A stretch of 50,125 nucleotides of DNA, from the NCBI GenBank assembly GCA_964567835.1, contig CAZMOU010000011.1, positions 1 to 50,125 of the forward strand. Reading direction: 5' to 3'. The notes beneath the pieces are model-generated. The model had not been told where the DNA came from and ran no database searches. It worked only from the letters and a program-made list of their open reading frames with translations. Positions 1 through 50,125 of this stretch are shown here, piece after piece; positions within the stretch are counted from its first letter, which is position 1; every line of letters begins with the position of its first letter. Origin of the DNA: an uncultured Chitinophaga sp. Its GTDB lineage: Bacteria; Planctomycetota; Planctomycetia; Pirellulales; UBA1268. The translations under genes were made by a program, and so were the position numbers.

Positions 1-405
1 AGGGGAGCGGCGACGCGGACGCTCTCGTCGGCCGGCGGCCAGACGACGCTCGCCGCCGAGAAGGCCGCGGTTGACGACGTCACCGCGAAGACCACGATCG
101 ACGAGATCCTCGCCGTGACGCTGCCGCCGCGCGGCGACCGCGCGGGCGACTGGTCGGCCGGTCCCGAGCCGCTCCATCGCTGCGGCGAACCGCGCTGGAT
201 CGAGCCCTGTATCCCCCCCCCGCCCTGCCATCCGAGCCTTCCCCCCGCCCCGTTCGACCTCGTCGGGGTCGCCGGGGACCCGACCGCAGGCCCGATCTAC
301 CGCGGCCCCTGCTGCCCGCGCACCGGGACGCGGGACGACGGTCCCTGGCCCCATGTCCACCGCGTCGGCGACCGTCTGTTCGACGCCTTCTACCGGACGA
401 AGTGA
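1..405 (+). CDS. C-terminal fragment of a hypothetical Pro/Cys-rich protein (5' end outside window)
   Basis: Frame +1 is open from base 1 to TGA 403-405, with strong G/C at third codon positions. It ends ...CIPPPPCHPSLPPAPFDL...GPCCPRTG...DRLFDAFYRTK. No family recognised. Confidence 0.5.
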   Translation, partial: RGAATRTLSSAGGQTTLAAEKAAVDDVTAKTTIDEILAVTLPPRGDRAGDWSAGPEPLHRCGEPRWIEPCIPPPPCHPSLPPAPFDLVGVAGDPTAGPIYRGPCCPRTGTRDDGPWPHVHRVGDRLFDAFYRTK

Positions 406-520
406 TCCCCCGTCGGCCGCCGCACCGGCCTGTTGCCCGGGCCGGTGCCAGGGAGGACACTCTGTCGCCGATCCCGGCGCCGTGGGCGACGGCGGGGAAC
501 GGCGGGGAGGGTGCGACGTC

Positions 521-1609
521 ATGCGGGCAGCGATCATCGGAATCGGCGCGATCGCGCGGATGCATGCCCGGGCGATCGGCGACCTCGAGGGGGTCGAACT
601 GGTCGCCGGATGCTGCCGGACCGAGGAGAAGGGAAGGGCCTTCGCCGCCGAGTTCGGGTGCCGCTGGCACGCCGACGCCGCGACGATGCTGCGGCGCGAG
701 AAGCCCGACTTCGTCACCGTGGCCACGCCTTCGGGGGCGCATCTGGAGGCGGTGCGGGCGGCGGCGCGGCGCGGCGTGCACGTGATCTGCGAGAAGCCGC
801 TCGAGATCACGCTGCGGCGCATCGACCGCATGCGCGCGATCGCCGCGGAGGCGGGGATCGTGCTGGGGGCGATCTTCCCGCAGCGGTTCAATCCGGTCGT
901 GCAGACGGTCCACGCGGCGGCCGCCGCGGGGCGTTTCGGCCGGCTCGCGATCGCCGCGGCGAGCGTCCCCTGGTGGCGTGACGACGCCTACTACGGACCG
1001 GGACGCTGGCAGGGGACGGCCGCGCTCGACGGCGGCGGGGCCCTCATGAACCAGTCGATCCACGGCGTCGACGCCCTGCAGTGGATCGCGGGGGCCACGA
1101 TGCCCGGTCTCGCCCCGGGGGCGAATCCGGTGAAGCGGGTGGTGGCGTTCTCCGCAGTCCGGTCCCACGATCCCGGTCGGCTCGAGGTGGAGGACACCTG
1201 CGTGGCGATCCTCGAGTTCCGCGACGGCACCCTCGGCCAGATCCTCGCCGCCACGAGCGTCTTCCCGGGGCAGATGCGCCGGATCCTCGTCGGCGGCCGC
1301 GACGGCACCGCCGAGATCGTCGAGGAGCAGCTCGCCGACTGGCGCTTCCGCGAGCCGGCCGACGACGACGACGGGATCCGACTCCGCCTGGGGGCCGCGA
1401 GCACCACCACGGGGGGCGCCGCCGATCCGATGGCGATCAACTACGCCTGCCACACGCGCAACTTCGCCTCCTTCGTCGAGGCGATCCGGGCCGGTCGGGC
1501 CCCCGAGCTCGACGCCCTCGAGGGGCGCAAGGCGGTGGCGATCGTCGCCGCCTGCTACGCCTCGGCGCGGACGGGGCGGCCGGCGCTCGTGCAGGATCCG
1601 GACGTCTGA
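521..1609 (+). CDS. Gfo/Idh/MocA family NAD(P)-dependent oxidoreductase
   Basis: 362 aa from ATG 521 (GGGGAGG about 10 nt upstream). Rossmann start MRAAIIGIGAIARMHA and VICEKPLEI motif. The ORF-track extension back to 353 is Arg/Pro-rich and was rejected. Confidence 0.85.
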   Translation: MRAAIIGIGAIARMHARAIGDLEGVELVAGCCRTEEKGRAFAAEFGCRWHADAATMLRREKPDFVTVATPSGAHLEAVRAAARRGVHVICEKPLEITLRRIDRMRAIAAEAGIVLGAIFPQRFNPVVQTVHAAAAAGRFGRLAIAAASVPWWRDDAYYGPGRWQGTAALDGGGALMNQSIHGVDALQWIAGATMPGLAPGANPVKRVVAFSAVRSHDPGRLEVEDTCVAILEFRDGTLGQILAATSVFPGQMRRILVGGRDGTAEIVEEQLADWRFREPADDDDGIRLRLGAASTTTGGAADPMAINYACHTRNFASFVEAIRAGRAPELDALEGRKAVAIVAACYASARTGRPALVQDPDV

Positions 1610-1743
1610 CTGTCCGTCGAAAAAGTCATCCATGACCTTCTTCCACTGCGGACACCCCGCGAAAAAGCCGTGGCTTTTCGGTGGTGTCGACCGCCGCATC
1701 CAGCGGCGAAACACTCGATCCACAGCCCGGTGAGGGGAATCCG

Positions 1744-2577
1744 ATGCGCTACGCCATCTGCAACGAGACCTTCGAGGACTGGGCGCTCGACCGGGCCTGC
1801 GCCGAGGCGGCCGCCGCCGGCTACGCCGGGCTCGAGGTGGCCCCTTTCACGCTCGGCGAGCGGCCGACGGCGCTCTCCTCCGCGGAGCGCGATCGGATCG
1901 CCGCCACGATCCGTGGCGCGGGGCTCGAATGCGTCGGCCTCCACTGGCTGCTCGCGCGCACCGAAGGGCTCCACGTGACCTGCCCCGACGCGGCGGTGCG
2001 GAGGGCCGCCGTCGCGCATCTCGCAGCGCTCGCGGCGCTGTGCCGCGATCTGGGCGGCAGGGTGCTCGTCTTCGGTTCGCCGAAGCAGCGGAGCCTGGTC
2101 GACGGGACGACCCCGGCGGAGGCGCTCGACAGGCTCCGGGGCGTGTTCACCGACCTCGTGCCCGCGCTCGAGGCCACCGGGACGGTCGTGGCCCTCGAGC
2201 CGCTCGCGCCGAGCGAGACCGACGTGCTCGTCACCGCCGCCGAGGCGCGGGGGGTGATCGCGCGGATCGGATCGCCCCACGTCAGGCTCCACCTCGACGT
2301 CAAGGCGATGTCGGGCGAGGCCCGCCCCATCCCCGCGATCATCCGCGATTCCGCGGCCGATCTGGAGCACTTCCATGCCAACGACGCGAACCTCCGCGGC
2401 CCCGGGTTCGGACAGGTCGACTTCGGCCCGATCTTCGCCACCCTGGCGGAGGTCGGCTACGGCGGCTGGGTGAGCGTGGAGGTGTTCGATTATGCTCCCG
2501 GTCCCGAGCGCGCCGCTCGGGAGAGCATCGCCTACATGCGGGGGGTCGAGGCGGGGCTGGCGGCGGGCGGCCGCTGA
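1744..2577 (+). CDS. sugar phosphate isomerase/epimerase (xylose isomerase-like TIM barrel)
   Basis: 277 aa from ATG 1744 (GGTGAGGGGA upstream). The pattern MRYAICNETF...LEVAPFTL...LHLDVKAM...HFHANDAN...WVSVEVF is typical of the AP-endonuclease-2/xylose-isomerase-like fold. Confidence 0.8.
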   Translation: MRYAICNETFEDWALDRACAEAAAAGYAGLEVAPFTLGERPTALSSAERDRIAATIRGAGLECVGLHWLLARTEGLHVTCPDAAVRRAAVAHLAALAALCRDLGGRVLVFGSPKQRSLVDGTTPAEALDRLRGVFTDLVPALEATGTVVALEPLAPSETDVLVTAAEARGVIARIGSPHVRLHLDVKAMSGEARPIPAIIRDSAADLEHFHANDANLRGPGFGQVDFGPIFATLAEVGYGGWVSVEVFDYAPGPERAARESIAYMRGVEAGLAAGGR

Positions 2578-2636
2578 CACGCGCCCCCTCTCCCGCGCCG
2601 TCCCCTCCCACCACCGCGATCGAGGAGTTCCTCGCC

Positions 2637-4043
2637 ATGGCCGACCTGCCCCATTTCGAGTCGAAGGGGAGCCCGGTGCCGTCCGACGGCAAGCCGTGGT
2701 GGACGGGGATGAACCGCTACCACTGGTTCGTGCTCGTGGTGGCGGCCCTGGGATGGCTCTTCGACTGCCTCGACCAGCAGCTCTTCAACCTGGCGCGCAA
2801 GCCGGCGATGGAGACGCTGTTGGCGGGGGCATCCGGGCCGGCCGATCCCAAGGACGTGGCCTTCTACGGCGGCCTGGCAACCTGCATCTTCCTCCTCGGC
2901 TGGGCGACCGGGGGGCTGATCTTCGGGGTCATCGGCGACCGCTTCGGGCGCGCCAAGACGATGATGATCACGATCGTCATCTACTCGATCTGCACCGGCC
3001 TCTCGGCGCTCTCCCGTGGCTTCTGGGACTTCGCCTTCTACCGCTTCATCACCGGGCTGGGTGTGGGGGGGGAGTTCGCCGTCGGCGTGGCGCTCGTCGC
3101 CGAGGTGATGCCCGACCGGGCCCGGCCGCACGCCCTCGGCCTCCTCCAGGCGCTCTCGGCGGTCGGCAACTTCATCGCCGCGGCGATCGGCATCGGGCTC
3201 GGCGAACTGCAGATCATGAGCCACTCGGGCAAGCTCGCCGGCTGGGAGCCGTGGCGCTGGAAGTTCGTCATCGGGGCCCTCCCGGCGGTGCTGGCGCTCG
3301 TCATCCGTGCCGGCCTCGAGGAGCCGGAGCGCTGGCGGGCGCTCAAGGAGAGCGCCGCCAAGGGCGGCGCGTCGCTCGGGGGCTACGGCGCGCTGTTCGC
3401 CGATCCGCGCTGGCGGAGGAACGCGATCGTCGGCATGCTCCTGGCGTGTGCCGGGGTGATCGGCCTGTGGGGCATCGCGTTCTTCTCCATCGACCTCGTG
3501 CGGAGCGTGTTCCAGAAGCAGTTCGTCGCCGACGGCCTCTCGGGATCGGCACTCGCCGGCAAGCTGACGAAGTACCAGGGACTGGCGTCCATGATGATCC
3601 AGGTGGGTGCCTTCGCGAGCATGATGCTCGCGGCGCCGCTCTGCCAGCGCATCGGACGCAAGCCCTTCTTCGCGATCTCGCTCGTGGCGGCGATGCTCTC
3701 CACGGCGATGGTCTTCAGGTACCTCTCGCGCCCCTCCGACATCTGGTGGATGCTGCCGATCATGGGCTTCTGCCAGCTGTCGCTCTTCGCCGGGTACGCG
3801 ATCTACCTGCCGGAACTCTTCCCCACCCGGCTGCGGAGCACCGGGACGAGCTTCTGCTACAACGTCGGCCGGTTCATCGCCGCCGGGGGGCCCTTCCTCC
3901 TCGGGCAGCTCACCTCCGGCGTCTTCGCCACCTCCCCGGAGCCGATGCGGCCGGCGGGGCTCGTGATGTGCAGCGTGTTCCTCCTCGGGCTGGCGGTGCT
4001 TCCCTTCGCCCCGGAGACCAACGGCAAGCCGCTCCCGGAGTGA
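2637..4043 (+). CDS. MFS transporter
   Basis: 468 aa from ATG 2637 (GAGGAG upstream). Many hydrophobic helices and the MFS loop signature GVIGDRFGRAKTM. Substrate not inferable. Confidence 0.85.
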   Translation: MADLPHFESKGSPVPSDGKPWWTGMNRYHWFVLVVAALGWLFDCLDQQLFNLARKPAMETLLAGASGPADPKDVAFYGGLATCIFLLGWATGGLIFGVIGDRFGRAKTMMITIVIYSICTGLSALSRGFWDFAFYRFITGLGVGGEFAVGVALVAEVMPDRARPHALGLLQALSAVGNFIAAAIGIGLGELQIMSHSGKLAGWEPWRWKFVIGALPAVLALVIRAGLEEPERWRALKESAAKGGASLGGYGALFADPRWRRNAIVGMLLACAGVIGLWGIAFFSIDLVRSVFQKQFVADGLSGSALAGKLTKYQGLASMMIQVGAFASMMLAAPLCQRIGRKPFFAISLVAAMLSTAMVFRYLSRPSDIWWMLPIMGFCQLSLFAGYAIYLPELFPTRLRSTGTSFCYNVGRFIAAGGPFLLGQLTSGVFATSPEPMRPAGLVMCSVFLLGLAVLPFAPETNGKPLPE

Positions 4044-4058
4044 CGCCGGAGGGCTCGG

Positions 4059-4112
4059 CGACCGGGCCGAACCGCGGACCGTCGGGATGCGTACGATGCG
4101 TCGGCCCGGTCG
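4059..4112 (+). terminator. 12-bp perfect inverted repeat (CGACCGGGCCGA / TCGGCCCGGTCG) 16 nt after the MFS stop
   Basis: Arms at 4059-4070 and 4101-4112 with a 30-nt loop. A T-rich stretch (GCGTTTTGTT) lies about 20 nt further on. No canonical U-tract directly after the stem. Confidence 0.35.
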
Positions 4113-4200
4113 CGACCGGATGGGCCGTGCGTTTTGTTACAGTGTCGGGACCGGCCACCCCGGCCGGGTCGTCCGAATCGGAATAGGGAGATCCAGGAAG

Positions 4201-5052
4201 ATGCGTTGGGAAGGTCGTCGGCAGAGCGAGAACGTCGAGGATCGGCGCGGCATGGGCACGCCCACGATGGTGGGCGGGGGATTGCTCGCGCTGCTCCTGA
4301 TGGTGGGGCTCATGTTCCTCGGGCTCGATCCCAAGCAGGCCGCCATGATCGGCAACGGCCTCGCGCCCGCCCCCCGCGCCCAGGCGCCCGCCAAGCCGGG
4401 GAACGACGCCGGGGCCCGCTTCATCCGCACCGTGCTCGCCGAGAACGAGGACGTGTGGACCAAGCTCTTCCCCGCCAACTTCCAGGGGCGGTACGTGCCC
4501 GCGCGGCTGGTGATGTTCACCGGCCAGGTGCAGAGCGGGTGCGGCATCGCCAGCGCGGCGGCGGGGCCCTTCTACTGCCCGCTGGACCGCAAGGTCTACA
4601 TCGACCTCGCCTTCTACGACGAACTGAAGCGCCGCTTCGGCGCCCCCGGGGAGTTCGCCCAGGCGTACGTCATCGCCCACGAGATCGGGCACCATGTGCA
4701 GAACCAACTCGGCATCAGCAACAAGGTGCAGTCGATGCGCGCGAGGCTCTCGGAGCGTGACTACAACAAACTCTCCGTGCGCATGGAATTGCAGGCCGAT
4801 TTCCTCGCCGGCGTCTGGGCCCACCACGTCGCCCGGTACGCCGGCATCCTCGACGAGAAGGACATCCTCGACGCCGTCAACGCCGCCGCCGCGATCGGAG
4901 ACGACCGGATCCAGAAGCAGGCCCAGGGCTACGTCGTTCCCGACGCCTTCACCCACGGCACGAGCGAACAGCGGCAGCGCTGGTTCCTCTACGGGCTGAA
5001 AACGGGCGATCCGAAACTGATGGACCGGGCGTTCGAGGTCGACAACCCCTGA
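4201..5052 (+). CDS. ypfJ: YpfJ-family neutral zinc metallopeptidase
   Basis: 283 aa. Hallmark N-terminus MRWEGRRQSENVEDRRG, one TM helix, and an HExxH site (IAHEIGHHVQ). Confidence 0.85.
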   Translation: MRWEGRRQSENVEDRRGMGTPTMVGGGLLALLLMVGLMFLGLDPKQAAMIGNGLAPAPRAQAPAKPGNDAGARFIRTVLAENEDVWTKLFPANFQGRYVPARLVMFTGQVQSGCGIASAAAGPFYCPLDRKVYIDLAFYDELKRRFGAPGEFAQAYVIAHEIGHHVQNQLGISNKVQSMRARLSERDYNKLSVRMELQADFLAGVWAHHVARYAGILDEKDILDAVNAAAAIGDDRIQKQAQGYVVPDAFTHGTSEQRQRWFLYGLKTGDPKLMDRAFEVDNP

Positions 5053-5221
5053 TGGGGGAGCGGCCCGAGCGTCGAGCCGATCCCCTCTGTCGAGGGGATT
5101 GGTCGATGCCCCCCCGACAGGGCACTGGACAGGCCTGATGGGAACCGGGATTCTGTAAGAATCGTCGGCGTCCTTCTCCCGCGGCGCGGTGTCGGCCGAC
5201 TCCCGTCCGTCCGTGGCTGCC

Positions 5222-7174
5222 ATGCCCCTGCCGATCGTCTCATCCACCGTCGCGGCGGCCAGGGCCTGGTTGCGGGCGCGGCGCCCGACGCGGGAGTCGA
5301 TCGTCATCGCCGGCGCGCTGGCGCTCGTCTTCGGCGCGTGTTATCTCACGGCCTTCTACGTGCGCAGCGAGTTGCTGCTGCAGGCCGCCGACGCCCGGAC
5401 GATCGTGCGGACCATCGCCGGCGTCGTCCTCGCCAAGCTCGTCATCTTCTATTCCCGCGGCATCTGCCACCGGCCCGTGCGGACGATCCGCTTCGAGGAC
5501 CTGAGCAGCCTGGTGCGCGCCACGACCACCGCCCTGCTGGTGTTCGTGGCGATCAACTTCTACATGCCGCGGCTGATCCCGGACTGGCCGCAGATCCCGC
5601 GGACCGTGATCCTCCTCGATTGGGCCTTCACCGTCCTGGCGGTGGGGGGAATGCAGGCGACGGCCCGGAGCATCTACGACGAGTTGATGCCGGCGAACCC
5701 CGCCGGCCAGCGGCGCACGGCCCTGTTCATCGACGCGTCGCCCGACGGCCAGGCGATCGTCGAGGCGCTCGCTGCCCGCAACGGCGGCGAGTACATCGTG
5801 TCGGGACTGCTCGACGACGATCCCGAGGCCTACGGCCGGCGCCTCGTGGGAACGCGCGTCATCGGGACGATCGCCGACGCCGCCCCGTGCGCGGAGCGGC
5901 TGCGTGTCGCGGAGGTGATGGTCCGACGGGGGAGCGTGTTCGGGAGACGGCTCCGTGACCTGTGCGAGGCCTGCGCGGCGCTGCGGGTGCGGGTCGCGGT
6001 GGCGGAGCGATCCGGAGACTCGGGTGCGGCGGTGCGGGGCGTGGAACTGCGCGACCTGATCCCGCGGGTCGAGGAGACGTTCGAGCGCCACGACGAGGAC
6101 GTCCGGAGGTGGCTCGCGGGGCAGACCGTGCTCGTCACCGGGGCCGGCGGCACCGTCGGCGCCGAGGTCTGCCGGCAGGTGATGCGCTGCGCCCCGGCGA
6201 AACTCCTGCTGGTGGAGCGATCGGATCAGGCGCTCGCCGCCATCGACGCCGAATTGCGCGAGGCCGCCGCGGCCGCGGATGTCGAGGGCCCCGTCGTGGT
6301 GCCCGTGCTCGTCGACGTGGCGAAGGTGGAGCGGGCCGGCGACCTGCTGGCGGAGCACCGCCCCGGGATCGTGGTCCACGCCGCGGCCCTCAATCATCTC
6401 CCCATGCTGGAGGCGAATCCGCTCGAGGCCATCGAGGGCAACCTCTTCGCCGCCGTCGACTTCGCGGAACTCTGCCACCGCAACGGCGTGGCGTCGTTCG
6501 TCGCCCTTTCCACCGACAAGGCGGTCCATCCGACGAGCGTCATGGGCGCGACACGGCTGCTCGGAGAGAGGTTCCTCCAGTCGCTGGCCGCCGATTCCGA
6601 CACCCGCTTCGTCATCGCCAGGGTGGGCAACGTGCTCGGGGCGACCGGCAGCGCCGTGCCGCTGTTCAACCGGCTCCTCCGCCAACGGCGGCCGATCACG
6701 GTCAACGATCCGGGGATGGCCCGGCACTTCGTCACGGTGTACGAGGCGGCCCGGGTCGTGCTCGTCGCCGGCGCGATCGGGAAGTCCGGGGAGGCGTTCG
6801 TCCCCGACATGGCGCCCCCGATGCCGATCGTCGATCTGGTCGAGTCGCTGGCCTTCCTCCAGCGCATTCCCCGCGAGGAGGTCGAGATCCGCTACGGCTC
6901 TCCGCGGCGCGGTGAAAAGCTGGCGGAGGAACTCTTCTTCGAGGACGAGGTCCATGCGGTCGTCGCGGGCACCGCGCTCCACCGGGCCACGCGCCCCCTT
7001 CACCCCGTCGCCGGGATGCGGGAGCGCATCGCCGAGCTGAAGCGGGCCGTCGCCAGCGCCGACGTCGAACGGTCGGTGGCGGCGCTTTGGGACATGGCCT
7101 CCGACGAAGCCGACACACGGGCGACCGCCGGCCTCGGGCCCCGGGCCGACGCGAGGGGGGCTGCGGATGAGTGA
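5222..7174 (+). CDS. membrane-anchored polysaccharide biosynthesis protein, CapD/WbpM-type NDP-sugar 4,6-dehydratase (paralog 1)
   Basis: 650 aa if ATG 5222 is the start (GTG 5189 also possible). N-terminal TM helices, Rossmann VLVTGAGGTVGAEVCRQV, core STDKAVHPTSVMGATR. The stop overlaps the next gene by 8 nt. Confidence 0.8.
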   Translation: MPLPIVSSTVAAARAWLRARRPTRESIVIAGALALVFGACYLTAFYVRSELLLQAADARTIVRTIAGVVLAKLVIFYSRGICHRPVRTIRFEDLSSLVRATTTALLVFVAINFYMPRLIPDWPQIPRTVILLDWAFTVLAVGGMQATARSIYDELMPANPAGQRRTALFIDASPDGQAIVEALAARNGGEYIVSGLLDDDPEAYGRRLVGTRVIGTIADAAPCAERLRVAEVMVRRGSVFGRRLRDLCEACAALRVRVAVAERSGDSGAAVRGVELRDLIPRVEETFERHDEDVRRWLAGQTVLVTGAGGTVGAEVCRQVMRCAPAKLLLVERSDQALAAIDAELREAAAAADVEGPVVVPVLVDVAKVERAGDLLAEHRPGIVVHAAALNHLPMLEANPLEAIEGNLFAAVDFAELCHRNGVASFVALSTDKAVHPTSVMGATRLLGERFLQSLAADSDTRFVIARVGNVLGATGSAVPLFNRLLRQRRPITVNDPGMARHFVTVYEAARVVLVAGAIGKSGEAFVPDMAPPMPIVDLVESLAFLQRIPREEVEIRYGSPRRGEKLAEELFFEDEVHAVVAGTALHRATRPLHPVAGMRERIAELKRAVASADVERSVAALWDMASDEADTRATAGLGPRADARGAADE

Positions 7175-8324
7175 CGCCGTCGACGCGCGTTTGTTCCCGA
7201 CGTTCGACTCGATCGAGTCGGTGCTCTGGCCCGGGCTGGCACTGGCGGTGTTCGTGGTCACGGCGATCCTCGTCGACGTGATGATCATCCTGGCCACACG
7301 CTGGCACATCCTCGACCTTCCCAGCCGCCGCAGCGCCCACTCCCTCCCCACGGCGCGCGCCGGCGGGGTGCCGATGGTGGCGACCAGCGCGATCGCCAGC
7401 GCCATGGTCTGCGCTCGATGGCCGGATGCGACCGTGCCGGTGCTCTGTGGGCTGATCGGGCCGGCGCTGGTCGTTGCGGCGGTGGGATTCGTCGACGACA
7501 TCCGGCCGCTGCGCGCGCTCCTGCGGCTCTTCATCCAGATCGGCGTGGCGGTCGCGGTGGTGGCGGTGCTCGGACCGCTCCGCAGCGTCGTCTTCCCGGG
7601 GATCGGCACGCTCGACTTCGGGCCCGCGGCCTGGCCGCTGTCGCTCGTGTGGGTCGTGGGGATGATCAACGCCTACAACTTCATGGACGGCTCCGACGGC
7701 ATGGCCGCGACCGGGGCGATCGTCATCACCACCTTCCTCTGCGGGCTCGGGTTCCTCGTCGGGTCGCCGGTGCTGGTCCTCGTGCCGGCGTTCCTGGGCG
7801 CCGCGGCGGCGGGCTTCCTCGTCTTCAACTGGGCGCCGGCCCGGGTGTTCATGGGCGACGTGGGCAGCGCCTATCTCGGAGCGGCGCTCGCGGCCCTGGC
7901 GCTCGTCCCCGATGGCGCGAGCCGGGCGCTGGTGTTCCTGCCCATGCTCATGGCGATGTGGCCGTACATCTTCGATCCGTTCCTCACCGTCCTGCGGCGC
8001 GTGGCCGCGGGTCAGAATCCGCTCGTGCCGCACCGGGAGTTCCTCTTCCATCGCCTGGTGAGGGCGGGATGGAGCCATCCCTCGGTGGCACTGCTCTACG
8101 CGGCCCTCGCCGTCGCGGGGGGGCTCGCCGGACGCCTGCTCCTCTCCGACTCGGTCACTCCCGAGGTGCGCCGGTGGCTCCCCTTCGTCGTGCCGGTCAT
8201 GGCGGCGGGATTGGTCGCCTACGTCGACGACCACTTCCGCCGCTCCCCGGCGGGGGCGCTGGCGCGTGCCGCCGCGTCCGCGCCGCGACTCGCCGCCGCG
8301 CCCGAGGCCGCCAAGGCGGAATGA
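7167..8324 (+). CDS. polyprenyl-phosphate HexNAc-1-phosphate transferase (MraY/WecA/WbpL family)
   Basis: 385 aa. ATG 7167 lies inside the ATGAGTGA overlap with the upstream stop. Multi-TM protein with VDDIRPL and NAYNFMDGSDGMA motifs. Confidence 0.85.
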   Translation: MSDAVDARLFPTFDSIESVLWPGLALAVFVVTAILVDVMIILATRWHILDLPSRRSAHSLPTARAGGVPMVATSAIASAMVCARWPDATVPVLCGLIGPALVVAAVGFVDDIRPLRALLRLFIQIGVAVAVVAVLGPLRSVVFPGIGTLDFGPAAWPLSLVWVVGMINAYNFMDGSDGMAATGAIVITTFLCGLGFLVGSPVLVLVPAFLGAAAAGFLVFNWAPARVFMGDVGSAYLGAALAALALVPDGASRALVFLPMLMAMWPYIFDPFLTVLRRVAAGQNPLVPHREFLFHRLVRAGWSHPSVALLYAALAVAGGLAGRLLLSDSVTPEVRRWLPFVVPVMAAGLVAYVDDHFRRSPAGALARAAASAPRLAAAPEAAKAE

Positions 8325-8351
8325 CCGCCGACCCTTCCCCCGCCCGCGGTG

Positions 8352-9332
8352 TCAGAGCGTGTCGACGGGGCGCTGCGGGCAGGCGTCCGCCGCCGCGCCG
8401 GTCTCCACCTGGATCGTGGTGTGGGAGATGGCGAAGCGGCCACGCACCGCGTCCGACGCCGCGGCGAGCACCTCGCCCTGCCGCGCGGCGTCCGCCACCA
8501 CCAGATGCACGGTGAGGGAGATCTCGGAGGTGCTCGCGTTCCAGACATGGAGATCGTGCACGGCGGTGACGCCGGGCACGGCGGCCAGGCAGGCGGCGAG
8601 CGCGGCGGGGTCGATGTCGCGCGGCACCGCGTCGAGCGCCAGGTCGAGGCTCTCCCGGAGGAGCCCCCACGTCCCCACGACGATCGCCGCGGTGATCACG
8701 ATTCCGACGAGCGGGTCGATCCAGGCGAGTCCCGTGAGGCTGATGGCGATGCCCGCCGCCACCACGCCGGCCGACACCGCGGCGTCGGCGGCCATGTGAA
8801 GGAAGGCGCCCCGGACGTTGGCGTCCCGCGCCGAACCGCGCATGAACGACAGTGCGGTGAGCGTGTTGATCGCCACGCCGACGGCGGCCACGGCGATCAT
8901 CGTCGGACCCGCCACCGGCACCGGCTCCCGGAGACGGCGGACAGCCTCCACGGCGATGCCGGCACAGGCCGCGAGGAGGAGGAGGGCGTTGCCGAACGCG
9001 GCGTAGATCGTCGACCGGCGGAATCCCCACGTGTAACGCGGCGTGGGCGGACGGCGGGCGAGCCGCGACGCACCCCAGGCCAGCAGCAGGCCGACGACGT
9101 CCCCGGCGTTGTGACCGGCGTCGGCGAGGAGGGCGAGCGAGCCCCCCGCGACGCCGGCCGCCACCTCGACGGCGACGAAGGCGGCGTTGAGCCCCACCCC
9201 GAGCGCCATCGCACGGTCGAGGGCCTCGGGCGTCATCGCATGGGCGTGGTGATGGCCGTGGCCGGCGTGGTGGTCGCACGTGCCGTGGCGTCCGTCGCCG
9301 TGATCGTGGTGGTGTTCCACTCGGTTGGCCAT
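8352..9332 (-). CDS. cation diffusion facilitator (CzcD/ZitB-like) metal efflux transporter
   Basis: 326 aa. Start is CAT 9330-9332. His-rich N-terminus HHHDHGDGRHGTCDHHAGHGHHHAH, TM motifs LLADAGHNAGD and FLHMAADA, and a C-terminal cytoplasmic domain with HDLHVW. Confidence 0.85.
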   Translation of the reverse strand: MANRVEHHHDHGDGRHGTCDHHAGHGHHHAHAMTPEALDRAMALGVGLNAAFVAVEVAAGVAGGSLALLADAGHNAGDVVGLLLAWGASRLARRPPTPRYTWGFRRSTIYAAFGNALLLLAACAGIAVEAVRRLREPVPVAGPTMIAVAAVGVAINTLTALSFMRGSARDANVRGAFLHMAADAAVSAGVVAAGIAISLTGLAWIDPLVGIVITAAIVVGTWGLLRESLDLALDAVPRDIDPAALAACLAAVPGVTAVHDLHVWNASTSEISLTVHLVVADAARQGEVLAAASDAVRGRFAISHTTIQVETGAAADACPQRPVDTL

Positions 9333-9482
9333 CGCGCTGGCCCCGGAGGACGGGGAGGGAGTGGATCGGGCACCGGGCGTGTGTGCTACCATCCACCCCG
9401 GCCCGATGATACGCCGATTCCGACGCCGGCCGCGACGGGCCTGCCGGGGGGACGTCGTCGATTCCCAGGAGCGAGTGTGACC

Positions 9483-10604
9483 ATGGATCCTTTTCGCGTC
9501 GCGGTCATCGGACGGACGGGCCGGGGGGACTGGGGACACGCGATCGACGAGGTGTGGACCACCGTCGACGGGGCCGGGGTGGTGGCGGCGGCCGACGAGT
9601 CGGCCGAGGGGCTGGCGAAGGCGGCCGACCGGCTCTCCCTCGACGCCTCCGATCCCACGGTCGTGTTCAGGGACTGGCGGGCGATGCTCGGCGCGGTGAA
9701 GCCCGACATCGTCTCGATCTGCATGCGACACATCGATTGCCATGCCGAGATGGCGATCGCCGCGGCCGAGGCCGGTGTGCGCGGCATCTTCATGGAGAAG
9801 CCCTTCGTGCGCACGCCCGCCGAGGCGGACGCGGTCATCGCCGCCTGCCGGAAGTCGGGCACGAAACTCGCGCTGGCGATGGTCAACCGGCACAGCCCGA
9901 CCTACGGCGTGGTCCGCGAACTCGTCGAGGACGGACGCATCGGCCGGCTCCTCGAGCTGCGCGGCCGGGGGAAGGAGGATGCCCGCGGCGGCGGCGAGGA
10001 CCTGTGGGTGCTCGGCAGCCACGTGCTCGACATGATGGCCGATCTCGGCGGGGCGCCGCAGTGGTGCCAGGCGATGGTGACACGGGGTGGACGGCCGATC
10101 GCGAAGGCCGACGCGGCCGAGGGTCCGGAGGGCCTCGGGCTGATCGCCGGCGACGCCGTCACGGCGACGTTCGGCCTCGCCGACGGACCGGTGGGCTCCT
10201 TCGCGAGCGTGCGCGAGGCGGGTCTCAAGCAGCCGAATTTCGGACTCACGCTCCTGGGGACGAAGGGCGCGATCCACATCCGCCCCGACTCGGTCCCGCA
10301 CGCCTTCTTCCGCGAAGCCCCCGCTTGGCGCGTCGACAAGGAGGTGCCGTGGCAGCCGATCGGCTCGGAGGGGATCGGCGCCGGGCTGCCGGCGGCCGAC
10401 GCCGACCGCGCCGCGGAACGCGCGGGATGGGCACGCCGGGCCGCCGCCGACCTCATGATGGCGATCCTCGAGGACCGCGAACCGACCGCGGGGATGTACG
10501 CCGGACAGACGACGGTGGAGATGACCGCCGCGATCTTCTCGTCGTCCCTCTCCGGCAGCCGCGTCGACTGGCCGGTGAGTGCCCGCGGCAATCCCCTCGC
10601 CTGA
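9483..10604 (+). CDS. Gfo/Idh/MocA family oxidoreductase
   Basis: 373 aa from ATG 9483 (AGGAG about 12 nt upstream). MDPFRVAVIGRTGRGDWGH start and FMEKPF motif. The upstream part of ORF 8349-10604 is antisense to the CDF gene. Confidence 0.8.
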   Translation: MDPFRVAVIGRTGRGDWGHAIDEVWTTVDGAGVVAAADESAEGLAKAADRLSLDASDPTVVFRDWRAMLGAVKPDIVSICMRHIDCHAEMAIAAAEAGVRGIFMEKPFVRTPAEADAVIAACRKSGTKLALAMVNRHSPTYGVVRELVEDGRIGRLLELRGRGKEDARGGGEDLWVLGSHVLDMMADLGGAPQWCQAMVTRGGRPIAKADAAEGPEGLGLIAGDAVTATFGLADGPVGSFASVREAGLKQPNFGLTLLGTKGAIHIRPDSVPHAFFREAPAWRVDKEVPWQPIGSEGIGAGLPAADADRAAERAGWARRAAADLMMAILEDREPTAGMYAGQTTVEMTAAIFSSSLSGSRVDWPVSARGNPLA

Positions 10605-10648
10605 TCGTTCCCCCATCCGGCCCCCGGGCCGCCGTCACGGAGTCCGCC

Positions 10649-11539
10649 ATGCACCCTCGCGCCCGCGTCCTCGTCCTCGTCCTCGCCCTGGCCCCCGCCG
10701 CGGTCCGCGGTGCCGACGGCGAGCCGCCCCGCGTGATCCGCCTCTGGCCGGACGGCGTGCCCGGCGACGCCGTGCCGGCCGACCCGGCGGAGAAGGTGGA
10801 ACGCGGCGCCGACGACATCCAGCGACGCTCCAACGTCTCCGACCCGCGGCTGCTCGTGCAGCCGCTGCCGCGCTCGGAGGGGGCGGGACGCGCCGCGGTG
10901 ATCGTCCTCCCCGGGGGCGGCTACTCGATCCTCGCCGACGAGCACGAGGGCACGGAGATCGGGCGCTTCCTCGGCGGGCACGGGATGGTGGCCTTCACGC
11001 TCCTCTACCGGGTGCCCACGTCGAAGTCGGCCGTGTCGGACGCCGGCCCGGTCATGGACGCCCAGCGCGCCGTGGCGATCGTCCGCGAGCGGGCTGCCGA
11101 GTACGGCATCGACCCGGCACGGATCGGATTGATGGGCTTCTCGGCCGGGGGCCACACGGCGCTCGTGGCGTCGACCACCCCCCCCGCCTTCCCGGGTGCC
11201 GCAGCGGGGGCCTCGTCGCGACCCGACTGCATGATCCTCGTCTACCCGTGGCGCGTCGTCGACCGGGAGGGGAAGGGGCTCTGGCCGGGGGTGGTCATCG
11301 ACGGGAACACGCCGCCGACGTTCATCGCCCAGACCGCCGACGACACCGCGTCGCCGGTGCAGGGGGCCCTCGCCCTGTTCGGCGCGCTCGTCGACGCCAA
11401 GGTGCCGGCGGAACTCCATGTCTACGAGCGCGGCGGCCACGGATACGGGCTGCGGCGCCGGGAGCAGGCGCCGGGCACCGCCGACTGGCCCCATCGCCTC
11501 GTCGACTGGCTCGGTGGCCGCGGCTTCACCCGTCCCTGA
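10649..11539 (+). CDS. secreted alpha/beta hydrolase (esterase/lipase-like)
   Basis: 296 aa. Signal peptide MHPRARVLVLVLALAPAAVRGA, VLPGGGY segment, and nucleophile elbow GFSAGGH. Confidence 0.8.
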   Translation: MHPRARVLVLVLALAPAAVRGADGEPPRVIRLWPDGVPGDAVPADPAEKVERGADDIQRRSNVSDPRLLVQPLPRSEGAGRAAVIVLPGGGYSILADEHEGTEIGRFLGGHGMVAFTLLYRVPTSKSAVSDAGPVMDAQRAVAIVRERAAEYGIDPARIGLMGFSAGGHTALVASTTPPAFPGAAAGASSRPDCMILVYPWRVVDREGKGLWPGVVIDGNTPPTFIAQTADDTASPVQGALALFGALVDAKVPAELHVYERGGHGYGLRRREQAPGTADWPHRLVDWLGGRGFTRP

Positions 11540-11568
11540 TCCGGCGCGTCGCGCGGGAGGGTCGAAAA

Positions 11569-11686
11569 GGCCATGCCCGGGGAGGGCCCTCGGCAGCATC
11601 CGTGCCCATGGGGTCCTGTCCGTGGCGTGAAACCTGACCGGATGAAACCGACAGGGTCAACCTGTTCCGCTCACCCGGGCATGGCC
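11569..11686. repeat. 118-bp element bounded by a 13-bp perfect inverted repeat (GGCCATGCCCGGG / CCCGGGCATGGCC)
   Basis: Arms at 11569-11581 and 11674-11686, between convergent genes. The interior has a CCCATGGG palindrome (11605-11612) and an ACAGG-GTCAA-CCTGT hairpin (11651-11665). Confidence 0.6.
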
Positions 11687-11718
11687 AATGTGATCGCGGG
11701 CAACCCGCCCGGGACCGG

Positions 11719-12198
11719 TCAGCCGATCAGCTCCTCGAGGCGCGGCCCGAAGCGCGGCATCTCGGCGGCGATGAAGCCGGCGAAGGCCTCCGGCTGCCAG
11801 AGTTCGACGCACACCGCGGCCCCCACCACGAGCAGATCGCCCCCCGCGGCCACCCCCAGGAACCCCCGGAAGCCCTCCGGGATCACCAGGCGCACCCGGC
11901 CGGCGAGTCGGACGGGGTGGTGTCGCGTCGAGAGGAGTCGGCCGAGTTCCTGAAGCCCGGTCGTGTGCGTGCTCCAGACACCGGCCCCGAGCTTGGACCG
12001 CAGGACCGCGATCGCGGCGTCGAGGCGCGGCTTCCAAGTGGAGGCAGGCCAGAGGGAAAGGCACCCCGGACGTTCCTTGGCGAGCACGAGCCCGCTCCCG
12101 CCCGCCGCGAGCGTGCTCACGAAGTCGGGGGGAAGCGACAGTCGGAAGCGACCGTCCAGCGTCCGCACATGCTCGCCGATCAGGATGTCGCCCGACAT
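11719..12198 (-). CDS. mraZ: MraZ-family transcriptional regulator
   Basis: 159 aa from ATG (CAT 12196-12198). MSGDILIGEHVRTLDGRFRLSLP plus a second half RLAGRVRLVIPEGFR match the duplicated SpoVT/AbrB-like MraZ architecture. The first DxxxR is intact; the second reads AxxxR. Confidence 0.75.
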   Translation of the reverse strand: MSGDILIGEHVRTLDGRFRLSLPPDFVSTLAAGGSGLVLAKERPGCLSLWPASTWKPRLDAAIAVLRSKLGAGVWSTHTTGLQELGRLLSTRHHPVRLAGRVRLVIPEGFRGFLGVAAGGDLLVVGAAVCVELWQPEAFAGFIAAEMPRFGPRLEELIG

Positions 12199-12263
12199 GC
12201 GCCATCGTCTCGCCGTCCCCCTCCGTGGCCGGAATGCGGGTGCCGACGTCCGATGACCCGGCA

Positions 12264-12323
12264 TTTGGGTCTGAAACCCACGAGAAAGCTCTTCGAAAGC
12301 CTTCTTTGGGTCTCTTTCCCACG
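12264..12323 (-). promoter_or_regulatory. duplicated 19-nt operator-like unit upstream of mraZ (plus strand TTTGGGTCT-N4-CCCACG, twice, 41 bp apart)
   Basis: Units at 12264-12282 and 12305-12323. On the coding strand they read CGTGGG-N4-AGACCCAAA. Each unit carries two inverted TGGG half-sites. The proximal unit ends 66 nt upstream of the mraZ ATG. Confidence 0.5.
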
Positions 12324-12429
12324 CGGGCGAGAGTGTAGCCGCTCTTCCCGGGGCTGCAAGCTCCGCGGGGCCGGCTGCGGGAATCCCCTCGAAGGGGCGA
12401 GCGGGGGCCGGACCGGACGGGGGACGACG

Positions 12430-12690
12430 TCAGTGGCAGTCGGGGCAGTCGTCGGCCGGGACGGGCGTCGCGGCCTTGAGCGCCGCGGCTTCCTTGGAAA
12501 GCTTGAACTCGGGGCCCGCGGGGAAGTACTGGATGTCGTCCTGGAGGTAGTAGGCACTCGGGAGCGTCTGCCCGCCGACGTCCACCTGGCACCCGGTGAG
12601 GCCGACCCCGCCGCACGCCAGGCTCGCCAGCAGCAGGAAGCGTCGACCGACCAGCGGCGAAGTGACCACGGCGTGTGACGATTGCGACAT
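12430..12690 (-). CDS. small putative lipoprotein, unknown function
   Basis: 86 aa from ATG (CAT 12688-12690). Basic N-terminus, then LLLASLAC/GLTGC lipobox-like segments. Core GQTLPSAYYLQDDIQYFPAGPEFKL. Ends DDCPDCH. Confidence 0.6.
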   Translation of the reverse strand: MSQSSHAVVTSPLVGRRFLLLASLACGGVGLTGCQVDVGGQTLPSAYYLQDDIQYFPAGPEFKLSKEAAALKAATPVPADDCPDCH

Positions 12691-12949
12691 GATTCGGATC
12701 CCTGCGTCGGTGCTTCGGGTGGCCTTGGGGACGGTGCGGGTGACCGGTGTTGCCGGACCCACCCACCACGATCCGCCAGGGGTATCGGACGGTTCGGGCG
12801 TCAAACTTTGAAGAACCGGCACGACCGGTCGAATCGGGCCCCCCGCACCGGCCCGACGATCGCCTCCCTTGCCCAAGCTTCCGGGACCGCGGCGGCGGTG
12901 GGTCGAATCCCGATCGGTGCCCGACGGCGAGGCGCTGTACAACAGGGTC

Positions 12950-15900
12950 ATGTCGCGCCCCGCGTGCCCCTGCCTCCGTCGCGTCCGGACGGCCATGCTT
13001 GCCCTGGCGTTGGCCGGGGTCCCCTGCCTCGCCGCGGCGCAGATCGTCCCCCGGGGCGCGCAGACCGTGCCCACGCTGGCCTACGACGCGGCCCTCGCCG
13101 CCCTCGCCGCCGGGGACTACGGCGCCGCGCTCGACACCGCCGCACGGGATTTCGCCGCCGGCATCCGCGCGGGGAACCGGCGCTGGATCGACTCGATCGC
13201 GTCGGCCGCCGTGCTCGGCGAGACGCAGTGGGAGCTCGGGGCGCTGCGCGAGGCGGTCGCCGCGTACGACGAGGCCCTGCTCATCGGTGCCGCCAACGCG
13301 GAATGGCTGCTGGCGGTGCAGTTCCCCGTCCAGCCGCTCCAGGCGGTGCAGCGGCCGCGGGTCGCCACCTGGGGGCGGACCGCGCGCGGCACGCGCCCCG
13401 CGGCGCTTCCCGAGACGATGTCGATCCGCCAGGGAGGGGCCGACCCCCAGCAGGTGCTCCGCCAGGGGGGCGTCCTGGCGGCGCCGGTGAACGTGCCACT
13501 GCGGCCGCACGAGATCATGCGAGCGCTCGTCATCGCCCTCTACCGGAGGGGGACGATCCTCGGTCCGCTGGCCGGGGAGGGCACCGCGATCGACGAGATC
13601 AACACCGCGCTGGCCAAGCGGCCCGCCCCGGCCGGCCACTGGTCGCAGGCCTGGATCGACGTCGCCCTGGGAACGGCGGCCTGGTCGCAGGGTCGCCTCG
13701 ATCAGGCCGCGACGCTCCTCGAGCGCGGCGTGGCGATCGGCGGCAAACTCGACCATCCGCTCACTGCCTGGGGGCTGATCGTGGCGGGACGCGTCGCGAT
13801 GGAGCGTGACGACGCGCTGGGAGCGGCGCGGTTGTTCGAGGAGGCGAGCTACGCGGCCGCCGAGTTCGGCGACTCGAGGGCGCTCGAGGAATCGCTCCGG
13901 CGCGCGTTCGCCGCCCATCGGGCGGCCGGCACGCCCGGCGTTCCACCCGTCATCCAGGGAGCCTGCGAGTGGGCGGCGGGAACGCTGCCGGCGCTGCGCG
14001 TGACGCTCCTCGCCGCCGAGGCCGAGGTCCTGGCGTCGGCCGGGAATGCCCAGGGGGCCGCCGCACGTCTGGCGGAGATCGACCGGCGCTGGCTGCGTGC
14101 CGAAGGCGCGCGTGGAACCTGCGGCCCTTTCGTGGCCCACGCCGCGGCGCTGGCGGCCTACGCGGCCGGGGACGTCGCCTCGGGCGACGCCGAGTTCGCG
14201 GCGGCGTTGAACGCGGCCCGGCCGCGCTCCCCCCGGCTCTTCCAGTCGACGCGCGTCCTCGAGGAGTTGATGGCGGGCGCCGGGGCGATCTCCGACCGCC
14301 AGGCCGACCTCCTCCTCGCGCGTCTCCTGGGGGATCCATCGCCGCGCGAGTTCCTCGCCGACCCGCTCGATTCCCTCGTCGCCCTCTCCACCCCGCGGCC
14401 CGACGTCTTCGACGCGTGGGAGACGGTCGCCATGCGGCGGGGCACCGACGCCGCGCTCGCCGCCGCCGAGGGAGCGCGGCGGGCACGCTGGCTCGTGCTC
14501 CAGCCGGCCGGAGGGCGGAGGACGGCCGTGGCCGCCCTGCTCGGCGCCGATCCCGTCCGCCTGGGACGCGACGCCGCCGCCGAACGGAGGGCGATCCTCG
14601 ATCGCCATCCCGGCGCGGCCCGCCTCCTCGACGACGAGGTGCGCGTCCGCACCCCCTTGGCGGCGGCGCTCCTCGCCGCGGCGGGGCGGGCGCGCGAAGG
14701 GGGCGGGGCGCCGGGCGATGCGAAGGCGTGGGAGGAGTTCGCCCTGCTGTCCGCCAGGCGGCAGGCGCTCGTGGCACTGGTGGCTGCCGGCAGGGAGCCC
14801 GTGGCGATCGGGTTTCCGCCGCTGTACGCCCCCGCCGAGGTCCGCGCCCGCCTCGGGCCGGGGGAGGCGATCCTGTCGTTCCGCTGGAGCGCAGGCGGTC
14901 TCCGCGGCGCGCTCGAGACCCGGGATCGCGTGGCCACCTGGCAGGTGCGCGACACCGCGGCGCTGACGCGCGAACTGGGCCAACTCGGCCGGGCTCTGTG
15001 TCTGTTCGATCCCCACGCGGCCGTGCCCTCCGAGCGCATCGTCGCCTCCGATTGGCGGGCCAGGGCCGCGGTCGTGGAGCGCCTGCTCTTCGAGTCCTCG
15101 AAGGTCAGCCTCGCCGAGGGGATCACCGAGGTGGCCATCGTGCCCGACGGGGCGCTCTGGTATCTCCCGTTCGAGTTGCTGCCGGTCGGTTCGGCCCGCG
15201 ACCCCGCGCCGGAGGACGATCCGACCGCCGTCGCCCCCCTCCTCCGCGACGTTTGCCGCGTGCGGTACGCGCCGACACGATCGCTCGCGGTCACCGGCGC
15301 GCCGGCCGCCGCCGAAGCCCCTGCCGGGGCCGCTCCCGTCGGCATCCATGCCGGCCATTCACCCCGCGGCGAGAAGCCGGAGGCGATCGCCGCCGCCTCC
15401 CGACGCCTCGTCGGGGCCATCGATCGCGGCCTCGATCTCGTGCCGCAGGCCGGCGGTCCCGGTGGCGAACGCCTCACGCTCGAGGCGGCGCTGTGCGAGG
15501 GGATCGTGGTCCTCGACGAGATCGACCTCACCGGCGACGCGCCGGTATCGGCACGCGGCTTGTTCGGGCGTCCGGAGCGGTCGCCGAAGGGGGGCGTGAC
15601 GTTCGCGGACTGGCTGGCCTCCCCGCACAAGCGTCCTTCGCGCGTGATCCTCGCGGGGGTGCAGACGCCGATGGCGTCCGGCCTCGCGAAACCGGTGGCC
15701 CGCCCCGGGGAGGAGCTCTTCGTCGCCGCCACCGACCTGCTCGCGGCGGGGGCGCGCACGGCGCTTCTGTCCCGCTGGCGGACCGGCGGCAAGTCGTCGA
15801 CCGACCTCCTCGCCGAATTCATCCGGGACACCGACGCGCCGGGGTCGAGTCCGGCGGCGAGTTGGTCCAGGGCCGTCGACGTGGTCACGCCGGAGGAGCC

Positions 15901-16087
15901 GGATGCGGCGCTCGAGTCGCGGATCCGCACCGTCGTGCAGAGCCCGCTCGAGGACCTGCGTCATCCCTTCTTCTGGGCCGGGTACATGCTCGTCGACGGC
16001 GGAACGACCCCCCCGCCGCCGACGCGGGAGCCGGCCCCCGGCAAACCCGCCGCCGCGAACCCGCCGGCCGCCAAGGGGGCGCGATGA
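12950..16087 (+). CDS. secreted helical-repeat protein with C-terminal CHAT-like domain
   Basis: 1045 aa from ATG 12950. Signal peptide MLALALAGVPCLAAAQ and an Ala/Leu-rich repeat body. C-terminal CHAT landmarks: VAIVPDGALWYLPFELLPV, LLAAGARTALLSRW, HPFFWAGYMLVDG. Confidence 0.65.
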   Translation: MSRPACPCLRRVRTAMLALALAGVPCLAAAQIVPRGAQTVPTLAYDAALAALAAGDYGAALDTAARDFAAGIRAGNRRWIDSIASAAVLGETQWELGALREAVAAYDEALLIGAANAEWLLAVQFPVQPLQAVQRPRVATWGRTARGTRPAALPETMSIRQGGADPQQVLRQGGVLAAPVNVPLRPHEIMRALVIALYRRGTILGPLAGEGTAIDEINTALAKRPAPAGHWSQAWIDVALGTAAWSQGRLDQAATLLERGVAIGGKLDHPLTAWGLIVAGRVAMERDDALGAARLFEEASYAAAEFGDSRALEESLRRAFAAHRAAGTPGVPPVIQGACEWAAGTLPALRVTLLAAEAEVLASAGNAQGAAARLAEIDRRWLRAEGARGTCGPFVAHAAALAAYAAGDVASGDAEFAAALNAARPRSPRLFQSTRVLEELMAGAGAISDRQADLLLARLLGDPSPREFLADPLDSLVALSTPRPDVFDAWETVAMRRGTDAALAAAEGARRARWLVLQPAGGRRTAVAALLGADPVRLGRDAAAERRAILDRHPGAARLLDDEVRVRTPLAAALLAAAGRAREGGGAPGDAKAWEEFALLSARRQALVALVAAGREPVAIGFPPLYAPAEVRARLGPGEAILSFRWSAGGLRGALETRDRVATWQVRDTAALTRELGQLGRALCLFDPHAAVPSERIVASDWRARAAVVERLLFESSKVSLAEGITEVAIVPDGALWYLPFELLPVGSARDPAPEDDPTAVAPLLRDVCRVRYAPTRSLAVTGAPAAAEAPAGAAPVGIHAGHSPRGEKPEAIAAASRRLVGAIDRGLDLVPQAGGPGGERLTLEAALCEGIVVLDEIDLTGDAPVSARGLFGRPERSPKGGVTFADWLASPHKRPSRVILAGVQTPMASGLAKPVARPGEELFVAATDLLAAGARTALLSRWRTGGKSSTDLLAEFIRDTDAPGSSPAASWSRAVDVVTPEEPDAALESRIRTVVQSPLEDLRHPFFWAGYMLVDGGTTPPPPTREPAPGKPAAANPPAAKGAR

Positions 16088-16995
16088 GCGCGGCGTGGGC
16101 GACGATCGCCATGTTGGCCGCGTCGCTGCCCGGCCCGCTCCCCGAGCGCTGGGAGGGCATGGCGCTGCTCGCCGCGGTGACCTTCGCCGCCGCCGCGATC
16201 AACTCGGTGGCCGGCGGCGGCACGATCCTCACCTTCCCCCTCCTGGCCGCGCTCCTCCCCCCCGATCCGGCGCGGCTCGTCACCGCGAACGCGACGAGCA
16301 CGCTCGGCCTCTGGCCGGGAGCGCTCGCCGCCGCCTGGGCCTCCCGCGGGGAACGGGCCGGGCTCCCGGAGTGGACGCGGGGGCTGGTCGGTGCGAGCGT
16401 CGCCGGCGCGGTCGCCGGCACGCTCCTCGTGCTGGTGCTGCCCCCGGCCTGGTTCGCCCGGGCGGTGCCCTGGCTGATCCTCTCGGCGGCGGTCCTGTTC
16501 ACGCTCCAGCCCCGGCTCGCGGCATGGGCCGCCGCCCGGCGGACGCCCGCCGCGGTCGCCGTCCCGGAGACCTCCCCCCGGTCCTCCACGATCGCCGCCG
16601 CCCGCCTGCTCCAGTTCCTCGTCGCGGTGTACGGCGGCTATTTCGGCGCCGGCATCGGCATCCTCATGCTCGCGGTGCTCGGCTGCCTCGGGCTCGGCGA
16701 CATCCATCGTTCGAACGCCGTCAAGAACGCGCTGGCGACGGCCGTCAACGGCACCACGGCGGCGGTGTTCCTCCTCGCCGCGTGCCTCCCGGCGGGGGCG
16801 GCGCCGGGGCCCTGGGGGGGTACGGTCGGACCGGTGCTCGTCTCCTGGCCGCACGCCGCCACGATGGCGTTGGCCTCGGCGGCGGGGGGGACCGCCGGGG
16901 TGCTCTGCTCCCGGAGCCTGCCGGCTCCCCTGCTCCGTCGCGCCGTGGCACTCATCGGCTTCGGCCTGGCTGGCTATCATTGGTTCCACGCCTGA
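16084..16995 (+). CDS. TauE/SafE (DUF81) family anion permease
   Basis: 303 aa. ATG 16084 overlaps the upstream stop (ATGA). Multi-TM protein with INSVAGGGTILTFPLL and YGGYFGAGIGILML segments. Confidence 0.8.
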   Translation: MSAAWATIAMLAASLPGPLPERWEGMALLAAVTFAAAAINSVAGGGTILTFPLLAALLPPDPARLVTANATSTLGLWPGALAAAWASRGERAGLPEWTRGLVGASVAGAVAGTLLVLVLPPAWFARAVPWLILSAAVLFTLQPRLAAWAAARRTPAAVAVPETSPRSSTIAAARLLQFLVAVYGGYFGAGIGILMLAVLGCLGLGDIHRSNAVKNALATAVNGTTAAVFLLAACLPAGAAPGPWGGTVGPVLVSWPHAATMALASAAGGTAGVLCSRSLPAPLLRRAVALIGFGLAGYHWFHA

Positions 16996-17010
16996 ACCAG
17001 CCGGACCGCG

Positions 17011-17886
17011 ATGATCGTCGAAACGGACAACCTCACGAAGCGGTATGGTGCGTTCACGGCGCTCGACGGATGCTCCCTCGGCGTCCGTTCGGGGGAGGTG
17101 TTCGGGCTGCTGGGTCCGAACGGGGCGGGGAAGACGACGTTCCTGCGGCTCCTCCTCGGGTTCATCCGGCCGACCTCCGGAACCGCCCGGGTCGCGGGGC
17201 ACGACTGCCGGCATGCATCCACCGCGGTGCGGGCGTCCACCGCCTATCTTCCGGGGGAGGCCCGGGTGTTCCGCCGGATGGACGGGCACGAGGTGCTCCG
17301 TTTCTTCGCCGGCCTGCGGCGGGAGTGCCGGCACCACGACGCGCTGCAGGTGGCGCGGCGTCTCGACCTCAACTGCTCCCGGCAGGTGGCGAGGATGAGT
17401 ACGGGGATGCGGCAGAAACTGGCGCTCGCCGTGGTGCTCGCGACCGACGCCCCGCTCCTCATCCTCGACGAGCCCACGGCCAATCTCGACCCCACGGCCC
17501 GGGCCGAGGTCCTCGATCTGGTGCGCGAGGCACGTGACGCCGGTCGGACGGTGATCTTCTCCTCGCACGTCCTCTCCGAGGTGGAGGCGACGTGCGACCG
17601 TGTCGCGATCCTGCGCAGCGGGCTGGTGGTCCACGAGCAGTCGATCGAGCACCTCCGTCGCCACCATCGGATCACGGCCCGGCTCGACGGGCCGCTCGGC
17701 GAGGTGCCGGAGGAGCTCCGCGGCCGGGTGACGGTGGGGCGCGACCGGGAGGGCAACGTCGTGCTCGACGCGCCCGACTCGCTCGGTCCCCTCCTCGGAT
17801 GGCTCGCCACGCTCCCCCTCGGGGAGGTGCGCGTCGATCCGGTGGGACTCGACGGCGTCTACGATCGTTTCCATCGACAGGGGTGA
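17011..17886 (+). CDS. ABC transporter ATP-binding protein
   Basis: 291 aa. Walker A GPNGAGKTT, signature MSTGMRQKL, Walker B LLILDEPTANLD, H-loop SSHVL. Confidence 0.9.
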   Translation: MIVETDNLTKRYGAFTALDGCSLGVRSGEVFGLLGPNGAGKTTFLRLLLGFIRPTSGTARVAGHDCRHASTAVRASTAYLPGEARVFRRMDGHEVLRFFAGLRRECRHHDALQVARRLDLNCSRQVARMSTGMRQKLALAVVLATDAPLLILDEPTANLDPTARAEVLDLVREARDAGRTVIFSSHVLSEVEATCDRVAILRSGLVVHEQSIEHLRRHHRITARLDGPLGEVPEELRGRVTVGRDREGNVVLDAPDSLGPLLGWLATLPLGEVRVDPVGLDGVYDRFHRQG

Positions 17887-17891
17887 CCGGC

Positions 17892-18722
17892 ATGTGGAAC
17901 CGCGCGGTGTGGCGCAAGACGTGGGGGGATCAGCGTCTCCTCCTCCTGGCGCTGGCGGCGCTGTGGACCGTCTTTCCCTGGCTCTACCTCTGGCTCTCGT
18001 CCCAGATCGCCATCCCCGCGTTCCAGGACGTGCTGCTCAAGGCGTTGCCGCAGGACTGGCAGCGCCTCTCCGGCGTCCCTTTCTCGGAGGTGGCGACGTA
18101 CGCGGGCCGCGTGGCGCTCGCCTTCATCGATCCGGTCGTGGTGCTCGGGGCGACGGTGTGGGGCATCACGCGGGGCAGCGACGCCGTCTCCGGACAACTC
18201 GAACGGGGCACGCTCGAGATGGTGCTCGCCCAGCCGGTGGAGCGGCGCACCGTGTGGATCACGCAGGCACTGGCCACCACCGCGGCCGCGGCCCTCCTCT
18301 GCGCCGTGCTCGCGGCCTCGGTATGGGGCGCGATCACGCTCGGGCCCTGGGCCGGCAAGGTGGAGTCGTGGAGGTTCCTGGTCCCGGCGGGCAACGTCTT
18401 CGGCCTCATGGTCTGCGTCGCCGGGCTGACGGCGCTGGTCTCGGCCGCGGATTCCTGGCGCTGGCGGACGATCGGAATCCTCTGCGGCTTCTACGTCTTC
18501 TCGTTGCTCGCGAAACTGGTGGGGCGGATGAGCGATCGGTTCTCGTGGGTGGGATGGCTTTCGATCCTCGGCGCCTACGAGCCGCAGCGGCTCGTGGGGC
18601 CGCCGGAGGAGAGCCTCCCCAGGCTCGCCGCCTACGACGCGACGCTGCTCGGCGTCGGCTTGCTGGCCTACGTCGTCGGGGGCGTGGTGTTCTGCCGGCG
18701 GGACCTTCCCGCCCCGCTGTGA
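17892..18722 (+). CDS. ABC-2 family (NosY-like) transporter permease
   Basis: 276 aa from ATG 17892, 5 nt after the ATPase stop. About six hydrophobic helices with a long first external loop. Confidence 0.65.
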   Translation: MWNRAVWRKTWGDQRLLLLALAALWTVFPWLYLWLSSQIAIPAFQDVLLKALPQDWQRLSGVPFSEVATYAGRVALAFIDPVVVLGATVWGITRGSDAVSGQLERGTLEMVLAQPVERRTVWITQALATTAAAALLCAVLAASVWGAITLGPWAGKVESWRFLVPAGNVFGLMVCVAGLTALVSAADSWRWRTIGILCGFYVFSLLAKLVGRMSDRFSWVGWLSILGAYEPQRLVGPPEESLPRLAAYDATLLGVGLLAYVVGGVVFCRRDLPAPL

Positions 18723-18873
18723 ATCGGTCGCGGGCCGCCGGATTCGCTCTGGTGCACGACCCGCCGCCGCCCGCATACTGGACCGGTGATTTCCAGCCGC
18801 ACGACGCCCGGGCCGGCCGAACGCCGGGCGCCCGGGGTGGCAGCCGGCGTCCGCGATCGAAGGAGGACAGACC

Positions 18874-20634
18874 GTGACCCAGACGAACACCCCCGGCGGC
18901 TCCGGTCGGGTCGGGGAGGTGCGGCGGTGGAGTTCGATCCCGGTCGTGGCGGCAGCGCTCCTGCTGGCCGGTGCGACGGCACGGTCCGACGAGCCGACCG
19001 CGGCCCCGGCGGCCGACGTGGCCGATGGTCAGGCCGACCTCGACGCCGCCGTCGACGCCAAACTGGGCATCAAGTCGATCGACGACTTCGAGAAGGTGCT
19101 CGAACTCGTGCGCGCGGCGCTCCGCAAGGGACTCGACGAACCGTCGCGCAAGTTCGCCAACGATCTCTACACGGGCACGCTCGTGGACCGGGCGGCGATG
19201 ATCACCGACGCGCTGTTCGAGGGGGGCGACGCCGCGCGGCAATGGGAGCGTCTCCGGGCGTTCGCCCTCCGCGACCTCGGCGAGGCGGTGCAGCGCGACG
19301 ACACGCTCGCGGCGGCCCAGGTGATGATCGCCCGGCTCGAGTCGCTGCCGGGTGGCGACCGCAAGCGTGCCCGCGAGGCGGCGACGCGGGCGGTGGACAT
19401 CGGCGGTGACGACCCGCTCCAGACCGCCCAGGCGCACGTCGTCCTCGGGAATCTCGCCGAGGCGGACGCGGCCGACCGGCGCGGCCACTACGACAAGGCG
19501 GTGGAACTGGCCCCCCGCGACGTCGACGTGCGCCGGACCCGCGGCGTGTTCCTGATGAGCGAGGGGGACATCGACGGCGCCATCGCCGACATCGACGTGG
19601 CGATCGAGGAGGAGCCGGACGACCTCCGCCTGCGGGAGATGCGCGGGCTCGCGCTGTTGGTCGGGCAGCGGACCGACGAGGCCCGGGCCACCTTCGACGA
19701 GGCCCTCGAGATGGCCCCCGACTCCTCCGACCTGCTCTTCCAGCGGGCCAGGCTGCTCGCCTCGGTCGGCGACACGGACCGGGCCATGGCCGATCTCGAC
19801 AAGGCGATCGGGCTCGCCCCCGAGACGGCCGAACCGCTCGTCCTGCGGGCCCGCCTCCATCAGATGGCAGGCGACGGGGACGCGGCTCGCGCCGACGTGG
19901 AACGCGTGCTGGGCCGGCAGCCCGACCATGCCGCGGCGCTCGAGTTGCGCGGCCTCCTGGCCGCCGACCGGTCGGACTACCCCGCGGCGATCGGCGACTT
20001 CCGGCGGCTCGTGCGGCAGCAACCCGACGACGCCGTGCTCGTGTCGCAACTCGGGCTCCTCTACCTCGCGGACAAGCAGCCGCGCGAGGCGATCCGACGC
20101 TTCGACCGGGCGCTCGAGATCGATCCCGGGCTGCTGGTGGCCCTGCGCGGCCGCAGCGACGCCGAGATCACCGTCGGTGACCACGCCGCGGCGCTCGTGG
20201 ATCTGGAGAAGGCGATGGAGGTCGACCCGGAGGACGAGTCGGTGCTCAACAACCTCGCCTGGCTCCTCTCCACGAGCCCCGAGGACGCGCTCCGCGACGG
20301 CAAGCGCGCGGTGGGCATCGCGGCGAAGGCGTGCGAGTTGTCGGAGTGGAAGAAGCCGCACATCATCAGCACGCTCGCCGCGGCGCACGCCGAGAGTGGT
20401 GATTTCGAGCAGGCGCGGAAGTTCAGCCGTCAGGCGGTGGACGGCAGCGAACCGACGTCGGAGGTGCGCGGCCAACTCGAGAGCGAACTGGCGAGCTACG
20501 AGAACGGCAAGCCCTGGCGCGAGCGGCAGACCGTCGGCGACGACGGCACGGCGGGGGCCCCCGAGCCGGCCGGGAAACCGGTCGCGCCGCCGCCGCGACC
20601 CTCCTCCCCGTCGCGCCGGCCGTTCGACGAGTAG
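18874..20634 (+). CDS. secreted tetratricopeptide (TPR) repeat protein
   Basis: 586 aa. GTG 18874 with AGGAGG 7 nt upstream. Signal peptide, then repeated TPR-like units (e.g. GDTDRAMADLDKAIGLAPE, HAAALVDLEKAMEVDPE). Confidence 0.8.
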   Translation: MTQTNTPGGSGRVGEVRRWSSIPVVAAALLLAGATARSDEPTAAPAADVADGQADLDAAVDAKLGIKSIDDFEKVLELVRAALRKGLDEPSRKFANDLYTGTLVDRAAMITDALFEGGDAARQWERLRAFALRDLGEAVQRDDTLAAAQVMIARLESLPGGDRKRAREAATRAVDIGGDDPLQTAQAHVVLGNLAEADAADRRGHYDKAVELAPRDVDVRRTRGVFLMSEGDIDGAIADIDVAIEEEPDDLRLREMRGLALLVGQRTDEARATFDEALEMAPDSSDLLFQRARLLASVGDTDRAMADLDKAIGLAPETAEPLVLRARLHQMAGDGDAARADVERVLGRQPDHAAALELRGLLAADRSDYPAAIGDFRRLVRQQPDDAVLVSQLGLLYLADKQPREAIRRFDRALEIDPGLLVALRGRSDAEITVGDHAAALVDLEKAMEVDPEDESVLNNLAWLLSTSPEDALRDGKRAVGIAAKACELSEWKKPHIISTLAAAHAESGDFEQARKFSRQAVDGSEPTSEVRGQLESELASYENGKPWRERQTVGDDGTAGAPEPAGKPVAPPPRPSSPSRRPFDE

Positions 20635-20641
20635 ACGCCGG

Positions 20642-21382
20642 TCATCGCTCCGGATCGCGGCTGCCGCCCCGAAACGGCAGCGGGGTCCGGGCATCGCCCC
20701 CCCGCGCCGGATCCCGCTCCCGTGCGGCGGCCACTTTCCGGTCGTGACGCTCGGCGGCGCCGCGGGCCTGGGATTCGACTCCCGCGGCCTGCCAGGCGCG
20801 GACCGCCAGGGCCAGGGAATCGAGCGACAGCCGCTCGCGGCCGTCGCTCTCCGAGCGCGTGGCGAGTGCTTCGGCGGCCTCGGCGAGTTCCTTCGCCCGC
20901 ACCGGGGAGAGGGCCCGCAGCGGGATCTCGCGGAGCGACAGGTATTCGTTCCCCAATTCGTCGAACTCGAACTCCGCCGAGGCCAGGCGGATCGCTCTCC
21001 CCACGATGCCCGCGCTGCCCGCCGCGACACCGAGTTTGCGGGCCTCGTCGAGGAGGACCCACCTGACCGCCGCCGACGGTTCGCCGACCGCCTCCGTCAG
21101 CAGTTCCTCGGCGTCACGGATCGCGCCCCCCGTGGTGGTGGCCCGCGCCGGGGACCGTCCGTGGCGACGCCGGAACTCGGCACGCGCTTCCACGAGCGTC
21201 ACGCCGGAGGGGATCCGGCCGTCGGCCGGGGGAGCCGCCGCGGCGGCGGCACGGCAGAGGACGCCCACGAGCGGCGTGAGCGAAGCGAGGAAGATCCTGC
21301 GGGCCGCGGCCCGCGCCGGCCGTCTTCCCGCAGGATGCTCCCCCGCACCGGGATGTCCCACCGCGGATCGCCCCCTGCTCAC
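20642..21382 (-). CDS. hypothetical secreted/membrane-anchored protein
   Basis: 246 aa. GTG start (CAC 21380-21382) overlaps the upstream stop (GTGA). Hydrophobic segment IFLASLTPLVGVLC. Strong third-position G/C bias in this frame. No family recognised. Confidence 0.55.
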   Translation of the reverse strand: MSRGRSAVGHPGAGEHPAGRRPARAAARRIFLASLTPLVGVLCRAAAAAAPPADGRIPSGVTLVEARAEFRRRHGRSPARATTTGGAIRDAEELLTEAVGEPSAAVRWVLLDEARKLGVAAGSAGIVGRAIRLASAEFEFDELGNEYLSLREIPLRALSPVRAKELAEAAEALATRSESDGRERLSLDSLALAVRAWQAAGVESQARGAAERHDRKVAAARERDPARGGDARTPLPFRGGSRDPER

Positions 21383-21789
21383 CTGGCCCCGGGGTAGTAG
21401 TGCGACATGTTCATGAAGGTCGCGCTGTGACCGGTGGCCCGGATCGTGTCGGTCGTCGGTCGGGCACTGCCGCGCTGCATGTTCTGCATCTGGCCCTGCA
21501 GTCTCCCGAGCTGCCGGGCCTGGGCCTGCTGCTGGCGGAACTGGGCAGCCTGGAGTTGCTGCGGACGGACGATGTTCTGGTAAGCGCCGAGCGTGTCACC
21601 CGTGAAGGGCGAGTTGCCCTGGAATCCGAGCGCCGTGTAGGGGCTCAGGCCGCGCCGACCCTGGTAGTCGGAAAAAGGCAGCTGCTGGGCTTGGACGGCG
21701 GCGGGGACGATCGCGGGGCCGACGATCGCCAAGGCGACGATGCCGGCAAGACGGAGCAGGCGCGGACGATACGACGGGAAGGGGATCAT
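21379..21789 (-). CDS. small Gln-rich secreted protein, unknown function
   Basis: 136 aa from ATG (CAT 21787-21789). Signal/TM segment LLRLAGIVALAIVGPAIVPAAVQA, Gln-rich centre QQLQAAQFRQQQAQARQLGRLQGQMQNMQ, C-terminus TGHSATFMNMSHYYPG. Confidence 0.6.
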   Translation of the reverse strand: MIPFPSYRPRLLRLAGIVALAIVGPAIVPAAVQAQQLPFSDYQGRRGLSPYTALGFQGNSPFTGDTLGAYQNIVRPQQLQAAQFRQQQAQARQLGRLQGQMQNMQRGSARPTTDTIRATGHSATFMNMSHYYPGAR

Positions 21790-21882
21790 GATCTCGGCCC
21801 TCGTGGTGGTTCTCGAACGTTCGTTCGCCGCATCCGGACCCCGCACCCGCATCCTACCGGATCGCCGCGGACGGGGCACGCT

Positions 21883-23292
21883 TCAGTTCCCGCCCGTCGA
21901 CCGATCGACGGGAATCGTGGCGTCGATGCCCCAGGTCTCGGCCAGGGCCTCACCCCGCCACGCGAGGATCAGGTCCATCATGCCGCGGACGAGCGCCTTG
22001 GCGGCCGGCCTGTCGTGGAGCCAGGCGGCGAACTCCTCGCCATGCTCGCCGTAGGCGTCACGCAGCCACGTCGGGGCCTCGGTGAGCAACCAGGCCCGGA
22101 ACAGCAGCCACCGGGGGTCCTCCTCGCCGTACACCTCGCGGGCGACCCAGCAGAAGCCGCCGTTCGGGTTGAAGCCGTAGGGGAGACGGTTGAAGGTCTG
22201 GACGGTCTGCACGCCGAGCAGCGACACGCCCATGATCTGCTCGAAGGGAGCGGTGATCTTCTCGATCACGCCGTTGAAGGCGATCCAGGGGTCCTGGGCG
22301 ATGAACACGCGGTCGCCGGGGAGGATCTGGTAGTTGGTCGCCGTCGCCCCTCCGCGCATGATCGCCTGGATGTCGACCGGCAGCACCTGGTCGCAGCCCA
22401 CGCCCGAAGGGGCGGGTCGGGCGATCCAGATCTCCTTGCTCGACAGCTTGGAAAGACCGTTGATCTGCGCGATGGCGTCGAGCACGGTCTCGTTGCCCGT
22501 GACCGGGAAGCGCGCCACGTTGTCGCCCTGGCCCGCCCCCTCGGTGATCACGTAGTAGACCTTCGAGTTGTAGCTGAAGACGTCGACGCTCACCATCGGG
22601 GCGTCGAGGTAGTCGGAGAGCCGCTCCTCGACCGCCTTCTTCGCCTCGTCGAGCGTCATGCCGGTGACGTAGACGCTGCCGTAGGTGCCGAGGTTGATCG
22701 TGCCGTCGGGGCCGACGAGATGCTCGCCGGCGATCTGCTGCTGGCCGGCCGCCTGGGCGAGCGTGAGGGAGACCTGCGGATCGCGGAGGACGCGTTTCAG
22801 GTGGCGGAACACCGCGTCCTGCGCCTCGTCGAGCGACCGGCCGCCGACCGCGACCTTGCCGTAGGAGGGACCCAGGTCGAGGAGGCCGCCCGGCTCGACC
22901 ACGTAGATGCCGTTGATCGGTTGCTCGAGGAGCGTGCCCTCGACGATCACCTGGAGCGAGTCGAAGGACTGGATCCGGAAAGGCGGCTTCGGAACGATGC
23001 GCAGGGCATCGATGAGGAGGATGTCCGGGGGCTCGATGACGTAGGGCGGCAGCGTCACCTTGGCGAGTTCCTTCGCCGGCATGGTGGCCGGGTCGGCGTC
23101 GCACTTGGCGCTCAGCGCGACCTGCTGGGTGGTGGTCCGTTGCGGCCGGCCGTAGATGTTGCATCCGGTGGCGCAGCAGGTCGCCAGGGCGGCGAGGAGA
23201 CACGCGCGGACGACGCCGGTCGCCGGGGACCGCTCCCAGGAGGTTCGCGGGGCCGCTCCGCGATCCGGGCCAAGGTCGTCAAGAATGGGCAT
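21883..23292 (-). CDS. Wza-like polysaccharide export lipoprotein (Poly_export + SLBB) with extra C-terminal tail
   Basis: 469 aa from ATG (CAT 23290-23292). Lipoprotein signal LLAALATCCATGC. Poly_export-like PPYVIEPPDILLIDAL and GPDGTINLG segments, then a 90-aa tail. The ORF-track extension to 23649 was rejected. Confidence 0.8.
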   Translation of the reverse strand: MPILDDLGPDRGAAPRTSWERSPATGVVRACLLAALATCCATGCNIYGRPQRTTTQQVALSAKCDADPATMPAKELAKVTLPPYVIEPPDILLIDALRIVPKPPFRIQSFDSLQVIVEGTLLEQPINGIYVVEPGGLLDLGPSYGKVAVGGRSLDEAQDAVFRHLKRVLRDPQVSLTLAQAAGQQQIAGEHLVGPDGTINLGTYGSVYVTGMTLDEAKKAVEERLSDYLDAPMVSVDVFSYNSKVYYVITEGAGQGDNVARFPVTGNETVLDAIAQINGLSKLSSKEIWIARPAPSGVGCDQVLPVDIQAIMRGGATATNYQILPGDRVFIAQDPWIAFNGVIEKITAPFEQIMGVSLLGVQTVQTFNRLPYGFNPNGGFCWVAREVYGEEDPRWLLFRAWLLTEAPTWLRDAYGEHGEEFAAWLHDRPAAKALVRGMMDLILAWRGEALAETWGIDATIPVDRSTGGN

Positions 23293-23594
23293 GCGTCGAT
23301 CCTCCCAGCCGGTAGACTCGGTGTCATCGGAATCATCGGCAGTGGGAGTCGGTAAACTTTGCCGGTTTTTCGGGCCTTGCGGCCGGGAACGCGGGCGGGG
23401 TGGCCGGGGTCCACGGGGCAATCCGGGCAAGGAGGCGAACCCCACGCTCCGCGGACGGTGGTGCGCCGGCCACGCGGCCAGCCGCGCGGAGGTTTTTCGC
23501 TGGACTTGCCGCAAGCCCTTCCACCCCACCGGCCATGGGGGACGATGGAGAACCCGGACGAGGACTTCACGGTCCGTCAGCACCGCGTCGACGC

Positions 23595-25538
23595 ATGACA
23601 CCCAAGCCTCCCGCCCACGACCCCCCGGACGCCTCGCTCCGCGCCCCACGGAGGATCGACCTGCGCGTGCTGGGAAGGCACCTGGCGGCCATGGCCGCCG
23701 CCCACGCCGCCATCTTCGTGGTCTCGTGGTTCGTGTCGTTCCTCACGCGGTTCGACTTCCATGTCGACGGCGGGATGCTCGCCATGTTCCACGCCACCGT
23801 CTGGTGGGTGGTCACGGTGAAGACGCTCGTGTTCCTCGTCCAGGGGCAGTTCTCCTGGATGTTCGGCCCGGTGGCGTTCGCCGACGTGGGGAGGCTCGTG
23901 TTCACGACCACCGTGGCGGCGCTGGTGCTGTTCGTCGCGGAGTTGGTCCGCGAGGCGCTCGGCTGGGGCAACGGCGTGTCGCGGCTGCCCCGCAGCGTGC
24001 TCCTCATCGACTGGGCCGCGAGCATCATGCTCGTCGGCGCGGTCCGCGCGCTGCCCCGGACGATCCGCGAGGAACTGCGTCCCCTCTTCGCCCGTCGGGA
24101 CGTGCGTCTGGCGCTCGTCGTGGGAGCCACCCCCGCCGGGGAGCTCGTGGCGCGGAACCTGCTCGCGAACGCCTCCCGGCCCTACGCGATCCCGGGGTTC
24201 ATCGAGTCCAACGTCCTCCTCCGGGGGACGCGCATCGCGGGAATCCCGGTGCTCGGCACCGTGGCGGAGGCCGCGACGATCCTGGCCCGCGTGCCCGTCG
24301 ACGAGTTGATCATCGTGTCGGGGGCCGTCGCGGGGGGCGATCTGCGGAAACTGCTCGGGACCGCCACGGCGGCCGGCGTGACGGTGCGCGTCATCCCCTC
24401 GATCGACGAGCTGCTCTCCCCAGACGAGCCGGGCGGTTCGCCGTCGCGCCTGCGTCCGGTGGAACTGCACGACCTGCTGCGCCGCGAGCCGGTGACGCTC
24501 GACGACGCGTCGATCCGCGACCTGGTCGCGGGGAAGGTCCTCCTCGTGACCGGAGGGGGGGGCTCCATCGGGTCGGAGATCTGCCGCCAGGTGCTCCGGT
24601 TCGGGCCGGCACGCGTCGTGGTGGTCGACCACGGCGAGAACGCCCTGTTCCACCTCGAGCAGGAGCTCGCCCGGCACGGCCACCGCGACGCCTTCACGAC
24701 GCTCGTGGCCGATGTCCGCGACGAGGCCTCGATGCGCCGCCTCTTCGCCGAGCATCGCCCGGCGCTCGTGTTCCACGCCGCGGCCCACAAGCACGTGCCG
24801 ATGATGGAGGCGAGCCCCGCGGAGGCGATCAAGAACAACTGCCTCGCCACCGCGATGCTGGCCCGGCTCGCCGACGAGGCGGGAGTCGGCACGTTCGTCA
24901 TGATCTCGACCGACAAGGCGGTCAATCCCACGAGCGTGATGGGATGCACCAAGCTGGTCGCGGAGCGATTCGTGCGGGCCTTCGCCGCGCGCGCCCGGAC
25001 GACCTTCGTGATCGTCCGGTTCGGCAACGTCCTCGGCAGCAACGGCAGCGTCGTGCCCACGTTCGAGGATCAGATCCGGCACGGCGGCCCGGTCACCGTG
25101 ACCCACCCCGACATCACGCGTTTCTTCATGACGATCCCCGAGGCTGCCCAGCTCGTCATCCAGGCCGCGGCGATGGGCAAGGGGGGGGAGACCTTCGTCC
25201 TCGACATGGGGCAGCGGGTGCGGATCGTCGATCTGGCCCGCGACGTGATCGCCCTGTCGGGGCGGACGGAGGAGGAGATCGGCATCGTGTTCACCGGTCT
25301 GCGCCCCGGGGAGAAGCTGTTCGAGGAGCTGACGCTCCCCGGTGAGCAGCGACTGCGGACGGCGCATCCGAAGGTGACCTGCGTGCTCGGCCCCGCCGAG
25401 GACGAGGCCGCGGTCGAGCGCTTGCTCGAGGAGCTGCGTGGCATCCTCGACCGGTCCCCCGCGGAGATCCGCGCCGCGCTCGCCCGGCTGGTCAAGGAGT
25501 ACTCGACGGTGCCGGCGCCGTCGCCCCGGCCGGATTGA
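23595..25538 (+). CDS. CapD/PglF/WbpM-type membrane-anchored UDP-HexNAc 4,6-dehydratase (paralog 2)
   Basis: 647 aa from ATG 23595 (ATG 23535 also possible). TM helices plus the motifs VLLVTGGGGSIGSEICRQV, STDKAVNPTSVMGCTK, RFGNVLGSNGSV and LRPGEKLFEEL. Confidence 0.85.
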   Translation: MTPKPPAHDPPDASLRAPRRIDLRVLGRHLAAMAAAHAAIFVVSWFVSFLTRFDFHVDGGMLAMFHATVWWVVTVKTLVFLVQGQFSWMFGPVAFADVGRLVFTTTVAALVLFVAELVREALGWGNGVSRLPRSVLLIDWAASIMLVGAVRALPRTIREELRPLFARRDVRLALVVGATPAGELVARNLLANASRPYAIPGFIESNVLLRGTRIAGIPVLGTVAEAATILARVPVDELIIVSGAVAGGDLRKLLGTATAAGVTVRVIPSIDELLSPDEPGGSPSRLRPVELHDLLRREPVTLDDASIRDLVAGKVLLVTGGGGSIGSEICRQVLRFGPARVVVVDHGENALFHLEQELARHGHRDAFTTLVADVRDEASMRRLFAEHRPALVFHAAAHKHVPMMEASPAEAIKNNCLATAMLARLADEAGVGTFVMISTDKAVNPTSVMGCTKLVAERFVRAFAARARTTFVIVRFGNVLGSNGSVVPTFEDQIRHGGPVTVTHPDITRFFMTIPEAAQLVIQAAAMGKGGETFVLDMGQRVRIVDLARDVIALSGRTEEEIGIVFTGLRPGEKLFEELTLPGEQRLRTAHPKVTCVLGPAEDEAAVERLLEELRGILDRSPAEIRAALARLVKEYSTVPAPSPRPD

Positions 25539-25650
25539 GGCGACCGGCGCGGCTCGCGCGGAGTGCCGCCGGGCGCCGGTCCCGCCGCTACAATGCCAGG
25601 GTGGGCACCAGGGCGGTGCCGCTGCGGCGGGTACGGGGCACGAGGGCGAG

Positions 25651-26889
25651 ATGGCGACTCTCCGCGGCGCTGGCGATGGAGGTCCCGGCGGGACGCGCGT
25701 GCCCTTCGTGCGCCCCGACCTCCCCGATTTCGAGCTCCTCCGCCCCCACTTCGAGTCGATCGTCGCCACCGGGCAACTCACCAAGGGGCCGTACCTGCGC
25801 CGCTTGGAGGAGGCGGTCGCCGAGCACCTCGGCGTCCGTCACGCCGTGGCCGTGAGCAGCTGCACGGTGGGGCTGCTCCTCGTGCACAGGGCGCTTTCGA
25901 CGCTCGCGGGGCGGTGCGACGCGGAAGGCTGCGACATCGGTGCGCTGCGTCCCGTCGCCGCGGGCGACGAGGTCGTCCTCCCGGGCTTCACCTTCCTCGC
26001 CGCCCCCGCGGCGGTCCAGTGGAGCGGCCTCCGGCCGCGGTTCATCGACGTCGACGAGGCCTCGACCAACGTCAGCGTGCCGCTCGTGGCCGGCGCGATC
26101 TCGCCCCGCACCGCCGCGATCGCCGCCTGCCACAACTTCGGCAACCCCTGCGACGTCGCCGGTCTGGCGGCCCTGGCCGCGGAGCACCGCCTGCCGCTGG
26201 TCATCGATGCCGCGCACGGCTTCGGCTCCCGGCAGGGGGGGCGTCCGGTCGGTGCCGGAGCGACGGCGCAGGTCTTCAGCCTCTCCCCCACGAAGCTCCT
26301 CGTCGCCGGCGAAGGGGGGATCGTGGCCACCGATTTCGACTGCATCGCCGACGCGGTGCGCGTGGGTCGGGAGTACGGCAACGACGGCTCCTACGACGCG
26401 CGCTTCGCGGGGCTCAACGGCCGGATGCCGGAGACGTGCGCCGCGACCGCCTGGGTGGGGTTGGGGGCGCTCGATCGCATCGCCGCCTCGCGGCGGGCGA
26501 TCGCCGCCGGGTACCGGGAGGGGCTTTCCGGGCTTCCGGGCATCGGCTTCGTGTCGGAGGCGCCGGGGAGCCAGTCGAGCCACAAGGACTTCTCCATCAC
26601 CGTCGATCCCGAGGCCTTCGGGGCCGATCGCGACGCCGTCCGCGCCGCGCTCGACGCCGGCGGCATCGACACCCGCGCCTACTGGGACCCCCCCTGCCAC
26701 CGCCAGCGGGCCTACCGCTGGGCGCACGACGGTCACCCGCCGCTGGTGGTCACCGACCGGCTCGCCGCCCGCAGTCTCTCCCTGCCGATCGGCCGCCAGG
26801 TGGACGACGCGGTGATCCGGCGGGTGTGCCGCACGATCGAGGCGGTGGCGGAGGCGAGTCCGGCCCCCCGTGGAGCGGCCGTCCCGTGA
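25651..26889 (+). CDS. DegT/DnrJ/EryC1/StrS (PglE-like) PLP-dependent sugar aminotransferase
   Basis: 412 aa from ATG 25651. GDEVVLPGFTFLA motif and PLP-lysine context FSLSPTKLLVAGEGG. Confidence 0.85.
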   Translation: MATLRGAGDGGPGGTRVPFVRPDLPDFELLRPHFESIVATGQLTKGPYLRRLEEAVAEHLGVRHAVAVSSCTVGLLLVHRALSTLAGRCDAEGCDIGALRPVAAGDEVVLPGFTFLAAPAAVQWSGLRPRFIDVDEASTNVSVPLVAGAISPRTAAIAACHNFGNPCDVAGLAALAAEHRLPLVIDAAHGFGSRQGGRPVGAGATAQVFSLSPTKLLVAGEGGIVATDFDCIADAVRVGREYGNDGSYDARFAGLNGRMPETCAATAWVGLGALDRIAASRRAIAAGYREGLSGLPGIGFVSEAPGSQSSHKDFSITVDPEAFGADRDAVRAALDAGGIDTRAYWDPPCHRQRAYRWAHDGHPPLVVTDRLAARSLSLPIGRQVDDAVIRRVCRTIEAVAEASPAPRGAAVP

Positions 26890-27554
26890 AGTCCGAGGAA
26901 GGCGGAGCGGCGCGTGCCGCGGGTCGTTCCCTCTACGTGAACGTGGTGAAACGCTGCGGCGACGCCCTGGTCGCCGCCCTGCTCCTGCTGCTCCTCCTGC
27001 CGGTGCTCCTGCTGGTGTGGGCGGCGGTGGTGGCGGTGCTCGGCACGCCGGCCTTCTATTTCGACACGCGGGCGGGGCGGCACGGGCGTCCGATCGTGGT
27101 GGGGAAGTTCCGTTCGATGCGCGATGCCCGCCGGGCCGACGGGTCGCCGCTTCCCGACGCCGAGCGGCTGGGGGCGTTCGGGCGTTTTCTCCGCCGGACG
27201 AGCCTCGACGAGCTCCCCCAGCTCGTGAGCGTGCTCGTGGGGGACATGAGCCTCGTCGGGCCCCGTCCGCTCCCCGTCCGCTACGTCGCCAGGTACAATG
27301 CCCGACAGGCGACGCGTCTCCACGTGCTGCCCGGACTCACCGGCCTGGCGCAGGTCTGCGGCAGGAACGGCCTCGGTTGGCCGGAGCGCCTCGAACTCGA
27401 CGCCACGTATGTCGATGCGATGGGGCGGTGGTACGCCATGTTCGTCGACCTGGGAATCCTGGCCGCCACGTTCTTCGTCGTCGTCTGGCAGGCCTGCAGC
27501 GGCCGCGGCATCTCCGGCAGCGGGGCGGCGACCATGGAGGAGTTCGACCCGTGA
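26886..27554 (+). CDS. small phosphoglycosyl transferase (bacterial sugar transferase, PglC/WbaP C-terminal type)
   Basis: 222 aa. GTG 26886 overlaps the upstream stop (GTGA). One N-terminal helix, then FRSM, SLDELPQL and GDMSLVGPRP motifs. Confidence 0.85.
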   Translation: MKSEEGGAARAAGRSLYVNVVKRCGDALVAALLLLLLLPVLLLVWAAVVAVLGTPAFYFDTRAGRHGRPIVVGKFRSMRDARRADGSPLPDAERLGAFGRFLRRTSLDELPQLVSVLVGDMSLVGPRPLPVRYVARYNARQATRLHVLPGLTGLAQVCGRNGLGWPERLELDATYVDAMGRWYAMFVDLGILAATFFVVVWQACSGRGISGSGAATMEEFDP

Positions 27555-27880
27555 GCGGACCGACCGAGGATCGCGACAACGCAGGTCCGACTCCGGCACG
27601 CGTGCTCGCCGCCGTCCGCGGGGCGATCGCTGTGGTCTACCATGACACGGCGCGGCCGCCGCGCGACGTGGTCCCCTCCGCCCTGCTGGGATCGGACCTC
27701 GGCCTCGACTCGCTCGACCTGGCACAGGTGGTGGTGCTCCTCGAACGCGAGCTGGGGGCCGATCCCTTCCGCGATCCCCCCGCCGGCGGCACCCGTCCGC
27801 CGATCCGCACCGTGGACGATCTCGTGGCCGTCTACCACGGGTCGCTCCGCGCGGAGGGGACTCCCGACCGACCGACCTGA
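27551..27880 (+). CDS. acyl/peptidyl carrier protein
   Basis: 109 aa. GTG 27551 overlaps the upstream stop (GTGA). Phosphopantetheine-site context LGSDLGLDSLDLAQVVVLLE. Confidence 0.7.
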   Translation: MSGPTEDRDNAGPTPARVLAAVRGAIAVVYHDTARPPRDVVPSALLGSDLGLDSLDLAQVVVLLERELGADPFRDPPAGGTRPPIRTVDDLVAVYHGSLRAEGTPDRPT

Positions 27881-27922
27881 CTCCCGCTCCCGCGACCCGT
27901 TCGCCCCTCCCGGACCCCTGCC

Positions 27923-29281
27923 ATGGACGCCGCGTCCCCAGCCCTGTTCGCCAGTGCTCCGAGCCGACTGGCGGCGTCGATCGACGCCATCGCGGGCATC
28001 GACCCCGGGCGCGTGGCGATCGTCGTCGCCGCGGGGGATGCCGGCCGGAGGGAAGTGCCGTACGCACGGCTGGCGGGCGCGATCGCCGCGCTCGAGGCGG
28101 GCCTCGCCGCGGCCCGTCCGCTCGGCGTCGTGGCCCGGGCCAGGTCGCTCGAGTCGCTGGTGGCGATCGTGGCGGCCTGCGGGAGGATTCCGGTGCCGCT
28201 GGCGCTCGTCGCCGACGACTCGCGCGATCTGGTCGGGGAGTTGCGCGGGTGGATCGAGGTCGGTGACGACCTCGCCGTCCCCTCCGGCGGCGCGGCGCAC
28301 GCGCCCGGTCCGTTCGACGCGGGGGCCGCACGCGTGGTGGTGGCCACCTCCGGCACCAGCGGGCCGCCGAAGCTCGTCGAGCATTCCTGGGACTCGCTCC
28401 TCGCCTCGGCGAGACTGGCGGAGCAGTGGCACGATCGGGGCTGGCTCCTCGTCTACGACGCCACGCGTTGGGCCGGCACGCAGGTCTGGCTCCAGGCGCT
28501 CCTCACCGGCGGACGCGTCGTCGTGCCGGCGTCGCGGGATCCCGATCGGGTCGCCCGCGCCGTGGTGGAGGAGGGGGTGACGATCCTGCCCGCCACGCCC
28601 ACGCTCCTGCGGCGCGTGATCGCGGCCGGCGACAGGGAGCTGGTCTCGAGGATGCGGCTCGACCGGATCACGCTCGGCGGGGAGGCCGCCGACGGGCAAC
28701 TGCTCGAGCAGACCGCGCTGCTCTTCCCCGGGGCGCGGGTCACGCACGTGTACGCCACGACCGAGCTGGGCGAGGTCTTCCGGGTCGGTGACGGGCGTGC
28801 CGGGTTCCCGGCGGACTGGATCGGGCGGACGCTCCCGGGGGGTGTCCGCCTGTCGATGCGCCGCGACGGCGAGCTGCTCGTGCAGCTGTCGCGCGACACC
28901 GCGGAGGTGGCGACGGGCGATCTCGTGGAGCGGCGCGGCGACCGCTACGAGTTCGCCGGGCGCCGCGGCGACGTGATCGTGGTCGGGGGCGCGAAGGTCT
29001 TCCCCAAGCGCGTGGAGGAGGTGCTGCGCGGGGTCCCCGGCGTCGCCGATGCCCGCGTCTACGGCCTCCCCAACGCCATCACCGGCGAGATCGTGGCGGC
29101 CCAGATCGTGGCGGCCGATCCCCTCCCCGCCGGGACGACGCCGGAGTCGATCCGCGCCGCAGCCCTCGCCGCCTGCCGCGCGGGCCTCGAGGCGCACGCC
29201 GTGCCGCGGATCCTCGACTTCACGCGCAAGCTGTTCACGAACCCCTCCGGCAAGGTGTCGCGGCGACCGGTCGGAACCTGA
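27923..29281 (+). CDS. AMP-dependent synthetase/ligase (adenylate-forming enzyme)
   Basis: 452 aa. AMP-binding core VVATSGTSGPPK, then YATTELG, GDLVERRGDRYEFAGRRGD and C-terminal PSGKV. Confidence 0.8.
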   Translation: MDAASPALFASAPSRLAASIDAIAGIDPGRVAIVVAAGDAGRREVPYARLAGAIAALEAGLAAARPLGVVARARSLESLVAIVAACGRIPVPLALVADDSRDLVGELRGWIEVGDDLAVPSGGAAHAPGPFDAGAARVVVATSGTSGPPKLVEHSWDSLLASARLAEQWHDRGWLLVYDATRWAGTQVWLQALLTGGRVVVPASRDPDRVARAVVEEGVTILPATPTLLRRVIAAGDRELVSRMRLDRITLGGEAADGQLLEQTALLFPGARVTHVYATTELGEVFRVGDGRAGFPADWIGRTLPGGVRLSMRRDGELLVQLSRDTAEVATGDLVERRGDRYEFAGRRGDVIVVGGAKVFPKRVEEVLRGVPGVADARVYGLPNAITGEIVAAQIVAADPLPAGTTPESIRAAALAACRAGLEAHAVPRILDFTRKLFTNPSGKVSRRPVGT

Positions 29282-29291
29282 CGGCCACTGC

Positions 29292-30110
29292 ATGCCCATG
29301 ACACGAGCGCCGGAGGATCGGTCGAGTGAAGAGGGATCGCCCGCCGGGGAGTGGTCCTTCACGAGCGTGGTGTCCGGCGGCTCGCGGGGACTGGGGCTCG
29401 CCACGGTGGAGCGGCTGCTCGCCCGCGGCGACCGGGTCGCCACCTTCTCGCGGCGCGGGTCGAAGGGGCTCGAGGAGCTCTCCGCGCGGCATCCGGGCCG
29501 ACTCCTCCACCGTCACCTCGACGCCGCTGACCCGACGGCCCTGCGCCGGTTCGTGGCGGAGGCGGGAGAGGCCTTCGGCCGCATCGATCACTGCGTGGCC
29601 AACGCCGCCGTCGCCACGGAGGGGGTGCTGGCGACGATGTCCGATGCGGACATCGCGGGAATGCTCGCCGTCAACCTCCAGGGGGCGATCGTCCTGGTGC
29701 GCGAGTGCGTCCGCGGGTTCCTCGCCAGACCACCGGCGCCGGCGGGTGCCGGCCGCGCCACGGGGGCGCCTTCGGTGGTCGTCGTGTCGAGCGTGGTGGC
29801 GGCCCGCGGCAGTCCCGGCCTGGCCGTCTACGCCGCCACGAAGGCGGGGCTCGAGGGATTCGCCCGCAGTCTGGCACGCGAACTGGGGCCGCGCGGAATC
29901 CGCGTCAACGCCCTGGCCCCCGGCTTTCTGGAAACCGATCTCTCCGCCACGCTGCCCGAGCAGGACCGGGCGCGGATCGTGCGGCGCACGCCGCTGGGGC
30001 GGCTCGGCGCGCCTGCCGACGTCGTGGGGGCGATCGACTTCCTCACCGGTCCGGGAGCCGCCTTCCTCACCGGCACCACGCTCACGATCGACGGCGGCGG
30101 GGCGACCTAG
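29292..30110 (+). CDS. short-chain dehydrogenase/reductase (FabG-like)
   Basis: 272 aa from ATG 29292. SGGSRGLG dinucleotide motif, NAAV, catalytic YAATKAG. Confidence 0.85.
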   Translation: MPMTRAPEDRSSEEGSPAGEWSFTSVVSGGSRGLGLATVERLLARGDRVATFSRRGSKGLEELSARHPGRLLHRHLDAADPTALRRFVAEAGEAFGRIDHCVANAAVATEGVLATMSDADIAGMLAVNLQGAIVLVRECVRGFLARPPAPAGAGRATGAPSVVVVSSVVAARGSPGLAVYAATKAGLEGFARSLARELGPRGIRVNALAPGFLETDLSATLPEQDRARIVRRTPLGRLGAPADVVGAIDFLTGPGAAFLTGTTLTIDGGGAT

Positions 30111-30197
30111 GGGCGGCGGGTGCCGGACGATGGGGTAGACTTCCATCCACGCCCCATCCGGCCGAGTTCCTCCACGTCCCGTCCCGTCGCGCCAACG

Positions 30198-30857
30198 ATG
30201 AGCGATCGATCCGGTGCCGACGCCCCGCCCTGTCGCGTGCTCATCGTGGGGGCGGGTGGTTTCGGCCGCGAAATCCGCTGGTGGGCCAGGGATGCCTGGC
30301 AGGGGACACGCACGGTCATCGCCGGCTTCCTCGACGCGGACCCGTCCCGCGGCCGCGACGATCTGCCCATCCTCGGCGATCCCGACACCTACCGACCGGG
30401 CCCCGACGAAGCCTGCCTGCTCGCGGTGGGAATCCCGCTGGTGCGCCGCAGACTGGCGGAGGGCCTCCTCTCCCGCGGCGCCAGGTTCGTCTCGCTCGTC
30501 CATCCCACCGCCATCGTGGCGCCGAGCGCCCGCATCGCACCGGGGGCGGTCATCTGCCCCTCGGCGGTGGTGAGCGACGCCGCCCGGATCGGTCCCTGTG
30601 CGCTCGTGAACTACCACGCCTCGGTGGCCCATGACGCCGCCGTGGGGGCCTTCGCCGTCCTCTCGCCGTACGCGGCCCTGGGCGGCGGGGCGTGCGTGGG
30701 GGAGGACGCGTTCCTGGGGCTCCACGCGTCGGTCGGTCCCGGGCGGACGCTCGGCGACCGCAGCAAGGTGAGTGCGAACTCCTGCGCCCTCGCCGACGTG
30801 CCCCCCGATTCGCTCGTCCATGGTGTGCCCGGCCGCGTGACGAGGATCGTTTCCTGA
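30198..30857 (+). CDS. NeuD/PglD-family hexapeptide-repeat sugar acyltransferase
   Basis: 219 aa from ATG 30198. Rossmann-like VLIVGAGGFGREI followed by left-handed-helix repeats (IAPGAVICPSAVVSDAARIGPCALVN...). Confidence 0.8.
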   Translation: MSDRSGADAPPCRVLIVGAGGFGREIRWWARDAWQGTRTVIAGFLDADPSRGRDDLPILGDPDTYRPGPDEACLLAVGIPLVRRRLAEGLLSRGARFVSLVHPTAIVAPSARIAPGAVICPSAVVSDAARIGPCALVNYHASVAHDAAVGAFAVLSPYAALGGGACVGEDAFLGLHASVGPGRTLGDRSKVSANSCALADVPPDSLVHGVPGRVTRIVS

Positions 30858-30906
30858 CCGTCCCCCCGCGCGGGCCTCGGTCGCTTGGCCACCGTGAGTC
30901 CCTGTC

Positions 30907-32049
30907 ATGGCTCCCATCCGGGTCGCGGCCCACGTCGATGTGCGCTACACCACGCGCCGGCCGACCGGCGTGGACAAGCACATCGCGCGCATGGTGCACG
31001 GGCTCGCCGGGCGGCCCGGTTTCGAGGTGACGGTCGTGGCTCCGCGCGGACAGCTTCCGGGGGGTGACCTCCCGGCGGAGAGCAGCCTCCACGGGCTTCC
31101 CGTCAGGGGTCTGCCACTGTCCAACCGGGCGGGACGGCTGTGGTGGTCCGTCAGCGACCGGCCGCCGATCGACCGCTTCGTGCCGGGGATCGATTGGGTC
31201 TGGTCGCCGCAGGAACTGTGGGCGCCGGGAGGGGGGGCACGGACGGCGGTCACCATCCACGGCGCGACCTACTTCGAGCCCTCCTATCCCCGCGCCGCCT
31301 CGGCGTGGGCCAGGTTCGAGCGGCTGCGGCTGGGCCGATTCCTCGAACGGGTCTGCCGCCGCGCCGATCTCGTCCTCCCTGTCTCGCCCTACCTGGAGCG
31401 CTTCCTCGTCTCCCGTTTCGGCCTCGATCCGGTCCGGTCGGTGGTGGTGGGGAACGGCGTCGACGGGGCGTTCTTCTCCTCCGGGCAGGCGGCGGCCGTG
31501 GACGGGAGCCACGATCCCGACCGGCTCCTCGTCGTGGGGGGACTGAACGACTGGGACGGCGGCGGGCGGGTGCTCGCCTGCGCCGACGAACTCGCGCGCC
31601 GGCTTCCCTCGATGGCCATCGACGTGGTGGGCACCCTCGACGACGCGGCGGTGGTGGCGGCGGCCGCGCGGCGCGCGAACGTGCGGCGTCTCGGCTACCG
31701 TCGCCCCGCCGAACTCGCCGCGATGATGCCGGGGTATCTCGCCCTGCTCTACCTTCCCAACGTGGAATCGTTCGGCATGGTGGCGCTCGAGGCGATGGCC
31801 GCCGCCCTGCCGGTGATCGCCTGCCGGCTCACCGCGGTGCCGGAGACGGCCGGCGACGCGGCCCGGTACGTGGACGAGGAGCGTCCGGCGGCGGTCGTCG
31901 ACGCCGTCGAGGAACTCCGCGACGATCCGAGGCTGCGCGCCTCGATGGTGCGGAGGGGCCGGGAGCGTTCCCGCGGATGGACGTGGGACGCGTGCGTCGA
32001 TCGGCTGGCACGGGCGCTCGCCGCGCCGCAGGCCGGGGGGGGGCCATGA
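30907..32049 (+). CDS. GT-B glycosyltransferase (family 1/4 type)
   Basis: 380 aa. C-terminal EX7E region ESFGMVALEAMAAALPVIA. Confidence 0.8.
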   Translation: MAPIRVAAHVDVRYTTRRPTGVDKHIARMVHGLAGRPGFEVTVVAPRGQLPGGDLPAESSLHGLPVRGLPLSNRAGRLWWSVSDRPPIDRFVPGIDWVWSPQELWAPGGGARTAVTIHGATYFEPSYPRAASAWARFERLRLGRFLERVCRRADLVLPVSPYLERFLVSRFGLDPVRSVVVGNGVDGAFFSSGQAAAVDGSHDPDRLLVVGGLNDWDGGGRVLACADELARRLPSMAIDVVGTLDDAAVVAAAARRANVRRLGYRRPAELAAMMPGYLALLYLPNVESFGMVALEAMAAALPVIACRLTAVPETAGDAARYVDEERPAAVVDAVEELRDDPRLRASMVRRGRERSRGWTWDACVDRLARALAAPQAGGGP

Positions 32050-33149
32050 GCGCGGGGGGAAGGGAAAGACTCCGGCGCCTGGTCTTCTGGCAGCCGATCG
32101 TGAGTCCCCACCAGCGGGACTTCCTCGAGGCCGTCGCCGCGGCCTTCGACGGCGAGGTGGTGCTCGCCGCCGAGCGCGGCCTGCCGGCGGAGCGGATCGC
32201 GATGGGGTGGCCTCCGGTGGTCCACCGGTTGGTGCGGGTCGTCGACGCCGCGGCGCCGGAGGCCTTCGAGGGACTGGTGGGGTTCGATCGCCGGGACACG
32301 CTCCACGTGTTCAGCGGGTTCTTCTCCCACCCCGTCGTGTGGAGGGCGTTCCGGCGCCTCGTGCCCTCGGCCGCACGGTTGGCCATGCTCTCCGAGGCGC
32401 CCGAGCAGACGGTCGCCACCGGTTGGTTGAAGCGGTGGCGGGGGCGGATCCTCGTCGATCGGTTCGCGCCGCGGCTCGAGTTCGCCCTCGTCATGGGGGG
32501 GGTGGGCCGGAGGTTCTTCGAGGCGGTCGGATTCCCGGCGCGGAAGATCGTCACGTTCGGGTACTACCTTCCCGCGGCGGCCGATCCCGACGGCGGGGAG
32601 TCGGGCGGGGCCGCGGGGCCGGTCCACTTCCTGGCGGCGGGCCAGTTCATCCGCCGCAAGGGGTTCGACCTCCTCGTCGACGCGCTCGCGGGCCTGCCGG
32701 ACGGCGACTGGCGGTGCACGATCCGCGGGGCCGGCCCGCTGCGAGCGCGGCTCGAGCGCCGGGCCCGGCGGGGGGCGGCGCGCGGGCGGGTCACGTTGCC
32801 GGAGCCGGCGCCGAACGAGGTCCTCCTCGGGGAACTCGCCGGTGCCGACTGGGCCGTCGTCCCCAGTCGCCACGACGGGTGGGGCATGATCGTCAACGAG
32901 GCGCTCGGCGTCGGCACGCCGGTCGTGTGCACGGATGGCTGCGGCGCCGCCGACCTGCTCGACGACCCGGCCGCCGGCGTCGTCGTGCCGGCGGGGGACG
33001 CGGGGGCGCTCGGCGAAGCCTTGTGGCGCTGCCTGGCGGGGGGCAAGATCGGTGCAGGTCGGCGGCGTGCGGTCCGCGCCATCGCCCGGCGTCACGACCC
33101 CTCCGGCGCCGCGGCGACGTTCCTCGAACTCGTCGGGGCCGGCGGGTGA
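32046..33149 (+). CDS. GT-B glycosyltransferase
   Basis: 367 aa. ATG 32046 overlaps the upstream stop (ATGA). C-terminal motif PSRHDGWGMIVNEALGVGTPVV. Confidence 0.7.
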   Translation: MSAGGRERLRRLVFWQPIVSPHQRDFLEAVAAAFDGEVVLAAERGLPAERIAMGWPPVVHRLVRVVDAAAPEAFEGLVGFDRRDTLHVFSGFFSHPVVWRAFRRLVPSAARLAMLSEAPEQTVATGWLKRWRGRILVDRFAPRLEFALVMGGVGRRFFEAVGFPARKIVTFGYYLPAAADPDGGESGGAAGPVHFLAAGQFIRRKGFDLLVDALAGLPDGDWRCTIRGAGPLRARLERRARRGAARGRVTLPEPAPNEVLLGELAGADWAVVPSRHDGWGMIVNEALGVGTPVVCTDGCGAADLLDDPAAGVVVPAGDAGALGEALWRCLAGGKIGAGRRRAVRAIARRHDPSGAAATFLELVGAGG

Positions 33150-33202
33150 CGGTCGGCCCCGCGACGGACGAGTGTCCGCCGTCCCACCCCGCTGGCAGCG
33201 CG

Positions 33203-34450
33203 ATGACCGGACCCGTCCCCCCGCCGCGCGTCCTGCTCGTGTCGAGCACGCTCGACGACGACGGCGGCATCCCCGTGTGCGTCGGGCAACTCGCCGGCGC
33301 CCTGGCCGATCTCGGGATCGACGTCGTCGTCTCCGGACAGTGCACCGGCGAGCCGGCGGCCGCGGTCCGCGCCGTCGCCGGCCATCCGCGCGTGACCGTC
33401 GAGGCGTTCCACGAGCCCTGGTCGCTCGCGGGACAGTGGCGCGCCGCGCGGCGGATGCGCCGGCTGGTCGGTCGTCTGGCGGAGTCGGCCCGGCGCGAGC
33501 GACGCGGTCTGGTGGTCCACCTCCACGGCGTGTGGGTGGCGACGATGACCGCGGCCGCCGCCGCCGGGCGCGAGGCCGGGGCATCGGTCGTGGTCTCCCC
33601 CCACGGCATGCTGCGGCGCGAGGCGTTGCGGAAGAGCCGGTGGCGCAAGATGGCGGTGTGGTGCGGGGGGCTCCGCCGCGAGGTGGCCGCGGCCGAGACG
33701 CTCCATGCGACGAGCCCCGACGAGGCGGAGGATCTCCGCGCGCTGCTTCCCGGGTGCCGGCCGCGCCTGGTGCCGCTCGGCGTCACCCCGCCGGCAGACA
33801 CGGCGCGCCGGCGCGACCCGGCCGCACCGCGCCGTGCCGGCTATCTCGGGCGCATCCTCCCCATCAAGAACCTCGACACCCTGCTGCGGGCCTGGCAGCA
33901 TGCCGCGCCGCCGGGGTGGCGGCTGTCGATCGACGGCCCCGGGACGGAGGCCATGGTCGCCGGCCTCCGCGACCTGGCATGGCGCCTCGGCGTCGGGGAT
34001 CGCGTCGACTTCGGCGGCGCGGTGCCGTTGGCGGCGCTCGGCGACCACTTCTCGACGCTCGATCTCTTCATCCTCCCCTCCCGTTCCGAGGCCTTCGCGC
34101 TGGTGGTGGGCGAGGCCCTGGCGGCGGGCGTGCCGGCGATCGTCACGACGGCGGCACCGTGGGAGGGGGTCGTGGCGCGGGGCTGCGGCTGGAGTGTGCC
34201 ACCGGGAGAACCGGAGCTCGCGCGGGCGATCGCCGAGGCGACGGCGCTCGACCCCGGCGCGCTCGCCGCCCGTGGCCGCGCCGGTCGGGAGTGGGTCCGC
34301 GGCGAGTATTCCTGGCCCCGGATCGCCCGTCGCCATCTCGACGAGCTCTACGGCCACGCCGCCGCCGGCGACGATCGGCCCCTCCTTGTCTCGTCGACGG
34401 CCACAGGCGATGCTGTCGGCAGTTTTCACAGACCCCCGGACATCCCATGA
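33203..34450 (+). CDS. GT-B glycosyltransferase (family 1/4 type)
   Basis: 415 aa from ATG 33203. An alternative GTG 33146 would give a GTGA overlap with the upstream stop. RVLLVSSTLDDDGGIP N-terminus and LPSRSEAFALVVGEALAAGVPAIV. Confidence 0.75.
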   Translation: MTGPVPPPRVLLVSSTLDDDGGIPVCVGQLAGALADLGIDVVVSGQCTGEPAAAVRAVAGHPRVTVEAFHEPWSLAGQWRAARRMRRLVGRLAESARRERRGLVVHLHGVWVATMTAAAAAGREAGASVVVSPHGMLRREALRKSRWRKMAVWCGGLRREVAAAETLHATSPDEAEDLRALLPGCRPRLVPLGVTPPADTARRRDPAAPRRAGYLGRILPIKNLDTLLRAWQHAAPPGWRLSIDGPGTEAMVAGLRDLAWRLGVGDRVDFGGAVPLAALGDHFSTLDLFILPSRSEAFALVVGEALAAGVPAIVTTAAPWEGVVARGCGWSVPPGEPELARAIAEATALDPGALAARGRAGREWVRGEYSWPRIARRHLDELYGHAAAGDDRPLLVSSTATGDAVGSFHRPPDIP

Positions 34451-35286
34451 ACCTGCGTCGAGCCGTCATCACCGCGGCTGGTCACGGCCGTCAGGACCAC
34501 CCTCTGCAGCGGCTCGTCGATCGCGACGGCGAGGTCCGCTCCGCCCTCGGGATCATCGTCGACGAGGCGATCGATGCCGGGGCGGAGGAGATCGCCGTGA
34601 TCGTGCGCCCCGGCGACGAGGCGGCGTTCCTGGCCGCCATCGACCGCCGTCCCGCCCGCCTCGAGCTGATCCCGCAGACGAGCCCCGACGGCTACGGTGC
34701 CGCGGTGCTGCTCGCCCGCGACTTCGTGGGTGACGAGCCGTTCCTCCATTTCGTCGGCGACCATCTCTACGTCAGCGACGCCGGGAGCCGCTGTGCGCGT
34801 CAACTCGTCGAGGCGGCCCGCCGCGAGGCCTGTGCGATGTCGGCGGTGCAGCCGACGCGCGAGAGCATGCTCCCCTGGTTCGGCGCGGTCGGCGGGCGCC
34901 GCGTCGCGGGGTCCGACCGTCTCTACGAGATCGACACCGTCCTCGAGAAGCCCACGCCGACCCGCGCGGAACAGGAACTCGTCGTCCCCGGGCTGCGTGC
35001 CGGACATTACCTCTGCTATTTCGGCATGCACGTGCTGACGCCGACGATCTTCACGCTGCTCGCCGAGACCGATGCCGAGGGGAGGCGGACGCTCTCGGGC
35101 GCCCTGGGCCGGCTGGCGCGCCAAGAACGCTACCTGGCCCATCAGGTCCGCGGCAGCCGCTACGACCTCGGCCTGCCCTACGGCCTCCTCACGGCCCAAC
35201 TGGCACTGGCGCTCGCCGGGCGGGACCGTGCCGATGTCCTGGCCCGCATCGTCGAACTCCTCGCCCGGCAGCCGCAGGCCTCATGA
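34447..35286 (+). CDS. GalU-like sugar-1-phosphate nucleotidyltransferase (divergent)
   Basis: 279 aa. ATG 34447 overlaps the upstream stop (ATGA). AVITAAGHGRQDHPL replaces the usual GxGTRxLP loop. VLEKPTP motif as in GalU-type enzymes. Confidence 0.6.
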   Translation: MNLRRAVITAAGHGRQDHPLQRLVDRDGEVRSALGIIVDEAIDAGAEEIAVIVRPGDEAAFLAAIDRRPARLELIPQTSPDGYGAAVLLARDFVGDEPFLHFVGDHLYVSDAGSRCARQLVEAARREACAMSAVQPTRESMLPWFGAVGGRRVAGSDRLYEIDTVLEKPTPTRAEQELVVPGLRAGHYLCYFGMHVLTPTIFTLLAETDAEGRRTLSGALGRLARQERYLAHQVRGSRYDLGLPYGLLTAQLALALAGRDRADVLARIVELLARQPQAS

Positions 35287-38200
35287 GCAGGCTCGTCGCC
35301 ATCATCGACGCCGCCGATCCGGCCGTCCGCGACCGGTCGATCGACGAGGCCTGTCGGGGGCTCGGCCCGCGCGAACTCCTCGCCGAGGCGGCCGCGGTCG
35401 ACGCGCACCGTCGGGAGTGCAGGAACCTCTACCGTCGTGTGCGGGGGTTGTTCTTCCTCGCCGCGATCCACCGCTACCACCTGCCGGCGGCGCTCGAACG
35501 GCCTCCGGTCCGATCGGCCGACGGCTTGATCCCCGCCCCGGCGGTGCACCATCTCCTCGGGCGGCGTTTCGAGGAGGCGATCGACCTCCTCCTCGAGTGC
35601 GTCCGTGCGGCGGGCCCGTCGCCCGCGCTCTCGAGCGCCCTGGCGGTGGCCTACCGGGAACTCGGGCTCCAGACGCTCGCCAATCAGGTCCGGCAGTCGG
35701 TGCGATCGATCCGGGGCAACCAGTGGATGTTCCGTGTCGGCCACCCGGCCGATCAGCCCCTGCGGATCCGGCGGGAACTCCTCGGCGGCGGCGCGGGGAG
35801 GCCGTATCCGGTCCTCCACGAATCGACGCCGGTGCGCATGGACCTCTCGCACGCCGGCTGGAGCGACATCTTCTTCCTGGGGATGGATTGCCCCGAGGCG
35901 GCCCGCGTGCTCAACGTCTCGGTCGACCTGGGCGTGCACGGTCGCGACGCGGCGCCGCGGCCGCCGGTCGAGGCCTTCCTGCGCGTCATCGACGAGCCCC
36001 TCCTGCGGCTCACGAGCATCGACCTCGACGCCACCGCCGACATCACCGACCTGGCGGAGGTGTTCGACTTCGGGCGGGATTATCTCGGGCTGCTCAAGGC
36101 CGCCGTGATCGCCAGCGGCATCATCCCCCCGGGGATCGAGGGATCGGGCGAGACGCTCGCCGATCTGCTCGAGGCGACGATCGGGCCCGGTCTGGGGCTC
36201 GAGTTGGTGAGCAGCGTCAACGGCATCCCCAAGGGCTCGAGGCTCGCCGTCTCGACGAATCTCCTCGCTTCGCTCATCGCCGTCTGCATGCGGGCCACCG
36301 GGCAGGCGGGCTCGCTCGAGGGGGGGCTCGACGAATCCGAGCGCCGGCTGGTGGCGGCCCGGGCGATCCTCGGGGAGTGGCTCGGCGGGAGCGGGGGCGG
36401 CTGGCAGGACTCGGGCGGGGTGTGGCCGGCCGCGAAGCTGATCCGTGGCGTCGTGGCCGCCGAGGGGGATCCGGAGTACGGCATCAGCCGTGGCCGTCTG
36501 CTGCCGCGCCACGACCCTGTGCCACTGGGAGCCGACCTGCAGGAGTCGCTCGTCCTCGTGCACGGGGGCATGGCGCAGAACGTCGGCCCGATCCTGGAAA
36601 TGGTGACCGAGAAGTATCTCCTCCGCAGCGAGGACGAGTGGCGGGCGCGGATCGAGGCCGGCGCCGTCCTCGACGAGATCATCGCCGGCGTCGCCGCCGG
36701 GGACGTCCGTCGCATCGCCGCCGCCACCACCCGCAATTTCGCCGGTCCGATCCGCACGATCATCCCCTGGGCGAGCAACGCCTACACCGAGACGCTGATC
36801 GAGGAGGTGGCGGCCCGCTTCGGGGAGCGGTTCTGGGGCTTCTGGATGCTGGGGGGCATGTCGGGAGGGGGCATGGGCTTCATCTTCGATCCGCGCTGCC
36901 GGCTCGAGGGCCAGGAAGCGCTGGCGTCGATCATGGCGGGGGCGAAGCGGCGCTTCGAGGATGGCCTGCCCTTCGCGATGGATCCGGTGGTCTACGACTT
37001 CGCCGTCAACGCCCGGGGCACCTGGTGTGCGTTCCACCGCGGGGCCGACGCGCTCCTCCCCCCCGGCTACTACGCCCGGGTCGTGCCGCAGTTGCTCCGC
37101 TCGTCCCGGCGCGACCTCACCGAGGCCCGGCGGGTGGATCTCGAGTCGTTCGGAGCCGCCTGCCGTACCCGCCCCGAGCTGTCGGGGATGGTCGATACGC
37201 TCTTCGACCGGCTCTTCCCGGCGGCCCGCGAGACGCGGACCGGCGAGCGCGAGTTGCGCGCCGCCCTCGCGTCGCTCGGCTTCGACGAGGTCGAGCACGA
37301 GCAGATCCGCGCCGATCTCCGCGCCGGCCGGATCGGACTGGCCCAGAATCGGCTTCCCGCGTCGATGACGATCGAGGACGTCTCCGACGCCGACGTCGAC
37401 CGCGTGGGCGAGGGGGACGACGCGCATCACCACCGCATCGGCACGGAGGCGATCCGGCGCGGCGAGGCGGCCATCGTCACGCTCGCCGCCGGGGTGGGGA
37501 GCCGGTGGACCCAGGGTGCGGGGGTGGTCAAGGCGCTCAATCCGTTCTGCCGGATCGCGGGGGCGTGGCGCACGTTCCTCGACGTCCACGTCGCCAAGGC
37601 GCGGCGGACGGCGCGGCTCGCCGGCGCGGCGGTGCCGCACGTCGTCACCACCAGCCATCTCACCCACGCGCAGCTCGCCGCCGCCGGGCGGCCGGTGATC
37701 CTCTCCCCCGGCCGGGCGGTGGGGTTGCGCATGGTGCCGATGGTGAGGGACCTGCGGTTCTTCTGGGAGGAGACGGCCCGTCAGGTGCTCGACGAACAGC
37801 GCGAGAAGATGCGGGAGAGCGTCCACGCGGCGCTGGCGGCGTGGGCGGAGCGGGCCGGGGAGGCGAGCGACTACACCGACAACACCCTGGCACAGTGCCT
37901 CCATCCGGTGGGCCACTGGTACGAGGTGCCGAACATGATCCGCAACGGCGTGCTCGCCAGGCTTCTCCGCGAGCACCCCCGGCTGCGGTGGATCATGCTC
38001 CACAACATCGACACCGTGGGGACCGATCTCGATCCGGCGATCCTCGGCCGGCACATGGCCGGCGGCGCCGGACTCTCGGTGGAGGTGATCCCGCGGCACG
38101 TCGAGGACCGGGGTGGCGGGCTCGCGCGGGTGAACGGCCGGCCCCGGCTCGTCGAGGGTCTGGCGATGCCGCGCGAGGACGACGAGTGGCGTCTGCGTTA

Positions 38201-38585
38201 CTACAACACCCTCACCACCTGGATCGATCTCGACGCCCTGCTCCGCACGTTCGGCCTCTCGCGCGACGACGTGCTCGCGGCGGAGCGCGGGGACGACGAG
38301 CGGGCGCGCGTGGCGGCGGCGATCCGCGGTGTCGCCGCGCGGATGCCCACGTACGTGACGCTCAAGGACGTGAAGAAGCGCTGGGGCCACGGCCAGGAGG
38401 ACGTCTTCCCGGTCACGCAATTCGAGAAGCTGTGGGGGGACATGACCGCCGTCGCCGACCTGTCGACGCGCTACTTCGTCGTCCCCCGCGTCCGCGGCCG
38501 CCAGCTCAAGGACGTGGCCCAGCTCGACGGGTGGCTGCGCGACGGCTCCGCGGCGGCGGTGGAGAATCTCGGCGACTGGGACTGA
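35283..38585 (+). CDS. multidomain protein: unknown N-domain + fucokinase-like GHMP kinase region + UDPGP-family (UDP-sugar pyrophosphorylase) domain
   Basis: 1100 aa. ATG 35283 overlaps the upstream stop (ATGA). GHMP-like segments: PVRMDLSHAGWSD, IPKGSRLAVSTNLLASLIA, GGGWQDSGG, LGGMSGGGMGFIF. UDPGP-like segments: IVTLAAGVGSRWTQG and IMLHNIDTVGTD. Confidence 0.6.
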   Translation: MSRLVAIIDAADPAVRDRSIDEACRGLGPRELLAEAAAVDAHRRECRNLYRRVRGLFFLAAIHRYHLPAALERPPVRSADGLIPAPAVHHLLGRRFEEAIDLLLECVRAAGPSPALSSALAVAYRELGLQTLANQVRQSVRSIRGNQWMFRVGHPADQPLRIRRELLGGGAGRPYPVLHESTPVRMDLSHAGWSDIFFLGMDCPEAARVLNVSVDLGVHGRDAAPRPPVEAFLRVIDEPLLRLTSIDLDATADITDLAEVFDFGRDYLGLLKAAVIASGIIPPGIEGSGETLADLLEATIGPGLGLELVSSVNGIPKGSRLAVSTNLLASLIAVCMRATGQAGSLEGGLDESERRLVAARAILGEWLGGSGGGWQDSGGVWPAAKLIRGVVAAEGDPEYGISRGRLLPRHDPVPLGADLQESLVLVHGGMAQNVGPILEMVTEKYLLRSEDEWRARIEAGAVLDEIIAGVAAGDVRRIAAATTRNFAGPIRTIIPWASNAYTETLIEEVAARFGERFWGFWMLGGMSGGGMGFIFDPRCRLEGQEALASIMAGAKRRFEDGLPFAMDPVVYDFAVNARGTWCAFHRGADALLPPGYYARVVPQLLRSSRRDLTEARRVDLESFGAACRTRPELSGMVDTLFDRLFPAARETRTGERELRAALASLGFDEVEHEQIRADLRAGRIGLAQNRLPASMTIEDVSDADVDRVGEGDDAHHHRIGTEAIRRGEAAIVTLAAGVGSRWTQGAGVVKALNPFCRIAGAWRTFLDVHVAKARRTARLAGAAVPHVVTTSHLTHAQLAAAGRPVILSPGRAVGLRMVPMVRDLRFFWEETARQVLDEQREKMRESVHAALAAWAERAGEASDYTDNTLAQCLHPVGHWYEVPNMIRNGVLARLLREHPRLRWIMLHNIDTVGTDLDPAILGRHMAGGAGLSVEVIPRHVEDRGGGLARVNGRPRLVEGLAMPREDDEWRLRYYNTLTTWIDLDALLRTFGLSRDDVLAAERGDDERARVAAAIRGVAARMPTYVTLKDVKKRWGHGQEDVFPVTQFEKLWGDMTAVADLSTRYFVVPRVRGRQLKDVAQLDGWLRDGSAAAVENLGDWD

Positions 38586-38610
38586 CACGCCCGCGCAGGG
38601 CGCCCGCGCG

Positions 38611-38629
38611 ACCGCCCGCCGGGGGCGGT
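38611..38629 (+). terminator. GC-rich hairpin after the long glycan operon
   Basis: ACCGCCC-GCCGG-GGGCGGT starts 26 nt after the stop at 38585. A second palindromic GGCCGCG/CGCGGCC follows. No U-tract. The next gene starts 104 nt after that stop. Confidence 0.3.
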
Positions 38630-38689
38630 TGCGGCCGCGCCGCGGCCCCCGCTTAAACCCGGCCCCGCCGATCTGCTAGGCTCCGGCCC

Positions 38690-39982
38690 ATGAGCCGAGC
38701 CGAGCCCGTGCCCTGTCCTCTCTCCGTCTGGGTCGTGAACCCGTTCGACGACCTGCCGGGCGAGGGGCTGCCGCCGCTGCGGTTCTGGACCCTCTGCCGC
38801 GTCCTCGCCGGCAGGGGCCACGACGTCACGTGGTGGTCGGCGGACTGGAGTCACCGGAGGAAGGCGATCCGCTTCCCCCCGCCGCGCGGGGTGCTCGCGG
38901 AGGAGGGGTTCGACGTCCGCCTCGTGCCGGTGCGTCCCTACTCCGCGAACGTGTCGCTGTCGCGCCTGCGCAGCCACCGCGACTTCGGCCGCACGCTCGA
39001 GCGACAGGGGGCGCAGGCGGTGGCCTCGGGCGATCTCGAACGGCCCGACATCGTGATCGCCAGCATTCCTCCGCTCGAGGGAGCGGAGGCCGCGGCCCGT
39101 CTCGCCGCCCGTCTCGATGCCCTCCTCGTCGTCGACGTCATGGACCTGTGGCCGGAGACGTTCCGTCGCCTGCTGCCCGGCCCGGAGTGGTTCCGGGGTC
39201 TCCTGGCACCGCTGCTGCTCGGCGGCATGGAGCGCCGTCGCCGTGCCCTGCTGACCGGTGCCGACGGCGTCTCGGCGGCGACGGAGACCTACGCCCGTGC
39301 CGCCCTGGCCGGTCTGCCGGGCGAGCGAAAGACCCATGTGTGCCACCTCGGCGCCTACATCGAGGAGTATCCGCCGCCGCCGCGCGTTCCGCCGCTCGAC
39401 GATCCGGCCGACGAGGTCCCCCCCGCCGGCCCGCTGGCCTGCGTGTACGCCGGCACGCTCGAGGCGGGCCAGGATCTCGACACCGTCCTGGCCGCCGCAC
39501 GCCGACTCTCCGCCGCCGGCACGGCCGTGGAGATCCATGTCGCCGGCACCGGTCGCCTCGAGCCACGACTGCGAGCGGAGGCCGCGGGCATCCCGGCGCC
39601 GTGCCGTGTGGTGGTCCACGGCCTCCTGCCCCGCGGCGACTACGCCCGCCTCCTCGCGCGTTGCGACGTGGGGATCGTGGCGGTGAAGCCGGAGTCGCTC
39701 GTCGCGGTGCCCTACAAGGCCTGCGACTACGCGGCCGCCGGACTGGCGCTGGTCAACGGCCTGCCGGGCGAGCTCGACGCCATGATCGACGAGCACCGTG
39801 CCGGCCTCGCCTACCGTGCCGGCGACGCCGCCTCGCTGGCGGCCGCGCTCGGCGGCCTCGCCGCCGATCGACGGCGTCTGCTCCTCCTGCGGCAGGGCGC
39901 GCGGCGGCTGGCCGAGGCGCGTTTCGATCGGGAGTCCACCTACGCACGCTTCGCCCGCTGGCTCGAATCGCTCGCGGGATGA
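38690..39982 (+). CDS. GT-B glycosyltransferase (WbuB-like)
   Basis: 430 aa. VWVVNPFDDLPGE N-terminus typical of WbuB-type enzymes. C-terminal VAVPYKACDYAAAGLALV. Confidence 0.7.
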   Translation: MSRAEPVPCPLSVWVVNPFDDLPGEGLPPLRFWTLCRVLAGRGHDVTWWSADWSHRRKAIRFPPPRGVLAEEGFDVRLVPVRPYSANVSLSRLRSHRDFGRTLERQGAQAVASGDLERPDIVIASIPPLEGAEAAARLAARLDALLVVDVMDLWPETFRRLLPGPEWFRGLLAPLLLGGMERRRRALLTGADGVSAATETYARAALAGLPGERKTHVCHLGAYIEEYPPPPRVPPLDDPADEVPPAGPLACVYAGTLEAGQDLDTVLAAARRLSAAGTAVEIHVAGTGRLEPRLRAEAAGIPAPCRVVVHGLLPRGDYARLLARCDVGIVAVKPESLVAVPYKACDYAAAGLALVNGLPGELDAMIDEHRAGLAYRAGDAASLAAALGGLAADRRRLLLLRQGARRLAEARFDRESTYARFARWLESLAG

Positions 39983-39985
39983 GCC

Positions 39986-40960
39986 ATGGAGTGCCTCGTC
40001 ACCGGCGCGGGCGGTTTCGTGGGTCGCGCCGTCATCGAGGCGCTCTCGGAGGCCGGTTGGTCGGGACTCGCCACCGGCCGTGCGGCGCCCGCCGGACTCC
40101 CGCCCGGGTGGCGGGGATGGCAGCGTGACGATCTGCTCGCGCGGCCCGACGCGGCCCGCCCACGGGCGATCGTCCACCTCGAATCGAGGAGCCCCGCGGA
40201 CGACGCCCCGGAGGGCGACGGGGGGATGTTCGACAGGGTGAACGTCGGCGGGACGCGGGAATGGCTCGAGTGGGCGGCGGCGGCCGGCACACGGCGCTTC
40301 GTGCTCGTCGGCTCGATCCTCGCCGTCGTTCCCGCGGACGGTCCGCGTACCGAGGAAGCGCCCCTCGTGGCGGACGATTCCTACGGCGGATCGAAGGCGC
40401 GGGCGGAGGCCGTGCTGCGGGAATGGTGCGCCGCGGACGCCGGCCGCCGGGGGGTGATCCTCCGATCGGCGCCGGTCTACGGGCCGGACGAGCGATCGAA
40501 CCTCCTGCCGTTCGTGCGGCGTGTGATCGCCGGCAAGCCGGTCGTCTTCGGGGAGGGGCGGGCGGTCCGATCGATCGTCTCGCGCCGCAACCTGGCGGCC
40601 GCGGTGGTCTTCGCCCTCTCCCGGGACGCACTCCCGTGCGAGGTGTTCAACGTCGCCGACGCCCGTCCGGTCACGCTCGCCGAGCTCGCGGCGATGGTGG
40701 CGTCCGCGGCCGGCGTCCCAGTGCCCCGGCGGGTGCCCGCGTGGGCCGCCACCCTGGCGGCGCCGGTCGGCGATCTCGCCACGCTGTTGACCGGGCGACC
40801 GATGCCGATCGGCATGTCCCGGCTGCGGGCCTCGCGTGTCTCGATCGACTTTCCCTGCGACCGTCTGGTGGCCGCCGGCTTCCGCCATGCCGAATCGACG
40901 CGCGACGGGCTCGCGCGGATGGTGGACTGGATCCGTTCCTTACCGGATAGTGGGCAATGA
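39986..40960 (+). CDS. NAD-dependent epimerase/dehydratase family protein
   Basis: 324 aa, starting 3 nt after the upstream stop. LVTGAGGFVGRAV and YGGSKARAE (YxxxK). Confidence 0.8.
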   Translation: MECLVTGAGGFVGRAVIEALSEAGWSGLATGRAAPAGLPPGWRGWQRDDLLARPDAARPRAIVHLESRSPADDAPEGDGGMFDRVNVGGTREWLEWAAAAGTRRFVLVGSILAVVPADGPRTEEAPLVADDSYGGSKARAEAVLREWCAADAGRRGVILRSAPVYGPDERSNLLPFVRRVIAGKPVVFGEGRAVRSIVSRRNLAAAVVFALSRDALPCEVFNVADARPVTLAELAAMVASAAGVPVPRRVPAWAATLAAPVGDLATLLTGRPMPIGMSRLRASRVSIDFPCDRLVAAGFRHAESTRDGLARMVDWIRSLPDSGQ

Positions 40961-41311
40961 ACCGGGTGGCATCGGAACGCATCCCTGCGGCGGGCCCGGG
41001 TCGCGCCCGGCGCTTCCTTCCCTGACGATTCGTCAATGCCATTCCGGTATGGCGTGGAGGCGTGACGAGTCCCCCCGGCCCGTGCGTCACGTCTGGCGAG
41101 CGGTGGGAACGACCGTGCGGACGGCTTTCAAAGGTGACATCACGCCGTCCCGACTGGACATGGCAGGATGTCCGGTACGACTGAACATGTTGCAGGGTAG
41201 CCCTCGACGGGGGCTGCCGCCGTGTACGGTGTGACGCCGTTCCGGCCCGACCCTTTCACGAATGCCGTGCTGACCCACCCGCGCGCGGCGCCCCTCCTGC
41301 GATCGACATTC

Positions 41312-43219
41312 ATGTGTGGCATCTGTGGGGTGCTCTCCACGAAACCGCTGCCGTTCGCCGACATCGCCCGGTCGATGATGACCGAGATGATGCATCGCGG
41401 CCCGGACGCCGGGGGGCATCATCCGGTCGGTCTCGGAGAGGGCGTCGGTGGCGTGCTGGGCTTCCGACGGCTGGCGATCCTCGACCTCTCGCCGACCGGC
41501 AACCAGCCCATGGAGCACCCCGTCACGGGTGACACGCTGGTCTTCAACGGCGAGATCTACAACTTCGCGTCGCTGCGCGCGGAGTTCGAGGCCCGGGGCA
41601 CGGTGTTCCGCGGATCGAGCGACACCGAGGTGCTCCTCGAGGGGCTGGTGCGGCACGGCGAGGCGTTCCTCTCCCGGCTCCACGGAATGTACGCGTTCGC
41701 CTTCCATCGGGTGCGCGACGGCAAGCTGCTGCTCGCCAGGGATCCGCTGGGGATCAAGCCGCTCTACGTCGCCCGCCTCCCCGGCACGCTCGTCTTCGGG
41801 AGCGAGATCCGTGCCGTGCTGGCGTCGGGCGTGGTACCCGCGGAGGTCGATGCCGGCGGGGCGGCGTCGATGCTCGCGTACGGTTCGGTCCAGGCGCCGC
41901 GGACGGTGTGGTCGCACGTCCGCGACTTCCCCGCCGGGCATCACGAATGGATCGACGGAAGGAAGGTCCGGGAGGCGACCGGCGAGGGCCCGAAACGGTT
42001 CTGGGCCTTCAAGCCGGCGTCGGCGCCCGCGGATCCCGACGTGCCGGGCCGCGTCCGCGACCTGCTCATGGCGGCGGTCCGCAGCCACGTCCGCGCCGAC
42101 GTCCCCGTCGGGGTCTTCCTCTCCGCGGGCGTCGACTCCACGATCCTGGCGACGCTCGCCGCGGCGTGCACTCCGAAGGTCACCGCGTTCACCGTCGGTT
42201 TCGAGAAGTCGCTCGGCGAGGACGAGGTGGCGATCGCCTCCGCCACCGCCCACGACCTGGGCATGAAGCACGTCTCGGTCGTGGTGGAGACCGAGTCGGT
42301 CTTCGATACGTGGCGCTCGTGGATGGCCTCGATGGACAGCCCGAGCATCGACGGCTTCAACACGGCGCTCGTCAGTCGGGCGTTCTCCAGCGAGGGGGTG
42401 GTGGTCGGCCTCTCGGGGCTCGGTGCCGACGAACTCTTCGGGGGATACGGGACGCTGTCGCGGGTGCGCACGCTGCGGTCGTTGATCAGGCGGCCGCTCG
42501 TGCCGGCGATCCTCCGTATGGCCGACCGCCTCGGCGTGGGGGGGCTCGTCGACCGCCGGTCGGCCCTGGAGAAGCTCGTCGACATCGTGGCGGGCGACGA
42601 CGATCCGCGCGCCGTCTACTTCGGCACCCGGCGCGTGATCTCGAACCGCTGGCTGGCTGCGTTCGGGCTGGACCGCGGGAGCCTGGGACTGAACGCCGAG
42701 TGGCTCGATCGGGATGCGGACGCGATCGCGACCCCACCCGACCTCGATCCCTTCAACATCCTCGCCCGGCTCGAGGCGACGCACTACATGCGCGACACGC
42801 TGCTGCGCGACACCGACGCCAACAGCATGCGTCATTCGCTCGAGGTGCGTGTCCCCTTCCTCGATCTGCCCCTCGTCGACTACGTCTCCTCGCTCCCGGC
42901 CGCCGCGAAGACGGGTCCGGGCCCGGGGAAGCGACTGCTCCGCGAAGCCTGTGCCGATCTCCTCCCCCCGGCCGTCGTGAACCGGAAGAAGACCGGATTC
43001 ATGCTCCCGGTGGGAGCCTGGAGGGCGGGGCCGATGCGGGACTGGTGCGAGTCGTCGATCGACTCGTTGGCGGCCCGGCCGCCGTTCGACGGGGGGGCCC
43101 TGCGGCGTCTGTGGCGGGATTTCCTCGCCGATCAGCGTTCGGTGCATTGGTCGAGGCCGCTGGCGATCGTCGTCCTCGGGCATCACCTCGCCTCTTTCCG
43201 CACGGCCTTGAGCGCCTGA
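41312..43219 (+). CDS. asparagine synthase B-type glutamine amidotransferase
   Basis: 635 aa. It must start at ATG 41312 so that Cys2 of MCGICG is the Ntn nucleophile. PP-loop SAGVDST. Confidence 0.85.
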   Translation: MCGICGVLSTKPLPFADIARSMMTEMMHRGPDAGGHHPVGLGEGVGGVLGFRRLAILDLSPTGNQPMEHPVTGDTLVFNGEIYNFASLRAEFEARGTVFRGSSDTEVLLEGLVRHGEAFLSRLHGMYAFAFHRVRDGKLLLARDPLGIKPLYVARLPGTLVFGSEIRAVLASGVVPAEVDAGGAASMLAYGSVQAPRTVWSHVRDFPAGHHEWIDGRKVREATGEGPKRFWAFKPASAPADPDVPGRVRDLLMAAVRSHVRADVPVGVFLSAGVDSTILATLAAACTPKVTAFTVGFEKSLGEDEVAIASATAHDLGMKHVSVVVETESVFDTWRSWMASMDSPSIDGFNTALVSRAFSSEGVVVGLSGLGADELFGGYGTLSRVRTLRSLIRRPLVPAILRMADRLGVGGLVDRRSALEKLVDIVAGDDDPRAVYFGTRRVISNRWLAAFGLDRGSLGLNAEWLDRDADAIATPPDLDPFNILARLEATHYMRDTLLRDTDANSMRHSLEVRVPFLDLPLVDYVSSLPAAAKTGPGPGKRLLREACADLLPPAVVNRKKTGFMLPVGAWRAGPMRDWCESSIDSLAARPPFDGGALRRLWRDFLADQRSVHWSRPLAIVVLGHHLASFRTALSA

Positions 43220-43311
43220 CGCCCCCCCTGCCAGGGCGTGGTATCCTTGCGGCTCCCGGGAACGGTGCGGTCCGGCCCCGGAGCCCCCAGCCGAGTGTGG
43301 ATTCCGAGCCG

Positions 43312-43989
43312 ATGGCGTTCGTCACGCTGCGAGTCCTGCACGGCGCCGACCGGGGGAGGGTTTTCGAGCGCCTCTCCACGCCCGTCACGATCGGGCGCGA
43401 GGAGGGGAACACGATCCAGCTCAACGACGAGCGGATCAGCCGTTACCACCTCAAGCTCCAGGAGGACAACGACAAGGTCGTCCTCACCGATCTGGAGAGC
43501 ACCAACGGCACCAAGGTCAACGGGGAGGACATCCAGGTCCGGATCCTCCGTGACGGCGACACGATCGCCCTGGGGCGGTCACTGCTCCTCGTCGGTTCGC
43601 AGACCGACATCGACCGGCGGCTCGCCGACATGGCGGCCCGCCTGCCGCCGGCCGAGGGCGCCCGGGCCCGCGATCTCGGCCGCCACCTCCGCTCGCTCGT
43701 CGACGGACGGGGCGACGGCCCCACGTCGAATCTCGAGGATCTCCGACCGCCGCGCCTGCCGGGCGAGTTGCCGCCCCCTCCGGAACGCATGAGCCCGGCG
43801 CAGTCGGCGGAGTTCGTCGAGCTCTTCGATCACGTGCAGGCGGTGTTGCGCGATGCGACCGAGGGGGCGACGGTGAGGCCGGGTGCCGAGCGCGTGGAGA
43901 TCGACTTCGCCCATTGGCAGGCGCTGCTCGACCTGCAGGGCCGTCTCGCGGAGATGCTGCGGGGAATCAACGAGCCCCCCGCGACGTGA
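43312..43989 (+). CDS. FHA domain protein
   Basis: 225 aa from ATG 43312. FHA core TIGREEGNTIQLNDERISRYHLKL...LTDLESTNGTKVNG. Confidence 0.8.
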   Translation: MAFVTLRVLHGADRGRVFERLSTPVTIGREEGNTIQLNDERISRYHLKLQEDNDKVVLTDLESTNGTKVNGEDIQVRILRDGDTIALGRSLLLVGSQTDIDRRLADMAARLPPAEGARARDLGRHLRSLVDGRGDGPTSNLEDLRPPRLPGELPPPPERMSPAQSAEFVELFDHVQAVLRDATEGATVRPGAERVEIDFAHWQALLDLQGRLAEMLRGINEPPAT

Positions 43990-44158
43990 TTCCCCCGGGT
44001 CCGACTCGCCCGGCCGGCCTGCCGGCGCCGCGGCGGCGATCCGCTCCCACGGCGCGGTAGACTCTCCGGCTCGAGCCCCACGGCGCGACGGCGGGATTCA
44101 GGCGCGGAGTGCGCCGTGACCGCCGACGCCGGGCACTTCGTCGCGCACGAGGCCACGG

Positions 44159-47100
44159 ATGAACGCCCCGTCCTTCGTCCATCTCCACTGCCACAGCCAC
44201 TACAGCCTCCTCGACGGCGCGAGCTCGATCGAGCGGTTGGTGGGGAGGACCAAGGAGCTGGGGATGAACGCCCTGGCGATCACCGACCATGGCAATCTGC
44301 ACGGGGCGCTCGAGTTCTACTCCGCCGCCAGGTCGGCGGGCCTGAATCCGATCATCGGCTACGAGGCCTACATCGCCCCGGGCAGCCGATACCAGAAGGA
44401 CGCCGGCAGCCAGAAGGAATCGAGCTATCACCTCACGCTCCTGGCGCGGGATCGCGAGGGATACGCCAATCTTCTCCAGCTGGCGACGAAGGCCTTCCTG
44501 GAGGGCTTCTACTTCAAGCCCCGGATCGACCGCGAGATCCTCGAGGCCCATGCGGGTGGCCTGATCTGCCTGTCGGGCTGCCTGTCGGGGGAATTCAGCC
44601 GCTCGCTCGTCGGCGTGGGGGCGGACCAGCCGGAGCAGCTGGCGAAGGCCCGCGACGTGGCGGGCTGGTTCCGCCGCGTCTTCGGCGACCGCTACTTCAT
44701 CGAGATTCAGGACAACGGTCTCGCCGTGCAGAGACAGGTGACGCTCGCGGCCCTGGAGCTGGCGCGGGAGATGGGGATCCCTCCGGTCGCCACCTGCGAC
44801 TGTCATTACGTGAACCGCGAGGATGCCGTCGCCCAGGACATCCTCCTCTGCGTGAACACCGGACGCGTCCGCACCGATCCGACCCGGATGAAGATGGACT
44901 CGACCGAGTTCTATCTGAAGAGCCCGGCCGAGATGCACGACGCCTTCGGCGAGCTCGGCGGGGAGACGACGCGGGCCGCCGTGACGCGGAGCCAGGAGAT
45001 CGCCGACGGGGTTTCGATCGAGCTCGATCTGGGAAAGCGGCACTTCCCCGGCTTCGACGTGCCAGGCGGGCTGTCCGCGTCGGAGGAACTCCGCCGCCTC
45101 TGTCTGGAGGGGCTGCACGAGCGCTACGCGGGTGTGGCGAAGCGCTGGCAGCCGGGCCCGGACGGGGCTCCCGTGCTCCACGACCAGGTGATGGAACGAC
45201 TCGACCGCGAGCTGGGGGTGATCGACACCCTGGGCTTCTCCAGTTACTTCCTCATCGTCTGGGACTTCGTCCGCCACGCCCGCGAGCAGGCGATCCCCGC
45301 GGCGGCCAGAGGCTCCGGCGTCGGCGCGCTCGTGGCCTACGCGCTCTACCTCTCGCACGTCTGCCCGCTCGAGTACGACCTCCTCTTCGAGCGTTTCCTC
45401 GACGTGAATCGCAAGGAGGCCCCCGACATCGACATCGACTTCTGCAAGGAGCGGCGCGGGGAGGTCATCGAGTATGTGAAACGGAAGTACGGCGCCGCCA
45501 ACGTGGCCCAGATCGGCACCTTCGGCACGCTCGCCGCCCGGGCCGCCATCCGCGACGTGGGCCGGGCCATGGGCATGCCGGTGGCGCGGGTCGACGCGAT
45601 CGTGGCCCTCGTTCCGGACCAGCTGGGGATCTCCATCGAGGAGGCGTCCGCCCCCGGAAGCCAGCTGGCGGCGGCCTGTGACGCCGACGGCGAGGTGCGC
45701 GAGCTCGTCGATCTGGCGGGGAGGATCGAGGGCCTGGCCCGCAACGTCGGCACGCACGCGGCGGCGGTGGTCATCGCCGACCGTCCGTTGGTGGAGTACG
45801 TCCCGCTGCAGCGCGTCACCGGCAAGGAGGAGGTGATCACGCAATGGGAAATGGGGGACGTCGAGCGCGCCGGTCTGATGAAGATGGACTTCCTCGGCCT
45901 GCGGTACCTCACCGTGGTGACCAAGGCGATCGACATCATCGCCGAGACCACCGGCACGCGCCCCGATCCGCTGGCCTTCCCGTTGGAGGACAAGCCGACC
46001 TTCGACCTCCTCTGCCGCGGCGAGACGAAGGGCATCTTCCAGCTCGAGAGCGGGGGCATCCGCGACCTCCTGCAGCGGATGAAGCCGGACCATTTCCGCG
46101 ACATCGTCGCCGTCAACGCGCTCTACCGCCCCGGGCCGCTCGAAGGGGGGATGGTCGACGACTACGTCGCCGTGAAGCACCGTCGCAAGGCGGCCGAGTA
46201 CCTCCATCCGGTGATGAAGGACGTGCTCGAGGAGACGCACGGTGTGATGGTGTACCAGGAGCAGGTGATGCGGATCCTCGAGCGCCTCGGCGGCATCGAG
46301 CTCTCCAGCGCCTACACCTGCATCAAGGCGATCAGCAAGAAGAAGCTGGAGATCATCGCCGCGTTCCGGGAGAAGTTCGTCGCCGGGGCGAGGGCCCGGG
46401 GTCTTGCGGGAGGCGAGGCGCAGGAGCTCTTCGGACTCATCGAGAAGTTCGCCGGATACGGCTTCAACAAGAGCCACTCCACGGCCTACGCGCTCCTCGC
46501 CTGGCAGACCGCCTACCTGAAGACCCACCATCCGCTCGAGTTCATGGCGGCGCTCCTCTCGGGGGACATCACCGGGCGCAACTTCAAGAAGAAGGACGCG
46601 CTCGTCGAGCATGTCGAGGACTGCCGCAGGATGGGGATCGAGGTCGCCCCGCCCGACGTCAACCGGTCGCGTGCCGACTTCACCGTCGCCGAGGGGCGGA
46701 TCCTCTTCGGTCTGGCGGCGATCAAGGGCTGCGGCGGGCAGGCGGCGGCGGCGATCGGCGCGGAGCGGCTGGCGAACGGTCCCTTCCGCGACCTCGACGA
46801 TTTCTGCGGCCGTCTCGACTCGAGCGTCGTCAACAAGACGGCGGTGGAGAGCCTGGCGAAGGCGGGTGCGCTCGACGGCCTCGTCGGCGACCGCTCCCTG
46901 GGCGTGAAGCGTGCGACCCTCCTGGCGGGGATCGAGAAGGCGCTCGCCGCCGGCGCCGCCCGCGCCGCCGACCGGAAGAGCGGCCAGAAGAGCCTCTTCG
47001 ACGCCTTCGACGCGGCGCCGCCGCAGCCGGTGCCCGCCATGCCCACCGCGTCGGCTCCCGACGTGGCCCCGCTCTCCGACATGGAACTCCGGTCGTACGA

Positions 47101-47833
47101 GAAGGAGGTGCTCGGGTACTACGTCCACAGCCATCCGCTGGCGGAGCACGCCGACCTGATCCGCACGTTGTGCACGCACGGGACGGCGGAACTGGCGTCG
47201 GTGCCCCCGAAGGGGGATGTGCTCATCGGCGGCATGGTGGCGGCGATCAAGCTGTCCAACGTCAAGCAGCCCCGGCCCGGCTCGACGCACACGCGGTACG
47301 GGATGTTCGACCTCGAGGACATGGACGGCATCGTGCGCACGATCTGCTGGCCCGAGGACTACGCCCGGCTCGGCGAGCACATCCGGGCCGACGCGGTGGT
47401 CCTGGTGGCAGGGTCGATCGACCGGCGGGCCGGCAGCGAGGAGACCAATCTCGTCGTCAACGACATCCTCCCGCTGGCGACGGCATGGCAGAAGCCGGCG
47501 CGCCTGGTGACGCTGCGCATGGTCGAGCCGGCCCACGATGCCGCCACGCTCGACCGGCTCGCCGGGATTCTCTCCCGTCATCCGGGTGCGGTTCCCCTCC
47601 GGCTCGTGCTCGACCTCGCCGACGGACGTCGCGTGGCGATGGACGTCGACCGGCACCCCGTGACGTGGAGCCCGGAGTTCCACGCCGAGGTGGCGGCGCT
47701 CTTGGGGCCGGGGATGGTCCGGGCGGCGCTGTCGCTCCCCCGTGCCGGCGGCGGGCGCGGTCGGGGCGACGATCAGGCACGGGGAGAGGGACGGCGGTCC
47801 GCCGGCAATCGCACGGCGGCCCGGAGCGGCTGA
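44159..47833 (+). CDS. dnaE: DNA polymerase III alpha subunit
   Basis: 1224 aa. PHP domain FVHLHCHSHYSLLDG, polymerase core, and a C-terminal OB-fold region. Confidence 0.95.
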   Translation: MNAPSFVHLHCHSHYSLLDGASSIERLVGRTKELGMNALAITDHGNLHGALEFYSAARSAGLNPIIGYEAYIAPGSRYQKDAGSQKESSYHLTLLARDREGYANLLQLATKAFLEGFYFKPRIDREILEAHAGGLICLSGCLSGEFSRSLVGVGADQPEQLAKARDVAGWFRRVFGDRYFIEIQDNGLAVQRQVTLAALELAREMGIPPVATCDCHYVNREDAVAQDILLCVNTGRVRTDPTRMKMDSTEFYLKSPAEMHDAFGELGGETTRAAVTRSQEIADGVSIELDLGKRHFPGFDVPGGLSASEELRRLCLEGLHERYAGVAKRWQPGPDGAPVLHDQVMERLDRELGVIDTLGFSSYFLIVWDFVRHAREQAIPAAARGSGVGALVAYALYLSHVCPLEYDLLFERFLDVNRKEAPDIDIDFCKERRGEVIEYVKRKYGAANVAQIGTFGTLAARAAIRDVGRAMGMPVARVDAIVALVPDQLGISIEEASAPGSQLAAACDADGEVRELVDLAGRIEGLARNVGTHAAAVVIADRPLVEYVPLQRVTGKEEVITQWEMGDVERAGLMKMDFLGLRYLTVVTKAIDIIAETTGTRPDPLAFPLEDKPTFDLLCRGETKGIFQLESGGIRDLLQRMKPDHFRDIVAVNALYRPGPLEGGMVDDYVAVKHRRKAAEYLHPVMKDVLEETHGVMVYQEQVMRILERLGGIELSSAYTCIKAISKKKLEIIAAFREKFVAGARARGLAGGEAQELFGLIEKFAGYGFNKSHSTAYALLAWQTAYLKTHHPLEFMAALLSGDITGRNFKKKDALVEHVEDCRRMGIEVAPPDVNRSRADFTVAEGRILFGLAAIKGCGGQAAAAIGAERLANGPFRDLDDFCGRLDSSVVNKTAVESLAKAGALDGLVGDRSLGVKRATLLAGIEKALAAGAARAADRKSGQKSLFDAFDAAPPQPVPAMPTASAPDVAPLSDMELRSYEKEVLGYYVHSHPLAEHADLIRTLCTHGTAELASVPPKGDVLIGGMVAAIKLSNVKQPRPGSTHTRYGMFDLEDMDGIVRTICWPEDYARLGEHIRADAVVLVAGSIDRRAGSEETNLVVNDILPLATAWQKPARLVTLRMVEPAHDAATLDRLAGILSRHPGAVPLRLVLDLADGRRVAMDVDRHPVTWSPEFHAEVAALLGPGMVRAALSLPRAGGGRGRGDDQARGEGRRSAGNRTAARSG

Positions 47834-48117
47834 CTCCCTCCCAACCGGCAGGACCGTTCCCGGCGGCATGGCAACGCGGGCGCCGCGGCGAAATCGCACG
47901 TTCCGGGCTCCGGGGGATCGAAAGGCGTGGGCCCCGGGCGGACGAAGAGAGGGAAGACGCCCCGGACGGCCGCGAGCCTCCATGGAGGCACCGGCGCGTC
48001 CGCTCGATTTGCCACTTCCCCCCGCCCGGAATACCCTGCGGAGGGAGAGATCTCCGGGGGTTGGAGCCTCCGGGGGAAAGAGCGCACGGCCGACCGACCC
48101 AACCCGCCTGGTGTCCC

Positions 48118-49704
48118 ATGCTCAAGCCCCTCGCAGACCGGCACACCCTCGTCGCCCGGTTCGCCGCGTTCCTCTCGACGACGGCCTTCGCCCTGGCGGC
48201 CATCGCCCTCTCCGTCGCCCCTGCCCGCGCCCAGTTCGGCGGCGGCATGGGGGGCGGCGGCATGGGGGGCATGGGTGGCGGCGGCATGGGGGGCATGGGC
48301 GGCGGCGGGATGGGCGGCGGCGGGATGGGCGGCGGTGGGATGGGTGGCGGCGGCATGGGTGGCATGGGTGGCGGCGGCATGGGCGGCGGTGGCATGGGTG
48401 GCCTCGGCAGCGCCGCCGGTGCCGCCGGCGTGATGATCGACGCCCAGGGGGTGCTCCGCACTTGCTTCGTGCCCGACGCCGGGCTCTCCCGGCAGCGGCG
48501 GGCCGCTGTCTTCGCGTCGCTTCCGGGTGACATCCGCCAGCGATCGGCGCTGCGGAAGGTTTCGCTCCGCCGCCTGGAGGCCGAAGTGGCGCGTGCCGCC
48601 GACGAGGGGCGCGACGTCGCCGAGGAGATTCAGAAGCTCGCCGGCATGACCCGCGTGCAGTACGTCTTCGTCTACCCCGGAGAGGGCTCGGAACCGGGTG
48701 ACGTGGTGATCGCCGGTCCGGCGGAGGGGTGGATCGCCGACGCCACCGGCCGCGTCGTCGGCATCGAGACCGGCTCCCCGACGATGCTGCTCGAGGACCT
48801 CGCCGCGGCGATCCGTGCCTTCGAGCCGGGCGAGCCGGCCGACACGACCATCGGCTGCTCGATCGACCCGCGTGCCGAGGGGCTCGCCGCCCTCCAGACG
48901 TTCATCAACAAGGTCGGCCGCGTGAACCCCAAGGCGAGCCCGTCCGAACTCGTCGCCGGCATGGTCGAGGCCCTCGGGCCGCAGGACGTGACGGTGCAGG
49001 GGGTGGCGGCCACCACGCACTTCGCCCAGGTGATGGTCGAGGCGGACTACCGGATGAAGCTCATCGGGATCGGCCTGGAACGCGTTCCCGCCCGCGGGAT
49101 GAAGTCGTGGGTCGATCTGAACGCCTCGACGGGCGTGGCGACCAACGCCCTGCAACGCTGGTACTTCACCCCCGACTACGAGCGCGTGCGGGCCACCGAC
49201 GACGACCTGGGGATCGAACTGGTGGGCCGCGGCGTGAAGCTGGTCGGTGCCGACGAGGTGGTCCTCCCGGACGGCCGTCGGATGTCGGCCGATCGGCCCG
49301 ACCGGGCGAGCAAGACCTTCACCGAGACGTTCACCCGTAAATACGCCGAGATCGCCGCCCGGACGCCGGTCTACGCCCAGCTCCGGAACCTGGTCGATCT
49401 GTCGATCGTGGCCGCCTGGATGCAGGAGCACGACGCCTACGGCAAGGCCGGCTGGGGCGCCGAGACGCTCCGCCAGGAGACCTCCTACCCGATCGAACGG
49501 CTGGTCGCCCCGGTCGAGGTGTCCCCGGCCATCAACGCTATCCAGCGCGGCAACCGGCTGGTGACCCCGATCGGGGGTGGCGTGACGATGCAGCCGCGGC
49601 TGGCCCTCGACCCGCAGAACGTCGTCGCCGACGACGAGGGCACCGTGGCCGCGGCCCGCGGCGAGAAGCTCGATCTCCCCGCGGGCCGGTGGTGGTGGGA
49701 TTGA
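48118..49704 (+). CDS. secreted DUF1598-type protein with N-terminal Gly/Met repeat
   Basis: 528 aa from ATG 48118. Signal peptide FALAAIALSVAPARA and a 55-aa G/M repeat. The body (MIDAQGVLR, RVQYVFVYPG, GDVVIAGPAEGW) resembles planctomycete DUF1598 proteins as I remember them. Confidence 0.7.
   Translation: MLKPLADRHTLVARFAAFLSTTAFALAAIALSVAPARAQFGGGMGGGGMGGMGGGGMGGMGGGGMGGGGMGGGGMGGGGMGGMGGGGMGGGGMGGLGSAAGAAGVMIDAQGVLRTCFVPDAGLSRQRRAAVFASLPGDIRQRSALRKVSLRRLEAEVARAADEGRDVAEEIQKLAGMTRVQYVFVYPGEGSEPGDVVIAGPAEGWIADATGRVVGIETGSPTMLLEDLAAAIRAFEPGEPADTTIGCSIDPRAEGLAALQTFINKVGRVNPKASPSELVAGMVEALGPQDVTVQGVAATTHFAQVMVEADYRMKLIGIGLERVPARGMKSWVDLNASTGVATNALQRWYFTPDYERVRATDDDLGIELVGRGVKLVGADEVVLPDGRRMSADRPDRASKTFTETFTRKYAEIAARTPVYAQLRNLVDLSIVAAWMQEHDAYGKAGWGAETLRQETSYPIERLVAPVEVSPAINAIQRGNRLVTPIGGGVTMQPRLALDPQNVVADDEGTVAAARGEKLDLPAGRWWWD
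48238..48402 (+). repeat. in-frame imperfect tandem repeat (15-nt GGCGGCGGCATGGG[GT] and 9-nt GGCATGGG[CT] units) encoding (GGGGM/GGM)n
   Basis: Encodes GGGMGGGGMGGMGGGGMGGMGGGGMGGGGMGGGGMGGGGMGGMGGGGMGGGGMGG directly after the signal peptide. Confidence 0.9.
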
Positions 49705-49761
49705 CGTGCACCGCGCACGAAGGCGTCGCTGGCCTTCGTCCGGTGATCATCGAAACGACGA

Positions 49762-49788
49762 CGGCCCGCCGGAATGTCCGGCGGGCCG
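49762..49788. terminator. bidirectional terminator hairpin between DUF1598 gene and efp
   Basis: 11-bp perfect stem CGGCCCGCCGG / CCGGCGGGCCG with loop AATGT, between convergent stops (49704 and 49886). T-containing flanks on both strands. Confidence 0.5.
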
Positions 49789-49885
49789 CTTCGTTCGGAT
49801 CGTTCCCGGTGTCCGCGAGAGGCTGGCCGTGCCCCTTCGCCGGACGTGCGCTCCGGCCATCCATGGCCGGGCTCTCCGCCGCAGC

Positions 49886-50125
49886 TTACTTCTGCACCCG
49901 TTCCAGGTAGTCGCCGGTGCGCGTGTCGATCTTGATCATGTCCCCCTGCTCGATGAAGGCGGGCACGATCACCTCGGCACCGGTCTCCAGCTTCACCGGC
50001 TTGGTGAGGTTCGTGGCGGTGTTCCCGCGGATCGCCGGCTCGGCGTATTCCACCTTCAGCACCATGTGGTTCGGTGCCTCCATGGAGATCGGATTGCCGT
50101 TGTAGAGGAGCATCGAGCAGACGGT
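49886..50125 (-). CDS. efp: elongation factor P (C-terminal part; 5' end outside window)
   Basis: Open to the window edge. ...NGNPISMEAPNHMVLKVEYAEPAIRGNTATNLTKPVKLETGAEVIVPAFIEQGDMIKIDTRTGDYLERVQK matches EF-P domains II-III. TAA at 49886-49888. Confidence 0.9.
   Translation of the reverse strand, partial: TVCSMLLYNGNPISMEAPNHMVLKVEYAEPAIRGNTATNLTKPVKLETGAEVIVPAFIEQGDMIKIDTRTGDYLERVQK

Follow-up and report, generated by a model that had tools for sequence, protein, structure and literature searches.

A Pgl-type starter-sugar locus of a planctomycete containing an ACP-ligase-SDR cassette that may supply a non-acetyl 4-N-acyl group

In the window, that is, the whole 50,125-nucleotide stretch of DNA analysed here, seven co-directional plus-strand ORFs (positions 23595-30857) combine a Pgl-type set of amino-sugar enzymes with an acyl carrier protein (ACP), an adenylate-forming ligase and an SDR, referred to below as the trio. 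The reading that we prefer, and to which we give somewhat better than even standing, is that this locus produces the sugar with which a planctomycete surface polysaccharide begins on its lipid carrier, and that a PglD-like enzyme would place on it a non-acetyl 4-N-acyl group derived from the ligase, ACP and SDR. The starter sugar is most likely of the bacillosamine type, and its 4-amino group would bear an uncommon acyl substituent. The genes of the locus are as follows.

21883-23301, minus strand: Wza-like polysaccharide export protein, divergently transcribed (PF02563, 76.7 bits)
23595-25538, plus strand: membrane-anchored PglF/CapD-type UDP-GlcNAc 4,6-dehydratase, 647 aa (PF02719, 373.6 bits)
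25651-26889, plus strand: DegT-family sugar 4-aminotransferase, DesI-like, 412 aa (PF01041, 276.6 bits)
26886-27554, plus strand: small monotopic PglC-type phosphoglycosyl transferase, 222 aa (PF02397, 164.6 bits)
27551-27880, plus strand: dedicated ACP, 109 aa (PF00550, 22.7 bits against a cut-off of 20.8)
27923-29281, plus strand: short ANL-superfamily adenylate-forming ligase, 452 aa (PF00501 and PF13193)
29292-30110, plus strand: classical FabG-like SDR (ketoreductase), 272 aa (PF13561, 166.7 bits; PF00106)
30120-30857, plus strand: NeuD/PglD-family hexapeptide N-acyltransferase, 245 aa as called (PF17836 PglD_N, 31 bits)
30907-32049, 32046-33149 and 33203-34450, plus strand: three GT4 glycosyltransferases (PF00534, PF13692, PF13439)
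34447-40960, plus strand: remainder of the same-strand array, made up of the next four genes
34447-35286, plus strand: GalU-like nucleotidyltransferase
35283-38585, plus strand: kinase/pyrophosphorylase-like protein, 1100 aa
About 38690-39982, plus strand: further GT4
39986-40960, plus strand: extended-SDR epimerase/reductase

ORF calls and profile matches bore out the seven genes, their sizes and the families that a preliminary description of this DNA had assigned, in the order PglF-like, aminotransferase, PglC-like, ACP, ligase, SDR and PglD-like. The operon structure that it had proposed was likewise recovered: the 4-nt GTGA overlaps at 26886 (aminotransferase and PglC-like genes) and 27551 (pglC and ACP genes) are present in the sequence, and the junctions of -4, -4, 42, 10 and 9 nt within the seven-gene set argue for a single transcript. 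These genes are the start of a same-strand polysaccharide operon of about 17 kb, in which the three-GT4 block (30907-34450) shows 4-nt overlaps at two of its three junctions. The Wza-like gene forms the upstream edge of the locus, and its divergent position is kept in related loci.

The dehydratase, with an N-terminal PF13727 membrane/CoA_binding_3 part, has C. jejuni PglF/WlaL as its best solved relative (5bju, 2e-85) and would convert UDP-GlcNAc into a 4-keto-6-deoxy intermediate. The aminotransferase, whose start we corrected to the ATG at 25651, had been described as a DegT/PglE-type enzyme; the DegT family held, whereas the PglE type did not, the closest solved relative being DesI (2po3, 2.5e-59) and PglE being absent from the 34 solved-structure matches at E <= 1e-20. 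Its score against TIGR04427 DesI (256.9 bits) lies below the cut-off, and by these comparisons it is DesI-like at family level only rather than specifically PglE-like, a placement that does not fix the C4 stereochemistry. It would turn the 4-keto-6-deoxy intermediate into UDP-2-acetamido-4-amino-2,4,6-trideoxyhexose and, since no other aminotransferase was found among the annotated genes of the operon, no free sugar amine apart from its product is seen to come from the locus. For the PglC-like protein, the best full-length solved relatives are Campylobacter PglC 8e37 and 8g1n (about 1e-39).

Catalytic motifs in the locus are intact. The phosphopantetheine site of the ACP is the serine of GLDSLD, and the serine of GL[D/E]SLDxA was invariant in all 67 aligned ACP homologues. 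The ligase, the presumed loader of this ACP, carries the motif TSGTSGPPK and belongs to a family of 966 clusters at E <= 1e-30; TSG (142-144), YA..E (277-281), D333, R347, GG.K (355-358) and K444 were invariant in 28 diverse homologues. Fold neighbours of its AF2 model (pLDDT 92.3) share only about 21% identity with it; salicylate, malonate, o-succinylbenzoate, feruloyl and amino-acid adenylating enzymes are among them, and they do not pinpoint the acid. The SDR scored 176 bits against TIGR01830 (FabG), below the cut-off of 297.75, and in the family profile search no curated family was above its cut-off for ACP, ligase or SDR. In parallel with the sugar branch, the ligase would adenylate a small carboxylic (keto or hydroxy) acid and couple it as a thioester to the phosphopantetheine of the ACP, and the SDR would then reduce the keto group of the carrier-bound acyl or redox-tailor it otherwise. 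There is no ketosynthase in the window, so that FabG-type reduction would need a substrate already bearing a keto group. For the tailored acyl, our best single guess is a short hydroxyacyl group, for example 3-hydroxybutanoyl. The silence of the fold neighbours on the acid, the lack of an above-cut-off curated family and the absence of a ketosynthase were counted against the preferred reading.

The PglD-like protein scored 160.5 against TIGR03570 (cut-off 160.8). It more probably starts at the ATG at 30198, giving 219 aa, than at 30120, because its homologue in the closest locus has 218 aa. PerB (4ea7, 1.4e-23) and VioB (7txp) are its best solved relatives, with PglB/PglD also among the best, and its His171, at least 95% conserved, aligns with the PerB residue changed to Asn in the variant chain 4eaa. 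As a trimeric hexapeptide transferase it would move the acyl group from the ACP to the C4 amine of UDP-4-amino-4,6-dideoxy-HexNAc. It has no extra domain and aligns end to end with the acetyl-CoA-dependent PerB and VioB, so that its sequence carries no donor-switch signal, and it resembles a standard enzyme of the PerB/VioB/PglD type. This point, also counted against the preferred reading, speaks for an alternative that we consider unlikely, in which there are two separate modules: the PglD-like enzyme would acetylate the C4 amine with acetyl-CoA to give ordinary diNAcBac, and a different acyltransferase would attach the acyl of the trio elsewhere on the same polysaccharide, either O-linked or on some other residue. 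Against such a separation, domain annotation of the operon genes revealed no second acyltransferase family anywhere in the operon.

Gene neighbourhoods bear on the same question. In a close set of 40 Planctomycetia loci, whose ligases share 55% identity or more with that of the window, the ACP stood ahead of the ligase in 36/38 loci and the SDR after it in 31/33. Where more than 5 kb was available on each side (14 loci), pglC was present in 13 and pglD, degT and capD in 12 each. The seven-gene order is kept across related Planctomycetia, even where toxin-antitoxin (MNT/HEPN-type) gene pairs or a WecA-like gene are inserted. That pglC and pglD flank the trio in almost every close relative argues against separate modules. 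PglD-like genes also adjoin the trio in other Pirellulales and Verrucomicrobiota (L048, L050, L071 and L084), and in L048 and L071 two of them bracket it, which again argues against separation. One related locus, L033, is without the SDR, a further point against the preferred reading. In one Pirellulales subgroup (ligase 58-60% identical) the trio adjoins genes for a Der GTPase and for a Gfo/Idh/MocA oxidoreductase, and pgl genes are absent within 8 kb, which likewise weighs against that reading.

The trio recurs in at least seven other phyla at ligase identities of 35-45%, with the SDR after the ligase in 32/39 distant loci. All annotated distant loci have a glycan setting, and the adjoining candidate acyltransferase varies. 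On a Haematobacter plasmid the trio adjoins a hexapeptide acyltransferase, a DegT aminotransferase and a dehydratase, and the position of that acyltransferase directly 5' of the ACP gene also tells against separate modules. In Acidobacteriota and Nitrospirota it lies in polysaccharide loci beside a polysaccharide deacetylase. Partners found in other phyla (a deacetylase with a 368-aa protein, or KASIII with an alpha/beta hydrolase) are in favour of separate modules, as is the PglD-like gene being present in only 3 of 26 distant trio loci; trio loci of this kind were counted against the preferred reading. Because most distant loci and one Pirellulales subgroup are without a PglD-like gene, the trio is a general acyl-donor cassette and not a PglD accessory. 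The SDR stays with the ligase even in loci without a 4,6-dehydratase or aminotransferase, which ties it to the acyl chain and not to the sugar. The preliminary description had named a neighbourhood in an unrelated pathway as evidence that would go against it; what we found was mostly favourable to it, the trio lying between pglC and pglD in close Planctomycetia loci and in glycan contexts in all the distant loci annotated.

A different cargo is less probable again. The ligase might load an amino acid, as in D-alanyl carrier systems, or else a dicarboxylic or long fatty acid, and the SDR might act on a sugar nucleotide and not on the acyl chain. An aminoacyl- or lipo-sugar would result, and its C4 might be galacto instead of gluco. 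In favour of this, neither sequence nor fold reveals the ligase substrate, given such diverse adenylating neighbours, the aminotransferase is DesI-like at family level only, and a liposugar has been proposed by the authors describing similar flagellin-island cassettes. However, the top ligase fold neighbours are mostly small-acid enzymes, with the long-chain FadD13 (3r44) ranking 47th, and the SDR is classical FabG-like, not an extended sugar-nucleotide SDR, and keeps to the ligase as described above. That the trio is a lipid or secondary-metabolite cassette merely located in the operon is very improbable: housekeeping genes lie beside it in two Pirellulales loci (L041 and L042), where glycan genes are absent within 8 kb, but its place between pglC and pglD is kept in about 12 of the 14 well-flanked relatives, it shares a 4-nt overlap with pglC, glycan loci of unrelated phyla contain it too, and domain scans of the window ORFs found no PKS, NRPS or lipid-synthesis genes near it.

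The window contains the same four enzyme types as the C. jejuni Pgl pathway, in which PglF, PglE, PglD and PglC yield Und-PP-diNAcBac: a membrane-anchored 4,6-dehydratase, a PLP aminotransferase, a NeuD/PglD-family N-acyltransferase and a small monotopic phosphoglycosyl transferase. It differs in the ACP, ligase and SDR added between pglC and pglD, in an aminotransferase nearer DesI than PglE, and in its context, a Wza-type polysaccharide locus with no oligosaccharyltransferase domain among the scanned window ORFs. The V. cholerae O1 tetronate module RfbK-RfbO (WbeK-O), whose proteins together N-acylate a 4-amino-4,6-dideoxy sugar, is similar to the trio, when compared by description, in its locus-specific ACP, AMP-ligase and dehydrogenase(s), and WbeL/RfbL (471 aa) is of similar size to the window ligase. 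The module reportedly also includes a hexapeptide acyltransferase-like protein. Unlike the window, V. cholerae O1 uses GDP-perosamine in an ABC-transporter-type homopolymer and has extra LuxC/LuxE-type reductase steps. In PMC12208996, RfbL/WbeL is described as the ligase that joins 2,4-dihydroxybutanoate either to CoA or to RfbK, the carrier protein, and WbeL is genetically required for the O1 antigen (PMC3441752), in agreement with the precedent that the preliminary description had named.

In the F. psychrophilum wfpC-wfpG locus, the PglD homologue WfpG is predicted to move an acyl group from the locus-specific ACP WfpD to UDP-Qui2NAc4N, the acyl being tailored by the ketoacyl-ACP reductase WfpF; the product, Qui2NAc4N(3,5-dihydroxyhexanoyl), was established by NMR, and the enzymology is a prediction (PMC6519341). 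There, two ketoacyl-ACP synthases build the acyl chain, whereas in the window, which is without a ketosynthase, the adenylating ligase would load a preformed acid. Genes for an ACP, a 3-oxoacyl-ACP reductase (FabG) and an AMP-dependent synthetase, the same composition as the trio, are also drawn in the flagellin glycosylation islands of Aeromonas group II and Enterobacteriaceae. In Azospirillum brasilense Sp7, where the trio adjoins pseI and flagellin, the ligase is 40% identical to that of the window and the ACP-ligase-SDR order is the same. These islands differ in that they add LuxE/LuxC or KASIII, decorate pseudaminic-acid-type flagellin glycans and are without a PglC/PglD pair around the trio, whose role is described only as 'liposugar'.

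A literature search found no characterised planctomycete example, as the preliminary description had also held. Its interpretation stands for the families, the operon and the V. cholerae precedent, and not for a PglE-specific aminotransferase. The idea is not wholly new, an arrangement of this type having already been proposed for F. psychrophilum wfpD/wfpG (PMC6519341). The acyl-carrier logic has precedents in V. cholerae O1 RfbK/L, F. psychrophilum wfpC-G and the flagellin glycosylation islands. In this planctomycete, the PglC-like transferase would pass the sugar-1-phosphate to undecaprenyl phosphate, and the GT4 enzymes encoded downstream would extend the lipid-linked sugar.

Gene frames in the window were chosen by third-position G+C and by family matches, and the raw ORF lists were crowded with shadow frames because the G+C content is about 73%. 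The preliminary description had reported seven consecutive plus-strand genes of a PglF/aminotransferase/PglC/PglD-type amino-sugar module, interrupted by an acyl carrier protein (ACP), an adenylating enzyme and a short-chain dehydrogenase/reductase (SDR), with 4-nt GTGA overlaps at two junctions. Pfam and NCBIfam matches together with the ORF calls bore out the genes and their families, which are listed below with the export gene that precedes them.

21883-23301, divergent: Wza-like export gene, upstream of the seven genes
23595-25538, plus strand: PglF-like dehydratase (PF02719 Polysacc_synt_2, 373.6 bits) with an N-terminal PF13727 membrane part
25651-26889, plus strand: DegT aminotransferase (PF01041, 276.6 bits)
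26886-27554, plus strand: PglC-like phosphoglycosyl transferase of 222 aa (PF02397 Bac_transf, 164.6 bits)
27551-27880, plus strand: ACP (PF00550, 22.7 bits against a cut-off of 20.8) with the site GLDSLD
27923-29281, plus strand: ANL ligase (PF00501 and PF13193) with the motif TSGTSGPPK
29292-30110, plus strand: classical SDR (PF13561, 166.7 bits; TIGR01830, FabG, 176 bits, under its cut-off)
30120-30857, plus strand: PglD-like acyltransferase (PF17836 PglD_N, 31 bits against 23.4; TIGR03570, 160.5 bits, which is 0.3 bits under the cut-off of 160.8)

The operon junctions measure -4, -4, 42, 10 and 9 nt, both of the -4 junctions being GTGA overlaps as reported. Two gene starts were corrected: the aminotransferase begins at ATG 25651, and the PglD-like gene probably begins at ATG 30198 and encodes 219 aa, because the orthologue in the closest locus has 218 aa. 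A scan of positions 23000-41500 returned no promoter-like sites, with a method that is weak at 73% G+C, and two terminator-like sites, both inside pglC and fewer than shuffles predict, a result that the same base composition makes uninformative.

Hundreds of relatives of the ligase were found at 67-84% identity, and those with a named source come from Planctomycetia or Planctomycetota MAGs. With one genome taken per species, we obtained 372 ligase relatives, and 79 loci were kept and searched with the window proteins. Among the 40 Planctomycetia loci whose ligase is at least 55% identical, the ACP gene precedes the ligase gene in 36 of 38 and the SDR gene follows it in 31 of 33. The well-flanked loci (more than 5 kb on both sides, n=14) contain pglC in 13 cases and pglD, degT and capD in 12 each, with the same gene order as in the window and the Wza-like gene divergent upstream. 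The occurrence of a hexapeptide acyltransferase and a predicted sugar C4 aminotransferase in one operon is also kept in the relatives. The seven-gene set is a real, conserved operon.

In three of the loci (L001-L003) degT and pglC are separated by a WecA-like gene, ligase and SDR by an MNT/HEPN-type pair (NTP_transf_2/NTase_sub_bind), and SDR and pglD by small ORFs, with the module order kept throughout; such insertion without dispersal argues for selection on the neighbourhood. Exceptions were also found: one locus (L033) has no SDR gene, and in two Pirellulales loci with 58-60% ligase identity (L041 and L042) the trio of ACP, ligase and SDR genes adjoins der and a Gfo/Idh/MocA gene, and pgl genes are absent within 8 kb.

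Several further observations were made on these loci. In L001-L003 a NusG-family paralogue, perhaps an antiterminator dedicated to the operon, separates the Wza-like gene from capD; in L001 the extra elements (NusG paralogue, MNT-HEPN-like pair and small ORFs) occupy 4215-4784, 11485-12266 and 13170-13894, and none of them occurs in the window. L041 contains a tandem duplication of about 6.7 kb (3943-10083 and 10687-16821) that takes in the Gfo/Idh/MocA gene and the trio together with an unknown gene of 489 aa; its copies are 99% identical over the 2644 bp compared, which span the trio, and either a true duplication or an error of assembly could account for it. Seven loci with 64-76% ligase identity (L012, L022, L024, L026, L030, L032 and L033) are titled 'Candidatus Kuenenia' despite their Planctomycetia-type locus, and these MAG labels look unreliable.

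Comparison with solved proteins placed the dehydratase closest to C. jejuni PglF/WlaL (5bju, 2e-85), as expected for a predicted PglF-type membrane-bound UDP-GlcNAc 4,6-dehydratase. The 222-aa transferase matched Campylobacter PglC (8e37 and 8g1n, about 1e-39) over its full length and far ahead of WbaP, which identifies it as a putative small monotopic phosphoglycosyl transferase. The aminotransferase had been called PglE-type, and this assignment held at the family level (PF01041) but not at a finer one: among equivalog models DesI came nearest (256.9 bits, cut-off 650), the nearest structure is also DesI (2po3, 2.5e-59), and PglE was absent from the structure matches at E <= 1e-20. Its homology suggests that the amine is likely placed at C4 of a 4-keto-6-deoxy sugar, with gluco and galacto configurations both possible.

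The ACP belongs to a recognisable subfamily with the signature GL[D/E]SLDxA, in which the phosphopantetheine serine is invariant in 67 of 67 sequences and is followed downstream by a DPF motif in the alignment rows displayed. The locus therefore encodes a predicted carrier with the attachment serine that carrier-dependent N-acylation would call for. In the ligase, the key residues of ANL motifs A3, A5, A7, A8 and A10 are invariant, and T142-S143-G144, Y277/A278/E281, D333, R347, G355/G356/K358 and K444 are unchanged in 28 diverse homologues; the predicted structure is a two-domain ANL fold (pLDDT 92.3). With its catalytic motifs intact, this protein is a candidate for the enzyme that loads the ACP. 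A fold search with the model returned PchD, MatB, MenE, feruloyl-CoA synthetase and McbA, mostly small-acid enzymes, and was not decisive on the substrate because these neighbours are about 21% identical and chemically diverse.

No curated NCBIfam family scored above its cut-off for the ACP, the ligase or the SDR. The exosortase A-associated acyl-CoA ligase model TIGR03098 was rejected for the ligase, which matched it with 59.5 bits against a cut-off of 592.35 and in the C-terminal domain only. A HMMER scan of 1.84 billion cluster representatives gave 966 clusters at E <= 1e-30, mostly of 420-470 aa and about 40% identity, so that the ligase family is a large group of short ANL enzymes without a curated model. 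Six longer members (P0136, P0227, P0229, P0162, P0128 and P0262) were inspected for fusions of the ligase to ACP or SDR, and only AMP-binding domains were found in them.

The nearest structures to the PglD-like protein are PerB (4ea7, 1.4e-23), VioB (7txp), Neisseria PglB (4m98), C. jejuni PglD (3bss) and WeeI. In the alignment with PerB, His171 falls on the histidine that is Asn in the variant chain 4eaa and that we take to be the catalytic base His141; across 32 relatives, conservation of His171 is 95% or higher. Comparison with the solved relatives revealed no feature setting this protein apart from acetyl-CoA enzymes, and we know of no NeuD/PglD-family transferase with a biochemically demonstrated acyl-ACP donor. 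The donor specificity of this enzyme, with acyl-ACP as the putative donor, is the weak point of the model.

The most economical reading of the locus would comprise five steps. The ligase would put an acid onto the ACP, the FabG-like SDR would reduce a keto group of the carrier-bound acyl chain, the PglD-like enzyme would move the acyl group to the C4 amine, PglC would commit the sugar to the lipid carrier, and GT4 enzymes would extend the lipid-linked sugar. No ketosynthase was found in the window and, therefore, the keto group would have to arrive with the acid. Our best guess for the acyl group is 3-hydroxybutanoyl derived from acetoacetate, because, among the non-acetyl N-acyl groups of such sugars, 3-hydroxybutanoyl is very common. 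The carrier-activated acyl group on a 4-amino sugar put forward in the preliminary description is thus the best available explanation, with its key transfer step predicted.

The logic of this scheme has precedents. The O-antigen of F. psychrophilum contains Qui2NAc4N(3,5-dihydroxyhexanoyl), and WfpG, a homologue of PglD, has been proposed to accept the acyl group from the locus-encoded ACP WfpD, the acyl group itself being built by two ketosynthases and a ketoreductase (PMC6519341); acyl-ACP use by WfpG is a published prediction. In V. cholerae O1, RfbL/WbeL (471 aa) has been described, in a paper that cites Morona et al., 1995, as the enzyme that joins 2,4-dihydroxybutanoate either to CoA or to the carrier RfbK (PMC12208996), and WbeL is genetically required for the O1 antigen (PMC3441752). 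Transfer from the ACP to the amine is putative in that system too, and its likeness to the present one is drawn from published descriptions. Aeromonas group II flagellin islands encode an ACP, a 3-oxoacyl-ACP reductase and an AMP-dependent synthetase together with LuxE and LuxC (PMC7874193), and enterobacterial flagellin islands have the same gene set (PMC4875605); both have been read only as possible liposugar genes (PMC7874193, PMC4875605), and the Aeromonas islands share with the window a three-gene composition, compared by description only.

These published cases supply precedents for the logic and earlier sightings of the three-gene composition. Biochemical reconstitution of such carrier systems was found neither in the cited papers nor in the literature searched, and a ligase-loaded, ketosynthase-free version inside a PglF/aminotransferase/PglC/PglD module is not described there. 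The statement that no planctomycete example has been characterised agreed with our own search on planctomycetes and bacillosamine; for PglD with acyl carrier protein, the searchable literature likewise contained no characterised example, and nothing was retrieved from it on rfbK and tetronate or for a general description of the gene cluster.

The trio also occurs outside Planctomycetia. At 35-45% ligase identity, the ligase-SDR pair was present in 32 of 39 loci and tblastn detected an ACP upstream in 24 of 38, in records labelled Acidobacteriota, Nitrospirota, Verrucomicrobiota, Alphaproteobacteria, Actinomycetes, Eisenbacteria and Phycisphaerae; the neighbouring genes vary with lineage. As a cassette, the ACP-ligase-SDR trio is portable. 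Four loci (L048, L050, L071 and L084) have PglD-like genes flanking or following it, and on a Haematobacter plasmid a gene for a 151-aa hexapeptide acyltransferase stands immediately before the ACP gene, with DegT and dehydratase genes close by. In Azospirillum brasilense Sp7 the order is pseI, GT, alpha/beta hydrolase, ACP, ligase, SDR, KASIII and flagellin, and in Nitrospira a deacetylase with DUF3473 stands on one side of the trio and a Wzx-type flippase on the other. A further block is shared by eleven loci, ten of which carry the label Acidobacteriota or Terriglobia and one the label Alphaproteobacteria.

L055, L057, L061, L062, L063, L066, L077, L079, L080, L081 and L086, about 6500-11000 in most: polysaccharide deacetylase (PF01522), ACP, ligase, SDR and an unknown 368-aa protein

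In L062, the sole one of these loci annotated with Pfam, the block adjoins GT2, RmlC and RmlD genes. The 368-aa protein gave only a non-significant GNAT hint (E = 0.098). By analogy with NodB and NodA, the block suggests that a glycan amine is deacetylated and then re-acylated. No homologues of the proteins that follow the trio in Acidobacteriota or Nitrospira occur in the window and, for this reason, these candidate partners play no part here.

Tentatively, and with somewhat less than even confidence, we regard the trio as a phylum-spanning plug-in that gives glycans one specific tailored acyl group and is paired interchangeably with varied transferases. Its partners may be PglD-like hexapeptide enzymes in Planctomycetota, Verrucomicrobiota and Alphaproteobacteria, the deacetylase and 368-aa protein in Acidobacteriota, and KASIII and the alpha/beta hydrolase in flagellin islands; the planctomycete PglD-like enzyme may then be a NeuD/PglD-family transferase whose natural donor is acyl-ACP and not acyl-CoA.

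The seven genes head a same-strand array that reaches about 40960 and continues after pglD with three GT4 glycosyltransferases, a GalU-like nucleotidyltransferase, an 1100-aa protein, a fourth GT4 and an extended-SDR epimerase/reductase; an AsnB-type amidotransferase gene and then dnaE lie downstream of its end. Pfam scanning of a set of window ORFs detected no Wzx, Wzy, Wzc or oligosaccharyltransferase domains, the last being the type that PglB contributes when N,N'-diacetylbacillosamine serves in N-linked protein glycosylation, and the window has no Rfam matches or tRNAs.

Other features of the window were noted. The GalU-like and 1100-aa genes (34447-38585) overlap by 4 nt. In the 1100-aa protein, residues 181-509 are similar to the GHMP fucokinase of Fkp (NF009948, 53 bits) and residues 871-989 match UDPGP (PF01704), an architecture that suggests a salvage fusion of sugar-1-kinase and pyrophosphorylase whose domains stand in the opposite order to those of Fkp; it is conserved at 64-88% identity in L004, L008 and L029. 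The amidotransferase at the end of the glycan array (41201-43219; TIGR01536, 398.9 bits; TIGR03108, XrtA/PEP-CTERM, 327.7 bits, under its cut-off) may amidate a uronic acid of the polymer. A second dehydratase of PglF/CapD type (5159-7174; PF02719, 264 bits) and, after it, a WecA/MraY-family GT4 (7041-8324) together span 5159-8324, which is 15 kb upstream of the main locus; in L001, L016, L024 and L047 a WecA-like gene or a second capD-degT pair lies within or beside the main locus. A 1091-aa protein with TPR repeats and a C-terminal CHAT (caspase-like) domain (12812-16087) lies upstream of an ABC transporter pair (16996-18722) and of a TPR protein of 586 aa (18874-20634), a region that looks unrelated to the amino-sugar operon.

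Antigenicity and phage recognition have among their major determinants the non-acetyl N-acyl groups of bacillosamine-type, perosamine-type and nonulosonic sugars; to our knowledge, the supply of these groups is biochemically known only for CoA-dependent cases. The locus is a minimal, tightly packed version, with one ACP, ligase, reductase and transferase beside a Pgl-type pathway, and its reconstitution in vitro seems feasible. If the proposal is true, it would assign a function to a ligase family of about 1000 50%-identity clusters and to unannotated ACP and SDR proteins, and would explain the long-noted 'fatty-acid-like' genes of flagellin glycosylation islands and of the V. cholerae O1 rfb region. 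As far as we know, the envelope glycans of uncultured freshwater Planctomycetia are essentially uncharacterised, and the proposal would establish which sugar primes a surface polysaccharide that is conserved in many of these bacteria.

Follow-up and report, generated by a model that had tools for sequence, protein, structure and literature searches.

GHMP sugar-1-kinases that feed UDPGP-family enzymes are known from plants, where GlcAK, AraK, and GalAK supply USP, and from humans, where GALK2 precedes AGX1. In the FKP protein of Bacteroides, roles have been assigned to the catalytic, metal-binding, and fucose-contact residues of the kinase; the E751A and D762A variants are inactive, and D762 has been proposed as the general base (PMC11982464). 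The window analyzed here, a stretch of DNA of 50,125 nucleotides, encodes a protein in which an N-terminal domain without known match, a fucokinase-like GHMP kinase, and a UDPGP-family pyrophosphorylase follow one another (Table 1). This three-part architecture, proposed in an earlier note, is supported by profile searches, Foldseek comparisons, and an AF2 model.

Table 1. Features of the target gene and its surroundings (positions in the window, residues of the target protein).
Feature	Positions	Strand	Residues	Description and basis
Partner gene	34447..35286	+		279-aa GalU-like sugar-phosphate nucleotidyltransferase; Pfam, TIGR01099, PDB matches
ATGA start/stop overlap	35283..35286	+		Partner and target genes; sequence tcATGAgc
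Target ORF	35283..38585	+		N-domain + GHMP kinase + UDPGP pyrophosphorylase; 1100 aa plus stop, ATG start
N-terminal all-alpha domain	35283..35807	+	1 to ~175	Kept in all clades
GHMP-kinase domain, fucokinase-like	35808..37052	+	~176-590	PRK13412, family profile, Foldseek
Kinase motif I, PVRMDLSHAGWSDIFFL	35829..35879	+	183-199	Residue alignment with FKP
Kinase motif II (phosphate loop), IPKGSRLAVSTN	36225..36260	+	315-326	Alignment with FKP
GSGGGWQDSGG	36387..36419	+	369-379	Alignment with FKP
Kinase motif III, LGGMSGGGMGFIF	36849..36887	+	523-535	Motif position, alignment
Helical linker + N-terminal helical part of UDPGP module	37053..37457	+	~591-725	AF2 model helices
UDPGP (PF01704) catalytic domain	37458..38582	+	~726-1100	Pfam, family profile, Foldseek
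Nucleotide-binding loop, IVTLAAGVGSRWTQG	37473..37517	+	731-745	Aligned (HMM) with UGPase VVKLNGGLGTSMG
IMLHNIDTVGTD	37992..38027	+	904-915	Aligned (HMM) with UGPase (F)LSNADNLGA
GT4 glycosyltransferase, downstream	38690..39982	+		Pfam; lineage-specific companion, outside conserved cassette
NAD-dependent epimerase/dehydratase	39986..40960	+		Pfam; lineage-specific companion

Gene structure and domain architecture

The codon-position GC content of the stop-to-stop frame 34734-38585 (0.76/0.54/0.87) identifies it as the coding frame of the target ORF, and a sliding frame plot shifts into this frame at ~35280. The ATG at 35283 is taken as the correct start because homologues begin at the same residue. 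The AF2 model of the full-length protein reached a pLDDT of 90.6 and a pTM of 0.89, values that imply a fixed domain arrangement.

The earlier remark that the first ~180 residues match nothing holds: a Pfam search of the N-domain returned nothing at E ≤ 10, and Foldseek searches of PDB and BFVD with its model gave no match (best E 0.8). Only faint TPR-like matches (E > 0.004) emerged from the family-profile search. The N-domain model is nevertheless confident and all-alpha (pLDDT 85.6), with helices spanning residues 3-142 both in this model and in the full-length one. In the linker region, the AF2 model places helices at 594-680 and 713-725, and the alignment of UAP/AGX chains starts at about residue 650-690 of the family profile.

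The kinase domain

The closest counterpart of the target GHMP kinase is the fucokinase half of Bacteroides FKP; the resemblance to FKP and GHMP kinases is well above chance. The kinase part of the NCBIfam model PRK13412 (FKP) matched residues 181-509 (E 9.4e-15), phmmer against PDB returned FKP at E 2e-6, and a profile built from 14 family sequences found FKP at E 4.5e-21 over residues 175-546, while reaching heptose kinases at E 0.003-0.03. Foldseek aligned the AF2 model with the fucokinase part of FKP (9iip) at TM 0.81 and with the WcbL heptokinase (including 4usk) at TM 0.82-0.83; the predicted fold of the central region is that of a GHMP kinase. The Pfam GHMP models PF00288 and PF08544 gave no significant match to the target protein and matched only two of the 14 family members.

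All motifs quoted previously were recovered to within one residue, with PVRMDLSHAGWSD and VLNVSVDL occupying residues 183-195 and 209-216, and the motif II stretch IPKGSRLAVSTNLLASLIA residues 315-333. In the alignment, R185, W193, and D195 of motif I correspond to FKP R592, W599, and D601; R320, A322, S324, and T325 of motif II to G715, G717, S719, and S720, which leaves the target without two canonical glycines; and G373, Q375, and D376 of GSGGGWQDSGG to G759, Q761, and D762, with E365 just upstream (nt 36375-36377) matching E751. The counterparts of the metal-binding residues (S324, T325) and of the sugar contacts W599, D601, Q761, and G759 can all be located; they and R185, E365, and D376 do not vary among 83 clade-A sequences, which come from at least six phyla; all FKP residues that act on ATP and sugar are kept. 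Motif I and the GSRLAVST form of motif II are likewise invariant in 83/83 clade-A sequences.

Motif II had been called degenerate, and it does deviate from the consensus; however, rather than decay, this is an invariant clade signature, and its Arg and motif III co-vary. Of 346 family members, 345 have an Arg in one of motifs II and III and none has it in both; position 526, a Met in the target, is Arg in the clades with Gly at 320. Such co-variation would be the pattern expected of a working phosphate site, and the concomitant loss of the motif III Arg makes a pseudokinase unlikely. Since the pocket keeps nearly all fucose-contacting side chains of FKP, a fucose- or galactose-like sugar may be taken as a lead to the substrate, nothing more.

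The pyrophosphorylase domain

The resemblance to UDPGP-family enzymes reported earlier is borne out by a Pfam PF01704 match (E 4.2e-8; score 32.7 bits, gathering cut-off 22), by eukaryotic UGPases found with the family profile (E 1e-26), and by Foldseek matches to UAP/UGP (E ~1e-13 to 1e-14, TM 0.55-0.61). A single-sequence search with the C-terminal 161 residues found nothing. The nucleotide-binding loop (G737, S740, R741, W742), GH(878), N-x-D (N908 and D910 in IMLHNIDTVGTD), D(942)-R-G-G, and K1028 are invariant. The last of these is a putative counterpart of the UGPase catalytic Lys, judged by eye from the motif order, the HMM alignment being unreliable past ~1000.

Gene neighborhood and distribution

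The partner gene encodes a protein recognized by Pfam NTP_transferase (E 3.3e-7), by TIGR01099 GalU (E 1.9e-23, below cut-off), and by GalU/YngB structures in PDB (E 1e-18). In the 84 clade-A loci surveyed it is the only conserved neighbor of the target family; in 74 of them it immediately precedes the family gene in the same orientation (45-84% identity). Its TGA (35284-35286) overlaps the ATG of the target gene (35283-35285; context ...TCATGAGC), and overlaps of four to eight bases recur in L002, L003, L088, and the P0035 contig. The translational coupling suggested before is real, the coupled gene being this nucleotidyltransferase, which had gone unmentioned. The GXG(T/S)R loop of the partner is degenerate in the target's lineage (AAGHGRQDHPLQ), as it is in GalF; in most partners Q-R takes the place of T-R, and EKP is retained in the family consensus. 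No feature of the locus is better conserved than the partner, although a simple kinase-plus-pyrophosphorylase scheme would work with a single nucleotidyltransferase.

The gene had also been placed inside a glycan operon. Glycosyltransferases do surround it here, but the conserved unit is the two-gene cassette, and the operon is a lineage-specific setting: the downstream GT4 occurs in only 7/84 loci (61-76% identity) and the epimerase/dehydratase in 6/84, all from close planctomycete relatives, to which the recurrence of glycosyltransferases is confined. Elsewhere, the gene follows a UDP-Glc/GDP-Man dehydrogenase protein gene (Omnitrophota) or PMM and ManC (Nitrospirae), or precedes a GT2 synthase (clade C). 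These neighborhoods, with the GT4 and epimerase, are consistent with nucleotide-sugar supply. One clade-A copy lies among sugar symporter, GH2, and sulfatase genes, in what looks like a salvage setting.

The target family is large and very conserved, and the fusion is no rarity: full-length relatives number more than 8000, in at least 578 species genomes from many bacterial phyla. Relatives from different phyla are ~66% identical, unusually high for a salvage enzyme. Automated pipelines already label members with both domains; literature searches found no characterized member.

Proposed function

From the observed domain identities, fold, catalytic-residue conservation, and gene pair, we infer that the target is probably a two-step enzyme that forms a functional unit with the GalU-like product of the translationally coupled gene. 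The central domain would phosphorylate the anomeric hydroxyl of a pyranose at the expense of ATP, and the UGPase-like domain would convert the resulting sugar-1-phosphate and UTP to a UDP-sugar, while the helical N-domain and linker may hold both catalytic modules in one rigid body. The partner could be a second sugar-1-phosphate nucleotidyltransferase; in the target's lineage, with its decayed catalytic loop, it could instead be a regulatory or non-catalytic subunit resembling GalF. The neighboring GT4 and epimerase, members of a polysaccharide cluster, are the probable recipients of the product in this genome.

A rather improbable alternative is a mutase bypass in which a sugar 6- or 7-phosphate is the kinase substrate: a separate phosphatase would strip the distal phosphate from the 1,6- or 1,7-bisphosphate formed, and the UDPGP domain would then produce the UDP-sugar, in de novo synthesis rather than salvage. 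Clade C relatives (~30% identity) lie in operons of a GmhA-like SIS isomerase, a HAD hydrolase, the family gene, and a GT2; the Omnitrophota fusion P0144 combines the target architecture with a ROK kinase and a phosphatase of the IMPase family, and ROK is present in P0166 as well; an IMPase gene abuts the clade-A copy in L002 and lies two to three genes downstream in two clade-B Nitrospirae contigs. These associations suggest sugar-phosphate substrates in the distant clades, and hint that at least some family members may have sugar phosphates, not free sugars, as substrates; in fold, the heptose-7-P kinase WcbL is as good a match as fucokinase. The window, however, contains no SIS, HAD, or IMPase gene, and none recurs near the 84 clade-A loci except the L002 IMPase and a SIS gene several kb upstream in L003, L004, and L011. 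Moreover, the phosphatase- or isomerase-partnered clades lack W193 and have G320/R526, whereas the window clade has W193/R320, so that the substrate pocket differs between them, and in sequence fucokinase is a much closer relative of the kinase than heptose kinases are.

It is less probable still that the protein is a plain UDP-glucose pyrophosphorylase in which the GHMP-like domain, as a sugar- or ATP-sensing pseudokinase, and the N-domain are regulatory or scaffolding, with the partner as a GalF-type modulator. Among solved structures, UGPases are the closest relatives of the C-domain, family relatives are named 'UTP--glucose-1-phosphate uridylyltransferase' by NCBI, motif II is off consensus and missed by the Pfam GHMP models, and the partner loop resembles that of GalF. 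Yet the alignable catalytic and sugar-contact residues of FKP are all invariant across phyla, unlike a decayed site, a phosphate ligand is retained through the exchange of Arg between motifs II and III, and most partners retain Q-R, with EKP kept in the family consensus. A mobile accessory system, for instance an anti-phage system or a generator of nucleotide signals, assembled from a kinase and two nucleotidyltransferases and having no role in glycan precursors, seems very unlikely. The cassette is self-contained and found in unrelated neighborhoods, one copy sits among two-component genes on a Hymenobacter megaplasmid, and nearest neighbors by sequence sometimes come from another phylum; however, no PADLOC model matches the target or partner protein, no phage copy was found, the extreme sequence conservation contrasts with the usually fast evolution of defence genes, glycan-biosynthesis or sugar-metabolism genes often adjoin, and sugar-activating enzymes are the closest relatives of both catalytic domains, with sugar-binding residues kept.

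The conversion of sugar to sugar-1-phosphate to UDP-sugar by one polypeptide, as first suggested, remains the best reading, because both domain matches are significant, the GHMP fold is predicted, and the ATP-binding residues are present. Its salvage component, starting from a free sugar, is not established, given the phosphatases, isomerase, and ROK of the distant clades.

Comparison with known systems

As the earlier note had pointed out, FKP carries its transferase N-terminally and its kinase C-terminally; the target has them the other way round, and its transferase is from another family. PF07959 matches neither the target nor any of the 14 family members, and the full PRK13412 FKP model scores only 53 bits against a cut-off of 721. 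The associations of the distant clades with SIS, HAD, IMPase, and ROK resemble the NDP-heptose pathway, whose GmhA, HddA, GmhB, HddC logic the clade C operons share. FKP is itself a kinase-pyrophosphorylase fusion, and so is the zebrafish glucuronokinase/UDP-GlcA pyrophosphorylase (PMC3938481).

A widespread kinase-UDPGP architecture

The 1100-residue protein belongs to an uncharacterised and very widespread architecture, in which an orphan N-terminal domain, a GHMP kinase domain and a UDPGP-family transferase domain share one chain, and to which a separately encoded GalU-like nucleotidyltransferase (hereafter the partner) is added as an obligate third component. The earlier note had asked how widely this domain order occurs; a collection of 5.8 billion proteins yielded more than 8000 full-length relatives, with 590 clusters at 50% identity (E<1e-30) and carriers in at least 578 species-representative genomes. 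The top 80 loci are assigned to Planctomycetota, Verrucomicrobiota, Chloroflexota, Armatimonadota, Acidobacteriota, Myxococcota and others, and additional members carry the labels Nitrospirae, Bacteroidota, Bacillota and Omnitrophota, all taxon labels being those of MAG record titles. These proteins are deposited as 'hypothetical protein' or 'UTP--glucose-1-phosphate uridylyltransferase', and at JGI as 'UDP-N-acetylglucosamine pyrophosphorylase/galactokinase/mevalonate kinase-like predicted kinase', so that both domains are evidently visible to annotation pipelines. Literature searches on fucokinase/USP/Planctomycetes, on GHMP and UGPase fusion and on PF01704/COG4284/COG2605 retrieved no paper on the kinase-UDPGP architecture.

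The window's own clade (clade A, 84 loci) shares 54-100% identity with the window protein, clade B, of Nitrospirae type, about 45%, and clade C, with the more canonical motifs GSGLAVST, LNGGESTRYG and SSNDNL, about 30%; the Omnitrophota forms are set apart from all three by identity and motifs. In pairwise comparison over about 1100 residues, clade-A proteins of one phylum share 70-76% identity and those of different phyla still 65-69% (minimum 60.6%), a near-frozen state that may reflect either extreme constraint, for example in an obligate complex, or recent horizontal spread. Nearest neighbours come mainly from the same phylum, and the few pairs that cross phyla (such as L002/L013 at 82% and L026/L054 at 85% identity) may represent transfer or mis-binned MAGs. 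Some MAG labels look doubtful, among them those of locus L006 (Candidatus Kuenenia stuttgartiensis) and locus L067 (Akkermansia muciniphila); the L006 protein shares 98% identity with its counterpart at L005, whose contig is labelled Planctomycetia. The cassette was also located in a cultured bacterium, on the 242-kb megaplasmid of Hymenobacter volaticus (NZ_CP095065.1; locus L089, 11035-15318), among PAS and two-component genes and with the partner annotated as 'sugar phosphate nucleotidyltransferase'. Its kinase-UDPGP region is 52% identical, is matched by tblastn in four pieces and lacks a CDS in the annotation table, and may therefore be a pseudogene.

Reading frame and features of the window

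The gene starts with ATG, and in the window, with its G+C content of 72.7%, it was confirmed as the coding frame by codon-position GC values of 0.76/0.54/0.87 (stop-to-stop frame) and by a sliding frame plot. All motifs quoted in the earlier note were found in place, at most one residue off. The frame plot also revealed that the genes upstream are chained by ATGA/GTGA overlaps at 32046, 33146, 34447 and 35283; the last of these reads tcATGAgc, which upholds the proposed translational coupling and identifies the partner gene as the one coupled. A frameshift or assembly artefact was ruled out, since the same full-length protein recurs in thousands of independent assemblies.

Features of the window, with coordinates on the 50,125-nt stretch
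Feature	Coordinates	Strand	Remarks
Kinase-UDPGP gene	35283-38585	+	1100 codons
Partner nucleotidyltransferase gene	34447-35286	+	about 280 aa (279 in the window); immediately upstream, ATGA overlap with the kinase-UDPGP start
W193	35859-35861	+	co-varying kinase site
R320	36240-36242	+	co-varying kinase site, motif II
M526	36858-36860	+	co-varying kinase site, motif III
Glycan cluster	21883-32049		Wza-like exporter, PglF-like 4,6-dehydratase, DegT aminotransferase, acyl-AMP ligase, SDR; further PglD/NeuD-type acetyltransferase and three GT4 genes
AsnB-like amidotransferase			in the glycan cluster
Second PglF-like gene and WecA/MraY-type initiating transferase	5159-8324		further upstream
CHAT protein gene	12812-16087	+	1091 aa; C-terminal CHAT (caspase-like) domain
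MraZ-like ORF	11719-12429	opposite to CHAT protein gene
DnaE (Pol III alpha) gene	44159-47833

A GHMP kinase domain of the fucokinase type

Sequence comparison placed the kinase domain nearest to that of FKP, the fucokinase/GDP-L-fucose pyrophosphorylase of Bacteroides fragilis. The NCBIfam model PRK13412 (FKP) matched residues 181-509 with an E value of 9.4e-15, through the kinase portion of the model only; a phmmer search of the PDB with the protein as query matched B. fragilis FKP (5YYS, 9IIT, 9IIP) at E ~2e-6, and a family profile built from 14 sequences (A1) raised this match to E 4.5e-21 over residues 175-546. Among the Pfam models proposed in the earlier note, only PF01704 scored above its cut-off: PF00288 and PF08544 gave no match at E<=10 with the whole protein or any of three segments and detect just 2 of the 14 family members, and PF07959, the transferase domain of FKP, is absent from the protein and from all 14. 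As the Pfam GHMP models gave no match, kinase homology was established through NCBIfam, PDB profiles and fold. The AF2 model has the two-lobed GHMP fold, and Foldseek aligned its kinase region with the fucokinase part of FKP (9iip; TM 0.81, rmsd 3.7) and with the heptokinase WcbL (4usk; TM 0.82-0.83). On this predicted fold and on its catalytic residues, rather than by Pfam score, the protein is a member of the GHMP superfamily.

The crystallographic study of FKP names Asp762 as the general base and Glu751 as essential, and has the transition state stabilised by Arg592 together with a metal; the triphosphate is bound by a glycine-rich loop (712-720) whose Ser719 and Ser720 lie at the metal, and fucose is contacted by Trp599, Asp601, Thr602, Gln761 and Gly759 (PMC11982464). 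The HMMER alignment reproduced these residue numbers exactly and paired Arg592, Glu751 and Asp762 with R185, E365 and D376, so that the anomeric-oxygen Arg, the Glu and the catalytic Asp are all in place. Ser719 and Ser720 correspond to S324 and T325, and the five fucose contacts, in the order named, to W193, D195, I196, Q375 and G373. These aligned residues are invariant in 83 clade-A proteins from at least six phyla, with I196 kept in 82 of the 83.

Motif II, which the earlier note had taken to be degenerate, proved instead to be a fixed feature: GSRLAVST is invariant in 83/83 clade-A sequences. Compared with the canonical PxGSGLG(S/T)S, it replaces FKP Gly715 by R320 and Gly717 by A322, and the loop is of canonical length and retains P316, G318, S319, S324 and T325. 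Its Arg also co-varies with motif III, as 328 of 346 family members combine W193 and R320 with a residue other than Arg at 526, and 14 combine Gly or Ala at 193 and G320 with R526. Of the 346, 345 have an Arg in one of these motifs, II or III, and none has it in both, a pattern that looks like relocation of a phosphate-binding Arg between the two motifs.

Transferase domain, N-terminal domain and whole-chain model

The transferase domain scored 32.7 bits against PF01704 (gathering score 22; E 4.2e-8), a model that matches 12 of the 14 family members, and the protein is thus a UDPGP family member by Pfam's own threshold. The family profile matched eukaryotic UDP-glucose pyrophosphorylases at E 1e-26 to 1e-20, with weaker matches to UDP-GlcNAc pyrophosphorylases, and Foldseek aligned the fold with UAP/AGX/UGP structures at E 2e-14 to 1e-12 (TM 0.51-0.61, target-normalised). 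The family motifs (the nucleotide-binding loop L-x-G-G-x-G-T/S, P-G-H, N-x-D-N/T-x-G and D-x-K/R-G-G) have counterparts that pair with those of UGPases: LAAGVGSRW (733-742) with the nucleotide-binding loop LNGGLGTSM, HPVGH (874-878) with YPPGH, HNIDTVG (907-913) with SNADNLG, and EDRGGG (941-946) with ADVKGG, where the Lys of D-V-K-G-G becomes Arg943. Their key residues are invariant in the 83 clade-A sequences. The same is true of K1028, located where motif order predicts the catalytic Lys (K367 of potato UGPase), in a region past residue ~1000 in which the HMM alignment is unreliable; a single-sequence search of the PDB for this Lys with the C-terminal 161 residues gave a chance glycogenin match only.

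The whole-chain AF2 model, computed from a 69-sequence alignment, has a mean pLDDT of 90.6 and a pTM of 0.89, and its Foldseek search of the PDB returned full-length FKP at E 1.2e-17. Thus, the resemblance to GHMP kinases and UDP-sugar pyrophosphorylases first seen by eye is backed by significant matches to both families and by a predicted GHMP fold. The first ~180 residues, in which the earlier note had recognised nothing, matched nothing in Pfam, and no structure in the PDB or BFVD (best Foldseek E ~0.8); the family profile found only faint TPR-like matches (E>0.004). This N-domain (residues 1 to ~175) is confidently predicted to be all-alpha, with helices within residues 3-142, and is present in every clade of the family.

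The GalU-like partner

All-against-all clustering of the ORFs at the 84 clade-A loci identified the partner as the sole recurrent neighbour, the other large clusters being shadow ORFs within the kinase-UDPGP gene. By tblastn it is present at 74 of the 84 loci, with 45-84% identity to the partner of the window, and at seven of the ten loci without a match the upstream sequence is shorter than 1 kb. In the window, at L002, L003 and L088, and on the contig of the homologous protein P0035, its stop overlaps the kinase-UDPGP start by 4-8 bases. The partner matched Pfam NTP_transferase at E 3.3e-7, TIGR01099 at E 1.9e-23 (83 bits; cut-off 327) and GalU/YngB structures in the PDB at 1e-18, and by these similarities appears to be a remote relative of GalU. 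The family consensus retains GDH and EKP, the latter corresponding to GalU E201/K202 and also found in the window's partner. The GXG(T/S)R loop reads G-x-x-Q-R in most of the 74 partners; members of the window's own Planctomycetia subclade have shifted or lost this Arg, as in GHGRQ (window), GAAQH (L003) and GKTPQ (L005).

Genomic settings of clade A and its sister clades

The glycan cluster of the window looks like a bacillosamine-type (di-N-acyl-trideoxyhexose) polysaccharide locus. The placement of the gene in a glycan operon, as described in the earlier note, holds locally and does not extend to the clade: a downstream GT4 gene recurs at 7 and an epimerase gene at 6 of the 84 loci, against 74 for the partner. 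Since these GT4 and epimerase neighbours are confined to close planctomycete relatives, the glycan cluster is a local setting and not the defining context. Elsewhere in clade A, the cassette is accompanied by LPS core genes (L003), by two-component regulators and an IMPase gene (13254-14009) that abuts it (L002), by PGM genes (P0035 contig), or by catabolic genes for a sugar symporter, GH2 and a sulfatase (L088). Neighbouring genes described here were called heuristically. A search for IMPase, SIS, HAD and GT2 genes near clade-A copies found only this IMPase gene and SIS genes at L003, L004 and L011, several kb upstream and not adjacent; IMPase, SIS and HAD genes were absent from the window.

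In clade C, operons on the P0283 contig and at L085 comprise genes for a GmhA-like SIS protein, a HAD hydrolase, the kinase-UDPGP protein and a GT2 synthase, which is fused to a GH5 cellulase at L085 (6664-14321) and followed by a GH16 on the P0283 contig. By analogy, this layout follows the logic of the NDP-heptose pathway, i.e. isomerase, anomeric kinase, phosphatase and nucleotidyltransferase, and in these relatives of ~30% identity the NDP-heptose-like set would feed a processive glycan synthase. Clade B copies lack the partner and are followed by DUF362, methyltransferase and IMPase genes on two Nitrospirae contigs (L090, 6001-14861; L091, 1520-7491) or, in an alternative setting, preceded by PMM and ManC. 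Genes of the IMPase family (Inositol_P) thus recur near the family, at L002, L090 and L091, and one is fused in P0144. This Omnitrophota protein (2318 aa) consists of ROK, the kinase-UDPGP architecture and IMPase, and P0166 (2939 aa, also Omnitrophota) of the kinase-UDPGP architecture and ROK; the complete N-domain/GHMP/UDPGP architecture is embedded in both. Giant sugar-metabolism fusions of Candidatus Omnitrophota, including P0271-P0278, contain ROK, PGM, PF01116 F-bisphosphate aldolase, PF00485, PF06560, transketolase-type and 6-phosphogluconolactonase domains. The gene directly before that of P0134 encodes a giant protein carrying UDP-glucose/GDP-mannose dehydrogenase domains. Taken together, the operons, fusions and neighbours of the sister clades firmly link the family to the synthesis of nucleotide sugars.

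Proposed function and alternative explanations

Functional statements here are drawn from sequence and predicted structure. The reading that we consider probable, with some reserve, is a two-step activation, in which the kinase domain would phosphorylate a sugar at its anomeric position with ATP, the UDPGP domain would convert the resulting sugar-1-phosphate to the UDP-sugar, and the role of the partner would be that of a second transferase or a modulator. The conserved FKP fucose contacts point to a fucose- or galactose-like sugar, but no more than tentatively. A mutase-bypass route, as in the NDP-heptose pathway, draws on the SIS/HAD operons of clade C and on the IMPase and ROK fusions and neighbours of other clades, which suggest that some family members start from sugar phosphates by way of a bisphosphate and a phosphatase; for the window protein it is rather unlikely, because its clade shows no recurrent SIS, HAD or IMPase partners and carries the fucokinase-type Trp and the R320 signature, features that make a free sugar the more likely substrate. 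That the protein is a UGPase with regulatory pseudo-domains seems very unlikely given the invariance of the kinase residues, and the apparent relocation of the phosphate-binding Arg between motifs II and III likewise argues against a pseudokinase. A non-glycan accessory system is barely credible; neither the protein nor its partner was matched by a PADLOC model in a check for defence systems, and a tblastn search for a phage origin of the kinase-UDPGP protein gave no phage match.

Beyond the two-step activation, the partner and the kinase-UDPGP protein could conceivably, on a long shot, form a hitherto unrecognised heteromeric channelling 'nucleotide-sugar factory', shared by Planctomycetota, Verrucomicrobiota, Chloroflexota, Acidobacteriota, Armatimonadota, Bacteroidota and Nitrospirota, that makes a UDP-sugar, or two different NDP-sugars. 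Its substrate would be a fucose-like 6-deoxy or galacto-configured sugar, two NDP-sugars could arise through the two transferases, and the near-frozen sequence (~66% between phyla over 1100 residues) would follow from an obligate multi-subunit assembly in which the intermediate is channelled. To our knowledge, such donor chemistry is undescribed for bacteria. If this were true, the family would represent a modular route to nucleotide sugars, alternative to the phosphomutase-dependent one, since other clades plug in SIS, HAD, IMPase and ROK modules.

The most interesting leads are the near-frozen sequence across phyla and the presence of two nucleotidyltransferases in one cassette, and the SIS/HAD/IMPase/ROK sister clades raise the question of whether the heptose 'bisphosphate' route has been extended to other sugars. 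Kinase-pyrophosphorylase fusions such as FKP are common in one-pot chemo-enzymatic synthesis of nucleotide sugars, and a second, unrelated architecture, probably yielding UDP-sugars, would be a useful additional biocatalyst. It would also help to explain the supply of sugar donors for envelopes and exopolysaccharides in large environmental phyla known mostly from MAGs. For annotation, the kinase half is hidden in thousands of entries named 'UTP--glucose-1-phosphate uridylyltransferase' or 'hypothetical'.

Comparison with known systems

Like the window protein, FKP combines a GHMP anomeric sugar kinase and a sugar-1-phosphate nucleotidyltransferase on one polypeptide; among solved structures its kinase half is the closest relative, and the catalytic R, E and D and the fucose-contacting W, D and Q are conserved. 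The contrast already drawn with FKP stands, i.e. reversed domain order and another transferase family: in FKP the kinase comes last and the transferase is a PF07959 GFPP domain with a beta-helix, whereas here the kinase comes first and the transferase is of the PF01704 UGPase type. The window protein differs further in its additional orphan N-domain, its motif II and the separate GalU-like gene paired with it, and its nucleotide is presumably UTP instead of GTP. It falls outside the FKP family on three counts, namely its PRK13412 score of 53.4 bits against a cut-off of 721, the order of its domains and the family of its transferase.

Among eukaryotes, the same two families occur as separate proteins, such as plant GlcAK, AraK, GalAK or GalK with USP, and human GALK2 with AGX1/UAP1; a USP is also found in Leishmania. 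These pairs perform the two consecutive steps proposed for the window protein, and the latter resembles a Rosetta-stone fusion of the two enzymes, differing from the pairs as a bacterial fusion with an N-domain and a GalU-like third component. AmgK/MurU, a salvage route in peptidoglycan recycling, follows a parallel logic, with an anomeric MurNAc/GlcNAc kinase and a MurNAc-1-P uridylyltransferase of the small NTP_transferase type. However, AmgK is an APH-type phosphotransferase and not a GHMP kinase, and the two enzymes are unfused and without a UDPGP domain.

The zebrafish glucuronokinase/UDP-glucuronic acid pyrophosphorylase fuses a GHMP sugar-1-kinase to a UTP-dependent pyrophosphorylase and makes a UDP-sugar from the free sugar, but its transferase is described as homologous to bacterial nucleotidyltransferases and not of the UDPGP family (PMC3938481); on that description, its kinship with the window protein does not go beyond superfamily level. 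The NDP-heptose pathway (GmhA SIS, HddA/WcbL GHMP kinase, GmhB HAD, HddC nucleotidyltransferase) similarly places an anomeric kinase before a nucleotidyltransferase, its SIS and HAD proteins have counterparts in clade C operons, and the WcbL fold is close (TM 0.82). Unlike in that pathway, SIS and HAD partners are missing from the window and not adjacent at the 84 clade-A loci, the similarity of the heptose kinases is marginal (E 0.003-0.03), and their transferase is of another family. Finally, the partner resembles GalU and GalF in its GalU-like sequence and E-K-P sugar-phosphate motif, and differs from them in having LPLQxLVDRDG at the PATK and PKE lysine region and in being tied to a kinase-UDPGP gene rather than to gal/wca operons. 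In the lineage of the window, its loss or displacement of the loop Arg recalls GalF, in which the M15/H16 substitutions lower activity (PMC4643126).
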